This document shows, one piece after another, positions 1 through 58,236 of a DNA stretch of 58,236 nt; positions within the stretch are counted from its first letter, which is position 1, and every line of letters begins with the position of its first letter. The notes beneath the pieces were generated by a model. It had not been told where the DNA came from. It saw nothing but the letters and a program-made list of their open reading frames with translations, and did no database searches. Made by a program: the position numbers and the translations under genes. This stretch comes from an uncultured Candidatus Saccharibacteria bacterium (GTDB lineage: Bacteria > Patescibacteriota > WWE3 > UBA101185 > UBA10185), in assembly GCA_964387275.1 (NCBI GenBank), contig CAYLVW010000002.1:1-58236 (forward strand), in the 5' to 3' direction.

Positions 1-53
1 ACAAAACATCTATCTTACCTTTTTTTTAATCATTTATCATTCATCGCACCTTC

Positions 54-157
54 ACCCCCCCTCCCCCCCATCCCCCCCCCCCCTCCCCCTCCCTCCTCCC
101 CCCCCCCCCCCCCCCCGCCCCCCGGGGCCGCCCCCCCCCCCCCCCCCCCCCCCCCCC
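54..157. repeat. C-rich homopolymer-like tract at window start (probable sequencing/assembly artefact)
   Basis: About 100 nt of almost pure C interrupted by single T/G/A. No ORF, and it sits at the extreme 5' end. Confidence 0.7.
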
Positions 158-210
158 ACAAACACCATCTAATCACTACAACCTGCTCTAGACAGACCTA
201 CAAAAACAGA

Positions 211-1200
211 TTAGTTAAGACGCTGCCTTACTACGTAAGTCTTTCGCCCAGAAGACTCAAAATAAGTTCTCATCATAAGCTCACCAAGCATTCCAGTCAT
301 AAGCATCTGCACCCCAACAATCACAAACATCATTGAAGCAATAAGAAGTGGCCTATCACCAATACTCTGACCAAACAACTTCAAAATCACCAAATACATG
401 CCTATAAACCCACCAAGACCTGCAAAAAGTGCTCCGGTAAAACCAAACAATCTTCCCGGCATAGCTCTAAAAGGCTTTTTTGCAAAATACAGCATAAAGG
501 CTAAGGTGGCTAAATCCAAAATCACTTTAATAGTTCTTTTGTGACCAGCATAATAAGAAACGCCAAAGTCCCTGTCCTTAAACTCCACGTCAAATTCAGT
601 CATCTTAGCTCCATATACAGTCAAGTAATCCGGTATAAACCTGTGCATCTCACCATAAAGTCTAAAGTTATCTATAAGAATCCTAGTAAATCCTTTAAGA
701 CCTGAGCCTCTATCTTTCATGTGTACACCTGATATTTTAGAAATAATTTTGTTAGCAATACCGCTTTTTTGCTGTCTTTCAGCTTTCTCAGCTCCCCATC
801 TACCAACCCTATTTGTATTCACAAAGTCATAACCCTCGTCCAACTTCTCAACAACCTTAACAACATTTTCCAAAGGTATTTCCAAATCTGCAGACAAAGT
901 AAGAACATAATCACCAGTTGAGTTATCAAAACCAGATTGATACCCACAACTTTGGCCAAAATTAGACATATGCCTAATCCCTATAATGTTTCTGTGCTTA
1001 CTTGAATAATCCTTAATAACTCCCCAAGTACCATCTTTTGAACCATCATCTACAGCAATAATCTCAAAATCTAAATTATGCTTGTTTGAAATTTCTAATA
1101 AACCATCAAAAGTCCTATTAATGTTTTTCTCTTCGTTAATACAAGGAATAATAATAGAAATTTTTTTACCTTGAATACTGTTATTTATTTTATCTGTCAT
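211..1200 (-). CDS. Family 2 glycosyltransferase, polyprenol-phosphate sugar transferase-like (DPM1/ArnC/GtrB layout)
   Basis: 329-aa ORF. GT-A signature ISIIIPCINEE...AVDDGSKDGT, an acidic LSADLE motif and C-terminal hydrophobic helices. Confidence 0.85.
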   Translation of the reverse strand: MTDKINNSIQGKKISIIIPCINEEKNINRTFDGLLEISNKHNLDFEIIAVDDGSKDGTWGVIKDYSSKHRNIIGIRHMSNFGQSCGYQSGFDNSTGDYVLTLSADLEIPLENVVKVVEKLDEGYDFVNTNRVGRWGAEKAERQQKSGIANKIISKISGVHMKDRGSGLKGFTRILIDNFRLYGEMHRFIPDYLTVYGAKMTEFDVEFKDRDFGVSYYAGHKRTIKVILDLATLAFMLYFAKKPFRAMPGRLFGFTGALFAGLGGFIGMYLVILKLFGQSIGDRPLLIASMMFVIVGVQMLMTGMLGELMMRTYFESSGRKTYVVRQRLN

Positions 1201-1201
1201 A

Positions 1202-2155
1202 TTAATTTAAAAAATCCTTAACTGAGTAAGTTTTATCTTTCCCTTCTAAGTATATCCTTAGAAGAAGCTCACCCAATAAACCAATTATAACTAATAATAT
1301 CCCCACAATGCTCATTAACACAAATACAAATAATAGTGGCCTTCCGCCAATATCATTTCCAATAAAAAACTTATCATAGCCCAAAAACATTGCGAGTATA
1401 ACTGACAACAACATGGTCAATATTCCCATACTCCCAAACACTCTAATAGGAGAGGTATTAAATGGAGGATTATATGCAGAGATAAAGAATTTCAATACCA
1501 TAATATCTAGTACAGCTTTATGTATGGGAAGGCCAGAGTATGTATAAGACTTGTTCTTAGGCAAAAGGTGTTCTACTTCTACCTCTCCAAATTTTGCTCC
1601 TGACAAAGTAGCAAGTACGGGTAAAAATAAGTGATTATCTCCATACAACCTAAAATGCTTAAGGACTTCTTTTTTAATAAGTCTTATAGGAGAGGTCACA
1701 TCTTTGAAATCCTTACCTACTAGTACACTTACAAATTTATTAGCTAAAATAGAAAGACGTGATTTCATACCCCTGCCTTTTAGTTTATTTTTCCTGAAAC
1801 CAACAATTAGATCATAATCAGCTTCTTTCATTTTCTCTATAAACTTAACTATCTCTTTTGGCGAGTTTTCTAAAGTTGAACTTATCGTAAAAATTAGATT
1901 TCCCTTTGCAATATCAAAACCAGCTTGAAGTCCCGAAGAATGCCCATGATTTCTTCTAAAATTTATTGCTTTTACATGAGGATCAGATCTGTGAACTGCT
2001 TGAATTACTTTCCAAGAATTATCACTAGAGCCATCGTTTACCAAGATTATTTCATAAGAACCACCAACCATTTCCATGGCTTTTGTGATTTCTGTATAGA
2101 GTTCTTCGACGGTGTCTTCACAATTGTGAATCCAACTAATAATTGAAATATCCAT
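1202..2155 (-). CDS. Family 2 glycosyltransferase, second copy with the same layout
   Basis: Track ORF 1202..2185 starts at a non-ATG codon; the first ATG (MDISIISW) is at 2155. LVNDGSSDNS motif and C-terminal TM helices. 1-nt gap to the downstream GT2. Confidence 0.8.
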   Translation of the reverse strand: MDISIISWIHNCEDTVEELYTEITKAMEMVGGSYEIILVNDGSSDNSWKVIQAVHRSDPHVKAINFRRNHGHSSGLQAGFDIAKGNLIFTISSTLENSPKEIVKFIEKMKEADYDLIVGFRKNKLKGRGMKSRLSILANKFVSVLVGKDFKDVTSPIRLIKKEVLKHFRLYGDNHLFLPVLATLSGAKFGEVEVEHLLPKNKSYTYSGLPIHKAVLDIMVLKFFISAYNPPFNTSPIRVFGSMGILTMLLSVILAMFLGYDKFFIGNDIGGRPLLFVFVLMSIVGILLVIIGLLGELLLRIYLEGKDKTYSVKDFLN

Positions 2156-2273
2156 AAACTGTGAACTAGGGAATTTGGGCGTCAAATCAACCTAAAATGC
2201 AAATAGTAGCTCAAATCCATTACACATTATACTACAAAAATACTATATCAAAAAATGCACGGGGGAAAATATA

Positions 2274-3353
2274 TTAAACTCTTTCTAGCTTCTGATACCA
2301 TTCAGGCATCATCTTAAATACCTCTACTTGTCTCCTGACAGCCTCATAAAGGTCCATTTTTGGGTTATAACCTAGTATTTTTCTTGCTTTTGAAATATCT
2401 GCGCTAGATGCAACATCTCCCTTATCAACATCAACTATCTCGTAAGGTACAGGCTTGCCATAAGCTTTTTCAATAGCGTCAAACCAATCTTTAATAGATC
2501 TTGGGTCAGAAGTACCTATATTAAAAACCTCAAAATTCGTTTGAAAATCTAGGCACATTAAGAGACCCTTTACCTGGTCATCTATATAAGTACTGTCTTT
2601 CGCAGAATCCAAACCTCTTTTTCCGTAAATCTGGACCTTGCGGTTATTGTGGGTGTAGTTTATTGCTCTTTGCATCATCATTCCATAAGGTCTTTGCAAG
2701 GGCCCATATATTGGTCCAAAAATTCTATCCACAACAACAGGAAGGCCGTAAACTACAGAGGCTGCATGACAAAGCACTTCTCCTGCTACTTTGGTAGCAC
2801 CATATGGAGAAACAGCCCTCATAACATTATCTTCTTCGGTTACCTTCTTATCAGCTCTATCTCCATACACTGAAGACGAAGAACCAAATACAACCTTCTT
2901 TACCCCTGTCTCCTTACTGACATTCAGAATATTAATTGTCCCATCAACATTTACAGATGTATAAAGTCTTGGATCTTTAGTAGAAAGAGGAACACCAGCC
3001 ATAGCGGCCAGGTGAACAACCGCATCAAACTTTTCTTTCTCAAATAGGTATTCCAAAAAATCATGATTAACAATATCTCCCTCAACAAAATTAAAATAAC
3101 CTCTCTTATTTGAAATGGTATCAGGATAATAACTCTCTAATTTTTCATAAATCTGGGTAACAACATTACCGGGAAAAAATTGGGGTTTCCTGCCTGATGC
3201 TAAATTTATCAAATCAACATTAAACTCCTTGCATTCCCTTTGATAGTAGGAATTAAAGTTATCAAACCCCACCACATCATCCCCTCGCCAAATTAAAGCA
3301 CGGGAAACGTAACTACCTATAAATCCTGCTGCACCTGTTACAAATACTTTCAT
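2274..3353 (-). CDS. NAD-dependent sugar-nucleotide epimerase/dehydratase (extended SDR)
   Basis: MKVFVTGAAGFIGS Rossmann motif and an intact YGATK (YxxxK) motif. ATG at 3353 is preferred over the track's TTG at 3362. Confidence 0.85.
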   Translation of the reverse strand: MKVFVTGAAGFIGSYVSRALIWRGDDVVGFDNFNSYYQRECKEFNVDLINLASGRKPQFFPGNVVTQIYEKLESYYPDTISNKRGYFNFVEGDIVNHDFLEYLFEKEKFDAVVHLAAMAGVPLSTKDPRLYTSVNVDGTINILNVSKETGVKKVVFGSSSSVYGDRADKKVTEEDNVMRAVSPYGATKVAGEVLCHAASVVYGLPVVVDRIFGPIYGPLQRPYGMMMQRAINYTHNNRKVQIYGKRGLDSAKDSTYIDDQVKGLLMCLDFQTNFEVFNIGTSDPRSIKDWFDAIEKAYGKPVPYEIVDVDKGDVASSADISKARKILGYNPKMDLYEAVRRQVEVFKMMPEWYQKLERV

Positions 3354-3408
3354 ACTGCACAATTATAACATCTTTTCATTAACCAAAAACCGCGATAACA
3401 TTATAACT

Positions 3409-4398
3409 ATGAGAATATTAATTACTGGATGCGCAGGATTTATTGGCTATAGTTTAACAAAAAAAGTTTTAGAACTTGGTCACGAGGTTATAGGTATTGA
3501 TAACTTAAGTGAATATGAGGGCATCCCAAGTTTAAAATATAAAAATATAAAAGAGTTGTCAGACCACTCAAAATTTGAATTTATAAAGCTGGATGTCGTA
3601 AATGATGCGTTTACTTCCATTCTTAAAGGTAAGAAGTTGGACATAACAGTACACCTTGCAGGCAGAGACCTCTTTTATAATGATTCAGATGACCTAAAAT
3701 ATACCCCATTCCTTATAACTAATGTTATTGGAACTTCAAAGATTTTTGAACTTGCAAATGAACTTGGTTCCAAAAGATTCATCTATGCCTCTACTTATAG
3801 TGTATATGGACAGGTAAAAAAACAAGTCCTAACTGAAAAAAAGATACTACCAAAACCTATATCTCCCCATGGGGCGTCAAAGCTTGCGGCAGAACAAATA
3901 GTATATTTTATGAGCAATTACTTCAAAATACCGTCACTAATTCTTAGAATGTTCACTGTGTATGGACCCGGAATGAAAACATACACGTTCATACCATTAG
4001 TAATACGTAAACTTCTAAATAACCAACCAATAGATTTCTCACATTCAAAATATGCTACCAGGGATTTTGTATTCGTAGATGATGTAGTTAATTCAATAAT
4101 TAGCGGCTTCAAAAAAAGGCTTAAATTTCAAACTATTAATATTGCTTCAGGTGATAGCTACACAATGGAAGAAATAGCACTAAAAATAGCTAAAATCATG
4201 AATAAAGATAAGTCACTGGTTCAGTTTAATAAGCACAAAAAAGATTTCACAAAAATTGTTATGAAGGATGCAAAAGCTAATATTGATAGAGCAAGAAAAG
4301 TGTTAGATTACCAATCTAATGTTGGGATAGATGAAGGACTTGAAAAAACTGTGAAATGGTTTTTAGATAATCAACATTTACTTGAAGGCATTAAATGA
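3409..4398 (+). CDS. NAD-dependent epimerase/dehydratase family protein with non-canonical HxxxK motif
   Basis: MRILITGCAGFIGYS glycine-rich motif and extended-SDR length. The catalytic motif position reads SPHGASK instead of YxxxK. Confidence 0.8.
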   Translation: MRILITGCAGFIGYSLTKKVLELGHEVIGIDNLSEYEGIPSLKYKNIKELSDHSKFEFIKLDVVNDAFTSILKGKKLDITVHLAGRDLFYNDSDDLKYTPFLITNVIGTSKIFELANELGSKRFIYASTYSVYGQVKKQVLTEKKILPKPISPHGASKLAAEQIVYFMSNYFKIPSLILRMFTVYGPGMKTYTFIPLVIRKLLNNQPIDFSHSKYATRDFVFVDDVVNSIISGFKKRLKFQTINIASGDSYTMEEIALKIAKIMNKDKSLVQFNKHKKDFTKIVMKDAKANIDRARKVLDYQSNVGIDEGLEKTVKWFLDNQHLLEGIK

Positions 4399-5237
4399 GA
4401 CCTGATATTGATACTTTGTCAAAAATATATGAAGGTTATGATGAAACATCCATAAAATCTATGGCTAGGAGCGGCTGGAGAGAATATTACGAAAAAAAAA
4501 TTGGCACCAGATTTCTTGACGAAGGTGGAATTAAATATTATCAAGAACGCCGTGAGGCAGAAAACAGGCCATACTTAGAAACAATATTAGATAACGTAGA
4601 GTCTCCCACGGATGTCGTTGGAGTAGTAGGTTCGGGAGCAGGACTTGAAATTGTATATCTGTTAAAAAAGGGTGTTAAAACTATTGGCTTAGATAATGAA
4701 GATGTATTCCCCCTAGTACGACAAAATGCCAAGTTGGCAAACGTAAGTGAAAGCATGTTGTTTGGTTTTACTGATCTTAGAAAGTTAGGGCTAGCAGACC
4801 AGTCGCTAAGGGTATTAGCTAGTCATGGGACCCTAGAACATTTTGAGAGAGATGAAGACATTGTGGACGCAATAATAGAAGGTTGCAGAGTTGCAAATAC
4901 CTATATTTTTGTAGTTCCCCTAGAGTTAGCGGGAAATTTAGATGCAAGGAGATCCTTAAATCTGTCAATGCCGACTGAAAATAATACAACAGGAAATTTC
5001 GGAAATGAAGTTTATAAAAATGGCACAGAGTGGGAATCTGTTATTCAAACAGCAATAAAAAAAATGCGGCAAGAAGGAGTTGAGATTACAACTGAAAATC
5101 CATTTGGATACTGGATCCCAGAATATGGAGATACAAAAAAACATCCACAAACTAGGGAAGAAGCAGAAAGATTGTACAAATCAGGTAAAAGCATTTATGG
5201 AGTTTACGTCTTAAAAAGAACCCATAACACCCCATAG
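4395..5237 (+). CDS. Probable class I SAM-dependent methyltransferase
   Basis: ATGA start/stop overlap with the upstream SDR gene. VVGVVGSGAGLE...TIGLDNE resembles methyltransferase motifs I/II. Confidence 0.5.
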   Translation: MRPDIDTLSKIYEGYDETSIKSMARSGWREYYEKKIGTRFLDEGGIKYYQERREAENRPYLETILDNVESPTDVVGVVGSGAGLEIVYLLKKGVKTIGLDNEDVFPLVRQNAKLANVSESMLFGFTDLRKLGLADQSLRVLASHGTLEHFERDEDIVDAIIEGCRVANTYIFVVPLELAGNLDARRSLNLSMPTENNTTGNFGNEVYKNGTEWESVIQTAIKKMRQEGVEITTENPFGYWIPEYGDTKKHPQTREEAERLYKSGKSIYGVYVLKRTHNTP

Positions 5238-5315
5238 TTGACAAAACTGGTATACCTATTTTACAATGCTTCCGTAGCAATTCTGCTATATCACTTTTGC
5301 CAAAGGGAGGGCAAA

Positions 5316-6083
5316 ATGCTGGTAGTACAGCGGATCTGGGGACCTCAGGGTGGTGAATTGGTACGACGTAACTATAATGCTTTTCAAAAATCTTTAGGAT
5401 CACTTCCATTTAAAGTTAATTATAGTGTATGTACATTTCCTGGGGATCCTGCTGAAAATATGGCTTTAGAGCTAGAAGTAGGTGTCATCCGAGCTAATCT
5501 AAAGAGTTTTAGTGACTCAATGAACCAGATCCTTGGAGCGACACTACAGAAAAGAGAGTTCCTACTGATCTACTCTGGTGATGTTGAAATAGGACAAGAT
5601 CTAATTATGGAAGCTCTAGCGAGCTTTCAGGATAACGAGGAAACAGATTCCCATGCGTATACGTACTCTTGGCAGGTGCAGGGTATGGGTAATGATGGAA
5701 GCCATCTTGGACTTATGGGATACAACACCGCTATGATGTATAACACCAGGCTCTTGGTGCTTCTTAAGTCCCAAGTGTGGTACCCAGAATATGTGGATAA
5801 TGGAATGCTAGGAGAGGAGGAGTTTGAGATTGAGGGTCAAAAAGAAAAAGTCCCACTTGGGGGTGCTGAAGAGCCTACTTTCCTACTTGGAGTTGCTAAA
5901 CAGGATCCATACGCGTACTCAATACATAATGCAGGCGTGATCCTTCCCACAACTGCTCAAACTGGAACAGATGTTAAGTTTTCGTTCAAACTTGCACGCA
6001 AGAAGCGCATGGCTGAAATTTACGCTGCCAAGTTTGGACTTACAGTGGAGGATGCACTTAGGCACTACGTTGTGCTTCGCTAG
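5316..6083 (+). CDS. Uncharacterised protein X (paralogue of 7765..8544; weakly GT-A-like)
   Basis: Track ORF starts at TTG 5238. ATG 5316 is preceded by AAGGGAGGG at a 4-nt spacing. Shares the blocks GNDGSHLG..YNTAMM and YPEYVDNGMLG with X'. Confidence 0.6.
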   Translation: MLVVQRIWGPQGGELVRRNYNAFQKSLGSLPFKVNYSVCTFPGDPAENMALELEVGVIRANLKSFSDSMNQILGATLQKREFLLIYSGDVEIGQDLIMEALASFQDNEETDSHAYTYSWQVQGMGNDGSHLGLMGYNTAMMYNTRLLVLLKSQVWYPEYVDNGMLGEEEFEIEGQKEKVPLGGAEEPTFLLGVAKQDPYAYSIHNAGVILPTTAQTGTDVKFSFKLARKKRMAEIYAAKFGLTVEDALRHYVVLR

Positions 6084-6098
6084 TATATACGTTTTCAG

Positions 6099-6137
6099 AC
6101 ACATAAATCGATTTGCAAGCCGATGTGTGTTTGATTT
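6099..6137 (+). terminator. Hairpin plus T-rich tail after gene X; copy 1 of a conserved hairpin motif
   Basis: ACACAT..AAATCGATTTGCAAGCCG..ATGTGT followed by GTTTGATTT. The core is nearly identical to the hairpin at 7660..7707. Confidence 0.5.
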
Positions 6138-6351
6138 CGTAAGTTAGTTGCTACCTAACATGTAAATGTTGGTATTCCCATCAATTATTAACAAGTAATT
6201 GATGGGCTCACTTTAGGCCATAAGAACTCCCAGCAGCCCTACTGGGGCTGTGAGGTTTAATTAGTCTTCCAGCATAAACAAACAGTTTAAGCAAAGACAC
6301 ATAAATTATGGTTTGAAGTGAGCAAAATCAGCTCTATCAAAAAGGAAGATC

Positions 6352-6939
6352 ATGAACGAGCAACATATTAGAAACGCCCGTTTATTTAATCAATGGAAAA
6401 AAGAACGCCTTATCGATCGTAGTGGGTACATGGATTATAACTCAAAAGCAGTCGAAATCTTTCGTTACTTCTTAAAGCATAACCCAAAAGCAAGGCTCAC
6501 TATCTGGCTTAGGAACTTTAATCATTTGAGATGTGAATATACACAAGGAAGATTTAATGGATCAGTTGCCCTGGAAATTCCAGGAGTCAAAGGTTTCTTC
6601 ACTGACGTAGCACAAATCTATTTAAACCATCCTGATTTAGAGGAAATTTTCGATGAGCAGCTTTGGGTAACTTTGCTTACATCTGCAGATAAAGAAACTA
6701 AACTAACAAGTTTCGGGTTCTACTCTTTGGGTCAGACAATATCCTGGATGATGGGCCGTAGAACTACCCTCATACATCAATGGGGTAGTGGGGATCCTGA
6801 ATACGCAACATTTGATTCATATAACTTCTTCCCTTGGAGAAGTAAGAAAAAATTAGAGCGTACTAAACCATACAGGGGATATAAAGATATCTGGGGAATT
6901 TTCTCTGAAAGAGACCTGAAAAACCTATTTGGTTTATAA
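6352..6939 (+). CDS. Uncharacterised soluble protein Y (195 aa)
   Basis: ORF preceded by AAGGAAG 4 nt upstream of the ATG. No TM segment or recognisable motif. Weak shared blocks with Y'. Confidence 0.6.
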   Translation: MNEQHIRNARLFNQWKKERLIDRSGYMDYNSKAVEIFRYFLKHNPKARLTIWLRNFNHLRCEYTQGRFNGSVALEIPGVKGFFTDVAQIYLNHPDLEEIFDEQLWVTLLTSADKETKLTSFGFYSLGQTISWMMGRRTTLIHQWGSGDPEYATFDSYNFFPWRSKKKLERTKPYRGYKDIWGIFSERDLKNLFGL

Positions 6940-7047
6940 AGTAGCTAATTCGTTGTTGATATGACAAAGTGATTTTGCCAATCACAATATTAGATCTTCT
7001 CAACAAGGTATAAAATCAATTCCACAAAACAGATGTAGGAGAAAAAC

Positions 7048-7632
7048 ATGGAAAACACTAGAGAACTTACTTCGTACATTCAGCATTATATTTCTATGGG
7101 ACTATTTGATGAAACTGGCGAATCAACTAAAACTGCTGATGGTAGAAAAACAGCAGAAGCCTTTAGACATATTATGTCTCTAACAGACAGACGAAATCGA
7201 TTCGGTATGGTCATTCCCAGAAATTCATTTAACAATGAGGGAAATCCCGGACATAGAAGATTCTTGGGTGTAAATTTTTATGTTGCACTACCAAAAGCTT
7301 TGAGGTCTCTTAACCTTCAGTCGGTGCATCTAACTGATCCAATGTGGGAAATTGTATTTTCAGGCTCAGAATATATCAGATTAAAAGAGGCACTTTATGG
7401 GATTACTGATGCCAGTAATGTTATAACTGCTAGAAGATTATTTAAACTTGGTTCTATGATAACAAACATGATGTGCCGACCCTTTTGGATTACACATTTC
7501 ACTGTTACTTCTAAGAAGTCGTTTAGAGAGGTTCATAGGTATAAGTTTGCACCTGGGATAATAAGTGCACTAACGCCACGATTTTATTCTGACGTCCCTG
7601 TAGGAAATGTTTGGGAAGAGCTAGGCTGGTAA
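7048..7632 (+). CDS. Uncharacterised soluble protein Y' (194 aa), probable distant paralogue of Y
   Basis: TAGGAGA 6 nt upstream of the ATG. Same length as Y. Shared blocks KTAEAFRHI / KAVEIFRYF and LGSMITNMMCR / LGQTISWMMGR. Confidence 0.6.
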   Translation: MENTRELTSYIQHYISMGLFDETGESTKTADGRKTAEAFRHIMSLTDRRNRFGMVIPRNSFNNEGNPGHRRFLGVNFYVALPKALRSLNLQSVHLTDPMWEIVFSGSEYIRLKEALYGITDASNVITARRLFKLGSMITNMMCRPFWITHFTVTSKKSFREVHRYKFAPGIISALTPRFYSDVPVGNVWEELGW

Positions 7633-7659
7633 TAATACTAGCTATATCCTAATACTAAA

Positions 7660-7707
7660 GGGCTACACAAATCGATGCTTTGCAAGCCGATGTGTAGCCC
7701 GTTTTTA
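7660..7707 (+). terminator. Rho-independent terminator after Y'; copy 2 of the conserved hairpin motif
   Basis: GGGCTACACA (7660-7669) pairs with TGTGTAGCCC (7691-7700), followed by GTTTTTATTTT. The inner sequence AAATCGATGCTTTGCAAGCCGA matches copy 1. Confidence 0.8.
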
Positions 7708-7728
7708 TTTTACCAAGTTAAGTCAAGC

Positions 7729-7757
7729 TTTACACATTCAGAGCTTTTAATTAGCAT
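7729..7757 (+). promoter_or_regulatory. Putative sigma-70 promoter for X' (TTTACA-17-TAGCAT)
   Basis: TTTACA 7729-7734, 17-nt spacer, TAGCAT 7752-7757. ATG 7765 lies 7 nt after the -10 with no SD, which implies a leaderless mRNA. Confidence 0.4.
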
Positions 7758-7764
7758 ATTAGTA

Positions 7765-8544
7765 ATGCCCATAAAAACTATCTCAAAACTTGCCATAGGC
7801 TTCAAAGCTCTATCTGATTCTAAAAACAGCATTACATCAGAACAAATTGAATATTATGTAAAATACCTAAGAACTTTAAAACCAGGTAAAGTAACGGTAG
7901 TAACGCTTAAGGAGGATCCTCTTCTGCCAACGTTAAAAAACGTTTGCGATGAAGTAATCGAACTTGATAGAGAAAACTACACATACTCTGGTACCGCTAA
8001 AACTCTCTATCAAGCCTGTAAAGACTATAATCTACTATTTGTTTCTATTGGGGTAGAGATACAAAACTGGCAGTTACATCACGGATTACAAATACTAAGT
8101 AACCATAATTTATATACAATAGGATGGAGAATTTTATCTCAGGAAAATGATGGATCTTATCTTGGTAAACTTTCGTATCATACATGTATGCTACTAAAAC
8201 GCGGGTTCTACGAAATTTTTGAACAAGCGGGAGGATTTCCTGAGTATGTTGAAAATGGAATACTAGGAAACCTAAGCTTCAAAATAAATAACGAGGTAAA
8301 AAACTTTAGAGTTGGGGGTCAAGAAGAATTAGCTCTACAACTTCGTATATACAAAAAATTCAAGGGTAAAAAGACCAAAATGTTTGGGCATATTAAACAC
8401 TATGGAGTTGATTTTCCGGTAAAACTTGGTATGGGAGTTAGCTACGATGAAAAAATAATACGAAAAGTTCTTGTAGCAGATATATATAGAATGACGGAAG
8501 AGGTAGACCCGGAGGATTTTATGGAAGCTTGGACAATACTATAA
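7765..8544 (+). CDS. Uncharacterised protein X' (paralogue of 5316..6083)
   Basis: The track start 7675 lies inside the terminator hairpin. The next in-frame ATG, 7765 (MPIKTISK), is preferred. Blocks ENDGSYLG..YHTCML and FPEYVENGILG. Confidence 0.6.
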   Translation: MPIKTISKLAIGFKALSDSKNSITSEQIEYYVKYLRTLKPGKVTVVTLKEDPLLPTLKNVCDEVIELDRENYTYSGTAKTLYQACKDYNLLFVSIGVEIQNWQLHHGLQILSNHNLYTIGWRILSQENDGSYLGKLSYHTCMLLKRGFYEIFEQAGGFPEYVENGILGNLSFKINNEVKNFRVGGQEELALQLRIYKKFKGKKTKMFGHIKHYGVDFPVKLGMGVSYDEKIIRKVLVADIYRMTEEVDPEDFMEAWTIL

Positions 8545-8559
8545 GTGGGGGTGTAGGTA

Positions 8560-8883
8560 CTACTTTAGTTTTCTCTCAGAAATATTTGGGTCTCTGCCAT
8601 AATTGGGTAGCTGCTGCTTATCTACTGACAAATTACCGTTTGCCCAGTTAAGGATATTAGTAACTACTGCTCCTACCTTTAAACCGGTAAAAGATTCTCC
8701 AGGACCTTTATTAAAATCAAACATTACATCTTTTAATCTGATGTTCCTGATTTCAAGCAACTTCTTAATTGAGTTGGTGATGTCAATATCACCAGATTGC
8801 TCGTCCAAAACTTCCCCACTTGAATTAGTTAGTACTATTTTTTTTTCGTACCTTTTAGAAGAATCAATATATATTAAATACAT
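8560..8883 (-). CDS. tsaB: Truncated TsaB/YeaZ-like protein (N-terminal half only)
   Basis: GPGESFTGLKVG matches the TsaB GPGSFTGLRIG motif. Only 107 aa long. Overlaps tsaE by 10 nt. Confidence 0.6.
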   Translation of the reverse strand: MYLIYIDSSKRYEKKIVLTNSSGEVLDEQSGDIDITNSIKKLLEIRNIRLKDVMFDFNKGPGESFTGLKVGAVVTNILNWANGNLSVDKQQLPNYGRDPNISERKLK

Positions 8884-9299
8884 TTTATTTTCCTAATACT
8901 TTCAGAAACACTCTCAAAATATATCTTAACAATATTTCCTTTAATATAAGAAATAAACTTATCAGGCCATTCTATTACAGTAATAGAATCGGAAGAAATC
9001 ATTTCAGATAATCCCAAATCAACAAACTCTATGTAATTTGTAAGTCTATACAGATCTAAATGATTAATTAGCTTAATTGAACCTATGTTAGGAGACTTGT
9101 TATATTTACGATGTAAAACAAAAGTAGGACTCTGCACTCTATCACTAAATCCCAACTCAGAAACCAGAAAATTTGTAAAAGTTGTTTTTCCAGCACCAAG
9201 ATCTCCAAACAACAATACTATCTCGCCACCTTTAAGTCTCGAGGCTATTTTGTGAGCAAACTCTTTAGTTTCTTGGGTAGATGAGGATATAACTTCCAT
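8874..9299 (-). CDS. tsaE: tRNA threonylcarbamoyladenosine biosynthesis ATPase TsaE
   Basis: P-loop GDLGAGKTTF followed by SPTF and the DLYRL-type motifs typical of YjeE/TsaE. 141 aa. Confidence 0.85.
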   Translation of the reverse strand: MEVISSSTQETKEFAHKIASRLKGGEIVLLFGDLGAGKTTFTNFLVSELGFSDRVQSPTFVLHRKYNKSPNIGSIKLINHLDLYRLTNYIEFVDLGLSEMISSDSITVIEWPDKFISYIKGNIVKIYFESVSESIRKIKCI

Positions 9300-9622
9300 A
9301 CAATTAAACTCCCGAGCAATATTCCCAGATTATCCACCATTATGTCAAACATACCGGCAGATCTTCCTGGCACAAATTTCTGATGAAATTCATCAGTGAT
9401 TGAGTATATAAAGGCCAAAAACATAGCCCTGTAAGAATTTCCCAGTGCTTTATATAAAGAAAGGTAGAGTACCGTATACATAAAAAAATGTCCATTAATA
9501 TGCAATGCTTCATTACCTAAGCCATTTGAATTAATAGTTCTGCCATCCAAGGAGGAAAGTACAAATATAAATACCATAACAAGTACGCTTGGAACCCAAT
9601 TTGTGATCTGTTTAGTGGTCAT
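9245..9622 (-). CDS. VanZ-like family membrane protein
   Basis: Four hydrophobic segments and the DEFHQKFVPGRS..D..DN motif characteristic of VanZ-like proteins. Confidence 0.7.
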   Translation of the reverse strand: MTTKQITNWVPSVLVMVFIFVLSSLDGRTINSNGLGNEALHINGHFFMYTVLYLSLYKALGNSYRAMFLAFIYSITDEFHQKFVPGRSAGMFDIMVDNLGILLGSLIVWKLYPHLPKKLKSLLTK

Positions 9623-9653
9623 TTAATAATAATACAACATAAACTTGGCAGGA

Positions 9654-10193
9654 CTAATGAGGAGGTTTACTTTTTATGTAAATAATTACTAATGGTGCAG
9701 AGATCAGAAGCACTATACAGGCATACAAATACCCTTTATGTGAAAAATTAAATACACCAACCTCATTAAGAGACTGGACGGAGCGAGTAGTTTGAGGAGC
9801 TACACTAGATTCATTAGCTACCTTTAATATATTATCGTGAAGTCTATTTAAGTATCGTTTGTTATATTCTCTACTATAAATAGTAATTTTATTTGTATAA
9901 AACTTCTCCCCGGTCTTCTTATGCTGAATCTGCAAATACACATAATCTTTTTCAAGTAGTTTTGGGGCAAATATAGAAATTGTTGAACCTAATACTTCCC
10001 CCTCACCATATGCAGTACCATTATCTGATAAAACGGAGTAAGAAAACTCGCTGTATTTGGAACTATCAAGCTTGGAATCAAGATCAATAGTTAAACTATT
10101 ATCAGAACCGGGTATAGACTCTCGGGAACTTATGGCAAAAGGGTAGCTAATAAAACTACCTAATAATAAAGAAAGTAATAAAATGTAACTCAC
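9654..10193 (-). CDS. Hypothetical exported protein with C-terminal membrane anchor
   Basis: N-terminal signal-like hydrophobic segment and a C-terminal TM (ACIVLLISAPLVIIYI). No recognised domain. Confidence 0.5.
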   Translation of the reverse strand: MSYILLLSLLLGSFISYPFAISSRESIPGSDNSLTIDLDSKLDSSKYSEFSYSVLSDNGTAYGEGEVLGSTISIFAPKLLEKDYVYLQIQHKKTGEKFYTNKITIYSREYNKRYLNRLHDNILKVANESSVAPQTTRSVQSLNEVGVFNFSHKGYLYACIVLLISAPLVIIYIKSKPPH

Positions 10194-10234
10194 AGAACAT
10201 ATTATGCCTACGAATTATTAAGAAATTATGAAGA

Positions 10235-11518
10235 TTATTTAAACGCAATTGCTTGGAAAATAGAATTCCAGCTATACCTATCAGTAAAAACTAAGTCTGG
10301 GCCATAAAAAGGATCATGCATTATATATTTACCGTTTTTCTTTTCTATTATTACAACAAAGTGAGTACCTACACTATTGTTTGCATAAACCCCAACAATA
10401 ACCGGGTTCCCTTTTGAAAGCTCTGAATCTATTCCTGATTTACCTACATTGGTATATTTTCTACCGTCGACACCAGGCCAAGGTATTAACATTGCTGCGG
10501 TGGATGAAAAAAAATAAGAAGCATTTGAGGCAATTTTGGCTGGTGTAGTATTGGATCCGTAATACTTATGCACCATAGCAACACTCGTAACCAAGCACCC
10601 AACCTCATAAATGGTATCATAGGATCTTCCTATCCTGTTTCCGGCCCACCTACTATCTCTCTGAGAAAAGTAATTCCCATCTTCACCAGAGCCAAAGCCG
10701 TTGCTCCCAATAGTCCCTCCCCCAGCAGACGAAACAAAGCCCTTAAATGAGTTTAATTCTGCTTGAGCCTCTTCCAATAAAGCTTGGTATTTGGTCTCAT
10801 CATTCTTGGTTACTTCAAGCAGACGCTGCTTCTCATACCGCTGCCCCTCAAGTGATCTTTTCTGATACTCTTGATTTGCCTTCTCCTGCTCTAGTTGTTG
10901 TTTTAAGGTTTCCTCGCTCTTTTTCGTTTCTTCATATATAGTTTTCTGATTTAAATATTCCTGCTTGGTATTGTTCATTTCGGTTAACAATTTTTGATCA
11001 TTTATACCAGCTACAGTGAGATACTCAGCCTTTTTTACAATATCATTTAAAGATAGCGCTCCAAAAATACTCATAAATATGGAGTCATCACGTACCTTAT
11101 ACTTTTCCCGCATCCTATTATCAAGTAGGCTATCCTGATATTTAATGGACTCCTCTAGCTTGCCAATCCTACCGGCTAAATCATTAATATTGCCAGCCAA
11201 TCTTTCAATTTGCTTAATTTTTTCATTAATACTTTTCTGAGAAGATTGAATTCGTAATAATGTGAGATTAATTTGGGTGTCGAAATACTCTATTTCATTA
11301 GATAGTGAGGAAGATCTGGAGGCTAAATCATCCAGTTTTTTTTGATACTTTTCAATATCGTCTTCCAAATCCTCGATTTCTTCTGTGTTATCTTCTACCA
11401 CAGTCTGGGCGTACACTAATTTTACAAAAGTATAAACAGACTTATAGTTGTACAGTAAACTCCCCAAAAGTAATAAAAATAAAAGAAAAAGTGTTCCTTT
11501 TACAAGAGTCTTAAACAT
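10235..11518 (-). CDS. Coiled-coil protein with C-terminal papain-like (C39-like) cysteine peptidase domain; PcsB/EnvC-analogous FtsEX partner candidate
   Basis: N-terminal TM/signal, then about 240 aa of heptad-rich E/K/Q/L sequence. C-terminal QRDSRW...VGCLVTSVAMV...GTHFVVI...HDP gives a Cys-His-Asp order. Lies directly downstream of ftsX. Confidence 0.65.
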   Translation of the reverse strand: MFKTLVKGTLFLLFLLLLGSLLYNYKSVYTFVKLVYAQTVVEDNTEEIEDLEDDIEKYQKKLDDLASRSSSLSNEIEYFDTQINLTLLRIQSSQKSINEKIKQIERLAGNINDLAGRIGKLEESIKYQDSLLDNRMREKYKVRDDSIFMSIFGALSLNDIVKKAEYLTVAGINDQKLLTEMNNTKQEYLNQKTIYEETKKSEETLKQQLEQEKANQEYQKRSLEGQRYEKQRLLEVTKNDETKYQALLEEAQAELNSFKGFVSSAGGGTIGSNGFGSGEDGNYFSQRDSRWAGNRIGRSYDTIYEVGCLVTSVAMVHKYYGSNTTPAKIASNASYFFSSTAAMLIPWPGVDGRKYTNVGKSGIDSELSKGNPVIVGVYANNSVGTHFVVIIEKKNGKYIMHDPFYGPDLVFTDRYSWNSIFQAIAFK

Positions 11519-11531
11519 CTATTCCTGTCCT

Positions 11532-12419
11532 TTAATAATCCAAATATCTTTTTATTGCAGACCAGCTACCAAAGTACCCTAAAGATACTCCGGACACCAT
11601 AATACATATTGCGAGTATCAGCGAATATAAAATAGGGCTTATAATAAAACCTGATGCAAATGCCAAGCTGAATCCACCACTATAAAAGCCTGTCAACTGC
11701 ACTAGAGAACTGACAAGTACTATAATAAACCCAGCGATCAAAGAAGATATCCCACTTAAAAAAAGTCCCTGGAAAATAAGAGGCTTCTTAACATAATTAT
11801 CGGAAGCACCAACCAATTTCATTATCTCCAACTCCTTACCCTTACTATTTATAACTGTTCTTAGAGTAACAAGAACGACTGAATAAGAAATAGTGAAAAA
11901 TACTAAAACCAGGGCTAAACCGCCAATATAAATTACGCTACTCCAATATCTAAACCTTTCTATAACATCTTTAAAGAATTTGATCTCTTCCACGCCATCG
12001 ATACCTTTGTATTCCTCAAACAAAACATTAAGATCATTTATATTCTTTGTCCGTACCTCCAAACTTGCAGGAAGAATTTCAGGGCTTATAGATTCTAAGA
12101 GAATAGGCTCATCTTTGTTTATCTCTTTAAAAATTTCAAAGGCTTGATCTTTAGACACATATTTTACTTCCAAAACCCTTGTATCTGCAACAAACTGATC
12201 TTTTAATTCGAGAATTTTAATTTCCGGGAAGTCATCTTTAAAAAACAGTGTAACTTGAGCCTGCTGTTCAAGGTTTTTAACAAATGATTGGGTTAATACA
12301 ACAACCGTTATAAATACCCCAAGTAACAAAAATGTAATTGTCATAACAAAGACATTCGAGATAAATAACAACCTCTCTCTTTTAAGATTTTGCTTCACCC
12401 TACTCCAAGTACTAACCAT
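11532..12419 (-). CDS. ftsX: Cell-division ABC transporter permease-like protein FtsX
   Basis: Four-TM layout with a large first extracytoplasmic loop. ATG 12419 is preceded by GGAGGGAAG and overlaps the ftsE stop by 8 nt. The track start 12464 lies inside ftsE. Confidence 0.85.
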   Translation of the reverse strand: MVSTWSRVKQNLKRERLLFISNVFVMTITFLLLGVFITVVVLTQSFVKNLEQQAQVTLFFKDDFPEIKILELKDQFVADTRVLEVKYVSKDQAFEIFKEINKDEPILLESISPEILPASLEVRTKNINDLNVLFEEYKGIDGVEEIKFFKDVIERFRYWSSVIYIGGLALVLVFFTISYSVVLVTLRTVINSKGKELEIMKLVGASDNYVKKPLIFQGLFLSGISSLIAGFIIVLVSSLVQLTGFYSGGFSLAFASGFIISPILYSLILAICIMVSGVSLGYFGSWSAIKRYLDY

Positions 12420-13110
12420 TATACTTCCCTCCCTTTTTATCTGATTTAAGTAGACCATTCTCAATTCGAATTACTCTTTTTTTCATCCTGTTTACTACAT
12501 TCTGATCGTGTGTTGCCATAACAATGGTCGCCCCAAGTGTATTAATCTTTTCCAAAATTTCTATAACTGTGTCGGAAGCAGCAGGATCAATCATACCAGT
12601 AGGCTCGTCCGCAATTATCACGTCAGGCTCATGAGCCAAGGCTCTAGCTATGGATACTCGTTGTTTCTCGCCCCCAGACAGCTGATACGGGTATTTAAAC
12701 ATCTTATCAGCAAGCCCTACCATACTTAGGACATTAGGAACTATAGTCTTAATAACCCTGTCAGGTGTATCTACAACTTCTAAGGCTATTGATACATTTT
12801 CATAAATATTTTTTGAGGGCAATAATTTGAAATCTTGAAATACAACACCAATATGCCTTCTTAAATTAGACACATCATCTTTTTTTATGTTTAAAATACT
12901 CTGACCACGAAACAGTATGTCACCATCGTCAGGAGCCTCTTCTTTTATTAGCATTTTTACCAAGGTAGATTTACCTGCCCCAGAAGGACCAACTAAAAAT
13001 ACAAATTCGCCATCTTCTATGCTAAAAGAAACGTTCTTTAAAGCAGTAACGTTACTATCATATGTTTTTGATACGTTTACAAACTCAATTTGAGACATTT
13101 GCATCTCCAC
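12412..13110 (-). CDS. ftsE: Cell-division ATP-binding protein FtsE
   Basis: Walker A GPSGAGKST, ABC signature LSGGEKQR and Walker B IIADEPTG. Adjacent to ftsX. Confidence 0.9.
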   Translation of the reverse strand: MEMQMSQIEFVNVSKTYDSNVTALKNVSFSIEDGEFVFLVGPSGAGKSTLVKMLIKEEAPDDGDILFRGQSILNIKKDDVSNLRRHIGVVFQDFKLLPSKNIYENVSIALEVVDTPDRVIKTIVPNVLSMVGLADKMFKYPYQLSGGEKQRVSIARALAHEPDVIIADEPTGMIDPAASDTVIEILEKINTLGATIVMATHDQNVVNRMKKRVIRIENGLLKSDKKGGKYNG

Positions 13111-13498
13111 TTAATACAACTTTGGTTACAATTAAAACATCTCTCTGATTATCGGAAGACTTACCTAAATACCCATATACGGTGACATCGTGATTTTCTA
13201 CAAGGGTAAGTTTATCATCATTTGACTGAAGCAAATATAACTCCTTACCTTGATCATCAGCTAGAAAAAAACTAATACCCTCACCAACCCTTGATCTATC
13301 CATAAGATATTTAACTCTACCAAAGTAGGACTCCTTATTCTCGGTTTGTTGCTTAGACTCTTGATTTTTAGAACTGCTGGAAAGTTGATCACTAATCCTA
13401 TTTGTAATATAGAAAACCCCAAAAAAGACTAGCACTATTGCTACAAAATAGGTAAGCAGTTTTTTGTAATCAATGTTGTGAATGGGCAAGTTATTCAT
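13085..13498 (-). CDS. Hypothetical membrane-anchored protein
   Basis: One N-terminal TM helix, an S/Q/K-rich linker and a beta-rich C-terminal part. Overlaps the ftsE start. Confidence 0.5.
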   Translation of the reverse strand: MNNLPIHNIDYKKLLTYFVAIVLVFFGVFYITNRISDQLSSSSKNQESKQQTENKESYFGRVKYLMDRSRVGEGISFFLADDQGKELYLLQSNDDKLTLVENHDVTVYGYLGKSSDNQRDVLIVTKVVLSGDANVSN

Positions 13499-13581
13499 AA
13501 GATCTACAACAAATTATACATTATCCTTCTAAGATTTTCCTGAGTGTAAATTCTATAAGCAACATCAAATTTCAGGAGTTG

Positions 13582-14655
13582 TTACTTGATATGTTTACTT
13601 GCGTTAGCTAAATGCTCCGCTAGAGTAACTGCATAGTACACAGTGCCTTCACTATCTGTTAAGTAATAATAGTATTTCGTGGCTTCCATACTAAGTACTG
13701 CTTTTATGGTATCCAAACTGGGGCTTGCAATAGCAGTAGGAGGTAAACCAAGCATCTTTCTAGTATTGTACTGATTCTCGGTATCTAAATCAGCTTGTGT
13801 AAGCTCAGACGGCCACCACTCTACAGATTTTACTTTTTCAGAATCTGGGCATGAATTATCAGTAAGGGTACAGCCCATTTTCATTCTCGCTACAATATAT
13901 TGAGTTGTTGCATCTGCACCAATAAGCATCTCTTCTTTCCACCTCTTATACAAAATACCTGCAACCTTCTTCTTATCCTCTTCGGATCTGACTTCCCGCT
14001 CTACAATTGAGGCGAAAGTAACAACCTGAGATTCGGTTATACCAAGTCTATCTAAAGTAGCATCATCGTATAAACCGTCTGTTTTTAGACTGTACGTATC
14101 AAGTAATTTATCAACAATATCTTTCTCAGATACCTCAACACCAAAATAGTATGTATCAGGATATAAAAACCCCTCATAAGGTTTTGCAAGACCCACAAAT
14201 GTCTGGTAATCAACGTTTGGGTAAATGCGTGAAGCTTCTCGGGCAAACTCCTCTACACGCCAACCCTCTAAAAATGTAACCTTAGCGTCATTAGTACCAA
14301 CTTGAAGTAATTTGACCAACTCAACAACAGACAACCCAGGATTCACTTTATATACTCCAGCTTGTAAGTTTTTGTCGTAGCCATGTAGCCTTGTATATAA
14401 ATAAAATAGAAACTTAGAGCTAACTAACCCCTCCAAGTACAATCCGTCAGATATCTCACTTAAAGAATCTCCCTTTTTTATCTCAAACCCAACTTCCTTA
14501 GTATTTTGAGCGGGTCGATTTATTGCAAAACTATAGTACTGAAATAAGGCAAATGGAACTACTAACAGAGTAAGTACTAACCCAATGATCAAAAGGTTTA
14601 ATTTATTTTTAGGATTAAGTACATGGTATTTGTTTGGATCTAGTTCATGAGTCAT
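13582..14655 (-). CDS. mltG: Endolytic murein transglycosylase MltG (YceG-like)
   Basis: N-terminal TM plus the YceG motifs ASIVEREV and YNTRKMLGLPPTAIASP. Confidence 0.85.
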   Translation of the reverse strand: MTHELDPNKYHVLNPKNKLNLLIIGLVLTLLVVPFALFQYYSFAINRPAQNTKEVGFEIKKGDSLSEISDGLYLEGLVSSKFLFYLYTRLHGYDKNLQAGVYKVNPGLSVVELVKLLQVGTNDAKVTFLEGWRVEEFAREASRIYPNVDYQTFVGLAKPYEGFLYPDTYYFGVEVSEKDIVDKLLDTYSLKTDGLYDDATLDRLGITESQVVTFASIVEREVRSEEDKKKVAGILYKRWKEEMLIGADATTQYIVARMKMGCTLTDNSCPDSEKVKSVEWWPSELTQADLDTENQYNTRKMLGLPPTAIASPSLDTIKAVLSMEATKYYYYLTDSEGTVYYAVTLAEHLANASKHIK

Positions 14656-14696
14656 GAAGATATAATATCACAGGCAACGCATTTAAAAGTTTATGT

Positions 14697-15752
14697 CTAC
14701 TTGGTTATAGATTTTAAAGCATCTCGACCTTTAGCGTAGTATTCTTTTCCCCTTCTTGCCGCTTCGTGCACTAAAAAGGCTGCACCTGTGTTTATTGCTT
14801 GCTCCATTTGATACATAGCGGATACTACTTTTGGTTTTCCGGCTTCTACTAGGTCAGACATAGTATCAAATAGTGTTTCGGCAGCTTTCATACCAGCCTC
14901 TCTAAGCTCAATGGATGCATTTTCAAGTTCCATAGCAATAACAGCTCTGGATGTGGTAACACCCTCAGCTAGTTCCCTACCTATAGCTTCTTTGGGAGTA
15001 ATTACAGACATTAATAAGCCGTTGATTACACTGTTAGACATTACTACAGGTCCTACACCATAATGGCTTCTGACACTTTCAAAGTACTTTGCTATTTCGT
15101 TGGGTTGATCTCTCGCTACCTTTAGTATGTCGCCTTTTGATAGCGAGGATTTTGTTAAGACATCTAAAGAAGCAGGCAGGGGCTCTCCATAAATTCCAGC
15201 ACCACTAAACCCCAACTCTCCTAAATGCCTTGGAAGATTTTTTACATCAAAAGGCTTAAATCTCTTTTTAGTTGAATCTGCAACATCTACTTGATATTCT
15301 CTTGTTTCTGCTGTTGCTGTTTCACTAACTGTAGTAGCTTCCTTGGGTTCCAATAAATTTAAAGTGCTAGCCTTTCTACCAAAACCTCTACTAACATTGG
15401 GCTTCGTTCCTGGTGTGGCCTCAATAGAAAGTGCGGTCGATTCATGAGCAATAGTTGCAACTTCTACAACAGTAGCTTCAGAAACTACAGTGGCCTCAGA
15501 GACTGCAGTTTCACCGTCTACCTCATGCTCTGAAGTTCGTGCAAGAGAAGTTACATCCTCTAATGGAGGTAAGGTAGGTCTATCTGCTGGATCTATCAAA
15601 TGCGGTTTAGTAGGAGATCGCAGTGTTGGGCTTTCCATTGAGTGAGTGTAGTTGTCTGTTCTATCTGGATCAGCCTCAGCCATTGCATCCAAGGGGTTTG
15701 TGTCGCCCTCAAGAGCACTAAATACCTCGGAACCTAAATCAACTTCTGACAT
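14697..15752 (-). CDS. Orphan protein with acidic, disordered N-terminal half and helical C-terminal half
   Basis: ATG 15752 (MSEVDLG) is preceded by AAAGGAG, while the track start is 15773. Contains the tandem SEATVV SEATVV. Visibly higher G+C than the flanks. No recognised domain. Confidence 0.6.
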   Translation of the reverse strand: MSEVDLGSEVFSALEGDTNPLDAMAEADPDRTDNYTHSMESPTLRSPTKPHLIDPADRPTLPPLEDVTSLARTSEHEVDGETAVSEATVVSEATVVEVATIAHESTALSIEATPGTKPNVSRGFGRKASTLNLLEPKEATTVSETATAETREYQVDVADSTKKRFKPFDVKNLPRHLGELGFSGAGIYGEPLPASLDVLTKSSLSKGDILKVARDQPNEIAKYFESVRSHYGVGPVVMSNSVINGLLMSVITPKEAIGRELAEGVTTSRAVIAMELENASIELREAGMKAAETLFDTMSDLVEAGKPKVVSAMYQMEQAINTGAAFLVHEAARRGKEYYAKGRDALKSITK

Positions 15753-16125
15753 CAGATTTGACTCCTTTCTCAACCAAAAAGCCTACAAATCCCGGCACAA
15801 TTCCTGTAACAACTTTTTGGTATAGTTTTTCCGGATCAACCACTGAGGGATTTTTAATTATGTAAGAAGATAGATTGAGAAACCAACGCTTTTGCATTTC
15901 AGCCTCAGAAATATGCATTGCAGGAATCCCATCCCAAACTTCTTTCTTTTGTTCTTCGGATAGTAATTCATAGTAAGTTGAGTTGATCCTCGAACTTAAA
16001 TATTCTTTTAAGGAATCAGTTAGGTATTTAGATTCTTCTTCTGAGTACCCTTTTGAATCAACTAACTCTGCTGTTAACATTTTCATTGTTTCAGAAAATA
16101 AACCAGATTTCTTACTACTTGTCAT
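15739..16125 (-). CDS. Small helical hypothetical protein, translationally coupled to 14697..15752
   Basis: 128-aa ORF whose stop overlaps the downstream start by 14 nt. No recognised motif. Confidence 0.5.
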   Translation of the reverse strand: MTSSKKSGLFSETMKMLTAELVDSKGYSEEESKYLTDSLKEYLSSRINSTYYELLSEEQKKEVWDGIPAMHISEAEMQKRWFLNLSSYIIKNPSVVDPEKLYQKVVTGIVPGFVGFLVEKGVKSDVRS

Positions 16126-16148
16126 ATTAAAATAATATAGACCTTTTC

Positions 16149-16157
16149 TGGTAGAAT
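16149..16157 (+). promoter_or_regulatory. Extended -10 promoter (TGgTAGAAT) for rnpB
   Basis: TGGTAGAAT ends 6 nt before the first nucleotide of the predicted RNase P RNA P1 stem. Confidence 0.5.
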
Positions 16158-16163
16158 CAACAT

Positions 16164-16482
16164 GCAGGAAGCAAACCTATCGCTTTACGCAAGTAAAGAG
16201 GAAAGTCCGGACTGCACAAAGCAGGGAACGGAGGGCAATCTCCGACGGGTAACCGCTGGTGCCTTTAGTTGAAAAGCAACAAGGACAGAGCTTGAATCGA
16301 CAAGCTTTGAGAGCAACAGTGACGAATCTTTCTCTAAACCCTAGGGCATGAGAAAGAGTGAAACGGGCAATCCCACCCGCAGTAATCCACGACTACGTCG
16401 TTATAGCTCGCTTGGCAAGACGTGAAGATGGAGCATAGATAGATGATGGGTTAATACAGAATCCGGCTTATTAGCTTCCTGC
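16164..16482 (+). ncRNA. rnpB: RNase P RNA (bacterial type)
   Basis: P1 pairing GCAGGAAGC (16164-16172) / GCTTCCTGC (16474-16482). Universal P4 strands GAGGAAAGTCCGGAC and ACAGAATCCGGCTTA. About 319 nt. Confidence 0.9.
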
Positions 16483-16606
16483 ACTATATATTAATTTACT
16501 GCATATAATCCCAAGATTTGACTTGTAGGAAAACCACACAAGAAAAACTCAGCACATAGTTTAAAGAAATAGATGGGCCAGCATGCTAAAGCAGGTGATT
16601 CCTCAC

Positions 16607-17608
16607 TTAAGATTTTTTCTCAGTATCAAAATTTAGCACTCGTTTTATTATTATCATCATAACCATAAATACCGGTATGGCTAAGATTGCACCCAAAATG
16701 CCGAAAAAGTTACTAAATACCATAAGAACAAATAGGATCATTAGAGGGCCGTACCCGGATACAGATCCCATGATTCTTGGAACCAAAATATTGTTCTCTA
16801 ATTGCTGAATAATAAAAAATAACACAATAACAGCAAGACCTTTCAAAGGCTCTTGGGTAAAGGCAACTACTGCGGCTATAACTGCCGAAATCACAGGACC
16901 AATTACAGGTATAAACTCTAGGACCCCTGCTATAAGGCCTAGGGCCAAAGGGTAATCAACATCCAACAAATATAACCCCATAAAACTAAAGCCACCGATT
17001 ACCAACATCAAAATAAGCTGACCCTTTATCCAATTCCCTACCACGCTCTCAACTTCAACCAAAATAGATTCAACTGAATACTTATATTTATCAGAAAAAA
17101 AACCTATAAATCTCTTTTTAAGATTAGGTAGATCGAAAGAAACGTATAATGAAAACATAATTACTGTAATAAAGTTTGTTGCATTAGAAAAAACGCTTAC
17201 TGTAAGATTCAGGACATTATCCCCAAGTTGAGTTACTTGCGGAAGAATATTAGAAAGAGATAGTTCAAAGTTTTTCGGAACTGGAATGGCATTAAGAATC
17301 TCAGGCAAGGTTAAAAGTAGTTTTTGTATTTGAATAAAGACCGGTGGAAAAACTAATGTTGAAAAAACCACAATTGTAAAAAGCAGTATTGCGTAAGCGA
17401 TAATCACTGAGAGGGAGCGGCTAATCTTCAATCCCAGGAGTTTTTTACTTGAAAAAAATTGAACTAAACCTTCCAAAGCTATAACAACTAAAAATGAAAT
17501 TACGAGTAAGACAATCGTGTCAAATAATCTGTAGATCAAGTACCCACCTAAAATAATACCGAAAAACGCAAAAACACTTTTTACCGTTATTACTATTTGT
17601 TTATCCAT
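16607..17608 (-). CDS. AI-2E family transporter (PerM/UPF0118)
   Basis: Polytopic membrane protein with the FIPVIGPVISAV...NNILVPRIMG motif. Confidence 0.8.
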   Translation of the reverse strand: MDKQIVITVKSVFAFFGIILGGYLIYRLFDTIVLLVISFLVVIALEGLVQFFSSKKLLGLKISRSLSVIIAYAILLFTIVVFSTLVFPPVFIQIQKLLLTLPEILNAIPVPKNFELSLSNILPQVTQLGDNVLNLTVSVFSNATNFITVIMFSLYVSFDLPNLKKRFIGFFSDKYKYSVESILVEVESVVGNWIKGQLILMLVIGGFSFMGLYLLDVDYPLALGLIAGVLEFIPVIGPVISAVIAAVVAFTQEPLKGLAVIVLFFIIQQLENNILVPRIMGSVSGYGPLMILFVLMVFSNFFGILGAILAIPVFMVMMIIIKRVLNFDTEKKS

Positions 17609-17648
17609 ATTAAAGATATTTTAGGGGTTTACGACAAGAAAAACAACA

Positions 17649-18545
17649 TTACTTATCTAAAAAACTTAGAACGGTCTTCTCACAGCTATCGTAGTAATCA
17701 GTGGCAATATCAAACCAGTTTATTTCAGTGTTTCTTTTAAACCAAGTCAGTTGTCTTCTGATATAAGCGTGTGTATCAAATTTCGCCTGCAAGAGACCCA
17801 TATCAGCATCGACATGGCCTAGAATAACACTTCTAGCAGATTTATAAACCAAACCTGATAGATAATGTGATTTTGCGAATTTGGATTTTAATATTTCGCG
17901 GGTTTCCTTTAAGATAAGGTCCCAGTTTTCCTCCAACCACATATCAGAATGCTCGTAGAGATTCTCCCTATTTGAAGTAAGACCTATATACAGGCACTTA
18001 AAGTCTGGCACATAGACTGTGCTGTCTCGAGAAGCGGGGCTTACCGGTAACAAAAGTTTCTCAATGGATCTCACAAGTCTAACCTTATTCTTACTATCAA
18101 TTGAGCTATATGTTTCAGAAGAGAGATTTTTAAGCTGATTCTGCAAGTCATCCAGAGACTTTAAATTTAGGGATTCACGAAGCAATGTGTTGGTACTACC
18201 TGAATTTATTTGCACCCGCCCGGTTGCAGCATCCACATAAAACCCTGTTCCCCCTACTAATATAGGAATAGTGCCTACTGAAAATAGCTCCTTTAATTTT
18301 TTTTGTACCAGATTTTTGTAATCAAATGCGGAGAAACTCTCTGCGGGATTTACTAAGTCGTAACCAAAAATTCTACCCTGCACTACTTCACTCTTTTTTA
18401 ACTTCCCTGTTCCATAATCCAAACCTTTTACCATCTGCCTTGAATCTGCCGAAATGATCTCACCAGTAACTTTCGAAGACAATTTCTTAGCCAAAGAAGT
18501 TTTTCCTGTGCAAGTTGGGCCAACAATTACAATTAATTTATCCAT
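17649..18545 (-). CDS. miaA: tRNA dimethylallyltransferase MiaA
   Basis: P-loop IVGPTCTGKTS, the SADSRQ motif and TWFKR near the C-terminus. ATG 18545 (MDKLIVIV) is preferred and overlaps the miaB stop by 8 nt. Confidence 0.85.
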   Translation of the reverse strand: MDKLIVIVGPTCTGKTSLAKKLSSKVTGEIISADSRQMVKGLDYGTGKLKKSEVVQGRIFGYDLVNPAESFSAFDYKNLVQKKLKELFSVGTIPILVGGTGFYVDAATGRVQINSGSTNTLLRESLNLKSLDDLQNQLKNLSSETYSSIDSKNKVRLVRSIEKLLLPVSPASRDSTVYVPDFKCLYIGLTSNRENLYEHSDMWLEENWDLILKETREILKSKFAKSHYLSGLVYKSARSVILGHVDADMGLLQAKFDTHAYIRRQLTWFKRNTEINWFDIATDYYDSCEKTVLSFLDK

Positions 18546-19770
18546 TTCTTTTTGGTTTGGTTTTTTTCCAAACATCAGTTAAATAAGCGTGTCTACGCTT
18601 TTTTTCTTTTAAGGAAATGTCATCTTTATAGAATCTTTCAGCGGGAGTACCCTTACGAGGGGAATAAATAGAGATGTAAGCAACATTAAAAGGTACTCTT
18701 TTAAAAAGTTCTACTGTATCCATAAACTGCTCTTTAGTCTCACCGGGAAATCCAACAATAATGTCAGTGCCTAATTCAATATTAGGCTTTTCCTTTTTTA
18801 TATGTTCTACTAAATCTATAAAACTTTCTACAGTATGCCTTCTGTTCATTTTCTTTAGTATTTCGTTATTACCTGACTGAACAGCTATATGTAGATAATT
18901 ACTGATTTTAGGTGATTTTAAAGCATCTATTAAATCTGACGTAAAATCAAAGGGGTTTGAAGAAATAAAATTAACCCTACTTACTTTATCAATAGAGCAA
19001 ATCTCTCTTAACAATCCTGCAAAGGGTAATTTTTGGTCACTACCGGTTCTGATCTCAAATTTCACAGTAGTAGGCAATCCCCAAGAATTAACATTTTGCC
19101 CACACAAAGTTATCTCACTTACACCCCTTGAAACTAAATGATTTACTTCCCTTAATATGTCTTGTTTGGATCTGGATGTTTCAGCACCTCTTGCATAAGG
19201 AACAACACAAAACGTACAAAAATTATCACAGCCATAAGAAACGTTTACAAAAGCGGAAGTCGGACTGTCTAAAACTAAAGATACTTTATTCGGATCAAAT
19301 TTTTTTAAAGCCCATTCATCTAAAACACCTTTTTCGTATAAAAAATTAGGTAGTGAAAATATCTGAGAAGGATTAGTATACATATCCGCCCAGGGTGTTT
19401 TCTTTTCCAACTCTATAAATTCATATCTTTTCCTATCACCTGAAACTGACCCAACCATGCAACCGGAAAGTACAACAAATGGCTTGGAATTATAAGTTTC
19501 TTGCACTTTTTTTAACACCCTCCCCATACCATAAACTTTATCTTCGCTTTTTTGTCTTATAGAACAAGTATTTATAATAACAAGGTCAACATTTGAAAAC
19601 ACCTCCTCTAACTCAGCTTCTTCATTTTGGTGTTTTACATCTGGTTGGTATCTCTCAAAATTTAGACTCTCCAAAATCCCTGCCATAGTATTAGAATCAG
19701 CAACGTTTGCCTGACATCCAAATGTCTTTATATAGTATTTCTTAGGTTTATAGGATTCGCTGTTTTCCAT
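18538..19770 (-). CDS. miaB: Radical-SAM methylthiotransferase MiaB-like, apparently lacking the TRAM domain
   Basis: UPF0004 motif YIKTFGCQANVADS and radical-SAM CDNFCTFCVVP. Ends about 28 aa after SPRKGTPA. Confidence 0.8.
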   Translation of the reverse strand: MENSESYKPKKYYIKTFGCQANVADSNTMAGILESLNFERYQPDVKHQNEEAELEEVFSNVDLVIINTCSIRQKSEDKVYGMGRVLKKVQETYNSKPFVVLSGCMVGSVSGDRKRYEFIELEKKTPWADMYTNPSQIFSLPNFLYEKGVLDEWALKKFDPNKVSLVLDSPTSAFVNVSYGCDNFCTFCVVPYARGAETSRSKQDILREVNHLVSRGVSEITLCGQNVNSWGLPTTVKFEIRTGSDQKLPFAGLLREICSIDKVSRVNFISSNPFDFTSDLIDALKSPKISNYLHIAVQSGNNEILKKMNRRHTVESFIDLVEHIKKEKPNIELGTDIIVGFPGETKEQFMDTVELFKRVPFNVAYISIYSPRKGTPAERFYKDDISLKEKKRRHAYLTDVWKKTKPKRNG

Positions 19771-19794
19771 AAAGCGGATTATATCAACATCGCA

Positions 19795-20133
19795 TTAAAT
19801 AAGCTCGGCCCCGTTTTCTATGACAGTCTTAGCTACTAGAAAAGTTGGTTTACCCTCTGTGTTACTAGCAGCGAAGATCATTCCTTCAGAAATCATACCC
19901 ATCATCCTTCTCGGCTTTAAATTAAGCACAAAGGTTGTCTGTAGATTTAGCATTTCCTCTGGTTTATACCATTTCTTCATACCTGTTAGAACGGTTCTAA
20001 CACCTACAGAAGCTCCAAAATCTACAGTTAGTTTTAGAAGTTTATCAGACCCATCTATCTCCTCACAGTTAGTAATAGTACCTACTCTAATATCAATTTT
20101 CTCAAGATCTTGAATTTCAATTTCTGGCTTCAT
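19795..20133 (-). CDS. Stand-alone tRNA-binding domain protein (CsaA/Trbp111/MetRS C-terminal-like)
   Basis: IRVGTI..CEEIDGSDKLLKLTVDFG...VLTGM OB-fold signature. 112 aa. Confidence 0.75.
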   Translation of the reverse strand: MKPEIEIQDLEKIDIRVGTITNCEEIDGSDKLLKLTVDFGASVGVRTVLTGMKKWYKPEEMLNLQTTFVLNLKPRRMMGMISEGMIFAASNTEGKPTFLVAKTVIENGAELI

Positions 20134-20224
20134 GTCAACGATTATAGCAGAGAGACACTGTTATAAGGCGGATTTGGAAAAACGGCTTCAAAAGTTTATA
20201 ATCCTGGGAGTAAAGGGAGGGCGC

Positions 20225-20638
20225 ATGGACGGATTCGCCAGAATTCTGGGTTTTGGAGCACTAATTGGGCTTGTGGTAATTTTGATAAGAAATGCATTCA
20301 ATAGATCAAATCCTAATGTTGAGGTCCAAATTGGTGATAGCAGTGTTGAAATTATCACACTTGTTCCCGCTAGAGGCAGCAAAATCACTGCCTACATAAT
20401 TCCTACTAATGTGCTGGGAATAATAGGATGGAGGGTAGTTATTAGTGCTTACAATGGGGAATCCGATGAGCTTGGTAGGACTGAGGGTTCTTTTGTGGTC
20501 CTTACTAAGGATTACACTATATGTACGCACTCAGACAACATAAGATTCGACAGGGTAGGTGAGTCATTGGAGCTTCTAAACGCCTACGAGGTAGAACTTG
20601 TAGGTAATACCATAGTTATCAGTACTAGTATAAAGTAA
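20225..20638 (+). CDS. Hypothetical membrane-anchored protein
   Basis: ATG 20225 is preceded by AGGGAGGG, while the track start is 20132. One N-terminal TM helix, then beta-rich sequence. Confidence 0.5.
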   Translation: MDGFARILGFGALIGLVVILIRNAFNRSNPNVEVQIGDSSVEIITLVPARGSKITAYIIPTNVLGIIGWRVVISAYNGESDELGRTEGSFVVLTKDYTICTHSDNIRFDRVGESLELLNAYEVELVGNTIVISTSIK

Positions 20639-21018
20639 TGGAAATCCAAAACGTAATGCTTGTAGTGGTAGGAATTATTATACTTGGCGTTATTGTATAT
20701 ACAGAATATATAAGAGTTAAACCAAAAGAGTACACTGTATTCACAAACTTGCCAAACGTGCAGTCTCTAAAAATTTATACGGATTGGGGCATCGAAGTTT
20801 TGTCAATTGAACAGACTACTAATGGAGTCTTGCACACGATTACACTAGAAATAAAGTTTAAAGATGTCATAACCAGACTCTTCTTAAATTATGCAAAGCA
20901 AGGATATTTTGTCTCTGCTGAAGGTGATTACGTGCAGGTATTTAGTTCACAGTTTATAGGCGATCAGTTTTTTATCTATAGGGATAATGGCAAGGCTGTT
21001 GTGGAGATGGTTCACTAG
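20638..21018 (+). CDS. Hypothetical membrane-anchored protein
   Basis: TAATG stop/start overlap with the upstream ORF. One N-terminal TM helix. Confidence 0.5.
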   Translation: MEIQNVMLVVVGIIILGVIVYTEYIRVKPKEYTVFTNLPNVQSLKIYTDWGIEVLSIEQTTNGVLHTITLEIKFKDVITRLFLNYAKQGYFVSAEGDYVQVFSSQFIGDQFFIYRDNGKAVVEMVH

Positions 21019-21036
21019 GGTTGGTTTATTCGGCTA

Positions 21037-21069
21037 GGGCCGGGCAAAAACACAGTTTTTGCCCGGCCC
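21037..21069. terminator. Bidirectional rho-independent terminator between convergent genes
   Basis: GGGCCGGGCAAAAA / TTTTTGCCCGGCCC perfect 14-bp stem with a 5-nt loop. The A/T runs are built into the stem ends. Confidence 0.8.
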
Positions 21070-21077
21070 TTATCCAA

Positions 21078-21087
21078 CCCCCCCCCC
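21078..21087. repeat. Intergenic C10 homopolymer
   Basis: Ten consecutive C residues, 8 nt after the terminator. Confidence 0.9.
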
Positions 21088-21158
21088 AAGACCATAAAAC
21101 TATAAGACAATAAAACATTCTAAACTAAATTCAAAAAAAACAAAATAAAAATACCCGA

Positions 21159-22271
21159 CTACTCCAACAAAGCCTTTTGCCCAACCTCATCCGCCCCACC
21201 CTCTAAAGCATGGATACTGTCAATCTTAGACAAAAACTTCTCATACTTTACTTTAACCTGACCAACAGATTTATATGCATCGCTTATGTGACCCTCCATT
21301 CTTGAAAAATCTACATAAAACTTGTCAGCTTCTACCTTGAGACCTTTTAAAGCGTTTAGAATCTCGCCTGCATGTTTTCCTAATTCATTTTGCTGATAAG
21401 CAACTAGGACCACCTTTAAGAAATACGACAATGTATTTGGAGAGGCCATCAAAACATTCTTTTGTCGGGAGTATTCTTCGATTTGTGGTGAATTTACTAT
21501 TAGTTCATAAAATACGTTCTCTGAAGGAACATACATTACAGCTTGCTCAGTAGTACCTTCTCCGGGCAAAATATATTTCTTAGAAATCTCATCAATCCTC
21601 TTTTTTACATCTGATTCAAAAACTTTTTTAGCCTTATCCCTAGCATCACCACTCTCTAAAGTCTGCATTAGTTTAAAATTCTCCAAAGGAAATTTAGAAT
21701 CAATTGGAATAATACCTTTGTCAGTTAAAATAACTGCATCACAAATACTGCCGTCTTTAAACTTATACTGTGTTTTATATAAAGAGTTTGGCAAAAAATT
21801 AGCCAAAATCTCATACAAAAATTGTTCACCCAATCCGCCCCTAAGCTTAGGTGATTTCAAAACATTACTTAAGTCCTTCATATCTTTTCCAAACTCATTT
21901 ATACCCCCAAGCTGAGAGTGTAACTTATTCATTACGTCTTGGGCATTCTCAAGTCTTTCAGATATTAGCTTTGTCTGATTAAACATTACTTGGGATTGGT
22001 TTTTTAGTTGCTGATTTAATAAATCATTTTGATTTTTCATCTGCTGATCAATTGTGGATCTCTGATCATTAAGCTGCTTATTTAATACATCACTATTTTT
22101 CTCTACAGAAGACTTCATCTCTTTTAACCACTCCATTAGTATCGGATCTGTACCTTTATTACCAAGCTCCTCTTTTAGAGTGTTAATTTGAGATATTAGT
22201 TGATAAAGAATAAAACCTAAAACTGCTAAAACGATAATTACTAGTATTGCGATAATAAATTGCATATTCAT
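21159..22271 (-). CDS. rmuC: DNA recombination protein RmuC
   Basis: N-terminal TM, a Q/N-rich coiled coil and the RmuC core (LRGGLGEQFLYEIL...DAVI...IDSKFP). Confidence 0.8.
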   Translation of the reverse strand: MNMQFIIAILVIIVLAVLGFILYQLISQINTLKEELGNKGTDPILMEWLKEMKSSVEKNSDVLNKQLNDQRSTIDQQMKNQNDLLNQQLKNQSQVMFNQTKLISERLENAQDVMNKLHSQLGGINEFGKDMKDLSNVLKSPKLRGGLGEQFLYEILANFLPNSLYKTQYKFKDGSICDAVILTDKGIIPIDSKFPLENFKLMQTLESGDARDKAKKVFESDVKKRIDEISKKYILPGEGTTEQAVMYVPSENVFYELIVNSPQIEEYSRQKNVLMASPNTLSYFLKVVLVAYQQNELGKHAGEILNALKGLKVEADKFYVDFSRMEGHISDAYKSVGQVKVKYEKFLSKIDSIHALEGGADEVGQKALLE

Positions 22272-22329
22272 TTAAATATTTTAACACTTCCGAATAAATT
22301 CCGAAGCGCTATTTACAGATATAAAATTT

Positions 22330-22743
22330 GTGCAATATATAAGGAAAAAGTATACTTTGCTCATGCCAAAATTCATGTACACAATAGTAGGGCTCACAAT
22401 TATAAACTGGCTGATTCTTTTGTCTATAGTATCTAATATTGAACCGAATCAATTTCTTGTCCTAGCAGTTTTTTTGCCGTTATTATTCGTAACAATGTCC
22501 TTAACAATATCTACAGTAATATATGTTATAACTTCGAGAAAATTTACTAAATTTAGATTATTTAATGAAAAGGTGCATTTCCGTAACTGCTCAAAATGGG
22601 GAATTTATGGATCATCCGTTGCAATTTCGATCTTACTCCTCAGAGCTATTCATTTTTTTAACCTAGTTACATTTATAGTGCTCGTAATAATATTTGGATT
22701 TATTTATTGGTACCTCAGAAAAAAGATACCAACCATATGGTAG
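22330..22743 (+). CDS. Hypothetical polytopic membrane protein
   Basis: Four hydrophobic helices. The start is uncertain: a non-ATG codon at 22330 or the ATG at 22363. Confidence 0.45.
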   Translation: MQYIRKKYTLLMPKFMYTIVGLTIINWLILLSIVSNIEPNQFLVLAVFLPLLFVTMSLTISTVIYVITSRKFTKFRLFNEKVHFRNCSKWGIYGSSVAISILLLRAIHFFNLVTFIVLVIIFGFIYWYLRKKIPTIW

Positions 22744-22752
22744 AATCCAGAA

Positions 22753-24189
22753 ATGATATTCGATCCTAGCAAGAAATTTTTAATTACGACTGCTATCGAC
22801 TACACCAACGATACTATCCATATCGGCCATGCATATGAAAAGGTCTTAGCAGATGCATGGGCAAGATTCTTAAAACAACGTATGGGTGATAACAAAGTTT
22901 TTTTTGTTACAGGAACGGATGAACACGGAACAACAAACGAGAAGGCAGCTGCTAAAAAAAATGTACCCGTTACCCAACATGTAACAGAAATAAGCAATGG
23001 GAATAAGGAGCAGTATAAGCATCTAAATCTAGACTATGATAGATTTATCAGAACAACAGATCAAGACCATATCAATAATGCTTCAAATTTTTTTAAAAAA
23101 TCTTTTGATAATGGATTCATATATAAAGGTAAGTACGAAGGCTTATATTGTGAAGGTTGTGAATCATATAAAACGCTGTCAGAGTTGGTAGACGGTAAAT
23201 GCTCGTTACACCCAACTAGAGAGATCCAAAAGTACCAAGAAGATAATTATTTCTTTAAGTGGTCTCATTTTAATGAGTTCTTAAAAGATTTACTCATTAA
23301 TGACAAACTAGTAATTTACCCAAAATCTAGAAAAATAGAAATGCTCTCATTACTGGAAAAAGGTTTAGAAGATATTCCTGTAACAAGGCCAAAATTTAAA
23401 CTATCCTGGGGTATTACTTGCCCAGTTGATGAAACACAAGTTCTATATGTCTGGTTTGATGCACTAATAAACTACCATACAGCTGGAAAACCTCTCGGAT
23501 ATTGGCAAGAAGACACAGAAATTATACATTTCGTCGGAAAAGATATTGCAAGGTGGCACACACTTTTATGGCCGGCTATGTTAAAAAGTGTGGACGAAAA
23601 ACTTCCTAATTACGTTAATATACACGCATTCATGAATCTAAATGGGCAAAAGATTAGCAAATCTACAGGAAATCTCATAAGACCTGATGATATAACACAG
23701 ATTATCGATAGTGACGCTCTTAGATGGTACTTACTAAAATTCGGCCCAGCAAGTGAGGATGTGGATATATCAATTAACCACATAAAAGAGGTGTACAACG
23801 CAGACCTAGCCAATGGGTTAGGAAACGCAGTTGCAAGGGTTGCAAAATTAGCAGAAAGGTCTGGATTTGAATTTCCGGCAGACAGCCTAAGGTTATCTAC
23901 AGAAGAGTTAGACATCTATAAACCTCTTGAGGAGTTTAGGATGGATAATGTTGTAAACAATATTTCTACATACATATCCCTGCTAGATCAAGAAATAAAC
24001 AAAGATACTCCCTGGGCAGAAAAAGATGAAATAAAACTTAAAACAAAATTGACTAAGTATGTGGAATGGATTAGAAAAATAGCCTACTTAATAACTCCTT
24101 TAATGCCCAATACTGCGGATAAAATTAACAGGCAATTTGGTAGTAATAAGGTTGTCTCAACGGAAGGAATTTTCCCTAGAATTATATGA
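22753..24189 (+). CDS. metG: Methionyl-tRNA synthetase (no C-terminal tRNA-binding appendix)
   Basis: HIGH-type motif HIGHAY, zinc knuckle CEGCES...CSLH and KMSKS-type motif KISKS. 478 aa. Confidence 0.9.
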   Translation: MIFDPSKKFLITTAIDYTNDTIHIGHAYEKVLADAWARFLKQRMGDNKVFFVTGTDEHGTTNEKAAAKKNVPVTQHVTEISNGNKEQYKHLNLDYDRFIRTTDQDHINNASNFFKKSFDNGFIYKGKYEGLYCEGCESYKTLSELVDGKCSLHPTREIQKYQEDNYFFKWSHFNEFLKDLLINDKLVIYPKSRKIEMLSLLEKGLEDIPVTRPKFKLSWGITCPVDETQVLYVWFDALINYHTAGKPLGYWQEDTEIIHFVGKDIARWHTLLWPAMLKSVDEKLPNYVNIHAFMNLNGQKISKSTGNLIRPDDITQIIDSDALRWYLLKFGPASEDVDISINHIKEVYNADLANGLGNAVARVAKLAERSGFEFPADSLRLSTEELDIYKPLEEFRMDNVVNNISTYISLLDQEINKDTPWAEKDEIKLKTKLTKYVEWIRKIAYLITPLMPNTADKINRQFGSNKVVSTEGIFPRII

Positions 24190-25196
24190 AAAAAATCTTA
24201 ATAACAAGATCATTGCCACAATTAATAATAGACAATTTAAGTGCATACAAAGAACTTGAACTAGATGTTAGAAACGGAGATCCCCTATCTCCAGGAGAAC
24301 TGGCAGCAGCTATCAGAGAAAAAGATGCAGTAATCTCTTGTATACCAGATAAAATTGATGCTGATATATTAAGAGCTGCAGGTCCCAAGTTAAAGCTAAT
24401 AGCACAGTATGCAATTGGTTATGACAATATTGATGTCGAAACAGCCACCAAAATGGGTATTTATATTACAAATACTCCGGGGGATTTAACAGAATCAATC
24501 GCCGAGCACACATTAGGATTAATGCTTGCAGTAAGCAGAAAAATACTTGAAGGAGATAGATATGTTAGGGAAAATAAGTACCATTTCTTTGATCCAATGA
24601 TTTTTTATGGAAGTAAATTATCAGGTAAAACAATAGGTATAGTGGGTTTGGGGGGAACAGGTTCACATTTGGCAAAAATTTGTAAAAGCGGCTTGGGTAT
24701 GAAAGTTTTATATACAGATGTTAATAGGAATATAGATATAGAAAAATCCCTAAAAGCTCAGTACTCAACACTAGAAGATCTATTAGAAAACTCTGATATC
24801 GTAACACTAAATTGCCCTCTTAATGAATCCACACACCACTTAATAGGAGAAAAAGAATTAAGAAAAATGAAACCAACCGCGATACTTATAAATACCGCGA
24901 GAGGCGCTGTAATTAATGAAGAAGCACTGATAACAGCACTAAAAGAAAATTGGATTGAAGGTGCGGGGATTGATGTATTTGAAGATGAGCAGCAACTAAA
25001 CACAAAACTTTTTGAATTAAACAACATAGTAATGACACCCCATATTGCATCGGCTACCAGAGAAGCAAGAACACAAATGGCAAAAATGGTAATAGAAAAT
25101 GTTCTAGAAGTTTTAGTAAGAGATAAGGCACCAATAAACCTTGTGAACAAAGAACTGCTAAAAACTAAACAACCGGACAATTTACAGGAACTGTAA
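24186..25196 (+). CDS. D-isomer-specific 2-hydroxyacid dehydrogenase (glyoxylate/hydroxypyruvate reductase-like)
   Basis: NAD motif GIVGLGGTGS, plus NTARG and MTPHIASAT. ATGA overlap with metG. Confidence 0.85.
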   Translation: MKKILITRSLPQLIIDNLSAYKELELDVRNGDPLSPGELAAAIREKDAVISCIPDKIDADILRAAGPKLKLIAQYAIGYDNIDVETATKMGIYITNTPGDLTESIAEHTLGLMLAVSRKILEGDRYVRENKYHFFDPMIFYGSKLSGKTIGIVGLGGTGSHLAKICKSGLGMKVLYTDVNRNIDIEKSLKAQYSTLEDLLENSDIVTLNCPLNESTHHLIGEKELRKMKPTAILINTARGAVINEEALITALKENWIEGAGIDVFEDEQQLNTKLFELNNIVMTPHIASATREARTQMAKMVIENVLEVLVRDKAPINLVNKELLKTKQPDNLQEL

Positions 25197-25232
25197 TTAT
25201 TATTTGTATTTAATTTGGGTATAATAAATACT

Positions 25233-26222
25233 ATGAATGAATTTCTAAAAAGAAACCTACCAATACTATTAATAGGCGTCCTTACTGTCGGTATATTTGG
25301 CGGTATAATTATCCTAAGTCAGTTCAAAAAAGAAAACCCAACTCCTCAAAAAGTTGAAATAGTCCCCGAAGAAACCCTTGTATCGGCAGATAGTTTATAT
25401 GTTGGTAAAGAAGATGCTCCTGTAGTACTAGTTGAATTTGCTGATTTTGAATGCCCTGCTTGTAAGGTATTTAGCCCAATTATTAAAAGATTCTACAGTG
25501 ATAATCAGGATATAATTAAGGTCGTCTTAAAACACTACCCACTACCGCAACACACTTTAGCAAAGAGTGCTGCGAATGCAGCAGAAGCTGCAGGAGAACA
25601 GGGTAAGTTTTGGGAATACGCTACAGTGCTTTACGAAAATCAACCAAACTTTAGTAGAGACAACTATATAAAATTTGCTGGTGATATAGGGCTAGATGTT
25701 ACGAAGTTTGCAAATGACCTGGACGCTAATAAATATAATGACAAAATAAAAAGGGATATGGACCTTGCTAACAGTTTAAATGTAAATGCCACCCCTACAT
25801 TTTACTTAAATGGTAAAAAGCTGGTTTTCTCAACATTCGATGAATTTACTCAACAAATTCAAGATGAAATAAACAAAGCAAAAGAAAGTATGAACATAGA
25901 GGTACAAAATGGAAATGAAGTACCAAGAGAACCACTAACAAACACAAGAACAGAAACTGTTACTATAAATTACACAAAAGATATAGGATTAAAACCAGCA
26001 AATGTTACTGCATACACTGGACAAATAGTTCGGATAACAAATCAAACTGATAAGGATTTGACCCTACTACAAATCGGCGACTTCTTCCCCGAGTATAAAG
26101 AGAAAGAAATAGTTATTAAAGCTTCAGAGTATTTAGAGAAAAAGATGGAAAAAGAAGGAATGTGGACATTCAAAGAAAAAGAAACGGATCGGGGCGGTAG
26201 TGTATATATAAGAAGTAATTAA
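25233..26222 (+). CDS. DsbA-family thiol:disulfide oxidoreductase with extra C-terminal beta-rich domain
   Basis: N-terminal TM, CPAC active site (FADFECPACKVF) and about 100 additional C-terminal aa. ATG 25233 is preferred over the track start 25215. Confidence 0.75.
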   Translation: MNEFLKRNLPILLIGVLTVGIFGGIIILSQFKKENPTPQKVEIVPEETLVSADSLYVGKEDAPVVLVEFADFECPACKVFSPIIKRFYSDNQDIIKVVLKHYPLPQHTLAKSAANAAEAAGEQGKFWEYATVLYENQPNFSRDNYIKFAGDIGLDVTKFANDLDANKYNDKIKRDMDLANSLNVNATPTFYLNGKKLVFSTFDEFTQQIQDEINKAKESMNIEVQNGNEVPREPLTNTRTETVTINYTKDIGLKPANVTAYTGQIVRITNQTDKDLTLLQIGDFFPEYKEKEIVIKASEYLEKKMEKEGMWTFKEKETDRGGSVYIRSN

Positions 26223-26851
26223 GCTCTATCAAAAGAGGGGCAAATGTCTTTAAAAATACATTCGTGACATTTAGGTTTTTTTGCAACACAAGTATACCTA
26301 CCATGCAGTACTATACCAGCTGAGTAGTTCCTCCAAGTTTCCTTCGGCAGTAAAGCCATTAAGTCACGTTCTATTTTTACAGGGTCAGTGTTTTTGGTAA
26401 AACCAAGTCTTGTAGAAACCCTTGTTATATGGGTATCTACAACTATACCCTCTGAAATGTCCCACAATTCCTGAAGAATAACATTAGCGCTCTTTCTTGC
26501 TACACCAGGTATTTGAATCAACTCTGCAATTGTTTTTGGCAATTGCCCACCAAACATAGACAGCACAGTCTTACCTGCGGCAATAAGTCTTTCTGCCTTA
26601 CCCTTATGGAAATTTACACCGTATATGTCATCAGTAAGAAGGGGCAAAGAAGCGTTTGCAAAATCCTCCCATGATTTATACTTTTTAAATAGATTTGCTG
26701 TAACTTCATTAACTTTCTTATCTGTAGTTTGAGCAGACAACATTACCGCAACAGCAAGTTGCATCTCATTTGAGTAGATTAGCTCAGTAACAGGATTTGG
26801 ATATTGTTTCTTTAATCTTATTGTAACTTCTGTGGATAAATTTGTGGGCAT
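26219..26851 (-). CDS. nth: Endonuclease III
   Basis: HhH-GPD core (IPGVARKSANV, D at VVDTH) and a C-terminal 4Fe-4S cluster, C-x6-C-x2-C-x5-C. Confidence 0.9.
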   Translation of the reverse strand: MPTNLSTEVTIRLKKQYPNPVTELIYSNEMQLAVAVMLSAQTTDKKVNEVTANLFKKYKSWEDFANASLPLLTDDIYGVNFHKGKAERLIAAGKTVLSMFGGQLPKTIAELIQIPGVARKSANVILQELWDISEGIVVDTHITRVSTRLGFTKNTDPVKIERDLMALLPKETWRNYSAGIVLHGRYTCVAKKPKCHECIFKDICPSFDRA

Positions 26852-26869
26852 TGTTAAATTTTACCACGC

Positions 26870-27784
26870 CTAAAATAAACCCAGTTGAGAATCACTAGAA
26901 TTGCTAGGACTTAATTTTACTTCATCTTCTAAACCTAAACGTCTAAGTAAAGATTTGAACCTCATCTCAACAAAAAATTCTCTTAACACATCTTTATCAA
27001 AACCTTTATAAAGACAAGCTGATAAATCTGTCTCTATAGGGGCATCTCGAATAACAGTTGCAAGTTTTTTACTTTGCATAGCAATCTCATAGCTCTCTAG
27101 CAACTTCTTACGTAGAGAATCAGGAGTGACTTTATCAATATTCTTGTAAACTGAGTCAAGATCTCCAAATTCAGAAATCAGCCTCATGGCTGTTTTTTCA
27201 CCAATTCCGTGAACTCCGGGTATATTATCACTCAAATCTCCTCTAAGACCCTTATAATCGGGGATTAAAATAGGATCAAATCCCATCTTTGCTTTGGCTT
27301 CCTTTAAACCAACCCAATCAGCAGTACCTTTAGTTGTAGGAGACATTATCAACACATTCTCATCAATGAGTTGCCACATATCGCGGTCATTGGAAGCTAT
27401 AACAACCTGAGATGAATTCTTAAAATGGTCAGCATAAGTTGCAATAATATCATCGGCCTCATAACCTTCTTGAACAATTTTTTTTATACCAAAAGCGTCT
27501 AACAACGAAAATACCTTATCAATCTGGGGAACCAAATCAGGGTCCATCTCAGCTCTGTGGGCTTTATATTGAGTAAATTCTTCAACCCTAAATGTCGGCT
27601 TTTTACCATCAAGTGCTGCAAGCACATGAGTAGGCTTCAATAAATCCAAAATACTAATAACCATTGAAGCAACACCGTATACTGCATTAGAAGGTTTACC
27701 ATCTTTCGATGTAAGAGTTTTTGGCAGTGCGTGAAATGCCCTATGCAAAAAGTTAAATGTATCTATAAGTAATAGTTTATTCAT
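26870..27784 (-). CDS. 5'-3' exonuclease (FEN / Pol I N-terminal domain-like)
   Basis: LLLIDTFNFLHRAFHA, ..EADD.., and an H3TH motif DNIPGVHGIGEKTA. ATG 27784 (MNKLLLID) is preferred. Confidence 0.85.
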   Translation of the reverse strand: MNKLLLIDTFNFLHRAFHALPKTLTSKDGKPSNAVYGVASMVISILDLLKPTHVLAALDGKKPTFRVEEFTQYKAHRAEMDPDLVPQIDKVFSLLDAFGIKKIVQEGYEADDIIATYADHFKNSSQVVIASNDRDMWQLIDENVLIMSPTTKGTADWVGLKEAKAKMGFDPILIPDYKGLRGDLSDNIPGVHGIGEKTAMRLISEFGDLDSVYKNIDKVTPDSLRKKLLESYEIAMQSKKLATVIRDAPIETDLSACLYKGFDKDVLREFFVEMRFKSLLRRLGLEDEVKLSPSNSSDSQLGLF

Positions 27785-27937
27785 AAATAAAAACCCACAA
27801 GATGAGGCATCCGCCGCCCTTAGTTTCAAGTGTAAGAAAAACTACGCCCCCATCCCTATGGTTAAGGCCCCACACTTTCCAACTACAAAATAATAATCTT
27901 GCAAACATCTGTGTGTACATTAGATAATCAAATCAGA

Positions 27938-28897
27938 ATGTACGACAGCACCAACAAAAAAATATCGATGGTTATCCCATGTTACAACGAAGAAGAGGTT
28001 TTACCAAAACTTTTTGAAAGATTATCCAATGCGGCAGAATCTTGGAATAAAGACTGGGAGGTAATCTGTGTTGATGATGGGTCGAAAGACAAAACATGGG
28101 AAATTCTACAAAGTAAGTCAAGTACAGATCCCAGATGGAAGGCAATTGCTTTCTCCAGAAACTTCGGCCATCAAACAGCAATATCATGTGGCTTAGAAAA
28201 CGCTCAAGGAGACGCTGTCATCGTACTAGATGCTGATTTACAAGACCCCCCAGAAGAACTTCATAGATACATCTCTAAATGGGAAGAAGGATATGACGTA
28301 GTTTATGCAGTTAGACAAAAAAGGAAGGAGTCACATCATAAAAGATTCGCTTATTGGTTATTTTATAGAGTACTCTCAAAACTTATCACTTTCGAAATAC
28401 CATTAGATTCAGGGGACTTTTCCATCATGGATAGAAAAGTAGTAAATGTATTAAAAGCAATGCCAGAAAGAAATAGATTTGTAAGGGGATTAAGGGCTTG
28501 GAGTGGTTTTAAACAAATAGGGTTAGCTTATGAAAGACACGAAAGAGCTGCGGGAGAAACAAAATATCCTTTTAAAAAACTTTTAAAACTCGCTTTCGAT
28601 GGAATTTTTTCTTTCTCAACAGTACCACTTACCATTACATCCTATTTTGGTCTACTTATATCGAGCGTTGCTTTGTTTGGAGTTATGTTTACTTTCTTAC
28701 AGAGGCTGTTTGAAAATGAGTTTTCAAAAATAGGAATTGGGCCAGTACCAGGATATGCAACAACCTTAATATCTGTACTTTTCCTAGGTGGAGTACAACT
28801 AATCTCCTTAGGTATTATTGGGCATTATCTATCCAGAATATATGAAGAGGTTAAAGGCAGGCCACAGTGGATAATTAAAGACAAAGTAGGACTATAG
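27938..28897 (+). CDS. Family 2 glycosyltransferase, polyprenol-phosphate sugar transferase-like
   Basis: ISMVIPCYNEE...CVDDGSKDKT...LDADLQDPPE and two C-terminal TM helices. The track start 27899 is TTG, so ATG 27938 is preferred. Confidence 0.85.
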   Translation: MYDSTNKKISMVIPCYNEEEVLPKLFERLSNAAESWNKDWEVICVDDGSKDKTWEILQSKSSTDPRWKAIAFSRNFGHQTAISCGLENAQGDAVIVLDADLQDPPEELHRYISKWEEGYDVVYAVRQKRKESHHKRFAYWLFYRVLSKLITFEIPLDSGDFSIMDRKVVNVLKAMPERNRFVRGLRAWSGFKQIGLAYERHERAAGETKYPFKKLLKLAFDGIFSFSTVPLTITSYFGLLISSVALFGVMFTFLQRLFENEFSKIGIGPVPGYATTLISVLFLGGVQLISLGIIGHYLSRIYEEVKGRPQWIIKDKVGL

Positions 28898-28899
28898 AT

Positions 28900-29862
28900 A
28901 TGCGAGGTATAAGCAGAATAGGAATCGGATTAATTGGAATAGCAATCAGTATTTACTTTGTGTTAAATCTTGAAAAACTATACGATGCCCAGGAACTCCT
29001 ATCAATTTATATAAAAGTAGGCCCATCTACGTTGATTTCCTGCATAATTCTTTATCTAAGTACTTTCATTTTTAGAGCCTACAGGTGGAAACTAATGATA
29101 ACAGGACTTACAAAAACAAGCATAACTACAATAACCCAGGCAATTATCATAGGTTTTGGTGTAAACAATCTCCTCCCAATGAGACTTGGTGAGATTGCAC
29201 GAGCTTGGTTTATTTCTAAAGAAACTAATCTGGCAAAAAGCACGGCACTAACATCTGTGCTTGTGGAGAAAGTGATGGATGCCGCTGTTATAATTTTTTT
29301 TGTAATAATCAGCCTAAGGTATCTGGGTAATACCGACGAAGAGTTTACACGAGCTCTATACTACATAACAATAATTTTTGGGTTTGCTATTGTCAGCATA
29401 ATTACAACAACTTTATTTGACAAAAAAATCTTAAATTATTGGGGCAGATTTTCTCACAAATTTAATAAATCTATACAAAATATTCCAATTAATATTTTAG
29501 GTGCGCTATCTTTTCTAAAATCTCCTAACATTCTATTGATTTTACTGTTAAGTCTTTTTATCTGGGTAATTGAAGGGTTCGTATTCGTGCTGGTACTTAA
29601 TTCAATTTCTGTAAAAAATCCAATATCACTCGGATTTTTAACCCTGGGAACAGTAAATATGAGTATACTAATTCCTTCCGCTCCAGGTTATCTAGGGGTC
29701 TTTCAGGCAGGGGTAATGGCAGGTCTATCATTCCAAAATATAGTAACAAATACAGCTCTTTCAATTGCAATATTTATACATTTGATACAGTATGTTCCAG
29801 TAACTATTCTTACTATCATATTGCTAATTAATAAAGGGGCAAATGCATACAGATATAAATAA
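28900..29862 (+). CDS. UPF0104 / lysylphosphatidylglycerol-synthase-TM-region-like (flippase-like) membrane protein
   Basis: Polytopic protein with the LPMRLGEIARAW motif. 2-nt gap to the upstream GT2. Confidence 0.7.
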   Translation: MRGISRIGIGLIGIAISIYFVLNLEKLYDAQELLSIYIKVGPSTLISCIILYLSTFIFRAYRWKLMITGLTKTSITTITQAIIIGFGVNNLLPMRLGEIARAWFISKETNLAKSTALTSVLVEKVMDAAVIIFFVIISLRYLGNTDEEFTRALYYITIIFGFAIVSIITTTLFDKKILNYWGRFSHKFNKSIQNIPINILGALSFLKSPNILLILLLSLFIWVIEGFVFVLVLNSISVKNPISLGFLTLGTVNMSILIPSAPGYLGVFQAGVMAGLSFQNIVTNTALSIAIFIHLIQYVPVTILTIILLINKGANAYRYK

Positions 29863-31246
29863 ACAAACCTTTGTAATTCTGGGAGGTGGTATAACAGGCT
29901 TAGTAATTGCTTATATATTGGGGAGTAAGGGGCACAAAATAAAAATTATTGAAGCATCAAAAGAAATTGGTGGTTTGCTAAATACTTTTGAAATTGGCGG
30001 AACAAGGTTGGAAACGTTTTATCATCATTTTTTCACTCATGATGCAGAGATGCTGTGGTTAATAAAAGAATTAGGAATAGAAGACAAATTAGTTTTCCAC
30101 AAAACAACCATGGGTATCTACTACGACGACAAAATCCATAACTTCAATTCTCCGGTAGATGCGCTAAAACTCGAAGGACTTAATATTCTAGATAAAATTA
30201 GGTTCGGAATTACATCTTTATATCTGGGGTTGGTAGCAAATTGGGTAAGAAATGAAGATACTAGCATTCTAAATTGGCTGTACAAATATGCAGGTAAAAA
30301 AGTCACGGATGTAATTTGGGCGCCACTACTAAAAGTAAAATTCGGCTCTTTCTACAAAGACATACCAGTGTCTTGGATGGTGGGTAGACTGTCACAGCGA
30401 TTGAAGTCCAGAAAAAAAGGTGTTGAAAAACTTGGTTATATTGATGGGAGCTTAAAAGTTCTGTTAGATGCCCTAAGCACTAAATTAACAGAATTCGGTG
30501 TCGAAATTAAAACAAACTCACCAATAACAAAACTAACAAGCGCAAATAATAAAATCACGGGCATTGTAACCAATTCTGAAGTAATCACTATTAGTAATAC
30601 CGATAAAGTTATTTCGACTATACCTACTAATGTCCTCAGTAAGCTATTAGACACTGTGGACAATGAGTATGCAAGTAAGTTGGCTAAAATAAAATACTTC
30701 GGGGCAAAGTGTGTGATTTTAGAAACTACTACCAAACTAAATGATATATACTGGCTAAACGTAGCAGAAGAGGGCTTTGATTTTGGAGGAGTAATACAAC
30801 AAACAAACCTAATAGACCCATCAAATTACCAAGGACACTACATAACATACCTATCCAGATACTTTAGTTTTGATGAAGAGATAGCTAATCTGAACAAGGA
30901 GGAAGTGTTAAAACTAATGATTCCTCAATTACAAAAAATATTCCCAACATTTGAAACAAAAAATATAGTTAACTCTTATGTTTTTACTACAAATACTGCA
31001 GCAACAGTATGTGATCTCAATTTTTCGGGAAAGGTACCAAATTGCAAAAGCCCTATATCAAATCTATTTGTTTGCTCAATGCCACATATCTACCCAGATG
31101 AAAGAAGCTGTAACAACTCAATACGAATTGCAGCAAACTGCTGTACTACAATGGGTATTTATACTTCCTATATTCCAGTTAATAATTCATTATCAGGGTT
31201 AATTGGATTTGATATAGAGGTAAATGATAAACAATTCAAAAACTAA
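29843..31246 (+). CDS. FAD/NAD(P)-dependent oxidoreductase (amine oxidase / phytoene desaturase-like)
   Basis: Dinucleotide motif ILGGGITGL...IIEASKEIGGL. Confidence 0.75.
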   Translation: MHTDINKQTFVILGGGITGLVIAYILGSKGHKIKIIEASKEIGGLLNTFEIGGTRLETFYHHFFTHDAEMLWLIKELGIEDKLVFHKTTMGIYYDDKIHNFNSPVDALKLEGLNILDKIRFGITSLYLGLVANWVRNEDTSILNWLYKYAGKKVTDVIWAPLLKVKFGSFYKDIPVSWMVGRLSQRLKSRKKGVEKLGYIDGSLKVLLDALSTKLTEFGVEIKTNSPITKLTSANNKITGIVTNSEVITISNTDKVISTIPTNVLSKLLDTVDNEYASKLAKIKYFGAKCVILETTTKLNDIYWLNVAEEGFDFGGVIQQTNLIDPSNYQGHYITYLSRYFSFDEEIANLNKEEVLKLMIPQLQKIFPTFETKNIVNSYVFTTNTAATVCDLNFSGKVPNCKSPISNLFVCSMPHIYPDERSCNNSIRIAANCCTTMGIYTSYIPVNNSLSGLIGFDIEVNDKQFKN

Positions 31247-32495
31247 AAGCTGGATGCAAAGCAAATTGTTACTGTCGTTGGCAGTGGTGCTAATTGTAGT
31301 ACTAAGTATCTCTCTTAAACTAATGGTATCAAGATTGGGTCATAATTTTGACTCTGAATCTTGGATGGAAGTATCTAATGCGATGCAAAAAGGCAGGGTT
31401 GTATACAATACAACTTCAAGATATAACTATGGCCCCATATGGTCCTATATCCTAGGAGGTTTATCTACAATAAACGTACATTTAGACAAATTTAATGTCA
31501 CAGATTTGCACTTTACTGTAGTTGTATTTCTCTCAATAGTGGATGCATTGATTTCACTGTTACTCTATAAAATGTTTGGAAAAATACCTGCCTTACTTTT
31601 TTTGTTAAATCCGGTTGCCATTCTTTTGACAGGCTACCACTCTCAAATCGACAATGTGGCGGTATTAATAGGCTTGTTCTCGTGGTATCTATATCTAAAT
31701 GGAAGGGCAAAATCAAATCTAAAATTTATATACCTTTCAGCACTTATACTGGGAGTGTCGCTATCCATGAAACATATACTCTTTTTGTTCCCTGTATGGA
31801 TGCTATTTTTAGCACCTGTGGGAAAAGAAAATTTTAAGACTAAGCTTGTATATACATTAATTGCTTATGGGGTTTTTACTGCTGGATTTATTATTGAAAT
31901 ATTAAGAGATTACCCCCATAAAACTCAGATAATTTATGGAATTACTGAGTATGTTTTCAAATATAAAAGCTCGTACGGTTTTTCGGTGTTGTTTCAGATT
32001 ATGGATTTAATCTTCCCAATCAAGTTGTTAGACAAGGGATTGAGCTGGTTGCCAATTTTTAAGGGATATACGTTTATTTTCTTTGGACTTTTAATTCTGT
32101 ACGGTTACATTATCATCAACAAGATCGGTTTTAATAAGTTTTTGCTGCCTATTTATTTGTTGGCATTTACTGCTTTCACACCTTCTTTAGCAGACCAATA
32201 TTTTGCGATCATTCTTGTTCCGGTCGCGATTTTTTGGAAAAAAATCGCGACCTTAGTATTCAACATACTTGCCTTCACTTACTTAGCTGTAGGAAATTCG
32301 GCCAACATAACCAACCTATATCCCTATTCTCTAGACCTTGGCATAGGAAATCATATACTAGGTATCTACCCTTGGAACACAATATCAAACCTAATAAACT
32401 ATCAACCACAAGCATGGATACTTATACTGACAGTGCAAATACTTTTTTCCTTCAGAATTAAGAATATTAATGAAATTATTAAAGAAATAAATTAA
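31224..32495 (+). CDS. Polytopic GT-C-like membrane glycosyltransferase candidate (PMT_2/DUF2029-like)
   Basis: About 11 hydrophobic helices. In an operon with the GT2 and overlaps the upstream gene by 23 nt. Confidence 0.45.
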   Translation: MINNSKTKSWMQSKLLLSLAVVLIVVLSISLKLMVSRLGHNFDSESWMEVSNAMQKGRVVYNTTSRYNYGPIWSYILGGLSTINVHLDKFNVTDLHFTVVVFLSIVDALISLLLYKMFGKIPALLFLLNPVAILLTGYHSQIDNVAVLIGLFSWYLYLNGRAKSNLKFIYLSALILGVSLSMKHILFLFPVWMLFLAPVGKENFKTKLVYTLIAYGVFTAGFIIEILRDYPHKTQIIYGITEYVFKYKSSYGFSVLFQIMDLIFPIKLLDKGLSWLPIFKGYTFIFFGLLILYGYIIINKIGFNKFLLPIYLLAFTAFTPSLADQYFAIILVPVAIFWKKIATLVFNILAFTYLAVGNSANITNLYPYSLDLGIGNHILGIYPWNTISNLINYQPQAWILILTVQILFSFRIKNINEIIKEIN

Positions 32496-32497
32496 TT

Positions 32498-32854
32498 ATG
32501 AAAAAAATTAAGTTATTCCTAACTATATTCATTTTTATTTTCTTCATAATCTCGTTGGTGTTGTTTTCAATTGCCTCCTTTTCTGTAAATCCTAAAGAAA
32601 ATATTAAAATTGTGGAAGCGATATACGGGAAAAGCTGTGGAAAAAACGTAAACATAACAAAAAACGCTGGTGAAATATGCAATGGTAAGAAAGAGTGTAG
32701 TTTTGAGATAGTGGCTAAAGACCCAGCACCAGGATGCGCGAAAGATTTCACTTTAAAATGGACCTGCACCAACAAAGCTTGGGTCTACCCAGTATTTTTT
32801 GTAAATATTGAGAAAGAAGCGTCAGGTAAAGTCGCCACAATAAATTGCAACTAA
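32498..32854 (+). CDS. Small exported Cys-rich protein with SUEL/rhamnose-binding-lectin-like pattern
   Basis: Signal/TM sequence, then IVEAIYGKSCG..NITKNAGEICNGKKECSFEIV..DPAPGCAKDFTLKWTC. This matches the A.YG..C...C.GK..C.v....DP.PG..K.L.v.Y.C spacing. Confidence 0.5.
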   Translation: MKKIKLFLTIFIFIFFIISLVLFSIASFSVNPKENIKIVEAIYGKSCGKNVNITKNAGEICNGKKECSFEIVAKDPAPGCAKDFTLKWTCTNKAWVYPVFFVNIEKEASGKVATINCN

Positions 32855-32894
32855 CTCACCAAAGCAAAAAACTTTCTGATACTATTATAGGGGT

Positions 32895-34616
32895 ATGCAC
32901 ATAAACGACTTATTCATAGAACTAAGCATAATTATCGTGGTAGCAACATTGCTCGCAGGTTTTATGAAGCTGATAAAACAACCACTAATAATTGCGTACA
33001 TACTAACAGGATTGGTGGTAGGACCTGGTGTATTGAACTTAGTAAGTGATCCTGAGAATTTAGAAATATTTTCTAAATTCGGTGTGTCCATACTACTTTT
33101 TATAGTCGGAATTGGTCTTAGTCCTAAAGTTATCAAAGAGACGGGTAAAATTGCGGTTATAACAGGTCTAAGTCAAATTTTTATTACAGCGTTATTTGGG
33201 TACGTACTGGCGCTGCTTTTTGGATTTACTAATGTAGAAAGTATTTATATTTCAGTGGCTCTAACTTTCAGCAGTACTATCATAATAATGAAACTGATTT
33301 CTGACAAAAAAGACACAGAAAAGCTATACGCCAGAGTAGCAATAGGGTTCCTACTTGTACAAGACTTAGTTGCAACGGCCATATTGATATTTACATCTAC
33401 TTTAGCAACAGCAGGTAACGGGCCTGTAGTTCTAGCTTTAACAATAATTAGAGGCATAGCAATTGCTGTACTACTAATTGTACTAACCTCAAAGTTATTA
33501 CCAAAAGTAGGTTCATTTTTCGCAAACTCTCAAGAGTTTTTATTTCTGTTCTCAGTAGGTTGGGGCCTTGGGACAGCAGCTCTATTCAAATATATAGGGC
33601 TATCAATAGAAATTGGGGCGTTAATAGCAGGTGTAACACTATCAATGACCCCCTATGCACATGAGATCGGATCTAAGTTAAAACCACTTAGAGATTTTTT
33701 TATTATCCTTTTCTTTATATTTCTAGGATCAACTTTAGAACTTGCAAACATCCCCTCTGTGCTAATCCCTTCAATCGTACTATCAGTTTTCATACTTATC
33801 GGAAATCCAATAATACTAATCTCAATAATGGGACTTCTTGGATATAACAAAAAAACTTCTTTTAATGTAGGGCTTACGGTGGCTCAAATTAGTGAATTTT
33901 CTCTGATTATGATTTTACTTGGAGTGGATTTAGGACACGTTAGAAGTGAGGTAATGTCCCTAATGACATTAGTAGGGCTTACAACTATAGCTGGATCAAC
34001 ATATATGGTTTTGTATTCAGAATCCCTATACCCTATATTTGAAAAATACTTAAGCATTTTCGAAAAAAAGAAAACAATACAGGAAGTCGAACACCACAAC
34101 ACATACGACGTAGTAGTATTTGGGTGTAATAGAGTCGGGTACGATTTCATAAAACTTTTTAAGGATCTTGGTAAAAATTTTGTTGCAGTAGACTTTGATC
34201 CCAATGTTGTAAAACAACTGACAGATTCTGGAGTTAATTGTATATATGGGGATGCAGAAGATGCCGAGTTTCTTGATGAATTAAACCTAACATCAGCAAA
34301 AATGGTGGTATCCACTATACCTGACAGAGAAACAAATCTATTTCTTCTGGAAAAAATAAGATCGGTGGATGCAAATAGCATAGTTATAAATATTTCTTAT
34401 GATTTAAACGAGGCTTTGGAATTATACGAAAAAGGCTCCACTTACGTTATACTTCCCCACTTTATTGGAGGTCAATTTGCCAGTGAATTAGCTCACAAAT
34501 CAAAATTAGAAGTTAAAAAGCTGATGGCAAAAAGAGAAGAGCACATAAACTACCTGGTAGAACGAAAAAATCTTGGCCACAAACACCCTGATTGGAAAAA
34601 TCAAAAAAACATATAA
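32895..34616 (+). CDS. Kef-type cation:proton antiporter (CPA2) with C-terminal RCK/TrkA-N domain
   Basis: About 12 TM helices followed by a Rossmann-like VVVFGCNRVGYDF. Confidence 0.85.
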   Translation: MHINDLFIELSIIIVVATLLAGFMKLIKQPLIIAYILTGLVVGPGVLNLVSDPENLEIFSKFGVSILLFIVGIGLSPKVIKETGKIAVITGLSQIFITALFGYVLALLFGFTNVESIYISVALTFSSTIIIMKLISDKKDTEKLYARVAIGFLLVQDLVATAILIFTSTLATAGNGPVVLALTIIRGIAIAVLLIVLTSKLLPKVGSFFANSQEFLFLFSVGWGLGTAALFKYIGLSIEIGALIAGVTLSMTPYAHEIGSKLKPLRDFFIILFFIFLGSTLELANIPSVLIPSIVLSVFILIGNPIILISIMGLLGYNKKTSFNVGLTVAQISEFSLIMILLGVDLGHVRSEVMSLMTLVGLTTIAGSTYMVLYSESLYPIFEKYLSIFEKKKTIQEVEHHNTYDVVVFGCNRVGYDFIKLFKDLGKNFVAVDFDPNVVKQLTDSGVNCIYGDAEDAEFLDELNLTSAKMVVSTIPDRETNLFLLEKIRSVDANSIVINISYDLNEALELYEKGSTYVILPHFIGGQFASELAHKSKLEVKKLMAKREEHINYLVERKNLGHKHPDWKNQKNI

Positions 34617-34690
34617 AATCAATTGTTTTATAATATAATGGTCGTTAGGAATTTCTAAATAGATCAGTAAATACTATGATAAACATTTCT

Positions 34691-34766
34691 GGGCCTGTAG
34701 CTCACCAGGTAGAGCGCCACATTCGCATTGTGGAGGTAAGCGGTTCGAGCCCGCTCAGGTCCACCA
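34691..34766 (+). tRNA. tRNA-Ala(CGC), CCA encoded
   Basis: Cloverleaf folds by hand. G3:U70 identity pair and anticodon loop TTCGCAT. Confidence 0.9.
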
Positions 34767-34871
34767 AGTCACTTAAGAAATGAAACCAATGCAGCATTCA
34801 TAAGAGGCATGAGTAAAACCTATTAGTTGCTATATATAATGTAGAGATATAAATAAAAGGAAGCCCGAAAA

Positions 34872-36140
34872 ATGAGAAAATCAGAACCAGTAGACAATAG
34901 GATATTAAAATTCCCACGGGGCTTCGTATGGGGTGCTTCTACAGCAAGCCATCAAGTAGAAGGAAATAACAACAACAATTGGAGTTTATGGGAACAGTCT
35001 GATTACAGACTAAAAGATCTAGAAAACCGGGGATTGATACAAAAATACGGAATTGAAAATTATATATCCGGAACATCGTGCAATCATTACAATCTATATA
35101 AAAATGATTTCAAACTGGCAAAACTATTAAATCATAATGCAACACGCATCAGTATTGAATGGTCAAGAATCGAACCTGAAGAAGGGGTCTTTGATGATAA
35201 AGAAATTAAACACTATAAAGATGTCATTAAGTCTATTAGAGAAAACGGAATGGAGCCATTTATTACTATATGGCACTGGACCATACCAGTTTGGTTAGAT
35301 AAAAAAGGAGGTTGGAAGTCCTCTAGAATATCAAAATGCTTTGAAAGGTACACTTCCAAACTGGCACAAACACTAGGACCTGATATAAAGTTTTGGATAA
35401 CACTGAATGAGCCCGAAATATTTTCAGGTAATTCTTATTTAGAAGGAATTTGGCCTCCACAAGAAAAAAACCTAATAAGTTATCTCTTGGTACTAAATAA
35501 TTTAATTCATGCCCACAGACTAGCGTATAAAGTAATCAAAAAGTCATTTCCAAAAAGCAAAGTAGGTTTAGCAAAAAATAACATTTATTTTGAAGCCTAT
35601 AAAAATAAGTTCAAAAATAAGGTGATAAAAACTTTTATAGATTGGTGGTGGAATAAATTTATACTAGACAATACTGCAAATTATCTGGATTTCATAGGAC
35701 TAAATCATTACTTCCATAATAAAATTAACGATTGGCTGGGCAAAAATGACAATATAGTAACCTCTGACATGGGTTGGGAGTTATACCCGGAGGGAATTTA
35801 CCATGCTCTTTGTGACCTAAAAGGTTATAACAAACCTGTATATATAACTGAAAATGGCCTGGCAGACTCAAGAGATGAAAAACGAACATGGTATATCCAC
35901 AAAATTCTAGTAAATGTTCACAAAGCTATTAAATCCGGCGTCAATGTCAAGGGATATCTACATTGGTCTCTTATGGATAATTTTGAATGGGATAGCGGTT
36001 ACTGGCCACAATTCGGTTTAATAGAAGTTGATCAAAAAACCAAAATCAGAACTATAAGAAAATCTGCTAAATATTACGCGGAAATCTGCAAAACTAACAG
36101 AATAGATCCACTGACTTATAATAAGTTTTCTAATTCTTAG
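34872..36140 (+). CDS. Glycoside hydrolase family 1 (beta-glucosidase-like)
   Basis: FPRGFVWGASTASHQVEG, acid/base motif TLNEP and nucleophile motif ITENG. Confidence 0.9.
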   Translation: MRKSEPVDNRILKFPRGFVWGASTASHQVEGNNNNNWSLWEQSDYRLKDLENRGLIQKYGIENYISGTSCNHYNLYKNDFKLAKLLNHNATRISIEWSRIEPEEGVFDDKEIKHYKDVIKSIRENGMEPFITIWHWTIPVWLDKKGGWKSSRISKCFERYTSKLAQTLGPDIKFWITLNEPEIFSGNSYLEGIWPPQEKNLISYLLVLNNLIHAHRLAYKVIKKSFPKSKVGLAKNNIYFEAYKNKFKNKVIKTFIDWWWNKFILDNTANYLDFIGLNHYFHNKINDWLGKNDNIVTSDMGWELYPEGIYHALCDLKGYNKPVYITENGLADSRDEKRTWYIHKILVNVHKAIKSGVNVKGYLHWSLMDNFEWDSGYWPQFGLIEVDQKTKIRTIRKSAKYYAEICKTNRIDPLTYNKFSNS

Positions 36141-36507
36141 AAATACCTATAACTGTAGAAGTATCATCAGCAGAAATTCCATCACAAATTACTGCAGTAC
36201 CAGTAATAATAATCAAAATTACAGATCCCTTAACTTTCTCCCTTTCTATTGTTTGATAATCAAACTCTGCAGCAATAACAGCATTAGCACCAAGGGTTTC
36301 AGCCTGTTGAGTCATTGAAGACAGAGCCCTTTCCTTAGCTATCTTAAATTCCTCTTCGTATGCTCCAGATCTGCCGCCAATGACATCCCCCAAACTTATA
36401 GAAAAATCCTTAAACAGATTCTCCCCAAGAGCAGCACTACCACTAACAGTACCAAGATACTGTAATATCTTCTTACCTTCGATGTTTGGGGTGGTTAATA
36501 CCAACAT
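36130..36507 (-). CDS. YbjQ/UPF0145 family protein
   Basis: 125 aa with GGRSGAYE and NAVI..FDY motifs. Confidence 0.75.
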   Translation of the reverse strand: MLVLTTPNIEGKKILQYLGTVSGSAALGENLFKDFSISLGDVIGGRSGAYEEEFKIAKERALSSMTQQAETLGANAVIAAEFDYQTIEREKVKGSVILIIITGTAVICDGISADDTSTVIGISKN

Positions 36508-36528
36508 ATCTTATCTAGTATTACACAG

Positions 36529-37677
36529 CTAATTTTGTTTTTCTACTAACAATAAATAAGTTACTACTAAACAAAAAAATGCCCCAATATAATAGGATTT
36601 AGTAATATAAAACATTGGTGTCACTATAAGTGTGAGAGAATAATAAAAATGTCTCTGTAAATAAAATTTTTTCCAATCAACTACAGAAAATAACAAAGAA
36701 ACAGAAATAATTATAGGAAGTAAATCTGGAACCTTTGTGTGGAGATTCAATAACAACGCAGCCAATACTGTATGGCTGAGTGTTAATTTAGTTAAACCTT
36801 TCTTATATAACCCTATTAAAGAACAAACAAGTAAAAATATCTGTAGCGCATAGGTACTAAACCTAGATAGATCATAACCAAGCCACACATCAGTTAATTT
36901 ATTGAAAGAAAAAATATTAAAACTTTGGTACTTTTCCTCTTGAACTAAAGAAAGTTCCCTACCATAGAAAGTAAATTTTAAGTAATCGTTATATACATCA
37001 AAACCATACATCCAATAATTAATAAAAACTAAAGACAGTATTGTGACAGCTGCAGAAATTATAAATGGTGTTTTCTTTTTGGTGAGTACTAAGGAAAATG
37101 GCACTAGTAAAAGATGCTGAGGTTTTAAAAAAAGTAATCCGGAGAGAACACCAGCCAACCAGGGATTCTTCCACAAGTTAACAATAATTAGAACATACAA
37201 AAAAAAGATGAAGACTGATAACTGATTTTGAAAAAAAGCCAAAAAAATAACTATGAAAATATTAAAAACAAAAGTGTAAGCAAAGTTTAGCTCTAAATCT
37301 CTATATAGAATATATAAAGATATCAGAAACAGAGCCGTGTTAATTAGTAGTAAAACCTTATAGTATGTGGAATAATCAAGAACACTTAGAGGTGCAAATA
37401 AAAGTATAGATACCGGGGTATTAATAAAAAGTAAGGTGTCTCTGCCATCATTAAAATAATTTTGTTGGGTATCTGTCTGAAAATCAGTATTGTAGATCTG
37501 CTTAATGTTACCCGCAATCAATGTCCTTGATGCAAGGTAGTACACCTTCGCGTCACTCTCGTACATATAAGATTCTACGTTCACAAATATATATGCACAA
37601 ATAACAAAGATGTTTAAAACAAAAACTACACCTAATAAAAATATACTTGGTCTTATTGTTTTAATCTTTTCAAGCAT
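36529..37677 (-). CDS. Polytopic membrane protein, GT-C/DUF2029-like glycosyltransferase candidate
   Basis: About 10 hydrophobic helices, with an FLKPQH loop motif. Confidence 0.4.
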   Translation of the reverse strand: MLEKIKTIRPSIFLLGVVFVLNIFVICAYIFVNVESYMYESDAKVYYLASRTLIAGNIKQIYNTDFQTDTQQNYFNDGRDTLLFINTPVSILLFAPLSVLDYSTYYKVLLLINTALFLISLYILYRDLELNFAYTFVFNIFIVIFLAFFQNQLSVFIFFLYVLIIVNLWKNPWLAGVLSGLLFLKPQHLLLVPFSLVLTKKKTPFIISAAVTILSLVFINYWMYGFDVYNDYLKFTFYGRELSLVQEEKYQSFNIFSFNKLTDVWLGYDLSRFSTYALQIFLLVCSLIGLYKKGLTKLTLSHTVLAALLLNLHTKVPDLLPIIISVSLLFSVVDWKKFYLQRHFYYSLTLIVTPMFYITKSYYIGAFFCLVVTYLLLVEKQN

Positions 37678-37699
37678 CTAGATAAATATGGTAAATGAT

Positions 37700-37790
37700 T
37701 GGCGGAGGGAAGGGGATTCGAACCCCTGTGCCACTTACGTGACGCTTAGTTTTCGAGACTAGCCCGGTGTGACCACTTCGGTATCCCTCC
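37700..37790 (-). tRNA. tRNA-Ser(CGA), CCA encoded
   Basis: The reverse complement folds with acceptor GGAGGGA/TCCCTCC, anticodon loop CTCGAAA and a long variable arm. Confidence 0.85.
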
Positions 37791-37907
37791 GCAGGTATAT
37801 TACCATATTTTATTTCTAACAAATCAGTAAAAACTGAAAAAAATAATATGACCTGATATAATGCACATTGCTGGATACGAAAAATATTTTGCGTGTTTTA
37901 AAAACTT

Positions 37908-37998
37908 GGAGGGATCGCATAGTTGGTCTAGTGCGCAGACCTGGAAAGTCTGTTGGGGAGTGATCCCCTCGCGGGTTCGAATCCCGCTCCCTCCGCCA
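37908..37998 (+). tRNA. tRNA-Ser(GGA), CCA encoded
   Basis: Acceptor GGAGGGA/TCCCTCC, anticodon loop CTGGAAA and a long variable arm GGGGAGTGATCCCC. Confidence 0.9.
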
Positions 37999-38191
37999 TG
38001 AATTTGTAATATGAAAGCACTGAATAGTTAGCCAACTTGAACAAAGTGAGACTTACTTTGAATTCTGAAAAATATCCTGCACCTTCCACCAAAATTCCAA
38101 AATATCTTCAGTTAACTGTACTGATAGTTTCTTTGGTTATACTTGTATCAATCCGTTAAATTAGAAGTTTTTGTTTTATAGCCGAACTCAG

Positions 38192-40051
38192 TTAGTATGT
38201 AAACGCTTTTATGTCTTTTTTTAATTCTTTAGCCACCTCTGCATCAAAGTCAGTTCTATAGGCTGGGTCATTAATTGTTTCTGCCACACCACCCCTGTGA
38301 GTGTTACCAACCACAACAAGCAGTTTGACCTCAGGACTTTGTGTTCTGATGGCAGCAACTTCTTGCTGATACATGCGTTCCCTGCAGATGCTATCTACCT
38401 GAATATACAATTGCCTTAACCTAGCTAGTTGCTCTAGTTGTTGCTTGGACTGTTCTGGGTTTGACATCAGTATCTGCATAAATCTTTGTATCCCTTGTAA
38501 GCTAGCCTTTTTATCTTCTTCTGTAAGTGTTTCATTACCCTGAATGTCAGCTATTAGTTTTTCGATCCCTCCTTCAGCAAAAATCCTTTGAGATGCGTCC
38601 AATAATCCATTTGTGAAGAAGAAATCTTCTCTATCTATCCCCAATCCCTTTGCTGAATTTTCCCATGCCTCCCATTTTGAAGTAGTATCCATTACTACCA
38701 AATGTACGCCATTACTTTCGTTTGGATACATTTCAGCTTGTTGCATGAATCGTGTTTCACTACTTAATACTGTCCAGGCGTTTAGTTTTGGGTCTGAGGC
38801 ATGTTCTACAATAACAAAATCTCCAGACTTCAAACCTGCTAGATATGCTTCAAATTGATGCTGAAACTCAGGAGTATTTATCAATCGTAAATGTTGCTCC
38901 CCAATAACTATATTCCCCTCAGTGCCTTCAGATACTTCAAAGCTTCCTGTGCTTCTTATCTGATCTGCTGTAGAAATATTTCCAATGGATTCATAATATT
39001 TGGCTGTGTCCTCCCAAGTCAAAGACAACCCACCAACGACCTCTTGTGCAGAAGTGGGATTTGGTTCTTTCGTTGCTTCAAACCACGACTTCCTTTTTAA
39101 CTCCATTAACTTACGTTGAGAAATTAGCGCGTGATGTGATTCCATCTTTCCTGAGGCCACTGCCTCATAGTCCTTAAGATAATTCAACATGTACATAATC
39201 CTCCCATGCCCAGTGTTTAACATGGCGGCTTCTGCTTGTTTAAGCTGTGCAGCAGCAGGTCTTGTAACTGCAGCTCGTTCCTCATCTGAAGCTATTATTT
39301 CAATAGGCATCACTCTCCCAGTCTCTAAATCAACTGCCCCATTTTCCATGATAATAGGAGTGTTAACTTCAATATATCTTGATTCCTGCATAAACACACC
39401 AACTGCTTCATCAAACTTTTCATCATCAGGAAATTCTCTAGCATTTAAAGTTTCCAACTGTGTAATAAGGCCTCTTATTTCTTCAAGCGATTGTGCTTTT
39501 TCACCAGAATAGTACACAACATTAGCTGCGCGCTCAGTGAGTTCCGCCTCTGTTTCAGTTAAATTTGCTATTTCTACACCCTGAATATCTACACTTTTAC
39601 CATATGTGGTCTCTCCTTCTGCTGCTACTTCAGGAGATATTGTAGTAACTTCTTCTGTGGAAGTAGTTTCCCCTCCTTTGTCTGGTTTCCGATCCTCATG
39701 TGTACCTACATCTAAAGTTTCTTTATCAACATCATTAAGTTCAGCTTTTAAGGCCTTTAAGTCACTTTCCTCTTCTGCAAAAAGATCTGGGTTTCCTGTA
39801 GCACCTTTGGCAGTTTCTAAGGCCGCCTCAGTAAAATCAACCACTGTTTCAGCTTTAGACGTTTCGGCATCAACTGCCCTTTCTGCTTCCTCAAAATTTT
39901 TAATACCTTCTATTGAGGCTTCAAATTCCACCCCTGAGATTTCAGGAACCTCTTCTGGTAGTGAAGTGCTAGGTTCTGAGTCGGATATTTCTTTTATTTC
40001 TTCTACTTCTGGTATAGCATCTAAAGCCCCACCTGTTCCCTCTAAGCTCAT
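38192..40051 (-). CDS. Orphan 619-aa protein with acidic disordered N-terminal third and a possible ChaN/Tiki-like C-terminal region
   Basis: Long ORF, G+C-richer than the flanks by eye. E/T/A-rich first ~180 aa. C-terminal motifs FVIVEHASDP and LLVVVGNTHRGG. Confidence 0.6.
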   Translation of the reverse strand: MSLEGTGGALDAIPEVEEIKEISDSEPSTSLPEEVPEISGVEFEASIEGIKNFEEAERAVDAETSKAETVVDFTEAALETAKGATGNPDLFAEEESDLKALKAELNDVDKETLDVGTHEDRKPDKGGETTSTEEVTTISPEVAAEGETTYGKSVDIQGVEIANLTETEAELTERAANVVYYSGEKAQSLEEIRGLITQLETLNAREFPDDEKFDEAVGVFMQESRYIEVNTPIIMENGAVDLETGRVMPIEIIASDEERAAVTRPAAAQLKQAEAAMLNTGHGRIMYMLNYLKDYEAVASGKMESHHALISQRKLMELKRKSWFEATKEPNPTSAQEVVGGLSLTWEDTAKYYESIGNISTADQIRSTGSFEVSEGTEGNIVIGEQHLRLINTPEFQHQFEAYLAGLKSGDFVIVEHASDPKLNAWTVLSSETRFMQQAEMYPNESNGVHLVVMDTTSKWEAWENSAKGLGIDREDFFFTNGLLDASQRIFAEGGIEKLIADIQGNETLTEEDKKASLQGIQRFMQILMSNPEQSKQQLEQLARLRQLYIQVDSICRERMYQQEVAAIRTQSPEVKLLVVVGNTHRGGVAETINDPAYRTDFDAEVAKELKKDIKAFTY

Positions 40052-40218
40052 TTTGTTAAATCTTCCAATTTTTGTCTCAGCTTTTCTAACTTATATTCTC
40101 CCGCTTTTTTATCTATCCTAATTAATATTTTCAAGGATTTTTGTCTAATACACTGCACTTTAGAAAATTTAGCTATCAGTTTCTTAACTTTCTCTACATT
40201 AATCCTCTGTATTGACAT
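40048..40218 (-). CDS. Small (56 aa) basic helical ORF, translationally coupled to 38192..40051; not in ORF track
   Basis: Hand translation gives MSIQRINVEKVKKLIAKFSKVQCIRQKSLKILIRIDKKAGEYKLEKLRQKLEDLTK. Its TGA overlaps the downstream ATG (ATGA). Confidence 0.45.
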   Translation of the reverse strand: MSIQRINVEKVKKLIAKFSKVQCIRQKSLKILIRIDKKAGEYKLEKLRQKLEDLTK

Positions 40219-40288
40219 TATTCTAAGTTTAACTTAATTATACTCATACTACACTATATTGAGTGGTATAAAAATTTCCAAATGTTCA

Positions 40289-40298
40289 CCCCCCCCCC
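40289..40298. repeat. Intergenic C10 homopolymer (G10 on the minus strand, upstream of the 40218 operon)
   Basis: Ten consecutive C residues, 71 nt upstream of the small-ORF start. Confidence 0.9.
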
Positions 40299-40364
40299 AC
40301 CGTCGGGTTGCATACTCAATCATTTCTTGTTTCTGAGTTATTTCTATAGATTTCCTGTTTTAAT

Positions 40365-40393
40365 TTGACATAGCTTATATCCTATAGTACAAT
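40365..40393 (+). promoter_or_regulatory. Near-consensus sigma-70 promoter for the tRNA-Arg/tRNA-Met pair
   Basis: TTGACA (40365-40370), 17-nt spacer, TACAAT (40388-40393). The tRNA starts 13 nt downstream. Confidence 0.7.
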
Positions 40394-40406
40394 TCTTTCA
40401 CAAAAT

Positions 40407-40479
40407 GCATCTATAGCTCAACGGATAGAGCAGCAGCCTTCTAAGCTGTTGGTTGGGGGTTCAAATCCCTCTAGATGCG
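40407..40479 (+). tRNA. tRNA-Arg(TCT)
   Basis: Acceptor GCATCTA/TAGATGC and anticodon loop CTTCTAA. No encoded CCA. Confidence 0.9.
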
Positions 40480-40482
40480 CTC

Positions 40483-40555
40483 GGGCCTTTAGCTCAGTTG
40501 GTAGAGCAGCCGGCTCATAACCGGAATGTCACAGGTTCAAGCCCTGTAAGGCCCA
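40483..40555 (+). tRNA. tRNA with CAT anticodon (elongator Met, or Ile2 if lysidinylated)
   Basis: Acceptor GGGCCTT/AAGGCCC and anticodon loop CTCATAA. The G1:C72 pair argues against an initiator tRNA. Confidence 0.85.
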
Positions 40556-40556
40556 C

Positions 40557-40622
40557 TCGGACTGTCGCGCAAACGTATCCCCAGATACATTTGTTTCAAA
40601 AGCGCGACAGTCCGATTTTTTT
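40557..40622 (+). terminator. Rho-independent terminator with 14-bp GC-rich stem after the tRNA pair
   Basis: TCGGACTGTCGCGC (40557-40570) / GCGCGACAGTCCGA (40602-40615), followed by T7. The 31-nt loop can itself fold. Confidence 0.8.
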
Positions 40623-40691
40623 AACTGTCAGCAAGACACTGGATGCTTCCTATTTATTGATTTCTCTGCTATAAGGTTCTTATATCCCTTT

Positions 40692-42491
40692 ATGACACTG
40701 TCTGAACAAATTAAACAAAAACTTACTATAACTGACGTAGTGGGAAGCTATATAACAATAACAAAGGCCGGAAGAAATTATAAAGCTGTATGCCCTTTTC
40801 ATGCAGAGGACACACCTTCGATGATGGTATCCCCAGAACTTCAAATATTTAAGTGCTTTGGGTGTGGAAAAGCAGGAGATATTTTTAGGTTTGTTCAAGA
40901 AATTGAAGGCGTAGATTTTTTTGAAGCACAAAGAAAACTAGCAGAAAAAGCAGGGATAGAAATTAAAAATGATTATATTGATAATAAGGAAGCAAAAAAA
41001 AGAAAGCTTCTCTTTGAGATAAATGAAGTTACAGCAAATTTATACAACTACCTCCTCACCAAACACCCAAACGCAAAAGAAGCTCTAGAGTATATAAAAG
41101 TAAAACGAAACCTAACAGATGAAACTATAGAAAAGTTTAAAATTGGCTACTCTCCAGACAAATGGGACTTTGTATCCATGTATCTGTTAAAAAAAGGGTA
41201 TAAGGAAGAGGATATTATACTTAGTGGTGTTGGGTACAAATCTAGGGATGGATCTAAACTAATTGATAAATTTCGAAACAGAATTATGTTTCCCTTTATA
41301 GATGTAGATGGAAAAATTTTAGGTTTTACAGCAAGAGCACTACGCAAGGATCAGGAACCAAAATATTTAAATACAAACGATACTTCTATCTTCCATAAAA
41401 ACCTCTATGTATATGCGCTAGACAAAGCAAAAATATCTATAAAAAAAGAGGGCGCTGTTTTCGTAGAGGGTCAGATGGATGTTATATCGTCCCATCAAGC
41501 AGGCATTACAAACACTGTAGCTTCATCAGGTACTGCATTAACCACAGGGCAATTAAAAATAATAAAACGCTATACCTCGGATTTAGTGTTCTGCTTTGAT
41601 TCGGACTCTGCTGGCGTTGCTGCGGCAGTTAGATCGATCTCGTTGGCAGAAAAAGAAAACTTTAATGTTAAGATTGCGTTAATTCCCTATCCGTATAAAG
41701 ATCTTGATGAATATGTACAAAAGGAAAGTGATGCTAGAGAAACTATTATAAATAAATCCATACCTGCTCATGATTTCTACTTAGTTGCTGCGCTCAAAAA
41801 AAATTCAAAAAACGACCCACATGGAAAAAAGAAAATCATTGAAGAACTTGCCCCAATATACTCACAGATATCCAATAAAGTCATTCAAGAACATTACATA
41901 AAAAAATTGGCCGAAGAGATAAATTCCGATGAACAAAATGTAAGGGATGAGATTATAAAAAGCTCTTCAGGTAAGGAAAAAACTCCAGATTCTTATAACC
42001 CACACACTATAGAAAAAGAACAGCCGACTATAAAAAAAGAGCAGCTAACTTCAGACGAGTTTTTTATTGCAGTGATGCTAAATCTAGACTTTGACAGTAT
42101 TAAACAATTCATGTATAAAGTGAGTCCTGAAGATCTTCCAAATGAAAACACAAAAGTAATCTTTGAAAAATTAATTGAATTTTTGGAAAATAAGGAAGCG
42201 TTCGACATTGAACACTTTATTGATATAATTGATGCCAATTTGAGGTCGTTTGTTTCGGATCTCTATATGTGGGATTTTGGTGAGTACTCTACGGAGGACC
42301 AGCAAATTTTTCGGAATCTAAACCTTGCTATAGGACGAATCAAAAAAGATTCTATAAAGCGTGAGCTAAAGCTCTTAACCGAAAAAATTAAACTGGCCGA
42401 AATGGAAAAAAACACAAAATCATTAGAGATTCTTCAAACACGACTTATTGAGTTAAGCAAGGAATTACTAAATTATGAAAAAACCCAGTAA
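40692..42491 (+). CDS. dnaG: DNA primase DnaG
   Basis: Zinc ribbon [20 protein letters not shown] and a TOPRIM region EGQMDV...DSDSAG. Confidence 0.9.
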
Positions 42492-43767
42492 GCAACCAAA
42501 AAAGCTTACAAGTAAAAAAACTAAACAGGTCGTAAAAAAACCAGTAAAAAAAGTTTCTAAAGTTAAAGCTATTACTAAGCCCAAAACAAAAGAAATTAAA
42601 AAACTGCCAGAAACCAAGATCAGTGCAAAAACACTAGTGAGACCTCCAAAAACACCAAAACACCCAAGTAAAGAAGGCGCTGGTGAAGCTAAGGCTGTAA
42701 CACCGCGGGATATAAATATCACCAAGCTTATAACAAAAGGGAAAAAACAAGGATTTCTAACAGTAAATGATTTACTTCAGTTGTTCCCAGAAGCTGAAGA
42801 AAATATTGAACTTTTAGACTTTCTATACGAAAAGTTGCTTGAGGCAAAAGTTGACGTATTTGACATTGACGCAGAAAAAGAAGCTCAAAAATTAGCAGCA
42901 GAAGAAGAGATAGACTTATCTAAAATAAAAGTAGATAAAGCAGTTTCTACAGATCCCGTTAGAATGTATTTACGAGAAATTGGTAAAGTAGATTTACTTA
43001 CGGCTCAACAGGAAGTAGAACTTGCTAAAAAAGCAGACAAGGGGGATGAGGTATCAACACAGATGCTCACAAAAGCTAACCTGAGACTTGTCGTATCCAT
43101 AGCAAAAAAATACATGGGCAGGGGGCTGTCTTTCCTGGACTTGATACAAGAAGGAAACATTGGACTTATGAGGGCTGTAGAAAAATTTGATTGGAAAAGA
43201 GGATTTAAATTTTCTACATACGCAACATGGTGGATAAGACAAGCAATTACAAGAGCAATAGCAGACCAAGCGAGAACAATCAGAATACCTGTACACATGA
43301 TAGAAACTATCAATAAATACAAAAGGGTGGAAAGAGAACTTGAACAAAGATTTGAAAGACCTCCCACACCAGAAGAAGTAGCTAAAGAAATGGGTATCGA
43401 GGTAGAAAAAGCTTTGGAAATTGTAAAAATATCACAAGATACTACATCAATAGAAACTCCGGTAGGCAAAGAAGAGGATACAAGACTAAAAGAATTTATA
43501 CCCGACGAGGTGGGGCTCTCTCCTTTCGAGTCAGCTAGCCAAGAATTATTAAAGGGGCATATCGGCGAAGTTCTGGACACCCTAAACCCTAGAGAACGTA
43601 AGGTTCTTGAACTTAGATTTGGCCTAAAAGACGGCAGGGCTAGAACCTTAGAAGAAGTAGGTAAGGAATTTGGTGTTACCAGGGAAAGAATCAGACAAAT
43701 TGAAGCTAAAGCCCTAAGAAAGCTCAGACACCCCTCCAGAAGCAAAAGGCTCAGAGACTACTTATAG
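42475..43767 (+). CDS. rpoD: RNA polymerase sigma-70 factor RpoD with lysine-rich N-terminal extension
   Basis: Regions 2-4 are recognisable ([50 protein letters not shown]). Confidence 0.9.
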
Positions 43768-43787
43768 ACCTTTGAAACTAAATTATT

Positions 43788-43816
43788 AACGAGGCTGGTA
43801 AACAGCCTCGTTTTTG
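43788..43816 (+). terminator. Rho-independent terminator after rpoD
   Basis: AACGAGGCTG / CAGCCTCGTT stem, GTAAA loop and a TTTTTG tail. Confidence 0.8.
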
Positions 43817-43854
43817 TATTTAATTTCTCTGGAACTAACGCACTTCCCGTTTTA

Positions 43855-43883
43855 TTGACTCGTGAGCCAAAAACAGGTAGAAT
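43855..43883 (+). promoter_or_regulatory. Sigma-70 promoter for the rpmH operon (TTGACT-17-TAGAAT)
   Basis: The hexamers are separated by exactly 17 nt. The -10 ends 9 nt before the rpmH ATG and there is no SD. Confidence 0.65.
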
Positions 43884-43892
43884 CACCCTCGT

Positions 43893-44045
43893 ATGACAAA
43901 AAGAGTTTGGCAACCAAAAAAAGTTAAAAGGGTCAGAAAACACGGGTTCTTAAAAAGAATGTCCACTAAAAATGGAACAAAAGTTCTCAACAGAAGAAGA
44001 GCTAAAGGTAGAAAAAGATTAGCTATCAAACTAAACGCTAAATAA
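43893..44045 (+). CDS. rpmH: 50S ribosomal protein L34 (below ORF-track length cutoff)
   Basis: Hand translation gives [50 protein letters not shown], which matches the L34 pattern. Lies upstream of rnpA. Confidence 0.9.
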
Positions 44046-44111
44046 TCCTATTAAATCCTCAGCATATTTAGTGCCTAGATAGATAGGTACTGGTAGAATG
44101 GTTTCTGAAAT

Positions 44112-44459
44112 ATGCTAAAAAAACAAAACAGGCTGACCACTAGATATCAATTCAATATAACCCGTAAATTCGGTTATCATTTAGCCGGTAAATATATACA
44201 CATATACGTACTAGAACCCAGAAACTACAGAGGACCAAGCCAATTTGGTATAGTCGTATCAAATAAGTTAAGTAAAGCTGCAGTAGTAAGAAATAAAGTT
44301 AAAAGACGCATTAGAAACATAATTAAGAACGAATTTGCTAAAATTAATCCAAATCAATGGATAGTGTTACACTCAAAGCAACAAATTCTACAAGCAACTT
44401 ATGAAGAAATTGATACTGACATTGCTAAAATTTTACAAAAAATACCTTTCTCCCGGTAA
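44112..44459 (+). CDS. rnpA: RNase P protein component
   Basis: RNR-type motif [13 protein letters not shown]. 115 aa, with conserved synteny after rpmH. Confidence 0.85.
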
Positions 44460-44616
44460 TGCTGGTATAAAAGTTTGCCGTTTTGAACCAAGTTGCTCTA
44501 GATACTCATATGCTGCTATAGAAAAATATGGAATTCTTAAAGGAGGGTTGATGTCGATTTGGAGAATTTTAAGATGCAATCCTTTCTCAAAAGGCGGTTA
44601 TGACCCTGTTGAGTAA
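44401..44616 (+). CDS. yidD: Membrane protein insertion efficiency factor YidD
   Basis: YKKYLSP...[15 protein letters not shown]...GGYDPV signature. Confidence 0.85.
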
Positions 44617-44667
44617 AATTTGACCTATAAATATCCAGGATTTACAATACCGCAGAAAGGAAAAAGG

Positions 44668-45195
44668 ATGGGCATCAGATTCGTCCCAACTGACAGTCTT
44701 TATAACTATAGGCATAAACTTAATAGATCAAAAATCCCAGTAGAACTCCTTGCAGTTACTGCAGGTGTCTCATACGACCCTAAGAGGTTGTGCAGAAAAT
44801 TTTTCCCATCACTAGAACCAGGCAGTAATGGACATGGTGCTTTATATACATGGAAGTATATTGAATTGGCTGCAGCTATTAGAGCTAAAGACCTTGTAAG
44901 AGCGGATCTGCAAGACCCTGAAATGCAGGAACTTACATCTGTATTGTATGAGCTTCCAATGACAATGGACATTGTTGCTGAGGAAGCGATTGAAGCACTA
45001 AGATGGCTAGAACTTGCATGTTTGGATGAGAATAATAGATCTAGGGATTTAACGCAGGCTATTAGAAAGGCAAAGGGTGTTTACAATGACCCAATAGGGC
45101 AAAAGACTATGGATACTATCCAGATTTTTTTGGAAAATTTTTACTCAGTACAGGGAAACGTGGATAGAACTGTGGAGTTGTGTCTTTTTTCTTAG
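44668..45195 (+). CDS. Orphan protein inserted between yidD and yidC
   Basis: Track ORF starts at TTG 44620. ATG 44668 is preceded by GAAAGGAAAAAGG. No TM or recognisable motif. G+C-richer than its neighbours by eye. Confidence 0.5.
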   Translation: MGIRFVPTDSLYNYRHKLNRSKIPVELLAVTAGVSYDPKRLCRKFFPSLEPGSNGHGALYTWKYIELAAAIRAKDLVRADLQDPEMQELTSVLYELPMTMDIVAEEAIEALRWLELACLDENNRSRDLTQAIRKAKGVYNDPIGQKTMDTIQIFLENFYSVQGNVDRTVELCLFS

Positions 45196-45212
45196 TGTTA
45201 CTGAATTGATTC

Positions 45213-45243
45213 GGCGGCTGCCTTATTTTATAAGGCAGCCGCC
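45213..45243 (+). terminator. Perfect 13-bp GC-rich hairpin after the orphan ORF (no clear U-tract)
   Basis: GGCGGCTGCCTTA / TAAGGCAGCCGCC with a TTTTA loop. Confidence 0.5.
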
Positions 45244-45340
45244 TCTCTACATCAAAAACATTGCTTACAAAACCCAATAATAGTAAACTAGCGCGAGCTA
45301 TAATTTCGTTATCGAGTAAAAACTTGATAACATATCATAT

Positions 45341-46129
45341 ATGTTTGCAAACATTTGGAACACAACGTTAATCAACCCAATACTAAATTCCCTAGTATTA
45401 TTCTATAAATACACTGGAAATCTAGGCGTAGCAATAATACTTTTAACACTCCTTATAAGACTCATACTTTACCCTGTAATGTTACCTTCCCTTAAGACTA
45501 TGAAAAAACAAAGAGACCTACAACCAGAACTGGACAAGTTAAAAAAGAAGTATAGCTATGATAAAAGGAAATTAGCAGAAGAACAAATGAAACTTTTCAA
45601 GGAACATGGTATATCTCCAGGCCTTGGGTGTTTTACTCAACTCGGAACAATAGTTGTAATTATAGCCCTGTATCAAGTAATATCAGGGTTTGCATTACAC
45701 TTTAATGTCGATGCAACAAATGCATCTCTATACTTTGATTTTCTAAAACTTTCTACTAATGAGGTCATAAATACTTCATTCGGATATCTAAACCTGAGCA
45801 AACCCGACCCCTATTTCATACTAGCCATACTTTCAGGTCTACTTCAATTTGTACAGTCTAAAATGACCTTTCCCTATGTTAATCTGGCAGAAAAAGTGGC
45901 AGAGAAAACACCTGACAAAACTGACGATCTAGCTTATAATATGCAGCAACAGATGTTGTATACCATGCCAGTTATGAACTTTATAATTGGTATATCCTTG
46001 CCCTCAGGTGTTGTCTTATACATACTGGTTACTACAATATTCTCAATTGTCCAAACTTACTTAGTAACAGGCCTTGGAGGGGTAACTCCTTGGATAAAGA
46101 AACTAGGCCTCGAAAAGATCATTAAATAA
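45341..46129 (+). CDS. yidC: Membrane protein insertase YidC (short form)
   Basis: 262 aa. Conserved LPSLKTMKKQRDLQPELDKLKKKY helical-hairpin region and five TM helices. Confidence 0.85.
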   Translation: MFANIWNTTLINPILNSLVLFYKYTGNLGVAIILLTLLIRLILYPVMLPSLKTMKKQRDLQPELDKLKKKYSYDKRKLAEEQMKLFKEHGISPGLGCFTQLGTIVVIIALYQVISGFALHFNVDATNASLYFDFLKLSTNEVINTSFGYLNLSKPDPYFILAILSGLLQFVQSKMTFPYVNLAEKVAEKTPDKTDDLAYNMQQQMLYTMPVMNFIIGISLPSGVVLYILVTTIFSIVQTYLVTGLGGVTPWIKKLGLEKIIK

Positions 46130-46130
46130 T

Positions 46131-46622
46131 ATGAATAAAATAGAAACAATAAAACCTATAATTGATGAGTTATTAAGATTCTATAGTGTAAGGTACTCAC
46201 TAAGCATAAACGAAATAGATGAAAATTTGCTATCTGCAGATATACAAGGGGATAACCTTAGCTTCTTAATAGGCTTCAGAGGTGAGACTTTAGATGCCCT
46301 ACAAACTATTATTAATCAAATCATATTTAGAAGACTTGGAGAATGGAATCAAGTAATAGTAGATATTAACGGATATAAGAAACAAAAAAATGAAAAAATA
46401 ATCGAAATTACAAAAGGTTACATTGATAGAGTAAGGTTTACACAAAAACCAATTGAAATGCCAAATATGAACCCAGCGGAGCGAAGACAAGTACATACAT
46501 TTATATCAGAGTACCAAGATATCGTTTCAGAAAGTACTGGGGAAGGGCTAAATAGAAGAGTTGTACTTAAACTGAAACACGAACCCAACAACTTAGAAAC
46601 AGAAGTTGTGGAGGAAAATTAG
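46131..46622 (+). CDS. jag: Jag/KhpB-like RNA-binding protein (KH + R3H)
   Basis: C-terminal R3H motif MNPAERRQVHTF. Conserved position after yidC. Confidence 0.8.
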   Translation: MNKIETIKPIIDELLRFYSVRYSLSINEIDENLLSADIQGDNLSFLIGFRGETLDALQTIINQIIFRRLGEWNQVIVDINGYKKQKNEKIIEITKGYIDRVRFTQKPIEMPNMNPAERRQVHTFISEYQDIVSESTGEGLNRRVVLKLKHEPNNLETEVVEEN

Positions 46623-46625
46623 CCC

Positions 46626-47735
46626 ATGATGTTTACCTGCCTTCAAGAAAATCTTGAAAAAGGTTTAAACACAGTCTACAAAGCGGTTCCCACAAAAAGC
46701 TCATTGCCGATTCTAAATAACATCCTAATAAAAACTGAGAATGGCCGATTAAAATTGTCTGCTACCAACATGGAAACAGCAATAACAACATTTGTTGGCG
46801 CTTCTATAGATAAAGAAGGGTCCATTACTATACCTGCAAAATTAATTAGGGAATTTGTTAGTAATTTGTCTCAAAACACTCTTAGCGGCAATCTTTTAAA
46901 TGAGGTGCTACATGTAACTTCAGATAAAACAAAAACAAAATTTGTCGGAACTGCTGTTGATGAATACCCAAATTTACCAGCTTTTAACGATAAAACTAAA
47001 CACATTACAGTAAACCCAAAGCAATTTTTAGAAGCAGTATCGAAAGTGTCCTATTCTGCAAGTACCGACGAATCACGACCGGTTTTTACAGGAGTATATG
47101 TAAATTATAGTGAGGGTGCACTTACTCTTGCAGCTTCAGACGGATTTAGGCTATCTGAAACCTCCCTAGAAGCGAAAGGGGATGTAGAAACTTTCACAAT
47201 AATTGTGCCCTCAAAAGTCTTACTAGAAGTAGCAAGAATTTTTGCAGACTCCACAGAAGATTTAAAAATAGGCCATAGTGAAAATGAAAACCTAACATTG
47301 TTTTTTGCAGATGACACTCTTGTTAGCACAAGAATTATTGATGGGCAGTATCCTGACTATAAGAGGATTGTTCCTAAAGATTCCACATTGTCCGCGGTGT
47401 TCCCTGCTATGGATCTTCTCGAAGCAGTAAAGCTCTCAAATATTTTCGCTAAAGAAGTTAATAATGTTGTGAAACTAAGAATAGATCCTGAAGGTTATAT
47501 AAATGTAGTCACAAATGCACAAGAAACTGGAGACCATTTAAGCCAAATCCAATCAGAGGTACTTGGGGAGTCAGTAGAAATAGCTTTTAATTCTAAGTAT
47601 CTTCTAGACTTTCTAAACAATAACAAGTCAGAGCGTATAGTGTTAAAGGCAAACGGATCTTTAGCTCCCTGTATATTCACACCTGAAGGGGAAATGACGT
47701 TTTATCATATCGTAATGCCAATGCAACTACAGTAG
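46626..47735 (+). CDS. dnaN: DNA polymerase III beta sliding clamp
   Basis: 369 aa. N-terminus F.C.QE.L..GL..V..AV....SLPIL.NILI and the three-domain length. Confidence 0.9.
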   Translation: MMFTCLQENLEKGLNTVYKAVPTKSSLPILNNILIKTENGRLKLSATNMETAITTFVGASIDKEGSITIPAKLIREFVSNLSQNTLSGNLLNEVLHVTSDKTKTKFVGTAVDEYPNLPAFNDKTKHITVNPKQFLEAVSKVSYSASTDESRPVFTGVYVNYSEGALTLAASDGFRLSETSLEAKGDVETFTIIVPSKVLLEVARIFADSTEDLKIGHSENENLTLFFADDTLVSTRIIDGQYPDYKRIVPKDSTLSAVFPAMDLLEAVKLSNIFAKEVNNVVKLRIDPEGYINVVTNAQETGDHLSQIQSEVLGESVEIAFNSKYLLDFLNNNKSERIVLKANGSLAPCIFTPEGEMTFYHIVMPMQLQ

Positions 47736-47789
47736 TAACTCTAATACAATCCCTGTCTAGGATAAACTCTCAAATAGAAAAAGAAAAAT

Positions 47790-50285
47790 CTACCTCAAAT
47801 CGCTAAGATCATTTAGTGGTTTACTGCCTGTAGGATCTCCTGCAGAACGATTTGACTCAGAACTAGTAGAGTTTGAACCGTTGCCACTAACCATCCTTTG
47901 ATTATTAGTATCATAAGAGTTGTTAGATACATTTGAACTACCCACACTCTGATTGGGATTATTCCCAGCAACAGGGTACTGTCTAGATATTTGAGGCTGC
48001 AAAGGAGATACCACATTATTCTGATAGTTTTGAACCTGACTTGCTACCGGATTAACTCTGGGGGCATCTACCACCACCCCAGAGCTTATAGTGGATGTAG
48101 TGCTAGACGGCAGCGAAGGTGGAGAAGACCTAACATGAGGGTTGTTATTTCCGCCAGGTACTATTGTAGATCCTGGGTAAGCACTAGGCGCTCTTTGAAC
48201 CGTAGAATTGTTTCTTTCACCAAACTTACGAAGCTCAGGTGGTATAGAATCTCCCACAGGAGTCGCGCTAGAACCAGGAGTTGCTACGCCACCAACTGTG
48301 TAGGGTTGATTGTTGTTGGGTTGAGTTATACTCTGGGAACTTTGTGTATGTACTTGAGGTGCCATTTCTGAATTTGTAGGCTGTTTTGTTACAAAATTCT
48401 GAGTAGGTGTTTTCTGTAAGGAAGCTCCTGCTTGATAGGATTGCTGGTTTTGAGACGCAGCTTGTTTAGCGGCTTTGATTATGCCTTCCTGCTGCATTTT
48501 AAGTATCTCAGCTGGGTTTGTTGTTACAAGCCTGTGTTCGGCATCTGAGGCAACAACTTTTATAGCTATGTGGTTTGCACCAGCAAAAAATAACCCCTCG
48601 CCTCTATCGGCTGCGAGCAAAAGTCTCTTCTCACCCTCAGACAAATAAAAAGTCTCAGCAACTTTTTCAATAGCTGCCGGGTGTTGTTTTAACAAAACCT
48701 GAATAGAAGAGTTTGTAACAATAGCTTTACCATACTCCGATGCTAAGAAGTCATCAACGTCTTGAGAAATAGTAGTTAAACCAAGGTAGTACTTTCTCGC
48801 TCGTTTAGCTACGCCATAAATAAATCTGGCGCTATCGTCATTTTGCATTAAATACCAAGCCTCCTCGACTATAAAAATCCTTTTCTTCAAATCTTTCTTG
48901 ATCTTGGTCCAAACAAAATCCAAAATAATATAGAAAGCAACGGGCCTAAGAACATCCTGTAAGTTCTTTGTAGAGAAAACTGTCATTTTACTATCCAACT
49001 TAATGGTAGACTGAGAGTCAAATATACCTGCCATTGAACCCTTAATATACTTCTCAAGTCTCTCTGCCATACTTCTAGCCTCACGTTCTTCAGCTCCAAG
49101 CAATACCTTGTATAAATCTTCCATGACAGGAGGCTCCATGGTTCTCTGAGTTTCAGGGTCTGGGGTAATGCCCTTTATTCTATAGGTCTCTATCAATGCC
49201 CTGTCTAATATAGCTTCCTCGGTAGCACTTAAGTCACCCAGCATTAGCTTAAAAAGTGTATGTAGTGATAATAACTTCTGACCAAGCTCATTCTCACCCT
49301 CAGTTGCTATTCCAGATAAATCAAAGGGGTTTATTTTTTGAGGAGAGTTTGCAGAAAAACTAATATAGTTTCCACCAACAGCCTCACATAAAGCCTTGTA
49401 TTCCTCCTCCACGTCTAAAATCAAAACCTCCGCACCAAACACCATAGACCTTAGAGCTTCTAATTTCACAAAGTAGGATTTACCAGAACCGGATTTAGCA
49501 AAAACCACAGTATTGGCATTCTCCATGGAAAAACGATCAAAAATAACTAAGGAACCGTTGTGTCTATTTATTCCATATAAAATACCATCGTCCATAGTAA
49601 GGTCCGAAGAGGTAAAAGGGAAAGTGGTTGCCAAACTTGTAGTATCCATATTCCTCGTAATCATCAGCTTATCTAGTGATGCAGGTATAGTGCTTTGAAA
49701 AGCATCCTCCATTTGTAATGAAGCTGTTTTAGATATCAATAGTAATGACCCTAGCGTTGATTCGAGTTTTGATGCAACTGTCTGCAATTCCTCTAAACTC
49801 TCAGCAGGAATTGTAATATAGAAAGAAAACTGGAAAAACTTCTCAACACCTTTCACAAGTTGCTCTTGCAAAGCCTTTGCGTCGTCTAAAGCTATGCTCA
49901 CAGAAGGATCACTCAGTCTACCCTTCTCTCTATTAGACATCATGGTGGCTTCCATCTCGGTAATTTTTTTTCTAAGATCGTCCATGACTCCTTTTGCTTT
50001 CACGGGATAGTAGAAAAACGAAATATCCAGGGAATGGTCAAAGTTTATTATTGGTGACAACCAGTTGGCACCTACAAATCTTGGATATCCTGAAACAAAA
50101 ATAGTTTTGTAGTAAGTGTTCCCAATTTTTATATGACTAAAATCCACCTCTATGGCAGATGGTGCAATAATATCTCTGACATTAAGCATTCCTTTGGCTA
50201 GGTTTTCCGCAGCTGTCAAATCTTGGGTTGGTTTAATGTCTTTGTCATTTTTCTTACTAAATAAGGGTAGTGTAGGAAATGCCAT
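47790..50285 (-). CDS. virB4: VirB4/TrbE/PrgJ-type secretion ATPase with ~230-aa Q/N/S/P-rich C-terminal tail
   Basis: Gram-positive-type VirB4 N-domain (IGNTYYKTIFVSGYPRFV), Walker A FAKSGSGKSYF and Walker B-like IFIVEEAWYL. The low-complexity tail begins around MQQEGIIKAAK. Confidence 0.8.
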   Translation of the reverse strand: MAFPTLPLFSKKNDKDIKPTQDLTAAENLAKGMLNVRDIIAPSAIEVDFSHIKIGNTYYKTIFVSGYPRFVGANWLSPIINFDHSLDISFFYYPVKAKGVMDDLRKKITEMEATMMSNREKGRLSDPSVSIALDDAKALQEQLVKGVEKFFQFSFYITIPAESLEELQTVASKLESTLGSLLLISKTASLQMEDAFQSTIPASLDKLMITRNMDTTSLATTFPFTSSDLTMDDGILYGINRHNGSLVIFDRFSMENANTVVFAKSGSGKSYFVKLEALRSMVFGAEVLILDVEEEYKALCEAVGGNYISFSANSPQKINPFDLSGIATEGENELGQKLLSLHTLFKLMLGDLSATEEAILDRALIETYRIKGITPDPETQRTMEPPVMEDLYKVLLGAEEREARSMAERLEKYIKGSMAGIFDSQSTIKLDSKMTVFSTKNLQDVLRPVAFYIILDFVWTKIKKDLKKRIFIVEEAWYLMQNDDSARFIYGVAKRARKYYLGLTTISQDVDDFLASEYGKAIVTNSSIQVLLKQHPAAIEKVAETFYLSEGEKRLLLAADRGEGLFFAGANHIAIKVVASDAEHRLVTTNPAEILKMQQEGIIKAAKQAASQNQQSYQAGASLQKTPTQNFVTKQPTNSEMAPQVHTQSSQSITQPNNNQPYTVGGVATPGSSATPVGDSIPPELRKFGERNNSTVQRAPSAYPGSTIVPGGNNNPHVRSSPPSLPSSTTSTISSGVVVDAPRVNPVASQVQNYQNNVVSPLQPQISRQYPVAGNNPNQSVGSSNVSNNSYDTNNQRMVSGNGSNSTSSESNRSAGDPTGSKPLNDLSDLR

Positions 50286-50990
50286 TTATAAGTCCTCCAA
50301 AACCGCAGGATTTACTATTGCGGTCTTGTAATCATCTATATTAGTTCTAATTCTCTGGCCATGAACACTGCTTGGGTTATATATATCAAAGTATAACTCA
50401 ACTAGTTCTTGGGTTGTCATCATCCTCGCCTTAACTCCTATCCTACCAAACTCACCTATTAAGTGTTCAACTTTTGGTACTAATTCCACCTCAGCGTCTT
50501 TTACAACCTTATTTACATCAACTTCAACTCTTTTATGCCCTACTCCAAAAAGTCTATTTATAAACTCGAACGGACTAGACCCCAACTCCTTGATAACAGA
50601 GCTTCCTGAAGGAATAACCACATAGAACTTCTTATCCAGTACTTCATTATTTTGAATTACATCTTGGATAAATTTTCTGTATGACTCAATCTGGTATTTC
50701 ATCAATGGGTCAGTTATTTTTGACTCCATTCGTTGTACTTTTTCAATATATTTGGTTATGTCTAACTTCTTTGATCTTAAAACAACTTGTATAGGAAAGG
50801 TTATGGAATTTAGCAACATTGAAAATGCTGCGATTATAGCATCCTGTTCCATTTCAGAAAGAAGATCAAAATTTACTGCAGTTGTCTGTAAAACACTACA
50901 AACGTTACCGTTTTTTAAAATCACAAAATTATTCTTTATATCCTGTATATCTAAATGGTTTTGAGTAGAATCTTTAATAATTTCTGACAT
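50286..50990 (-). CDS. Stand-alone paralogue of the VirB4 N-terminal domain (no ATPase motifs)
   Basis: The block order LDIQDI..LKNGNV..VNF..FPIQVVL...FYVVIP...TTQELVELYFDIYNP parallels LNVRDI..IKIGNT..PRF..LDISFFY...FYITIP...SLQMEDAFQSTIP in the 831-aa ORF. 0-nt gap to virB4. Confidence 0.5.
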   Translation of the reverse strand: MSEIIKDSTQNHLDIQDIKNNFVILKNGNVCSVLQTTAVNFDLLSEMEQDAIIAAFSMLLNSITFPIQVVLRSKKLDITKYIEKVQRMESKITDPLMKYQIESYRKFIQDVIQNNEVLDKKFYVVIPSGSSVIKELGSSPFEFINRLFGVGHKRVEVDVNKVVKDAEVELVPKVEHLIGEFGRIGVKARMMTTQELVELYFDIYNPSSVHGQRIRTNIDDYKTAIVNPAVLEDL

Positions 50991-50991
50991 A

Positions 50992-52758
50992 TTAAGCCTG
51001 CTTTCCCTGGAAAACTAAAGGAGCAACTATATCACCTTTAACTTCTACAGAAATTATATCAAAGGTTTGGCTAACTTTATTATATTGACCAACTTCCACC
51101 GAGTATAAACCATTCGGCAGAGGTGAGATCAGTGAAAATTGCCCCAGTGCATTTGTCTTTGTAGCGCGTCTTGCTTCACCTTTATTGTTTTTAACAATTA
51201 AAACTACCCCCTCTATAGCAACACCCTTAGAATCCAGAACAACTCCAGATAAAATGTTTGGTTTTGTCGGAGAAACAGGAAGGCTTGAGCTAGATACCTG
51301 AGATTTTACAGAAACGGGAGCAACAGATATAGTCTCCTTCTCCTTTAGCCTATCCTGTAAATCAACCAACTGCTTTTGTAAAGCTGAGTACTCTGTCTCA
51401 GTACGTGTCTTGGAATCCTCTAAGTCCCTGATAGTTCTTTGAATTTTCTGCTTTTCTTCTGCTTGATCCGGGTTTTTTGTGAACAACTGGGATCTTAACT
51501 TCTCTATTTCATCTTGAAGCTTCTTATTTTGTGTTTTTACTGTCTCTATTACAGCATTTGCTTCTATATCAAAATCCTCCTTAGCTTGAGGTTGCTGTGA
51601 AGCTCCCAACTCAATAGTTACACCCTTAGAACTTTCTTGTAGAGGTTTTGTGCTTGTAGCAAAAGCTGGAGGTGTTGAGGTGGAATCATTGGGAACTGTA
51701 CTTAGCTTTTTAGCTACTGTCTTATCAGAAGTTGTTATACCTTCTTCTTTTTTAATTTTATCTATTAGGGATTTTAATTGAGTTGTTTTATCAGAAATCT
51801 CTTTGTCTATATCTACCTCTTCAATAGTTTGAATAATTCGTTCCCCTCTAATAGGCAAAACAATTTCACCATGAGTAGCAAGTAAATTAGTGAATTTTCT
51901 ACCAGTGTGAGTATCGTGTGTAACGATATCATTGGAACCAATCTTACTACGATCTATTAATTTAAACTCTTTCTCTTCTATTTTCTTTTTTACGGGTTTT
52001 ATATCGTCAGTTGGCCGCCTGGTTTTTTTAATAGGAACAATGGTTGTATCGTATACTTTTTGAGTTTCTACAGGTATAGAGGGTGTTTGTTGTGTAGATG
52101 TCGGGGCAGTAGGTATAACCGGGGTAACAAGCTCTGTAGGTAAAGTGTCGGTGCTAGAAACATTTGCAGGTGCTATGGCAGGAGCATCGGGAATAAATTG
52201 AGGGGTAGTGTCTTCAACCGTTGCAACTGCAACAGGAGACGAATAAATAGGCATAGGTGCAGAGTATGCATCTTTTACCTTTCTAATAAAGTCATCTTCT
52301 CGTATGTCTAGCTTATCAATAGGACCCGACTCATGCTGGTGGTCTAAGTACTCTTCAAGCTTCCTCCTACTTGAAGTTGGTGCGAGAGTAATAAGCTCGC
52401 GCTTTAACACATCCATATTTTGGTAAAAAAACACTGATGGGACAACAGCTTCTTTTCTCCACACCTTTTGAGTTGGAGAATAGACAGCTCGAAAAAAAGC
52501 CACAACCCACTGATCCATGCCACGATCCTCAATAGGAACAAAGGCAAAAGCAAGACCAAGAATGGTAAAGAAAATCGCAAAAGGCCATTTAAAAAACCCA
52601 GCAACATAAGTAGCACTTACAAAAGCTAAACCCCCAAAAGCCATAACATAGGCAAACTGTCTCATCGTAAGCTCACCAATAATCTTAAACTCAACATCCA
52701 TGATGTTTTGAGGTACAGCGTGTTGTTTATTTACTGATTGAATATCGTTAATGGGCAT
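50992..52758 (-). CDS. PrgI/VirB3-like membrane hairpin fused to P/T-rich linker, coiled coil and carboxypeptidase-regulatory-like beta-sandwich
   Basis: N-terminus ..FKIIGELTMRQFAYV.. plus two adjacent TM helices. Coiled coil at about aa 395-470. C-terminus ILSGVVLDSKGVAIEGVVLIV..NALGQFSL..LPNGLYSVEV. Confidence 0.6.
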   Translation of the reverse strand: MPINDIQSVNKQHAVPQNIMDVEFKIIGELTMRQFAYVMAFGGLAFVSATYVAGFFKWPFAIFFTILGLAFAFVPIEDRGMDQWVVAFFRAVYSPTQKVWRKEAVVPSVFFYQNMDVLKRELITLAPTSSRRKLEEYLDHQHESGPIDKLDIREDDFIRKVKDAYSAPMPIYSSPVAVATVEDTTPQFIPDAPAIAPANVSSTDTLPTELVTPVIPTAPTSTQQTPSIPVETQKVYDTTIVPIKKTRRPTDDIKPVKKKIEEKEFKLIDRSKIGSNDIVTHDTHTGRKFTNLLATHGEIVLPIRGERIIQTIEEVDIDKEISDKTTQLKSLIDKIKKEEGITTSDKTVAKKLSTVPNDSTSTPPAFATSTKPLQESSKGVTIELGASQQPQAKEDFDIEANAVIETVKTQNKKLQDEIEKLRSQLFTKNPDQAEEKQKIQRTIRDLEDSKTRTETEYSALQKQLVDLQDRLKEKETISVAPVSVKSQVSSSSLPVSPTKPNILSGVVLDSKGVAIEGVVLIVKNNKGEARRATKTNALGQFSLISPLPNGLYSVEVGQYNKVSQTFDIISVEVKGDIVAPLVFQGKQA

Positions 52759-52790
52759 TTATGGTTATTATACCTTAATAACTCAAATCA

Positions 52791-55700
52791 TTAATTAGCA
52801 AAATTAATCTGAAATTTAGAATCTGCGCTTATAGTATCAGTTGTGGTTACAACATTGTCCTTGCTAATAATGTTAGTGCTTACGGTTCCAATAGTGATGC
52901 CAAACGGAGGACTAAAAGTAAACACTCTACTGTCATCAGACGTTCCAGGTTGTTTTTGCCAAACTAAGGAATAATTTTCTGTGCCTTTCTCTATAAAAGC
53001 TGACTTAGTTAGATCATAAGATATGGTAAAAATAACTCTTTGTGTTGGCTCAATCTTTAGTAAATAAGCGAAATATTTGTAATTTCCTTCTACTACCTCA
53101 ACTATATCTTCCAGTACATCGTCGTCAAATACATTATTAGTGTTTACCTTGGCCCCAGTGAGTTTAGTGTCGTTTGGAACATAAATTCTTACGTAGTTTG
53201 TATAAGGCCCACTAGGCCAAGAACTATCCGTGCCAGTATGTTCATAGGTTAGAGCTAATTCTCCCCGTAACACCCCATCTCTGGTTTGAGAAGTTACTTT
53301 GTAGTCCATGAAATTTTTAACGTAATAATTTGCTTTGGTACCGCCAACATTTGAATTAACAACATACAAATAGTCTTTATCATAAGCTCTCATCGACCCA
53401 TCCCAACCGTACTTGTTAAGTAACCCACCAACCCTGGTATTTGGTATATAAACTAAAACATCTTTTGACAAAAATAGGGATGAGATCTCATTAAATAACA
53501 ACGGCATATCTTTTTGCTCTAAAGAAAACACTCTTTCAAGTAATTTACTACCAAGGACAGTCAGAAACGACTTCTTTTGGTTAGAGCCATCTTTGTAATT
53601 AAACTCACTGTGAAACTGAGCCCTCTCATACATATTCGCGGCACTGATTTCCTCATTATAGGCAGTTAAAAATACAGGCCCAGTAACCTTAAGAAGACTC
53701 TCAGCAAATTTTAAATCTACACCAATAACACCATCAAAATTCTGACCGGTAGCAGCAAAAAATAATTTAAGTATTTTCTCAGAACTTTTCCTAAAATCTG
53801 GATCCCAGTTTGAATTTCGAATATAAGCTCTATCCTCTTTTAATATTTCAGCCAAGGTAGTGTCTGGCTCAAACTTGATGTCCTTTACATCCAGCTGACC
53901 GTCTGGATTATAAATATCGTCTATGTTTAGCTCTTTGATTTTACCTTTATCTAAAGTTAGAGTAGCATAAGATCCTATGAAACCTCCGGTAGGTCTTATC
54001 TCATTAGAGTTTTGAAAAAGCACTAAGTACTTCTTCGGAGAGTCAGTACCTAGAAGTTTTGGTACTTCGGAAGCTACCTGAAAAACATCTTCCAGATAAA
54101 AAGATAAGTCCTGTAATGACTGCTTATAAGTCTCAACATTATCTTTAAGATTATCGGGAAGATACGTGGAATCTATAGTACTGGATCTTGTTAACGCAAA
54201 CTGCAAGCTTTCTTTAGCAGAAATAAAACTACTCTCAACATTAGAAAATTCTTCCTCAGATAAGTAATTCGGGTTGTTAGGCTGTACGGCATCCCAAACC
54301 TGAGTATATGGATAAGCACCCTTGGAAAAACTATATGAAAATCTCGAAAAATACGTCAACGACGAGAACAAATCGCTAAGAGAGCTGTACATCTTTGCTT
54401 TACCTGAAATAGAAAACAACCAGTCTATTTTATTTAAGGACTTCTGCGCCTTAGAAAAATATGCATAAGCATCCCTTGCACTTTGCAACGAAGCCTCAGA
54501 ATCAAGTTTTGTGAGGGCCTCTCTAACCCTTGCCATTTCGGTAACAGCACGTCCCGCATTTATAAAAGTTTGGGCGACGGGTATAACTACAAACACAACA
54601 CCAACAAATAACAATGTTATAAATATTAGATACAATGGACCAAATAACTTCGGCAACTTCCGTAGGTTAGTAGAATTGTTACTAAGTGGGAGAACTTTTG
54701 GGGGAGATTGTACAGAAGAAGTCGTATTTAAACTTATGGTTTTTTTGGTAAACAAACCTCCTAATGAGCTTTTGATTAGTGGTTGTTTTGGCAACATGTT
54801 CGGCTTTTCCGGAATATTAGAATCCACTATATCTACTAGTGAGGATACAGCTCCAACAGAAGAAGGTGTTAGAGAAGATTTTTGGGCAAAATCTACAGCT
54901 TTTTGCTTTTTCAAATCATCAATTAGTTTGCCGGGTTTAAAAGAATTTTCATTTACATCATAACCACCCCATTTTAATGTCTTTATGACCCCTTCTCTAA
55001 AAGAAGTCTTCACATCCCAACCTAAATCTTCAAGGGAAGAAGTGTCTGGAATATTTGGAGCAGTAGAAAGCTCTCTATATGGAGGCTTAAAATTAACCTT
55101 TAGCTCTCTGTTAGCCAAACCCTTAATTAAGAAGGTAATTTCCAAAGGTGAATAAGAATCAACATCTACTAACGGATAAATTTTTGTCTCTGTGTTTGGA
55201 TTAAATAAGGCTTTTAAAATACCACTAACAGCATCTGTTATATAAAGGTAATACTGTTTCTCAGTACCATCTCCATAGATTGTAAGATCATGACCATCAG
55301 TCACATCTCTTAAAATCCTACCAAGCTCCCCCGTAGACTCGTAATCCATTCTGGGACCAAATACTTCCGGAACCCTTACAATACGTACATTGGTGTTATT
55401 TTTCTTGTAATACTCCCAGACTAAAGCCTCAGCAAATCTTTTCGCCTCTGTTTGAGAATACTGCTTTTCTTCAATAGCAGAATCTCCAAAATACTTTTTT
55501 AAATCTATTTGAGATATCATGCCTTGATAAACGTCTATGGTTGAGACAAGTAGAAATTTGGCTAAGGATCTATTTGCCAAATCCAGCAAATTTTTAGTAC
55601 CTAAAGCATTTGTTAGTAAGGAGTCTAAGTTTATATCAATCTTGCTATATAGATACTCCTCAAGCCCAGCTAAATGAATAATGTAGTCAACGCTCTCTAT

Positions 55701-55931
55701 CTCCTCGGGTAAACCCTTACTTATATCAGCGTTGTAAACGGCAAATTTAGGGTTATTAATAAGGTGGCTGATAAAATTTTCTTTGCCTGTTTTGAAATTA
55801 TCGACAACAACAACCCTTGCGTCTTTTTGCAAAAGGGTCTCACAAAGATGTGAACCTATAAAGCCTGCGCCACCTGCAATTAAAATAGTAGGGGCAAGAG
55901 CATTTTTTTTAATAACGCTCTTTTTGGGCAT
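52791..55931 (-). CDS. Fusion protein: N-terminal UXS/RmlB-like SDR domain - TM helix - C-terminal DUF4012 domain
   Basis: ILIAGGAGFIGSHL..VVVDNFKTGK, a TM helix LYLIFITLLFVGVVFVVIPV, and the DUF4012 hallmark NSNEIRPTGGFIGSYATLTL. Confidence 0.75.
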   Translation of the reverse strand: MPKKSVIKKNALAPTILIAGGAGFIGSHLCETLLQKDARVVVVDNFKTGKENFISHLINNPKFAVYNADISKGLPEEIESVDYIIHLAGLEEYLYSKIDINLDSLLTNALGTKNLLDLANRSLAKFLLVSTIDVYQGMISQIDLKKYFGDSAIEEKQYSQTEAKRFAEALVWEYYKKNNTNVRIVRVPEVFGPRMDYESTGELGRILRDVTDGHDLTIYGDGTEKQYYLYITDAVSGILKALFNPNTETKIYPLVDVDSYSPLEITFLIKGLANRELKVNFKPPYRELSTAPNIPDTSSLEDLGWDVKTSFREGVIKTLKWGGYDVNENSFKPGKLIDDLKKQKAVDFAQKSSLTPSSVGAVSSLVDIVDSNIPEKPNMLPKQPLIKSSLGGLFTKKTISLNTTSSVQSPPKVLPLSNNSTNLRKLPKLFGPLYLIFITLLFVGVVFVVIPVAQTFINAGRAVTEMARVREALTKLDSEASLQSARDAYAYFSKAQKSLNKIDWLFSISGKAKMYSSLSDLFSSLTYFSRFSYSFSKGAYPYTQVWDAVQPNNPNYLSEEEFSNVESSFISAKESLQFALTRSSTIDSTYLPDNLKDNVETYKQSLQDLSFYLEDVFQVASEVPKLLGTDSPKKYLVLFQNSNEIRPTGGFIGSYATLTLDKGKIKELNIDDIYNPDGQLDVKDIKFEPDTTLAEILKEDRAYIRNSNWDPDFRKSSEKILKLFFAATGQNFDGVIGVDLKFAESLLKVTGPVFLTAYNEEISAANMYERAQFHSEFNYKDGSNQKKSFLTVLGSKLLERVFSLEQKDMPLLFNEISSLFLSKDVLVYIPNTRVGGLLNKYGWDGSMRAYDKDYLYVVNSNVGGTKANYYVKNFMDYKVTSQTRDGVLRGELALTYEHTGTDSSWPSGPYTNYVRIYVPNDTKLTGAKVNTNNVFDDDVLEDIVEVVEGNYKYFAYLLKIEPTQRVIFTISYDLTKSAFIEKGTENYSLVWQKQPGTSDDSRVFTFSPPFGITIGTVSTNIISKDNVVTTTDTISADSKFQINFAN

Positions 55932-56122
55932 TTTGGGCAGAAAATAAACTCATACTCACATTTAAGTATATTTTTTAAGTTTGCTTTTTACAACAACTTG
56001 ATGTCTGGGTTAAAGAATAACTTAACCACTACACTAAATACCCCACCCCTAACGAGTAATTTTTTTCACCAAATTACAACTTAAAAGATTTTCCTATTGT
56101 TAGCCTATAAAACCGGGTGTAG

Positions 56123-56131
56123 TGGTAAAAT
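56123..56131 (+). promoter_or_regulatory. Extended -10 promoter (TGgTAAAAT) placed for a leaderless transcript of 56138..56749
   Basis: The -10 hexamer ends 6 nt before ATG 56138. There is no SD between them. Confidence 0.45.
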
Positions 56132-56137
56132 ATACAC

Positions 56138-56749
56138 ATGGAATTTAAGGAGCTTATAAATCTACTGAAAAAAAATCTGATATTTTTAGTTGTATTTGCT
56201 GCAAGTGGTACAGTAATAGGCGCAGCAATTATATACTATGTACCCGTAAAGTGGACCTCTAGTCAAACCTATATCGTAGAAAAACGATCTATAAAAGATA
56301 ACGAGACGTATTTCAATTACGACGGTTACTATGCCAATCAGGTCGGTATATCTTACACTAATAATTTAGCTAGTTTATTTGATAGCAGAGATATAAAAAT
56401 AAAAACGCTAGAAACATTACAAACGGATTTAATAGAAAAAAATATAGTAGATTTAAATAAGAACTTAAAAGTAAAAAAATTAGGACCACAGGTAATCCAA
56501 GTAACTTATCAAAATTTCAATAAGGAAAAAGCGGAAAGTGTATTAAACGCCTCAACTGAAAATGCTTTAAAATCCCTAACTGCATCTAACTGGGACTCCG
56601 GACTTGATATTACAATTACCAAAGTCAACGGTGACACTTCCGCAGTACAAAATTATATTAACCCTTATATAACTGTTGCTGGAACGACGATTATAACTAC
56701 TCTAGTAGCAATATTATTTTTAGTGATTAAGGAATATCTGAGCAAATGA
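56138..56749 (+). CDS. Wzz/chain-length-determinant-like (PCP) protein
   Basis: TM helices at both ends around a soluble helical domain. The N-terminus resembles a Wzz domain. Confidence 0.55.
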   Translation: MEFKELINLLKKNLIFLVVFAASGTVIGAAIIYYVPVKWTSSQTYIVEKRSIKDNETYFNYDGYYANQVGISYTNNLASLFDSRDIKIKTLETLQTDLIEKNIVDLNKNLKVKKLGPQVIQVTYQNFNKEKAESVLNASTENALKSLTASNWDSGLDITITKVNGDTSAVQNYINPYITVAGTTIITTLVAILFLVIKEYLSK

Positions 56750-57159
56750 TTTACTTAAATACAGATGGCGGGGCAAGAGGAAACCCAGGACCATCGGCAA
56801 CAGGTATTGTTATTTCAAGTGACAACGGAAAAATTCTGTATAACTTTGGCACCTATCTCGGAATTAAAACAAACAATGAAGCTGAATACGAAGCCTTAAT
56901 AGAAGGATTAAATTTTATTGTAAGTAAGAATTTGGATAAAGATGTTGAGTGCAGACTTGATAGTGAGCTTGTAGTAAAACAACTAAACGGCTTATATAAA
57001 GTAAAAAATGATAGGATGCTTACACTGTTTAATCAAGTTATGTCTTTAAAATCAAATCTTAAATTTGTAAAATTTTCGCATGTACTAAGATCTTCCAATA
57101 AATTGGCTGATCAGACTGTAAATAAAACACTAGATGAGCAAGAAAAAATCTCTCGTTAA
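56746..57159 (+). CDS. rnhA: Ribonuclease HI family protein
   Basis: DGGARGNPGPSA..NNEAEYEALIEGL..DSELVV..N..AD gives the DEDD-type residue order. ATGA overlap with the upstream gene. Confidence 0.8.
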   Translation: MIYLNTDGGARGNPGPSATGIVISSDNGKILYNFGTYLGIKTNNEAEYEALIEGLNFIVSKNLDKDVECRLDSELVVKQLNGLYKVKNDRMLTLFNQVMSLKSNLKFVKFSHVLRSSNKLADQTVNKTLDEQEKISR

Positions 57160-58093
57160 ACATTTAAAAAAAGCGCTTTTTAAGGCACCAAAACTAACAG
57201 ATAAAGAAGTTTCTGTTTTAAAAACTCTTTGGTATAAACAGATCTTTGATTGTCCAATGAGCTTGTATGAAATCTCATACTACCTAATAGGAGAGAAGGT
57301 GGATTCTTGGGAGGAGCTAAAAGCAATAGTTAACGGCCTGTTTAGAAAAGACCTAGTGGAATTTAAGTCTGGTAAATACTATTTAAAAAACACTAAGGAT
57401 CCAAATCTAAATTCAAAAAGAAATGACTCAATAGAACACATCAAAACTGCAGAATTAGCAGTAGGTCACCTTAGCAAGATACCATGGATTAAAATGATAT
57501 GTATTACAGGATCTGTGGCAGCATTGAATGCTAATAAAAACGACGATGTAGATTTATTCATAGTAACAGAGAGAAATAGAGCTTGGATAACTAGGCTTTT
57601 AGTGGTGGTTACCCTTAAGATAACCAACCTATATAGAACTAACACAAATTATGCTGGTAAGATTTGCCCAAACATAATAATAGATGGATCAAATTTGAAA
57701 TGGCCAGAAGCTAAGCAAACACTCTATACCGCAAATGAGATTATTATGATGAGACCTATATATGTAAAAGATGAGACGTATATAAAATTTATAGATTCTA
57801 ACTCATGGATAGAAAATTACTTTCCAAATTTTTATTGGGAAGGGCTTGTCGAAAACCCAAAAACACCTAAGAAGTTGGTACTTGAATTTGGATTTAGTAA
57901 AACTGGAGAGAGCAAGATTATAAACGTGGTAGAGTCACTTCTTAGATCTATGCAAAAAATGTACATGTACAAAAAGAAAACTACTGAAATTACTAAAGCA
58001 AATTTAATACATTTTAATAAAGTAGATTGGTCAACTAAAATTCTCGATGAATTTTCTGAGTTCAATCATATTTTAGAAATTACGCGTGGGTAG
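57134..58093 (+). CDS. Winged-helix plus Pol-beta-superfamily nucleotidyltransferase-like protein
   Basis: The N-terminal ~80 aa look wHTH-like. GSVAALNANKNDDVDLFIV fits the GS-x9-12-DxD minimal nucleotidyltransferase motif. Overlaps rnhA by 26 nt. Confidence 0.5.
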   Translation: MSKKKSLVKHLKKALFKAPKLTDKEVSVLKTLWYKQIFDCPMSLYEISYYLIGEKVDSWEELKAIVNGLFRKDLVEFKSGKYYLKNTKDPNLNSKRNDSIEHIKTAELAVGHLSKIPWIKMICITGSVAALNANKNDDVDLFIVTERNRAWITRLLVVVTLKITNLYRTNTNYAGKICPNIIIDGSNLKWPEAKQTLYTANEIIMMRPIYVKDETYIKFIDSNSWIENYFPNFYWEGLVENPKTPKKLVLEFGFSKTGESKIINVVESLLRSMQKMYMYKKKTTEITKANLIHFNKVDWSTKILDEFSEFNHILEITRG

Positions 58094-58183
58094 GTTTCTA
58101 TATTGTAGTGGTTTGACTTACTTAAAAGGTATTAAGCTAAGTTAGTATGCCGCTTCTTGTGTGTTTATTTGTGTAACTAGACA

Positions 58184-58236
58184 GGGCGGGGGCGCGGAAA
58201 GCCGCCCCCCCCCCCAAAAAAAAAAAAAAAAAAAAA
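58184..58236. repeat. G/C-rich then poly-C and poly-A tract at window end (probable artefact)
   Basis: GGGCGGGGGCGCGGAAAGCCGC, then C11, then A21, at the extreme 3' end. Confidence 0.7.

Follow-up and report, generated by a model that had tools for sequence, protein, structure and literature searches.

Closest described systems and overall layout of the locus

O-antigen and capsule loci carry variable glycosyltransferase genes of atypical G+C content inside conserved surface-polysaccharide loci. Among the enzymes themselves, the glucosyl- and mannosyl-3-phosphoglycerate synthases of family GT81 are soluble, single-domain GT-A proteins, metal dependent and retaining, and carry a DxD motif. The GT-A fold is also found in the GT2 polyprenyl-phosphate glycosyltransferases, such as GtrB (5eke/5ekp), and in GT14 and bacterial GT6 enzymes (e.g., 4ayj), which are metal independent and lack DxD. 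Independent loss of this motif along with the metal requirement has been described for GT-A enzymes (PMC7185993; see also PMC3516806 and PMC3961637).

The window analyzed here is a stretch of 58,236 nucleotides from an uncultured Candidatus Saccharibacteria bacterium, in which four consecutive plus-strand genes, X, Y, Y' and X', were studied. All four open reading frames were present, as was every one of the peptide blocks that a sequence-only reading had cited for their products, and the order X-Y-Y'-X' proved real. X (5316-6083) encodes a soluble protein of 255 amino acids with a predicted GT-A fold; its ATG start codon is preceded by the Shine-Dalgarno sequence AGGGAGG and agrees with a 255-amino-acid gene call on an independent contig. 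X' (7765-8544) encodes its soluble paralog of 259 amino acids. Y (6352-6939; ribosome-binding site AAGGAAG) and Y' (7048-7632; TAGGAG) encode basic orphan proteins of 195 and 194 amino acids, with pI values of 9.4 and 9.7, respectively.

The quartet had been proposed as a possible enzyme-plus-partner module, duplicated and diverged. We favor instead, with a probability of about 0.6, a composite of three elements: a new GT-A family, with X' as its core copy and X as its variable one; a variable gene slot that houses X; and an insertion carrying the orphan genes Y and Y'. As in O-antigen and capsule loci, conserved sequence within a glycan locus here encloses a hypervariable transferase gene, and the boundaries show signs of recombination. 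The locus differs from them in that the variable gene is G+C rich in a low-G+C genome and stands alone, flanked by a conserved promoter and hairpin terminator of its own.

The quartet lies at the end of a conserved sugar cluster

The placement of the quartet at the end of a sugar-modification cluster was upheld by the NCBIfam matches of the neighboring genes. Two GtrB/ArnC-like GT2 genes of the polyprenyl-phosphate glycosyltransferase type (211-1200 and 1202-2185, minus strand) matched the undecaprenyl-phosphate Ara4FN transferase (E = 4e-45 and 7e-36), plus PgfS and AglJ, all below the equivalog cutoffs. Two divergent SDR genes of the nucleotide-sugar epimerase/dehydratase type (2274-3362, minus strand; 3409-4398, plus strand) matched GalE, RmlB, LegB and TviC, again below the cutoffs. 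Directly upstream of X lies a class I SAM-methyltransferase-like gene of 280 amino acids (4395-5237, plus strand; Pfam Methyltransf_11, E = 1.3e-4, 23 bits against a cutoff of 21.2). On the right-hand side, a tsaB-like gene (8560-8883) and tsaE (8874-9299; NCBIfam E = 2e-27, above the cutoff), both on the minus strand, form part of the conserved backbone tsaB-tsaE-VanZ...FtsX-FtsE...YceG, which is syntenic in the related loci L005 and L021/L022.

The set composed of GT2b, SDR362, SDR329, the methyltransferase and an X'-type gene is kept in L005, L014, L016 and L021. In these four loci, the orthologues of the 1202-2185 GT2 gene show 55-58% identity and those of X' 41-43%, the latter always within the same sugar cluster. 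The SDR orthologues in relatives reach 72-81% and 41-56% identity; for its part, the methyltransferase has homologues with 33% identity in L014 and L021, and a methyltransferase-like gene was found in every related cluster. An SDR gene lay at most two genes away from the X-family member in all six nonchlamydial loci with readable neighbors. X' is a core member of this conserved cluster of two GT2, two SDR and one methyltransferase gene. Within the family, X' would represent the vertically inherited copy and X the variable one, both being part of what appears to be a lineage-wide envelope-sugar cluster beside tsaB/tsaE.

X and X' are old copies within an unannotated family

The paralogy proposed for X and X' was confirmed by BLASTP (E = 3e-17, 29% identity over 150 amino acids) and by a Smith-Waterman score with z = 27.5 over 1,000 shuffles. 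A profile search showed that the family is small and unannotated, with 28 clusters at 50% identity among 1.84 billion representatives, and that exactly two of its members lie within the window. As had been suspected, both proteins fall outside every curated sequence family searched. Pfam, NCBIfam, PHROG and PADLOC gave no match for X, X' or any of 25 family members, and a PDB sequence-profile search of the family gave none either. Members were found both among small bacteria of low G+C content, which form one group, and in metagenome-assembled genomes of Chlamydiota. In the latter, the family genes lack neighboring sugar genes, and their products frequently have a hydrophobic N-terminal leader, so the family need not share a single function.

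According to a neighbor-joining tree and pairwise identities, X' groups with P0003-P0005 and with the 259-amino-acid protein of L021 (41-43% identity). X sits on a separate branch, nearer to P0007/P0014 and to the chlamydial clades, with 30-36% identity to P0007 and P0014 and 27-29% to X'. The two proteins belong to different clades and therefore are not a recent local duplicate, nor are they each other's closest relatives. X and X' are old, diverged copies of an unannotated family of sugar-transferase-like enzymes.

These relationships bear on the duplicated module, in which an ancestral pair X+Y would have been duplicated and rearranged to X-Y-Y'-X', with Y and Y' as dedicated partners or specificity subunits. 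Two gene pairs of comparable size lying on the same strand, and the marginal similarity of Y and Y', are consistent with it; so are the terminators T1 and T2 (see below), whose being duplicates means that a local duplication did occur. However, X and X' come from different clades and differ in G+C content, only X being G+C rich, the relationship of Y to Y' is itself marginal, and the model conflicts with synteny. Thus, in the fully syntenic L021/L022 locus, the X'-type and X-type genes are adjacent, without Y or Y', and L014 also holds both paralog types together without any Y-like gene. The co-occurrence of X and Y expected in other genomes was not observed either: Y and Y' had no homologues, and no relative of them accompanied any X-family gene across 23 fetched loci. 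We consider the duplicated module very unlikely and retain the composite reading.

Predicted fold, conserved motifs and proposed catalysis

A loose resemblance of X to GT-A glycosyltransferases, suggested at first from a few residues, was borne out at the fold level. The AlphaFold (AF2) model of X (pLDDT 91.3, pTM 0.89) matched GT81, GT2, GT13 and GT64 enzymes in Foldseek with a probability of 1.0 and TM values of 0.5-0.56, and the top matches in PDB and BFVD were all GT-A glycosyltransferases (probability 1.0, TMq 0.5-0.57), the best of them (TM 0.54-0.57) at only ∼10% identity. The best matches were the GT81 enzymes GpgS (4dec/4ddz) and MpgS (3f1y), with a probability of 1.0 and TMq values of 0.54-0.56 over ∼270 aligned columns; they are similar in size to X, but share only 10-12% identity with it and gave no sequence-profile match. 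X' is homologous to X and is assigned the same fold on that basis. As judged from the predicted model, the X/X' family is a new GT-A family.

The stretch LLIYSGDVEI of X aligned on LTLSADLEI of the window's GT2, which corresponds to the DxD position, in a profile alignment that was not significant. The Asp of this stretch is indeed lacking in X', as had been pointed out, but the same holds for almost all family members, whose consensus is LxxSxGVxI; only X/P0001 and P0027 carry it. Following strand 83-86, the residues at the DxD position are S87-G88-D89 in X, S-I-G in X' and S-x-G-V in the family consensus, and the DxD metal motif after strand 4 is missing from both X' and the consensus. Unlike the metal-dependent GT81 enzymes with their DxD, X' and the consensus lack this motif and conserve GGxEE and KxxRK. 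The GT2 enzymes, including those encoded in the same cluster, share the fold with X, but X and X' have no transmembrane helices and no match to Pfam Glycos_transf_2, and most family members have Gly at the position of the GT2 Asp. The metal-independent enzyme 4ayj was among the structural matches of X; no sequence relationship to GT14 or GT6 was found, however, and X itself retains one Asp (D89).

Both GGxEE and KxxRK are conserved across the family. G182, G183, E185 and E186 are fully or almost invariant, and a helix begins at residue 186 in the X model; the correspondence of GGxEE to the xED motif at the start of alphaF is a match by the order of secondary-structure elements alone. The conserved C-terminal residues are K225, R228, K229 and Y236, and no conserved His that might act as the metal-coordinating C-His was found in the C-terminal part of the family. 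Strand 1 ends in R-x-x-G, with no GxGxR signature as such. GT-A core features and motif definitions were taken from PMC7185993.

Reading residue roles from the secondary-structure order of the predicted model, we infer that X and X' would be nucleotide-sugar-dependent transferases, with the donor held by the N-terminal Rossmann half (R6, T40/D44 and S87). The two Glu residues of GGxEE, nearly invariant and placed where the next helix begins, may act as an xED-like catalytic base, and KxxRK on the C-terminal helix may neutralize the diphosphate, standing in for the DxD-bound metal. X' would probably be metal independent. It would make a conserved linkage on the sugar processed by the neighboring SDR and methyltransferase enzymes, and X would add a strain-variable decoration.

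A different activity on the same type of fold was also considered, namely, that X and X' are nucleotide-diphospho-sugar-transferase-fold enzymes other than glycosyltransferases, e.g., sugar-1-phosphate nucleotidyltransferases that supply NDP-sugar to the SDR, methyltransferase and GT2 enzymes. Nucleotidyltransferases share the GT-A-type fold, and the Foldseek matches included IspD/IspDF, a MobA-like protein and the "putative nucleotide-diphospho-sugar transferase" 3cgx. The conserved Arg-x-x-Gly directly after strand 1, the conserved Lys and Arg residues and the lack of DxD in X' and in the consensus point in the same direction, and no nucleotidyltransferase gene or other obvious activating enzyme was seen in the conserved cluster. 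Nevertheless, glycosyltransferases dominated both fold searches with longer alignments (260-290 columns, TMq 0.52-0.57), whereas IspD/IspDF ranked 30th or lower, with TMq values of only 0.35-0.37. Moreover, the GxGxR or GxG(T/S)R-type loop is not present as such, and GGxEE at a helix start resembles xED. A nucleotidyltransferase is therefore unlikely, and glycosyltransferase activity is preferred.

The family thus defined is rare and unannotated, has a predicted GT-A fold without the canonical DxD, and could form a new CAZy-type family; it may also add another instance of GT-A catalysis without a metal. The value of the findings on the locus as a whole is incremental, since current understanding is not overturned.

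X occupies a variable slot with a conserved promoter and terminator

The quartet region had been described as G+C richer than its flanks. This held for X only (G+C content 0.435-0.44, z = 2.7; GC3 0.387, z = 2.5), which showed the highest values among the 53 open reading frames of the window; Y' and X' were ordinary, with a host-like 0.344 for X', and Y had a GC3 z value of 1.6.

X is preceded on the plus strand by the promoter TTGACA-N18-TACAAT (5238-5267), which agrees with the consensus at 11 of 12 positions, and by the 5'-UTR motif AGCAATTCTGCTATA (5276-5290). The same promoter and UTR motif were found upstream of the variable gene in L021/L022, L005, L018, L020 and L017, and similarity to strain L019 starts exactly at a breakpoint at 5229. 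Downstream, the hairpin terminator T1 (6095-6142, plus strand) consists of a stem-loop (6095-6134) followed by a U-rich tail, with a fold energy of −18.2 kcal/mol (z = −3.7). It is homologous to the hairpins located after P0014 (L021), unk263 (L005) and P0018 (L020), with compensatory changes in 10 of 11 pairs.

The slot genes of related genomes are very divergent, and in every relative the occupant is G+C rich, with GC3 values up to 0.81 against a background of 0.26. Compared with the L019 allele, X has a dN/dS of 0.40. X is one occupant of a conserved promoter/terminator slot that holds a variable, G+C-rich gene, and we propose that in related genomes the slot gene is either replaced or evolving very fast. 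This compact locus combines a hypervariable transferase gene of foreign composition with a promoter and a terminator that are conserved, and offers a tractable example of surface-glycan diversification in hard-to-culture organisms.

A bolder interpretation is that the promoter/terminator bracket is a dedicated cassette-exchange site, into which small low-G+C bacteria repeatedly swap foreign G+C-rich GT-A genes, varying their surface glycan. The conserved hairpin would be the recombination site, and the T1...T2 duplication around Y-Y' the scar of one capture, of a non-glycosyltransferase cassette. If true, this would add a novel type of single-gene cassette system, distinct from integrons, but we regard it as speculative and rather improbable.

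Y and Y' are orphan genes on a probable insertion

Y and Y' match nothing recognized, as had been stated: no family, domain, fold or structure could be assigned to either, the AF2 model of Y (pLDDT 43.7) being without confidence, and Y has no hydrophobic segment. No relatives were found in a word-index search (Y only), phage records, metagenome contigs, viral contigs or the 23 fetched loci. Four independent samples carried the same sequence of the region. Both genes are species-specific orphans. Paralogy had been proposed for the pair. The two proteins are collinear and almost equal in length, but their similarity is marginal and no more than suggestive (BLASTP E = 0.01, 19-21% identity), with a local score of z = 3.97, reached by 3 of 1,000 shuffles, and a global score of z = 1.96. 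Y' is possibly a very diverged tandem copy of Y, in which case both may stem from an old duplication of one gene.

The lack of homologues and of a confident fold, together with the absence of variation among samples for testing selection, would also fit chance open reading frames or decayed remnants. Against this, the probability of 195 codons remaining open at 36% G+C is ∼8e-7 per start, so that both strands of the entire window should together contain ∼0.09 such frames, and two were found side by side on the coding strand. In addition, both have good Shine-Dalgarno sequences, and the X-family profile left no trace in any frame of the Y-Y' segment. We judge it highly improbable that Y and Y' are not genes.

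The pair is bracketed by the slot terminator T1 and by a partial copy of it, T2 (7660-7711, plus strand; −22.1 kcal/mol, z = −3.65), which is followed by GUUUUUAUUUU. The 17-mer at 7679-7695 in T2 is identical to that at 6112-6128 in T1, and the window holds no further copy. Ahead of X', a promoter-like site spans 7729-7757. Insertion is the most likely origin of the ∼1.5-kb segment between T1 and T2; no "empty site" genome turned up within the species. Y and Y' are most likely passengers rather than partners of X or X'.

Recruitment of Y and Y' into the function of the locus, either as acceptor proteins glycosylated by X/X' or as regulators controlled through a structured leader (6136-6351), would agree with their location on the same strand at short distances from their neighbors, and with their identical sequence in four independent samples. 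The noncoding X-Y spacer (6136-6351, plus strand), directly upstream of Y, is a candidate RNA element or leader of Y. The segment 6084-6351 folds at −92.1 kcal/mol, compared with −54.3 ± 5.05 in shuffles (z = −7.5; minus strand, z = −4.7), and is the most structured 268-nucleotide window of the 58 kb; an Rfam search of the spacer gave no match at E ≤ 1. Neither gene is preceded by a promoter as strong as that of the slot, only a weak site (9 of 12 positions, 6961-6988) being present upstream of Y', so that transcripts reading through from the X promoter may be needed for their expression. However, Y and Y' are not conserved outside one species and have no assignable fold or domain, and relatives run the same cluster without them. 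A role in the locus thus seems unlikely, and the passenger reading is preferred.

Both genes lie between two glycan genes on the same strand, and any terminator read-through would coexpress them with X, which makes a functional link conceivable. As orphan genes, Y and Y' are both well delimited, and their upstream spacer is an unusually structured RNA candidate.

Four open reading frames and their pairing

The four plus-strand open reading frames described in the sequence-only reading were all present: X (5316 to 6083; 255 aa, acidic), Y (6352 to 6939; 195 aa, basic, pI 9.4), Y' (7048 to 7632; 194 aa, basic, pI 9.7) and X' (7765 to 8544; 259 aa, mildly basic). X, Y and Y' each showed a clear Shine-Dalgarno sequence, and all four proteins lacked hydrophobic segments. 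None of them matched a Pfam, NCBIfam, PHROG or PADLOC model; readings of the quartet as a defense system or as phage genes were dropped, there being no PADLOC or PHROG match.

Homology between X and X', proposed earlier as paralogs, was clear (BLASTP E = 3e-17, 29% identity over 150 aa; Smith-Waterman score with z = 27.5 against shuffles). The pairing of Y with Y' stood only in part. Their alignment was collinear, and length and charge were common to both, but the similarity was marginal (BLASTP E = 0.01; local score z = 3.97, matched by 3 of 1,000 shuffles; global score z = 1.96), so that the two may plausibly, though not demonstrably, descend from one gene by an old tandem duplication. Neither Y nor Y' showed similarity to X, X' or the neighboring methyltransferase. 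Kinship between the methyltransferase and X, hinted at by a DNA repeat (C-terminal WIPEYGD in the former, WYPEYVD in X), was discarded when BLASTP showed nothing.

A rare family with a predicted GT-A fold

When 1.84 billion representative proteins were searched exhaustively with a profile, only 28 relatives of X and X' emerged at an E value of ≤0.001. Word-index protein searches were nearly blind for this family, whereas the exhaustive search succeeded: X returned solely a 96%-identical allele, and a 25-sequence family profile returned two proteins. Patterns derived from the X' clade had no match among GTDB genomes, a weak negative because they would also miss the X'-type sequence of locus L021 (see below). 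No family member matched Pfam.

The alignment of 25 of the 28 relatives (A3; numbering according to X) revealed a series of conserved motifs, namely R6-x-x-G (ending strand 1), T40, L-x-x-S87-x-G-V, G-W119, N126-D-G-S...G132...Y136-N-T, P-x-x-V-x-N162-G-x-x-G166, G182-G-x-E185-E186 and K225-x-x-R228-K229...Y236. The A3 profile matched no PDB sequence. Two very long proteins from the representative search, P0022 (1,550 aa) and P0029 (3,433 aa), contained 7 to 8 repeated stretches matching a short part of the profile, at about positions 140 to 183 and 75 to 128; these may be a repeat mimicking the NG..G/GG.EE region.

The AlphaFold2 model built on A3 was confident (pLDDT of 91.3, pTM of 0.89). 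In Foldseek comparisons with the PDB it matched the GT81 enzymes MpgS and GpgS (TMq of 0.54 to 0.56), with further matches to AvpGT, GtrB, GnT-I, EXTL2, LARGE1 and hyaluronan synthase; among BFVD models, GT-A and GT2-like proteins of phages and giant viruses were matched. The loose GT-A likeness ascribed to X was thus recovered at the level of fold. Since sequence identity to all these matches was around 10%, the model supports placement within the GT-A glycosyltransferase superfamily only, and not within any known family.

The core features of GT-A enzymes as defined by Taujale et al. (PMC7185993) were used as the yardstick. Where DxD is expected, after strand 4, X carries S-G-D and X' carries S-I-G, and the family consensus is S-x-G; therefore, DxD is not a feature of the X family. 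X' does lack the Asp, as had been claimed, but it is X that constitutes the exception. Judging by the order of secondary-structure elements only, the Gly-Gly-x-Glu-Glu motif, at the start of the helix beginning at residue 186, falls at the site expected for the xED catalytic base. No conserved C-terminal His was found in A3, the C-terminal helix bearing a conserved Lys/Arg/Lys cluster instead. Loss of DxD accompanied by metal independence is on record for GT14 and bacterial GT6 (PMC7185993), which the X family resembles in lacking DxD. X and X' would act as inverting, probably metal-independent, nucleotide-sugar transferases. The main rival reading, that they are nucleotidyltransferases built on the same fold, is disfavored because IspD-type structures, although matched, gave much weaker values (TMq of 0.35 to 0.37) than the glycosyltransferases. 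X and X' represent a new and rare GT-A-fold family without DxD, present here as two ancient paralogs. It is a new variant inside a well-known enzyme superfamily, and the theme of variable glycosyltransferases in surface-glycan loci is familiar.

Two ancient paralogs sharing a sugar cluster

As described before, the quartet lies at the end of a sugar-modification locus, the adjoining genes being two GtrB/ArnC-like GT2 genes, two SDR epimerase/dehydratase genes and a class I methyltransferase-like gene. The cluster adjoins a conserved backbone (tsaB, tsaE, VanZ...FtsX, FtsE...YceG). Close to the window edge, an almost pure C tract of about 110 nt (50 to 160) follows the first GT2 gene and is probably a sequencing or assembly artifact; the first 500 nt show a GC content of 0.50 and a GC skew of -0.6. 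Gene content and the 36% G+C suggest that the window comes from an uncultured bacterium with a small genome.

Orthologues of X' with 41 to 43% identity were found in contigs of related low-G+C organisms (L005, L014/15, L016/17 and L021/22), accompanied by a methyltransferase gene and by orthologues of the window's two SDR genes, SDR362 (72 to 81%) and SDR329 (41 to 56%), and of its GT2b gene (55 to 58%). In L021/L022 (GCA_035480775.1), synteny with the window extended from the GT2 genes to YceG, with the order methyltransferase, X'-type gene, X-type gene (encoding P0014), 67-aa ORF and tsaB, and no Y/Y'-like gene was found at this syntenic position. Both paralog types were present in L014 as well. 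In a neighbor-joining tree, X' fell inside the X'-type clade; X formed a separate long branch, nearer to P0007, P0014 and the chlamydial clades. Placement in the tree and co-residence in several genomes argue that X and X' are ancient paralogs sharing this cluster, rather than products of a local X-Y duplication. The earlier proposal of a duplicated and diverged enzyme-partner module is thereby contradicted, as both paralog types occur together without Y in L021/22.

In a subgroup of members from the representative search (P0006, P0011, P0013, P0015, P0016 and P0019), an N-terminal hydrophobic leader is often present. Relatives of this subgroup were located in loci L008 to L013, which belong to Chlamydiota genomes assembled from metagenomes, apart from one such assembly with the label Alphaproteobacteria and another called "uncultured bacterium". 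The SDR, GT2 and methyltransferase proteins of the window had no tblastn match in any of these six loci, and in the sole chlamydial neighborhood examined, L012, no sugar genes were near, the adjoining genes encoding F-box/LRR-type proteins and an MFS transporter. These results argue against a single acceptor, and perhaps against a single biological role, for the whole X family, and the surroundings in L012 hint at a different, possibly host-directed, role for the chlamydial members.

A conserved slot with a hypervariable putative transferase gene

Directly after the methyltransferase stop codon lies a plus-strand promoter, TTGACA-N18-TACAAT (11 of 12 consensus positions), followed by a conserved 5'-UTR motif, and X is followed by a hairpin terminator, T1 (6095 to 6134, plus strand). 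A variable gene preceded by this promoter and UTR motif was also seen in L021/22 (P0014; 6001 to 6762 in L021), L005 (263 aa; 4958 to 5749), L018 (P0007; 1572 to 2336), L020 (P0018; 528 to 1265) and L017, and a T1-homologous hairpin stands downstream of it in L021, L005 and L020. Over five sequences, the T1 hairpin showed compensatory changes at 10 of its 11 base pairs. The occupants themselves diverge, X sharing just 30% identity with P0014 and 36% with P0007. Thus, X (5316 to 6083) occupies a conserved promoter/terminator slot that holds a hypervariable, G+C-rich putative transferase gene.

The third-position G+C content (GC3) of the slot genes was 0.81 for P0014, 0.61 for P0018, 0.56 for P0007 and 0.67 for the L005 occupant, against a background of 0.25 to 0.37; that of X was 0.38, compared with 0.295 for the window. 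X'-type genes had the composition of their host. The G+C enrichment earlier attributed to the whole region therefore holds for X alone, and is explained by its occupancy of a G+C-rich slot. The high GC3 could stem from recurrent replacement by foreign genes, or else from a recombination hotspot at which gene conversion is biased.

Over X, its promoter and its terminator, the related strain of L019 showed 97.5% nucleotide identity, with a dN/dS of 0.40 between the X alleles. Similarity ended exactly at window position 5229 (L019 position 46), the methyltransferase stop codon and left edge of the slot, and the upstream methyltransferase C terminus was very different. This sharp breakpoint indicates recombination at the slot boundary.

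The L005 occupant was not counted as an X-family member, its likeness by eye (LLYSSADVRL) receiving an hhalign probability of 4%. Neither the occupant of L005 (4958 to 5749) nor that of L017 (1452 to 1940) was detectably in the X family, but by eye both show R-x-x-G/N after the first strand and a LLYSSADV/VLYSPS pattern, so that they may be GT-A relatives that have diverged to an extreme degree.

Y and Y' as a probable lineage-specific insertion

At 36% G+C, about 0.09 open frames of 195 codons are expected in the entire window, so that an adjacent pair of them on the coding strand is very unlikely to have arisen by chance. Identical copies of Y and Y' were found on contigs of four independent samples. 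Their description as matching nothing known was upheld. In the word-index search, carried out with Y only, no relative was returned besides Y itself; phage genomes, JGI metagenome contigs and viral contigs gave none for either protein. Co-occurrence of X with Y elsewhere, suggested as a check, was not seen, no relative of Y or Y' being found at the protein or DNA level in any fetched locus. All these searches were sensitive to close relatives only, so that very distant homologues may exist. The AlphaFold2 model of Y, built from Y plus Y', was unreliable (pLDDT of 43.7), and its Foldseek matches were regarded as noise (best E = 0.036, probability of ≤0.54).

T1 on one side and a second terminator, T2 (7660 to 7700, plus strand), on the other enclose the Y-Y' segment. 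T2 shares with T1 an identical 17-mer, along with a less similar stretch of some 60 nt, and no further copy occurs in the window. The flanking sequence known from relatives is retained at T1 and absent at T2, which suggests that T2 was copied from T1 recently and in part. An integron attC origin for T1 and T2 was set aside on informal inspection, no GTTRRRY/RYYYAAC cores being apparent by eye and none of the ORFs looked at between 1 and 14 kb encoding an integrase. In three relatives the X'-type gene is followed by the slot, whereas the window has slot, Y, Y', T2 and X'. The simplest reading of this arrangement would be a lineage-specific rearrangement or insertion through which the terminator was duplicated and Y and Y' were acquired; no genome of the same species with an empty site was found. 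In our view Y and Y' are passengers, possibly a single orphan gene duplicated in tandem; that they are truly tied in function to the glycan genes we consider improbable.

A structured spacer upstream of Y

Y and Y' would constitute a species-specific insertion of two orphans with an unusually structured putative leader. The X-Y spacer (6084 to 6351, plus strand; 268 nt) had a fold energy of -92.1 kcal/mol, compared with -54.3 ± 5.05 kcal/mol for shuffles (z = -7.5), the plus strand folding more strongly than the minus. When fold energy was regressed on G+C, it ranked first among all 268-nt windows of the 58 kb, above those containing tRNAs. A perfect 12-bp hairpin (6177 to 6206) and an 18-bp long-range stem (6206 to 6223 with 6306 to 6323) were identified. 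There was no Rfam match at an E value of ≤1 and no second copy of the spacer in the window; a MITE origin of the 18-nt inverted repeat (6206 to 6223/6306 to 6323) was likewise rejected, other copies being absent from the window. As a candidate for a new RNA element or a Y leader, the spacer may control read-through into Y and Y' or give rise to a separate small RNA.

After G+C correction, the 268-nt window ranking second for structure (45092 to 45359; z = -3.5), with no Rfam family at gathering score, spans the gap between the ORFs at 44620 to 45195 and 45341 to 46129.

Follow-up and report, generated by a model that had tools for sequence, protein, structure and literature searches.

What does a VirB3/VirB4-type module do in a chromosome when the usual partners of conjugation are missing around it? 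VirB3 and VirB4 form the conserved energising core of type IV secretion systems (T4SSs), and a preliminary description of the window, the whole 58,236-nt stretch of DNA analysed here, had read three tightly packed genes as a stripped-down apparatus of this kind, one that might serve something other than plasmid transfer and perhaps work with a neighbouring DUF4012 protein. The core of that reading, a non-conjugative VirB3/VirB4-type T4SS in housekeeping synteny, stood up to analysis; the stripped-down character and the DUF4012 partner did not. We consider it highly probable that the three genes are the cytoplasmic-membrane energising core of a Patescibacteria-type T4SS, a chromosomal derivative of monoderm MPF-FATA conjugation machinery that serves host interaction, not conjugation. 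Such a core beside dnaN in the ultra-small Patescibacteria is real, but already published: a 2025 survey of ~2,400 Patescibacteria genomes describes a module of VirB4, TrsD and PrgI without relaxase beside dnaN/rnpA, its clade nested in MPF-FATA and lying near dnaA/dnaN (Quinonero-Coronel et al. 2025, PMC12102498), and patescibacterial T4SSs are reviewed in PMC12857230.

Three genes and a split VirB4

The minus-strand packing of the three ORFs proved real, with gaps of 1 nt and then 0 nt along prgI-trsD-virB4, the TAA stop of trsD abutting the virB4 ATG in one frame. The flanking genes, dnaN on one side and SDR-DUF4012 on the other, are also as first described (Table 1).

Table 1. Features of the prgI-trsD-virB4 locus, in window coordinates
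Feature	Coordinates	Strand	Remarks
PrgI/VirB3-like gene	50992-52758	minus	588 aa; long C-terminal extension
PrgI-domain TM hairpin	52531-52656	minus	residues 35-76; hydropathy and AF2
PrgI C-terminal transthyretin/CnaB-like beta-sandwich	50995-51261	minus	residues 500-588; AF2 pLDDT >90
TrsD-like gene	50286-50990	minus	234 aa; free-standing proximal VirB4 N-terminal domain
VirB4-type T4SS ATPase gene	47790-50285	minus	831 aa; distal N-domain, P-loop ATPase, low-complexity tail
Walker A AKSGSGKS	49476-49499	minus	residues 263-270; aligned with AKPGAGKS of 4AG5
Walker B IFIVEEAW	48855-48878	minus	residues 470-477; aligned with VLVVDEAW of 4AG5
VirB4 S/N/P/Q-rich C-terminal tail	47793-48485	minus	residues 601-831; composition
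SDR-DUF4012 gene	52791-55931	minus	ends 32 nt upstream of prgI
dnaN	46626-47735		convergent with prgI-trsD-virB4, on the virB4 side

The first product had been credited with a PrgI/VirB3-like N-terminus carrying two transmembrane (TM) helices, and both are present: residues 15-95 match Pfam PrgI at 34.8 bits (gathering threshold 27), hydropathy peaks at residues 35-53 and 58-76, and the AF2 model folds helices 32-51 and 57-73 into a hairpin with pLDDT >90. A T/P-rich disordered linker (166-305) and a coiled coil (392-476) lead to the C-terminal beta-sandwich, for which Foldseek found CnaB2, carboxypeptidase D regulatory and transthyretin-like domains in the PDB (E 5e-5 to 1e-3); the protein also matches Pfam CarboxypepD_reg (36.3 bits). 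This long architecture occurs in 36 of 39 related loci, the best 120 homologs listed measure 469-753 aa, and the extension is apparently a WWE3-specific detail.

The 234-aa ORF is, as proposed, a VirB4 N-domain. It drew no match in the Pfam search, and the identical product of relative L078 carries a precomputed PF26593 TraC-like match. It matches NCBIfam TrsD/TraD (E 1.5e-9) and the N-terminal part of the VirB4_plasma profile (E 3.4e-11), and the top 14 Foldseek matches of its model are all R388 TrwK/VirB4. Because it and the 831-aa ORF cover consecutive, non-overlapping parts of the same profiles (positions 101-236 and 284-892 of 894 in VirB4_plasma; 19-123 and 238-724 in VirB4_CagE), and because the TrsD domain is fused to VirB4 in a single protein in 60 of 150 representative relatives (in P0361 at residues 4-206, E 1e-56), the two proteins constitute a split VirB4. 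A paralogous relationship between them was ruled out (BLASTP E 0.15).

For the 831-aa ORF, the VirB4 type, the Walker A motif and the Walker B-like motif were upheld, but of the N-domain only the distal part is present. It scores 362.5 bits against the NCBIfam family 'VirB4-like conjugal transfer ATPase, CD1110 family' (conju_CD1110; curated cut-off 325), in a match that spans positions 177-734 of the 752 in the profile, and a HerA/FtsK-type identity was rejected. Further matches are to Pfam P-loop_TraG (E 1.6e-32) and to the solved VirB4 ATPase domain in PDB 4AG5 (E 5e-52). The Walker B motif reads EE where DE is usual: EEAW is found in all 120 of 120 WWE3 VirB4 homologs, whereas 150 wider VirB4 representatives have DE in 110 cases and EE in 4, apparently making this another WWE3-specific detail. 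Since glutamate replaces the canonical aspartate, ATPase competence is an assumption. The tail, from 38 to 297 aa long among homologs, ends in recurrent semi-conserved motifs, such as ..DLSDLR and ..QGxISxLR, and its variability likewise appears specific to WWE3.

Partner genes in the window and in relatives

The reported lack of conjugation partners in the 58 kb was confirmed. Pfam scans of all 58 window ORFs of at least 100 aa returned no relaxase, coupling protein (T4CP), TrbL/VirB6, T4SS_pilin, SLT/CHAP or integrase; the gaps between genes hold tRNAs and rpmH and no pilin-like ORF; and tblastn of the window with the pilins, the ~1,100-aa protein and the VirB6-like protein of relatives gave no match. 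The module does not belong to any conjugative element.

The window derives from a patescibacterium of WWE3 type, and the named close homologs all come from Patescibacteria-group assemblies, most of them labelled candidate division WWE3. Nearly all 28 GTDB loci keep prgI-trsD-virB4 convergent on dnaN-jag-yidC-yidD-rnpA. Of the 24 informative GTDB relatives, however, 17 carry 4-5 T4SS_pilin genes, a gene for a ~1,100-aa membrane protein and one for a VirB6-like polytopic protein directly upstream of prgI, so that 'stripped-down' overstated the case. The pilin genes form a VirB2-like array with PF18895 matches. The polytopic protein, with a signal peptide and five TM helices, is putatively VirB6-like by topology and gene position only; neither it nor the ~1,100-aa protein matches a Pfam family, and its profile found no sequence match in the PDB. 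Some lineages are split, carrying the accessory cluster without prgI, trsD or virB4 within 10 kb, and in at least two of these relatives cluster and core apparently lie more than 10 kb apart on one contig (117,446 and 130,720 bp), judging from matching contig sizes. On the 117,446-bp contig, prgI-trsD-virB4 adjoins DUF4012. Given these partner genes and split loci, the three genes probably belong to a larger system whose parts are dispersed, and the relatives suggest that this genome, too, would carry partner genes at some other site.

The window belongs to a derived sub-lineage with SDR-DUF4012 in place of the accessory cluster, derived because the basal branches of the VirB4 tree carry the full cluster. 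Synteny beside dnaN extends to the three genes but not to DUF4012, whose adjacency is confined to this sub-lineage (7 of 24 GTDB loci and the near-relatives L030 and L073); the 17 full GTDB loci and the full loci of a metagenome scan have the VirB6-like gene in that position and no DUF4012. The DUF4012 link is thus a lineage-specific adjacency and the functional link first suggested is unsupported, the divergent Wzz-like neighbour pointing to a role of the DUF4012 gene in envelope polysaccharide synthesis.

Role of the module and rival explanations

We know of no cultivated WWE3, and we infer complex assembly and the transported substrate. The PrgI/VirB3-like protein would be a two-helix membrane anchor, while the TrsD-like protein supplies the proximal VirB4 N-domain and the 831-aa protein the distal N-domain and P-loop ATPase; solved inner-membrane complexes of T4SSs lead us to expect that VirB3, together with the N-domain of VirB4, holds an oligomer of VirB4 at the membrane. 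Hydrolysis of ATP would then drive the assembly of a channel or pilus, and transport through it, this structure being made of the VirB6-like protein and VirB2-like pilins whose genes are adjacent in most WWE3 relatives and presumably elsewhere in this sub-lineage. The system would serve host-cell interaction, whether macromolecule export or uptake or pilus contact, and not plasmid conjugation. A role other than plasmid transfer, as originally proposed, is very probable and agrees with the published view (PMC12102498, PMC10633639, PMC12857230). In Southlakia epibionticum, a member of Saccharimonadia, a class other than WWE3, the T4SS genes (SEML1_0006-0019) are reported from Tn-seq to be essential for epibiotic growth, and neither a coupling protein nor a relaxase could be recognised (Wang et al. 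2023, PMC10633639).

An autonomous minimal apparatus of PrgI, TrsD and VirB4, possibly with the SDR-DUF4012 protein and operating without VirB6 channel or pilins, would fit the lack of further T4SS genes in the 58 kb; moreover, 32 nt without a convincing terminator separate the end of the same-strand DUF4012 gene from prgI, and the same order of genes is found again in L004, L013, L018, L021, L024, L026, L030 and L073. We nevertheless regard it as very unlikely, as the arrangement is derived, full loci have the VirB6-like gene instead, at least one DUF4012-type relative apparently keeps a pilin/VirB6-like cluster along with the core on one contig of 117,446 bp, and the divergent Wzz-like gene, together with SDR/GT2 genes elsewhere in the window (Pfam scan), suggests glycopolymer synthesis. 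To our knowledge, no T4SS works on VirB3/VirB4 alone. That the module is what remains of a decaying integrated conjugative element after the loss of relaxase, coupling protein and channel genes is scarcely credible, despite the mere three T4SS genes present locally and a VirB4 nested among conjugative MPF-FATA types (profile matches; PMC12102498). None of the relatives examined shows a disruption in any of the three frames, the position beside dnaN is fixed across the class, and the window shows no integrase, att-like context or compositional island. The module is also under very strong purifying selection: against one relative of 84-88% nucleotide identity, TrsD has 68 nucleotide and 0 amino-acid changes and the VirB4 core 238 and 2, compared with 169 and 10 for DnaN, and median identities over the 28 GTDB loci are 75% for the VirB4 core, 66% for TrsD, 56% for YidC and 49% for DnaN.

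Import of DNA or nucleotides from the host, comparable to archaeal Ced or Helicobacter ComB and serving patescibacterial nucleotide auxotrophy in place of effector export, is unlikely, though less so than either of these. HMM searches relate the 831-aa ORF weakly, though significantly, to CedB (E 6e-12) and CedD, ATPases of archaeal DNA import, and relaxase and T4CP, needed for DNA export, are absent from the window scans; T4SS loci of class ABY1 co-localise with comF, recG and radA (PMC12102498), and a FEMS review speculates on uptake from the host (PMC12857230). However, the CedB score of 44.9 bits is far under the cut-off of 700 while that of VirB4 CD1110 is passed, neither in the window nor in the WWE3 loci does the module have competence or recombination genes as neighbours, and transport direction is not readable from sequence.

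Relation to known systems

The T4SS of the Patescibacteria clade is among the closest known systems: as in that clade, VirB4, TrsD and PrgI/VirB3 lie together on the chromosome beside dnaN/rnpA/rpmH, with no relaxase or coupling protein nearby, and the window's relatives carry VirB2-like pilin arrays. The window differs in its non-adjacent pilin array and VirB6-like gene (the split arrangement), in a PrgI ~4-5 times the usual family size with coiled coil and beta-sandwich, and in the EE Walker B; neither split arrangement, long PrgI nor EE was found in the accessible texts of PMC12102498 and PMC10633639.

Staphylococcal pGO1/pSK41 TrsC-TrsD-TrsE (an MPF-FATA subclass) has the same order of VirB3-like protein, TrsD and VirB4 ATPase, its TrsD being a free VirB4 N-domain homolog like the 234-aa ORF. 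The relationship is distant, given a TrsD score of 38 bits against the family cut-off of 200, and, unlike the window, this is a conjugative plasmid system with relaxase and T4CP and without pilins. Enterococcus pCF10 shares Pfam PrgI, a virB3-like gene upstream of virB4 and a monoderm envelope, but has a relaxase, T4CP, PrgB adhesin and PrgK hydrolase; its VirB4, PrgJ, is one undivided protein, and its PrgI is small. R388 TrwM/VirB3-TrwK/VirB4 (PDB 7O41, 8RTB, 8RTD) provides the structural template for docking of VirB3 and the VirB4 N-domain, the TrsD-like model superposing on the TrwK chain over ~189 columns (Foldseek probability 1.0, E 4e-4, identity ~12-13%), although R388 is diderm, with an outer-membrane core complex and VirB4 as one polypeptide. 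Finally, residues 226-588 of the 831-aa protein align across the whole chain of the Thermoanaerobacter pseudethanolicus VirB4 C-terminal domain (4AG5), with Walker A conserved and DEAW in Walker B where the window has EEAW.

The split VirB4 ATPase

The PrgI/VirB3-like, TrsD-like and VirB4 ORFs lie on the minus strand, with prgI directly upstream of trsD-virB4, a gene order kept in related loci. Their coordinates (see table) and their spacing, 1 nt between prgI and trsD and 0 nt between trsD and virB4, agree with the preliminary description of three minus-strand ORFs 0-1 nt apart. In the window, the virB4 ATG directly follows the trsD stop codon TAA in the same frame, which prompted us to consider programmed read-through from trsD into virB4. 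This was rejected because the frame relation is not kept in relatives: by tblastn coordinates, trsD and virB4 would overlap in the related loci L001 and L002, each in a frame of its own. Promoter and terminator sites predicted within 47.5-56.3 kb were no more numerous than in shuffled sequence, which makes the scan uninformative on operon structure.

Features of the prgI-trsD-virB4 module and its flanks, in window coordinates
Feature	Coordinates	Strand	Extent	Remark
PrgI/VirB3-like ORF	50992-52758	minus	588 aa	
PrgI-like extension	50995-52263		residues 166-588 (~420 aa)	
TrsD-like ORF	50286-50990	minus	234 aa	
VirB4 ORF	47790-50285	minus	831 aa	
Walker B	48855-48878		VirB4 residues 470-477	EEAW in place of canonical DEAW
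Low-complexity S/N/P/Q-rich VirB4 tail	47793-48485		VirB4 residues 601-831	
SDR-DUF4012 fusion gene	52791-55931			ends 32 nt upstream of prgI
dnaN	46626-47735			converges from downstream side of virB4

The 831-aa ORF scores 362.5 bits against NCBIfam NF045971 (VirB4-like conjugal transfer ATPase, CD1110 family; curated cut-off 325), matches Pfam P-loop_TraG with an E-value of 1.6e-32 and aligns over residues 226-588 with the solved VirB4 ATPase domain of PDB 4AG5 (E 5e-52). The alternative of a HerA/FtsK-type ATPase, raised in the preliminary description as a reading that would overturn its own, was rejected: DUF87/HerA matches residues 261-415 with an E-value of only 1.2e-7, far weaker than the VirB4 models. 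The Walker A motif AKSGSGKS is present as originally reported. The EEAW form of Walker B is fixed in all of the best 120 WWE3 homologs listed, whereas among the best 150 wider 50%-identity representatives the canonical DE occurs in 110 and EE in only the 4 closest to WWE3. The best homologs of this VirB4, 76-100% identical in the core region, belong to assemblies of the Patescibacteria group, most of which bear the label candidate division WWE3; among the best 120 listed, all that are named derive from this group. The tail varies between 38 and 297 aa among homologs and is often closed by short semi-conserved motifs (..DLSDLR, ..QGxISxLR or ..YKPIGxSAPLI).

The N-domain on this ORF is incomplete, with the match beginning at position 177 of the 752 in the NF045971 profile. 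Of the VirB4-type N-domain originally assigned to the 831-aa ORF, the distal part is indeed there, while the proximal part is a separate protein, the 234-aa ORF. The latter has no match in the local Pfam copy and scores 38 bits (E 1.5e-9) against NCBIfam TrsD/TraD NF041427, where the cut-off is 200, a relation that at the sequence level points to homology and not equivalog membership; a precomputed PF26593 TraC-like match is recorded for an identical product. It matches the extreme N-termini of VirB4 profiles, and the stretches covered by the 234-aa and 831-aa ORFs are consecutive and non-overlapping in the same profiles (positions 101-236 and 284-892 of VirB4_plasma; positions 19-123 and 238-724 of VirB4_CagE). 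A duplicated VirB4 N-domain was rejected for lack of significant BLASTP similarity between the two ORFs (E 0.15), and a split VirB4 is preferred. The AlphaFold2 model of the 234-aa protein is of moderate confidence (pLDDT 65), and the top 14 Foldseek matches in the PDB are R388 TrwK/VirB4 chains only, after which the E-value falls to background; fold comparison alone succeeded here, as a TrsD-family profile found no match among PDB sequences. Moreover, when 50%-identity representatives were searched exhaustively, 60 of the best 150 relatives proved to have the TrsD domain fused at the VirB4 N-terminus (for example, at residues 4-206 of the homolog P0361, E 1e-56). Because the profile stretches are consecutive, mutual similarity is lacking, the fold matches are to TrwK/VirB4 and fused relatives exist, the 234-aa and 831-aa ORFs are a split VirB4, and the proposed resemblance of the smaller ORF to a VirB4 N-domain is borne out. 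The arrangement is the same as in TrsD/TrsE of pGO1, a known split VirB4.

The extended PrgI/VirB3-like protein

Residues 15-95 of the first ORF match Pfam PrgI PF12666 (34.8 bits, gathering score 27), and hydropathy peaks as well as AlphaFold2 helices at 32-51 and 57-73 (pLDDT above 90) point to a TM hairpin, consistent with the PrgI/VirB3-like start and two adjacent TM helices first noticed by eye. PrgI/VirB3 proteins usually measure about 100-150 aa, a size exceeded by the 588 aa in the window and the 395-748 aa in 39 related loci, which keep a mid motif (around residues 278-335) in 37 cases and the C-terminal domain in 36. In the window's protein, Pfam identifies the latter as CarboxypepD_reg. 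In the AlphaFold2 model, the TM hairpin is confident and helices continue to residue 165. Next come a T/P-rich linker that lacks order, a helix (312-338), a coiled coil (392-476) and, again confidently modelled, a beta-sandwich (500-588), which resembles CnaB, transthyretin-like and carboxypeptidase regulatory folds.

Because the hairpin crosses the membrane twice and the accepted topology of VirB3 places both ends in the cytoplasm, the extension would be cytoplasmic. It could then serve as a built-in docking platform for substrates or partners, replacing the missing coupling protein or VirB8, and might act together with the short motifs that close the variable VirB4 tail. Contrary to a cytoplasmic placement, the transthyretin/CnaB-like fold type is commoner in surface proteins, and with a reversed topology the extension would be exposed at the surface, as a stalk or adhesin of the secretion machine. 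That the WWE3 T4SS core as a whole was remodelled, with a tripartite VirB3 of ~400-750 aa whose extension acts as a docking platform and a motor with a Glu-Glu Walker B, strikes us as quite improbable. No description of the long PrgI, the EEAW Walker B or the VirB4 tail was found in the available sections of the Patescibacteria T4SS papers; the long VirB3 and EE Walker B, lineage-specific to WWE3, could inform the design of constructs for structural studies or biochemistry.

Accessory genes and the upstream neighbor

Synteny was compared across 28 GTDB species-representative loci, 24 of them informative for the upstream side. The prgI-trsD-virB4 module converging on dnaN-jag-yidC-yidD-rnpA is nearly universal in this set, in line with the earlier claim that it is embedded in the core genome beside dnaN. 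In 17 of the 24 informative loci, termed ‘full’, pilins and a VirB6-like gene adjoin prgI. In these loci, the gene directly preceding prgI encodes a protein of ~460 aa that has a signal peptide, an extracytoplasmic domain at its N-terminus and five TM helices, and that is called VirB6-like by topology and gene position only; past it lie a divergent gene for a ~1,100-aa membrane protein, a gene for a ~160-aa protein and an array of 4-5 pilin genes matching Pfam T4SS_pilin PF18895. Neither the VirB6-like nor the ~1,100-aa proteins have a Pfam match even at E 0.1-1, and the VirB6-like profile has no match among PDB sequences. An M23-like C-terminal HxH motif among these proteins was dismissed as a by-eye resemblance lacking HMM support. 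The large protein (~1,100-1,400 aa; two TM helices; C-terminal region rich in Cys; no Pfam match) is encoded at 2771-6007 of locus L002, with homologs in L007, L009, L010, L011, L041 and L044. In WWE3 T4SS clusters its gene and the VirB6-like gene are always divergently oriented. The protein is a candidate for a new T4SS component.

In the ‘split’ type, found in 7 GTDB loci (L004, L013, L018, L021, L024, L026 and others), the window and its near-relatives L030 (84-88% nucleotide identity) and L073, SDR-DUF4012 takes the position upstream of prgI. A neighbor-joining tree of VirB4 has only ‘full’ loci on its basal branches, with the DUF4012 type forming one or two derived groups. Scanning metagenomes with the VirB6-like profile recovered the counterpart of this arrangement: at least 9 loci in which genes for pilins, the ~1,100-aa protein and the VirB6-like protein occur together, while prgI, trsD and virB4 are all missing within 10 kb. 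One of these accessory clusters, L044, where smpB follows the VirB6-like gene, lies on a 117,446-bp JGI contig, and the longest contig of VirB4 P0056 and PrgI P0225, whose context is of the DUF4012 type, also measures exactly 117,446 bp; likewise, the 130,720-bp contig of L066 has the same size as the longest contig of PrgI P0206. From these identical sizes we infer that accessory cluster and prgI-virB4 module share a contig in both cases. The T4SS genes can lie at separate places on the chromosome. A tblastn search of the window with the relatives' accessory proteins found no match, so these genes either lie outside the 58 kb in the window's genome or were lost, the latter being unlikely. The preliminary description of a ‘stripped-down’ apparatus is not upheld, given the pilins and VirB6-like gene beside prgI in the ‘full’ relatives and the separate clusters elsewhere.

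Two further observations concern ‘split’ relatives. In their accessory clusters one pilin gene is expanded to about 650 aa (L044 3778-5715; L041 3341-5338); a large N-terminal region precedes the T4SS_pilin domain, which is C-terminal (residues 572-639). In L021, a gene for 2,830 aa between virB4 and dnaN (9212-17704) encodes a product resembling, by eye, a cyclic beta-1,2-glucan synthase or glycosyl phosphorylase.

The SDR-DUF4012 protein has its SDR epimerase domain in the cytoplasm, a single TM helix (435-453) and its DUF4012 domain outside, and its gene is divergent to a Wzz-like gene. It had been proposed as a T4SS partner, with synteny of DUF4012-prgI-virB4 beside dnaN as a check. The module-dnaN part of this synteny holds nearly throughout; the DUF4012 part is confined to the derived sub-lineage, with no DUF4012 homolog within 10 kb of virB4 in ‘full’ loci. 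Together with the Wzz-like neighbor, this tells against a partnership and makes a role in envelope polysaccharide synthesis the more economical reading. The gene may be co-transcribed with prgI, which is uninformative.

Function and the rest of the window

A Pfam scan of all 58 window ORFs of 100 aa or more found no relaxase, coupling protein, TrbL/VirB6, T4SS pilin, SLT/CHAP enzyme or integrase in the 58 kb, as the unaided reading had concluded. The genes are housekeeping and envelope genes, encoding GT2 glycosyltransferases, SDR epimerases, FtsEX with a PcsB-like hydrolase, MltG, MiaA, MiaB, MetG, RmuC, Nth, a Kef-type antiporter, a GH1 glycosidase, DnaG, RpoD, RnpA, YidD, YidC, Jag and DnaN, with five tRNAs and rpmH in the intergenic gaps; the window contains no compositional island. 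Within the 58-kb window, a conjugative element (ICE or plasmid) was rejected on the missing relaxase, coupling protein and integrase, the housekeeping flanks and the conserved synteny. A decaying element is ruled out by the strong constraint on the T4SS core: compared with L030, the VirB4 core (600 residues) has 238 nucleotide and 2 amino-acid changes, TrsD 68 and 0, and the N-terminal 165 residues of PrgI 56 and 2, against 169 and 10 in DnaN. Median amino-acid identity between the window and the GTDB loci is 75% for the VirB4 core and 66% for TrsD, against 56% for YidC, 49% for DnaN and 42% for RnpA. The T4SS core genes are thus more tightly constrained than dnaN, which agrees with the essentiality seen in Saccharibacteria.

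The T4SS of the window is already known. In Quinonero-Coronel et al. 2025 (PMC12102498), VirB4 is reported in 2,417 of 3,035 Patescibacteria genomes as a monophyletic clade nested in MPF-FATA, its commonest associated component being TrsD, followed by PrgI/VirB3, with relaxases almost absent; the locus frequently lies beside dnaA, dnaN, rnpA and rpmH, and VirB2-like pilins and VirB6 near virB4 are frequent, not universal. The window shares TrsD and PrgI with virB4, the absence of a nearby relaxase or T4CP and proximity to dnaN, but differs in having no VirB2-like pilin or VirB6 within 58 kb. Tn-seq showed the T4SS genes of Southlakia epibionticum to be essential for epibiotic growth, with no recognisable coupling protein or relaxase (Wang et al. 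2023, PMC10633639), and a 2025 FEMS review (PMC12857230) sums up the Patescibacteria T4SS and speculates on a pilus-like conduit to the host. According to these two papers, the Patescibacteria T4SS was the first to be shown essential to the growth of the organism carrying it. Because this literature already covers the Patescibacteria T4SS, the core inference of the preliminary description, a VirB3/VirB4 apparatus that may serve something other than plasmid transfer, coincides with the consensus in print.

By analogy with R388, where VirB3 anchors the VirB4 N-domain, PrgI would anchor the TrsD and VirB4 halves of the split ATPase at the membrane, and this motor would drive both the assembly of a VirB6-like channel with VirB2-like pilins and the transport through it. 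The channel and pilin genes would lie elsewhere in the window's genome, and the system would serve to interact with a host cell. We regard this PrgI-anchored arrangement as probable, with import of host DNA or nucleotides by the T4SS as a live alternative. The Patescibacteria T4SS is among the few molecular handles on the life of these ultra-small, host-dependent bacteria, and the window is a clean WWE3 example that adds nothing fundamental.

Several minor features lie elsewhere in the window. At 43893-47735, rpmH-rnpA-yidD-(191-aa ORF, 44620-45195)-yidC-jag-dnaN run on one strand without dnaA between them, and cumulative GC skew makes no clear origin-like turn within the window. A 2.3-kb segment (38005-40362; GC ~0.39 versus ~0.35 nearby) between tRNA-Ser (37908-37998) and tRNA-Arg/tRNA-Met (40407-40556) is missing from L030 and looks like a strain-specific insertion beside tRNA genes; it contains a 619-aa acidic ORF (38192-40051, minus) with no Pfam or NCBIfam match. 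On the 72-kb contig of the 84-88% identical relative, the sequence beyond the window's extent showed only GroES/GroEL. An almost pure C tract of ~110 nt near the left end (50-160), in a genome of ~35% GC, may be an assembly or sequencing artefact. Finally, four consecutive plus-strand ORFs of 281, 195, 194 and 289 aa at 5238-8544 have no Pfam match, and the first and last of them seem, by eye, to be related to each other.
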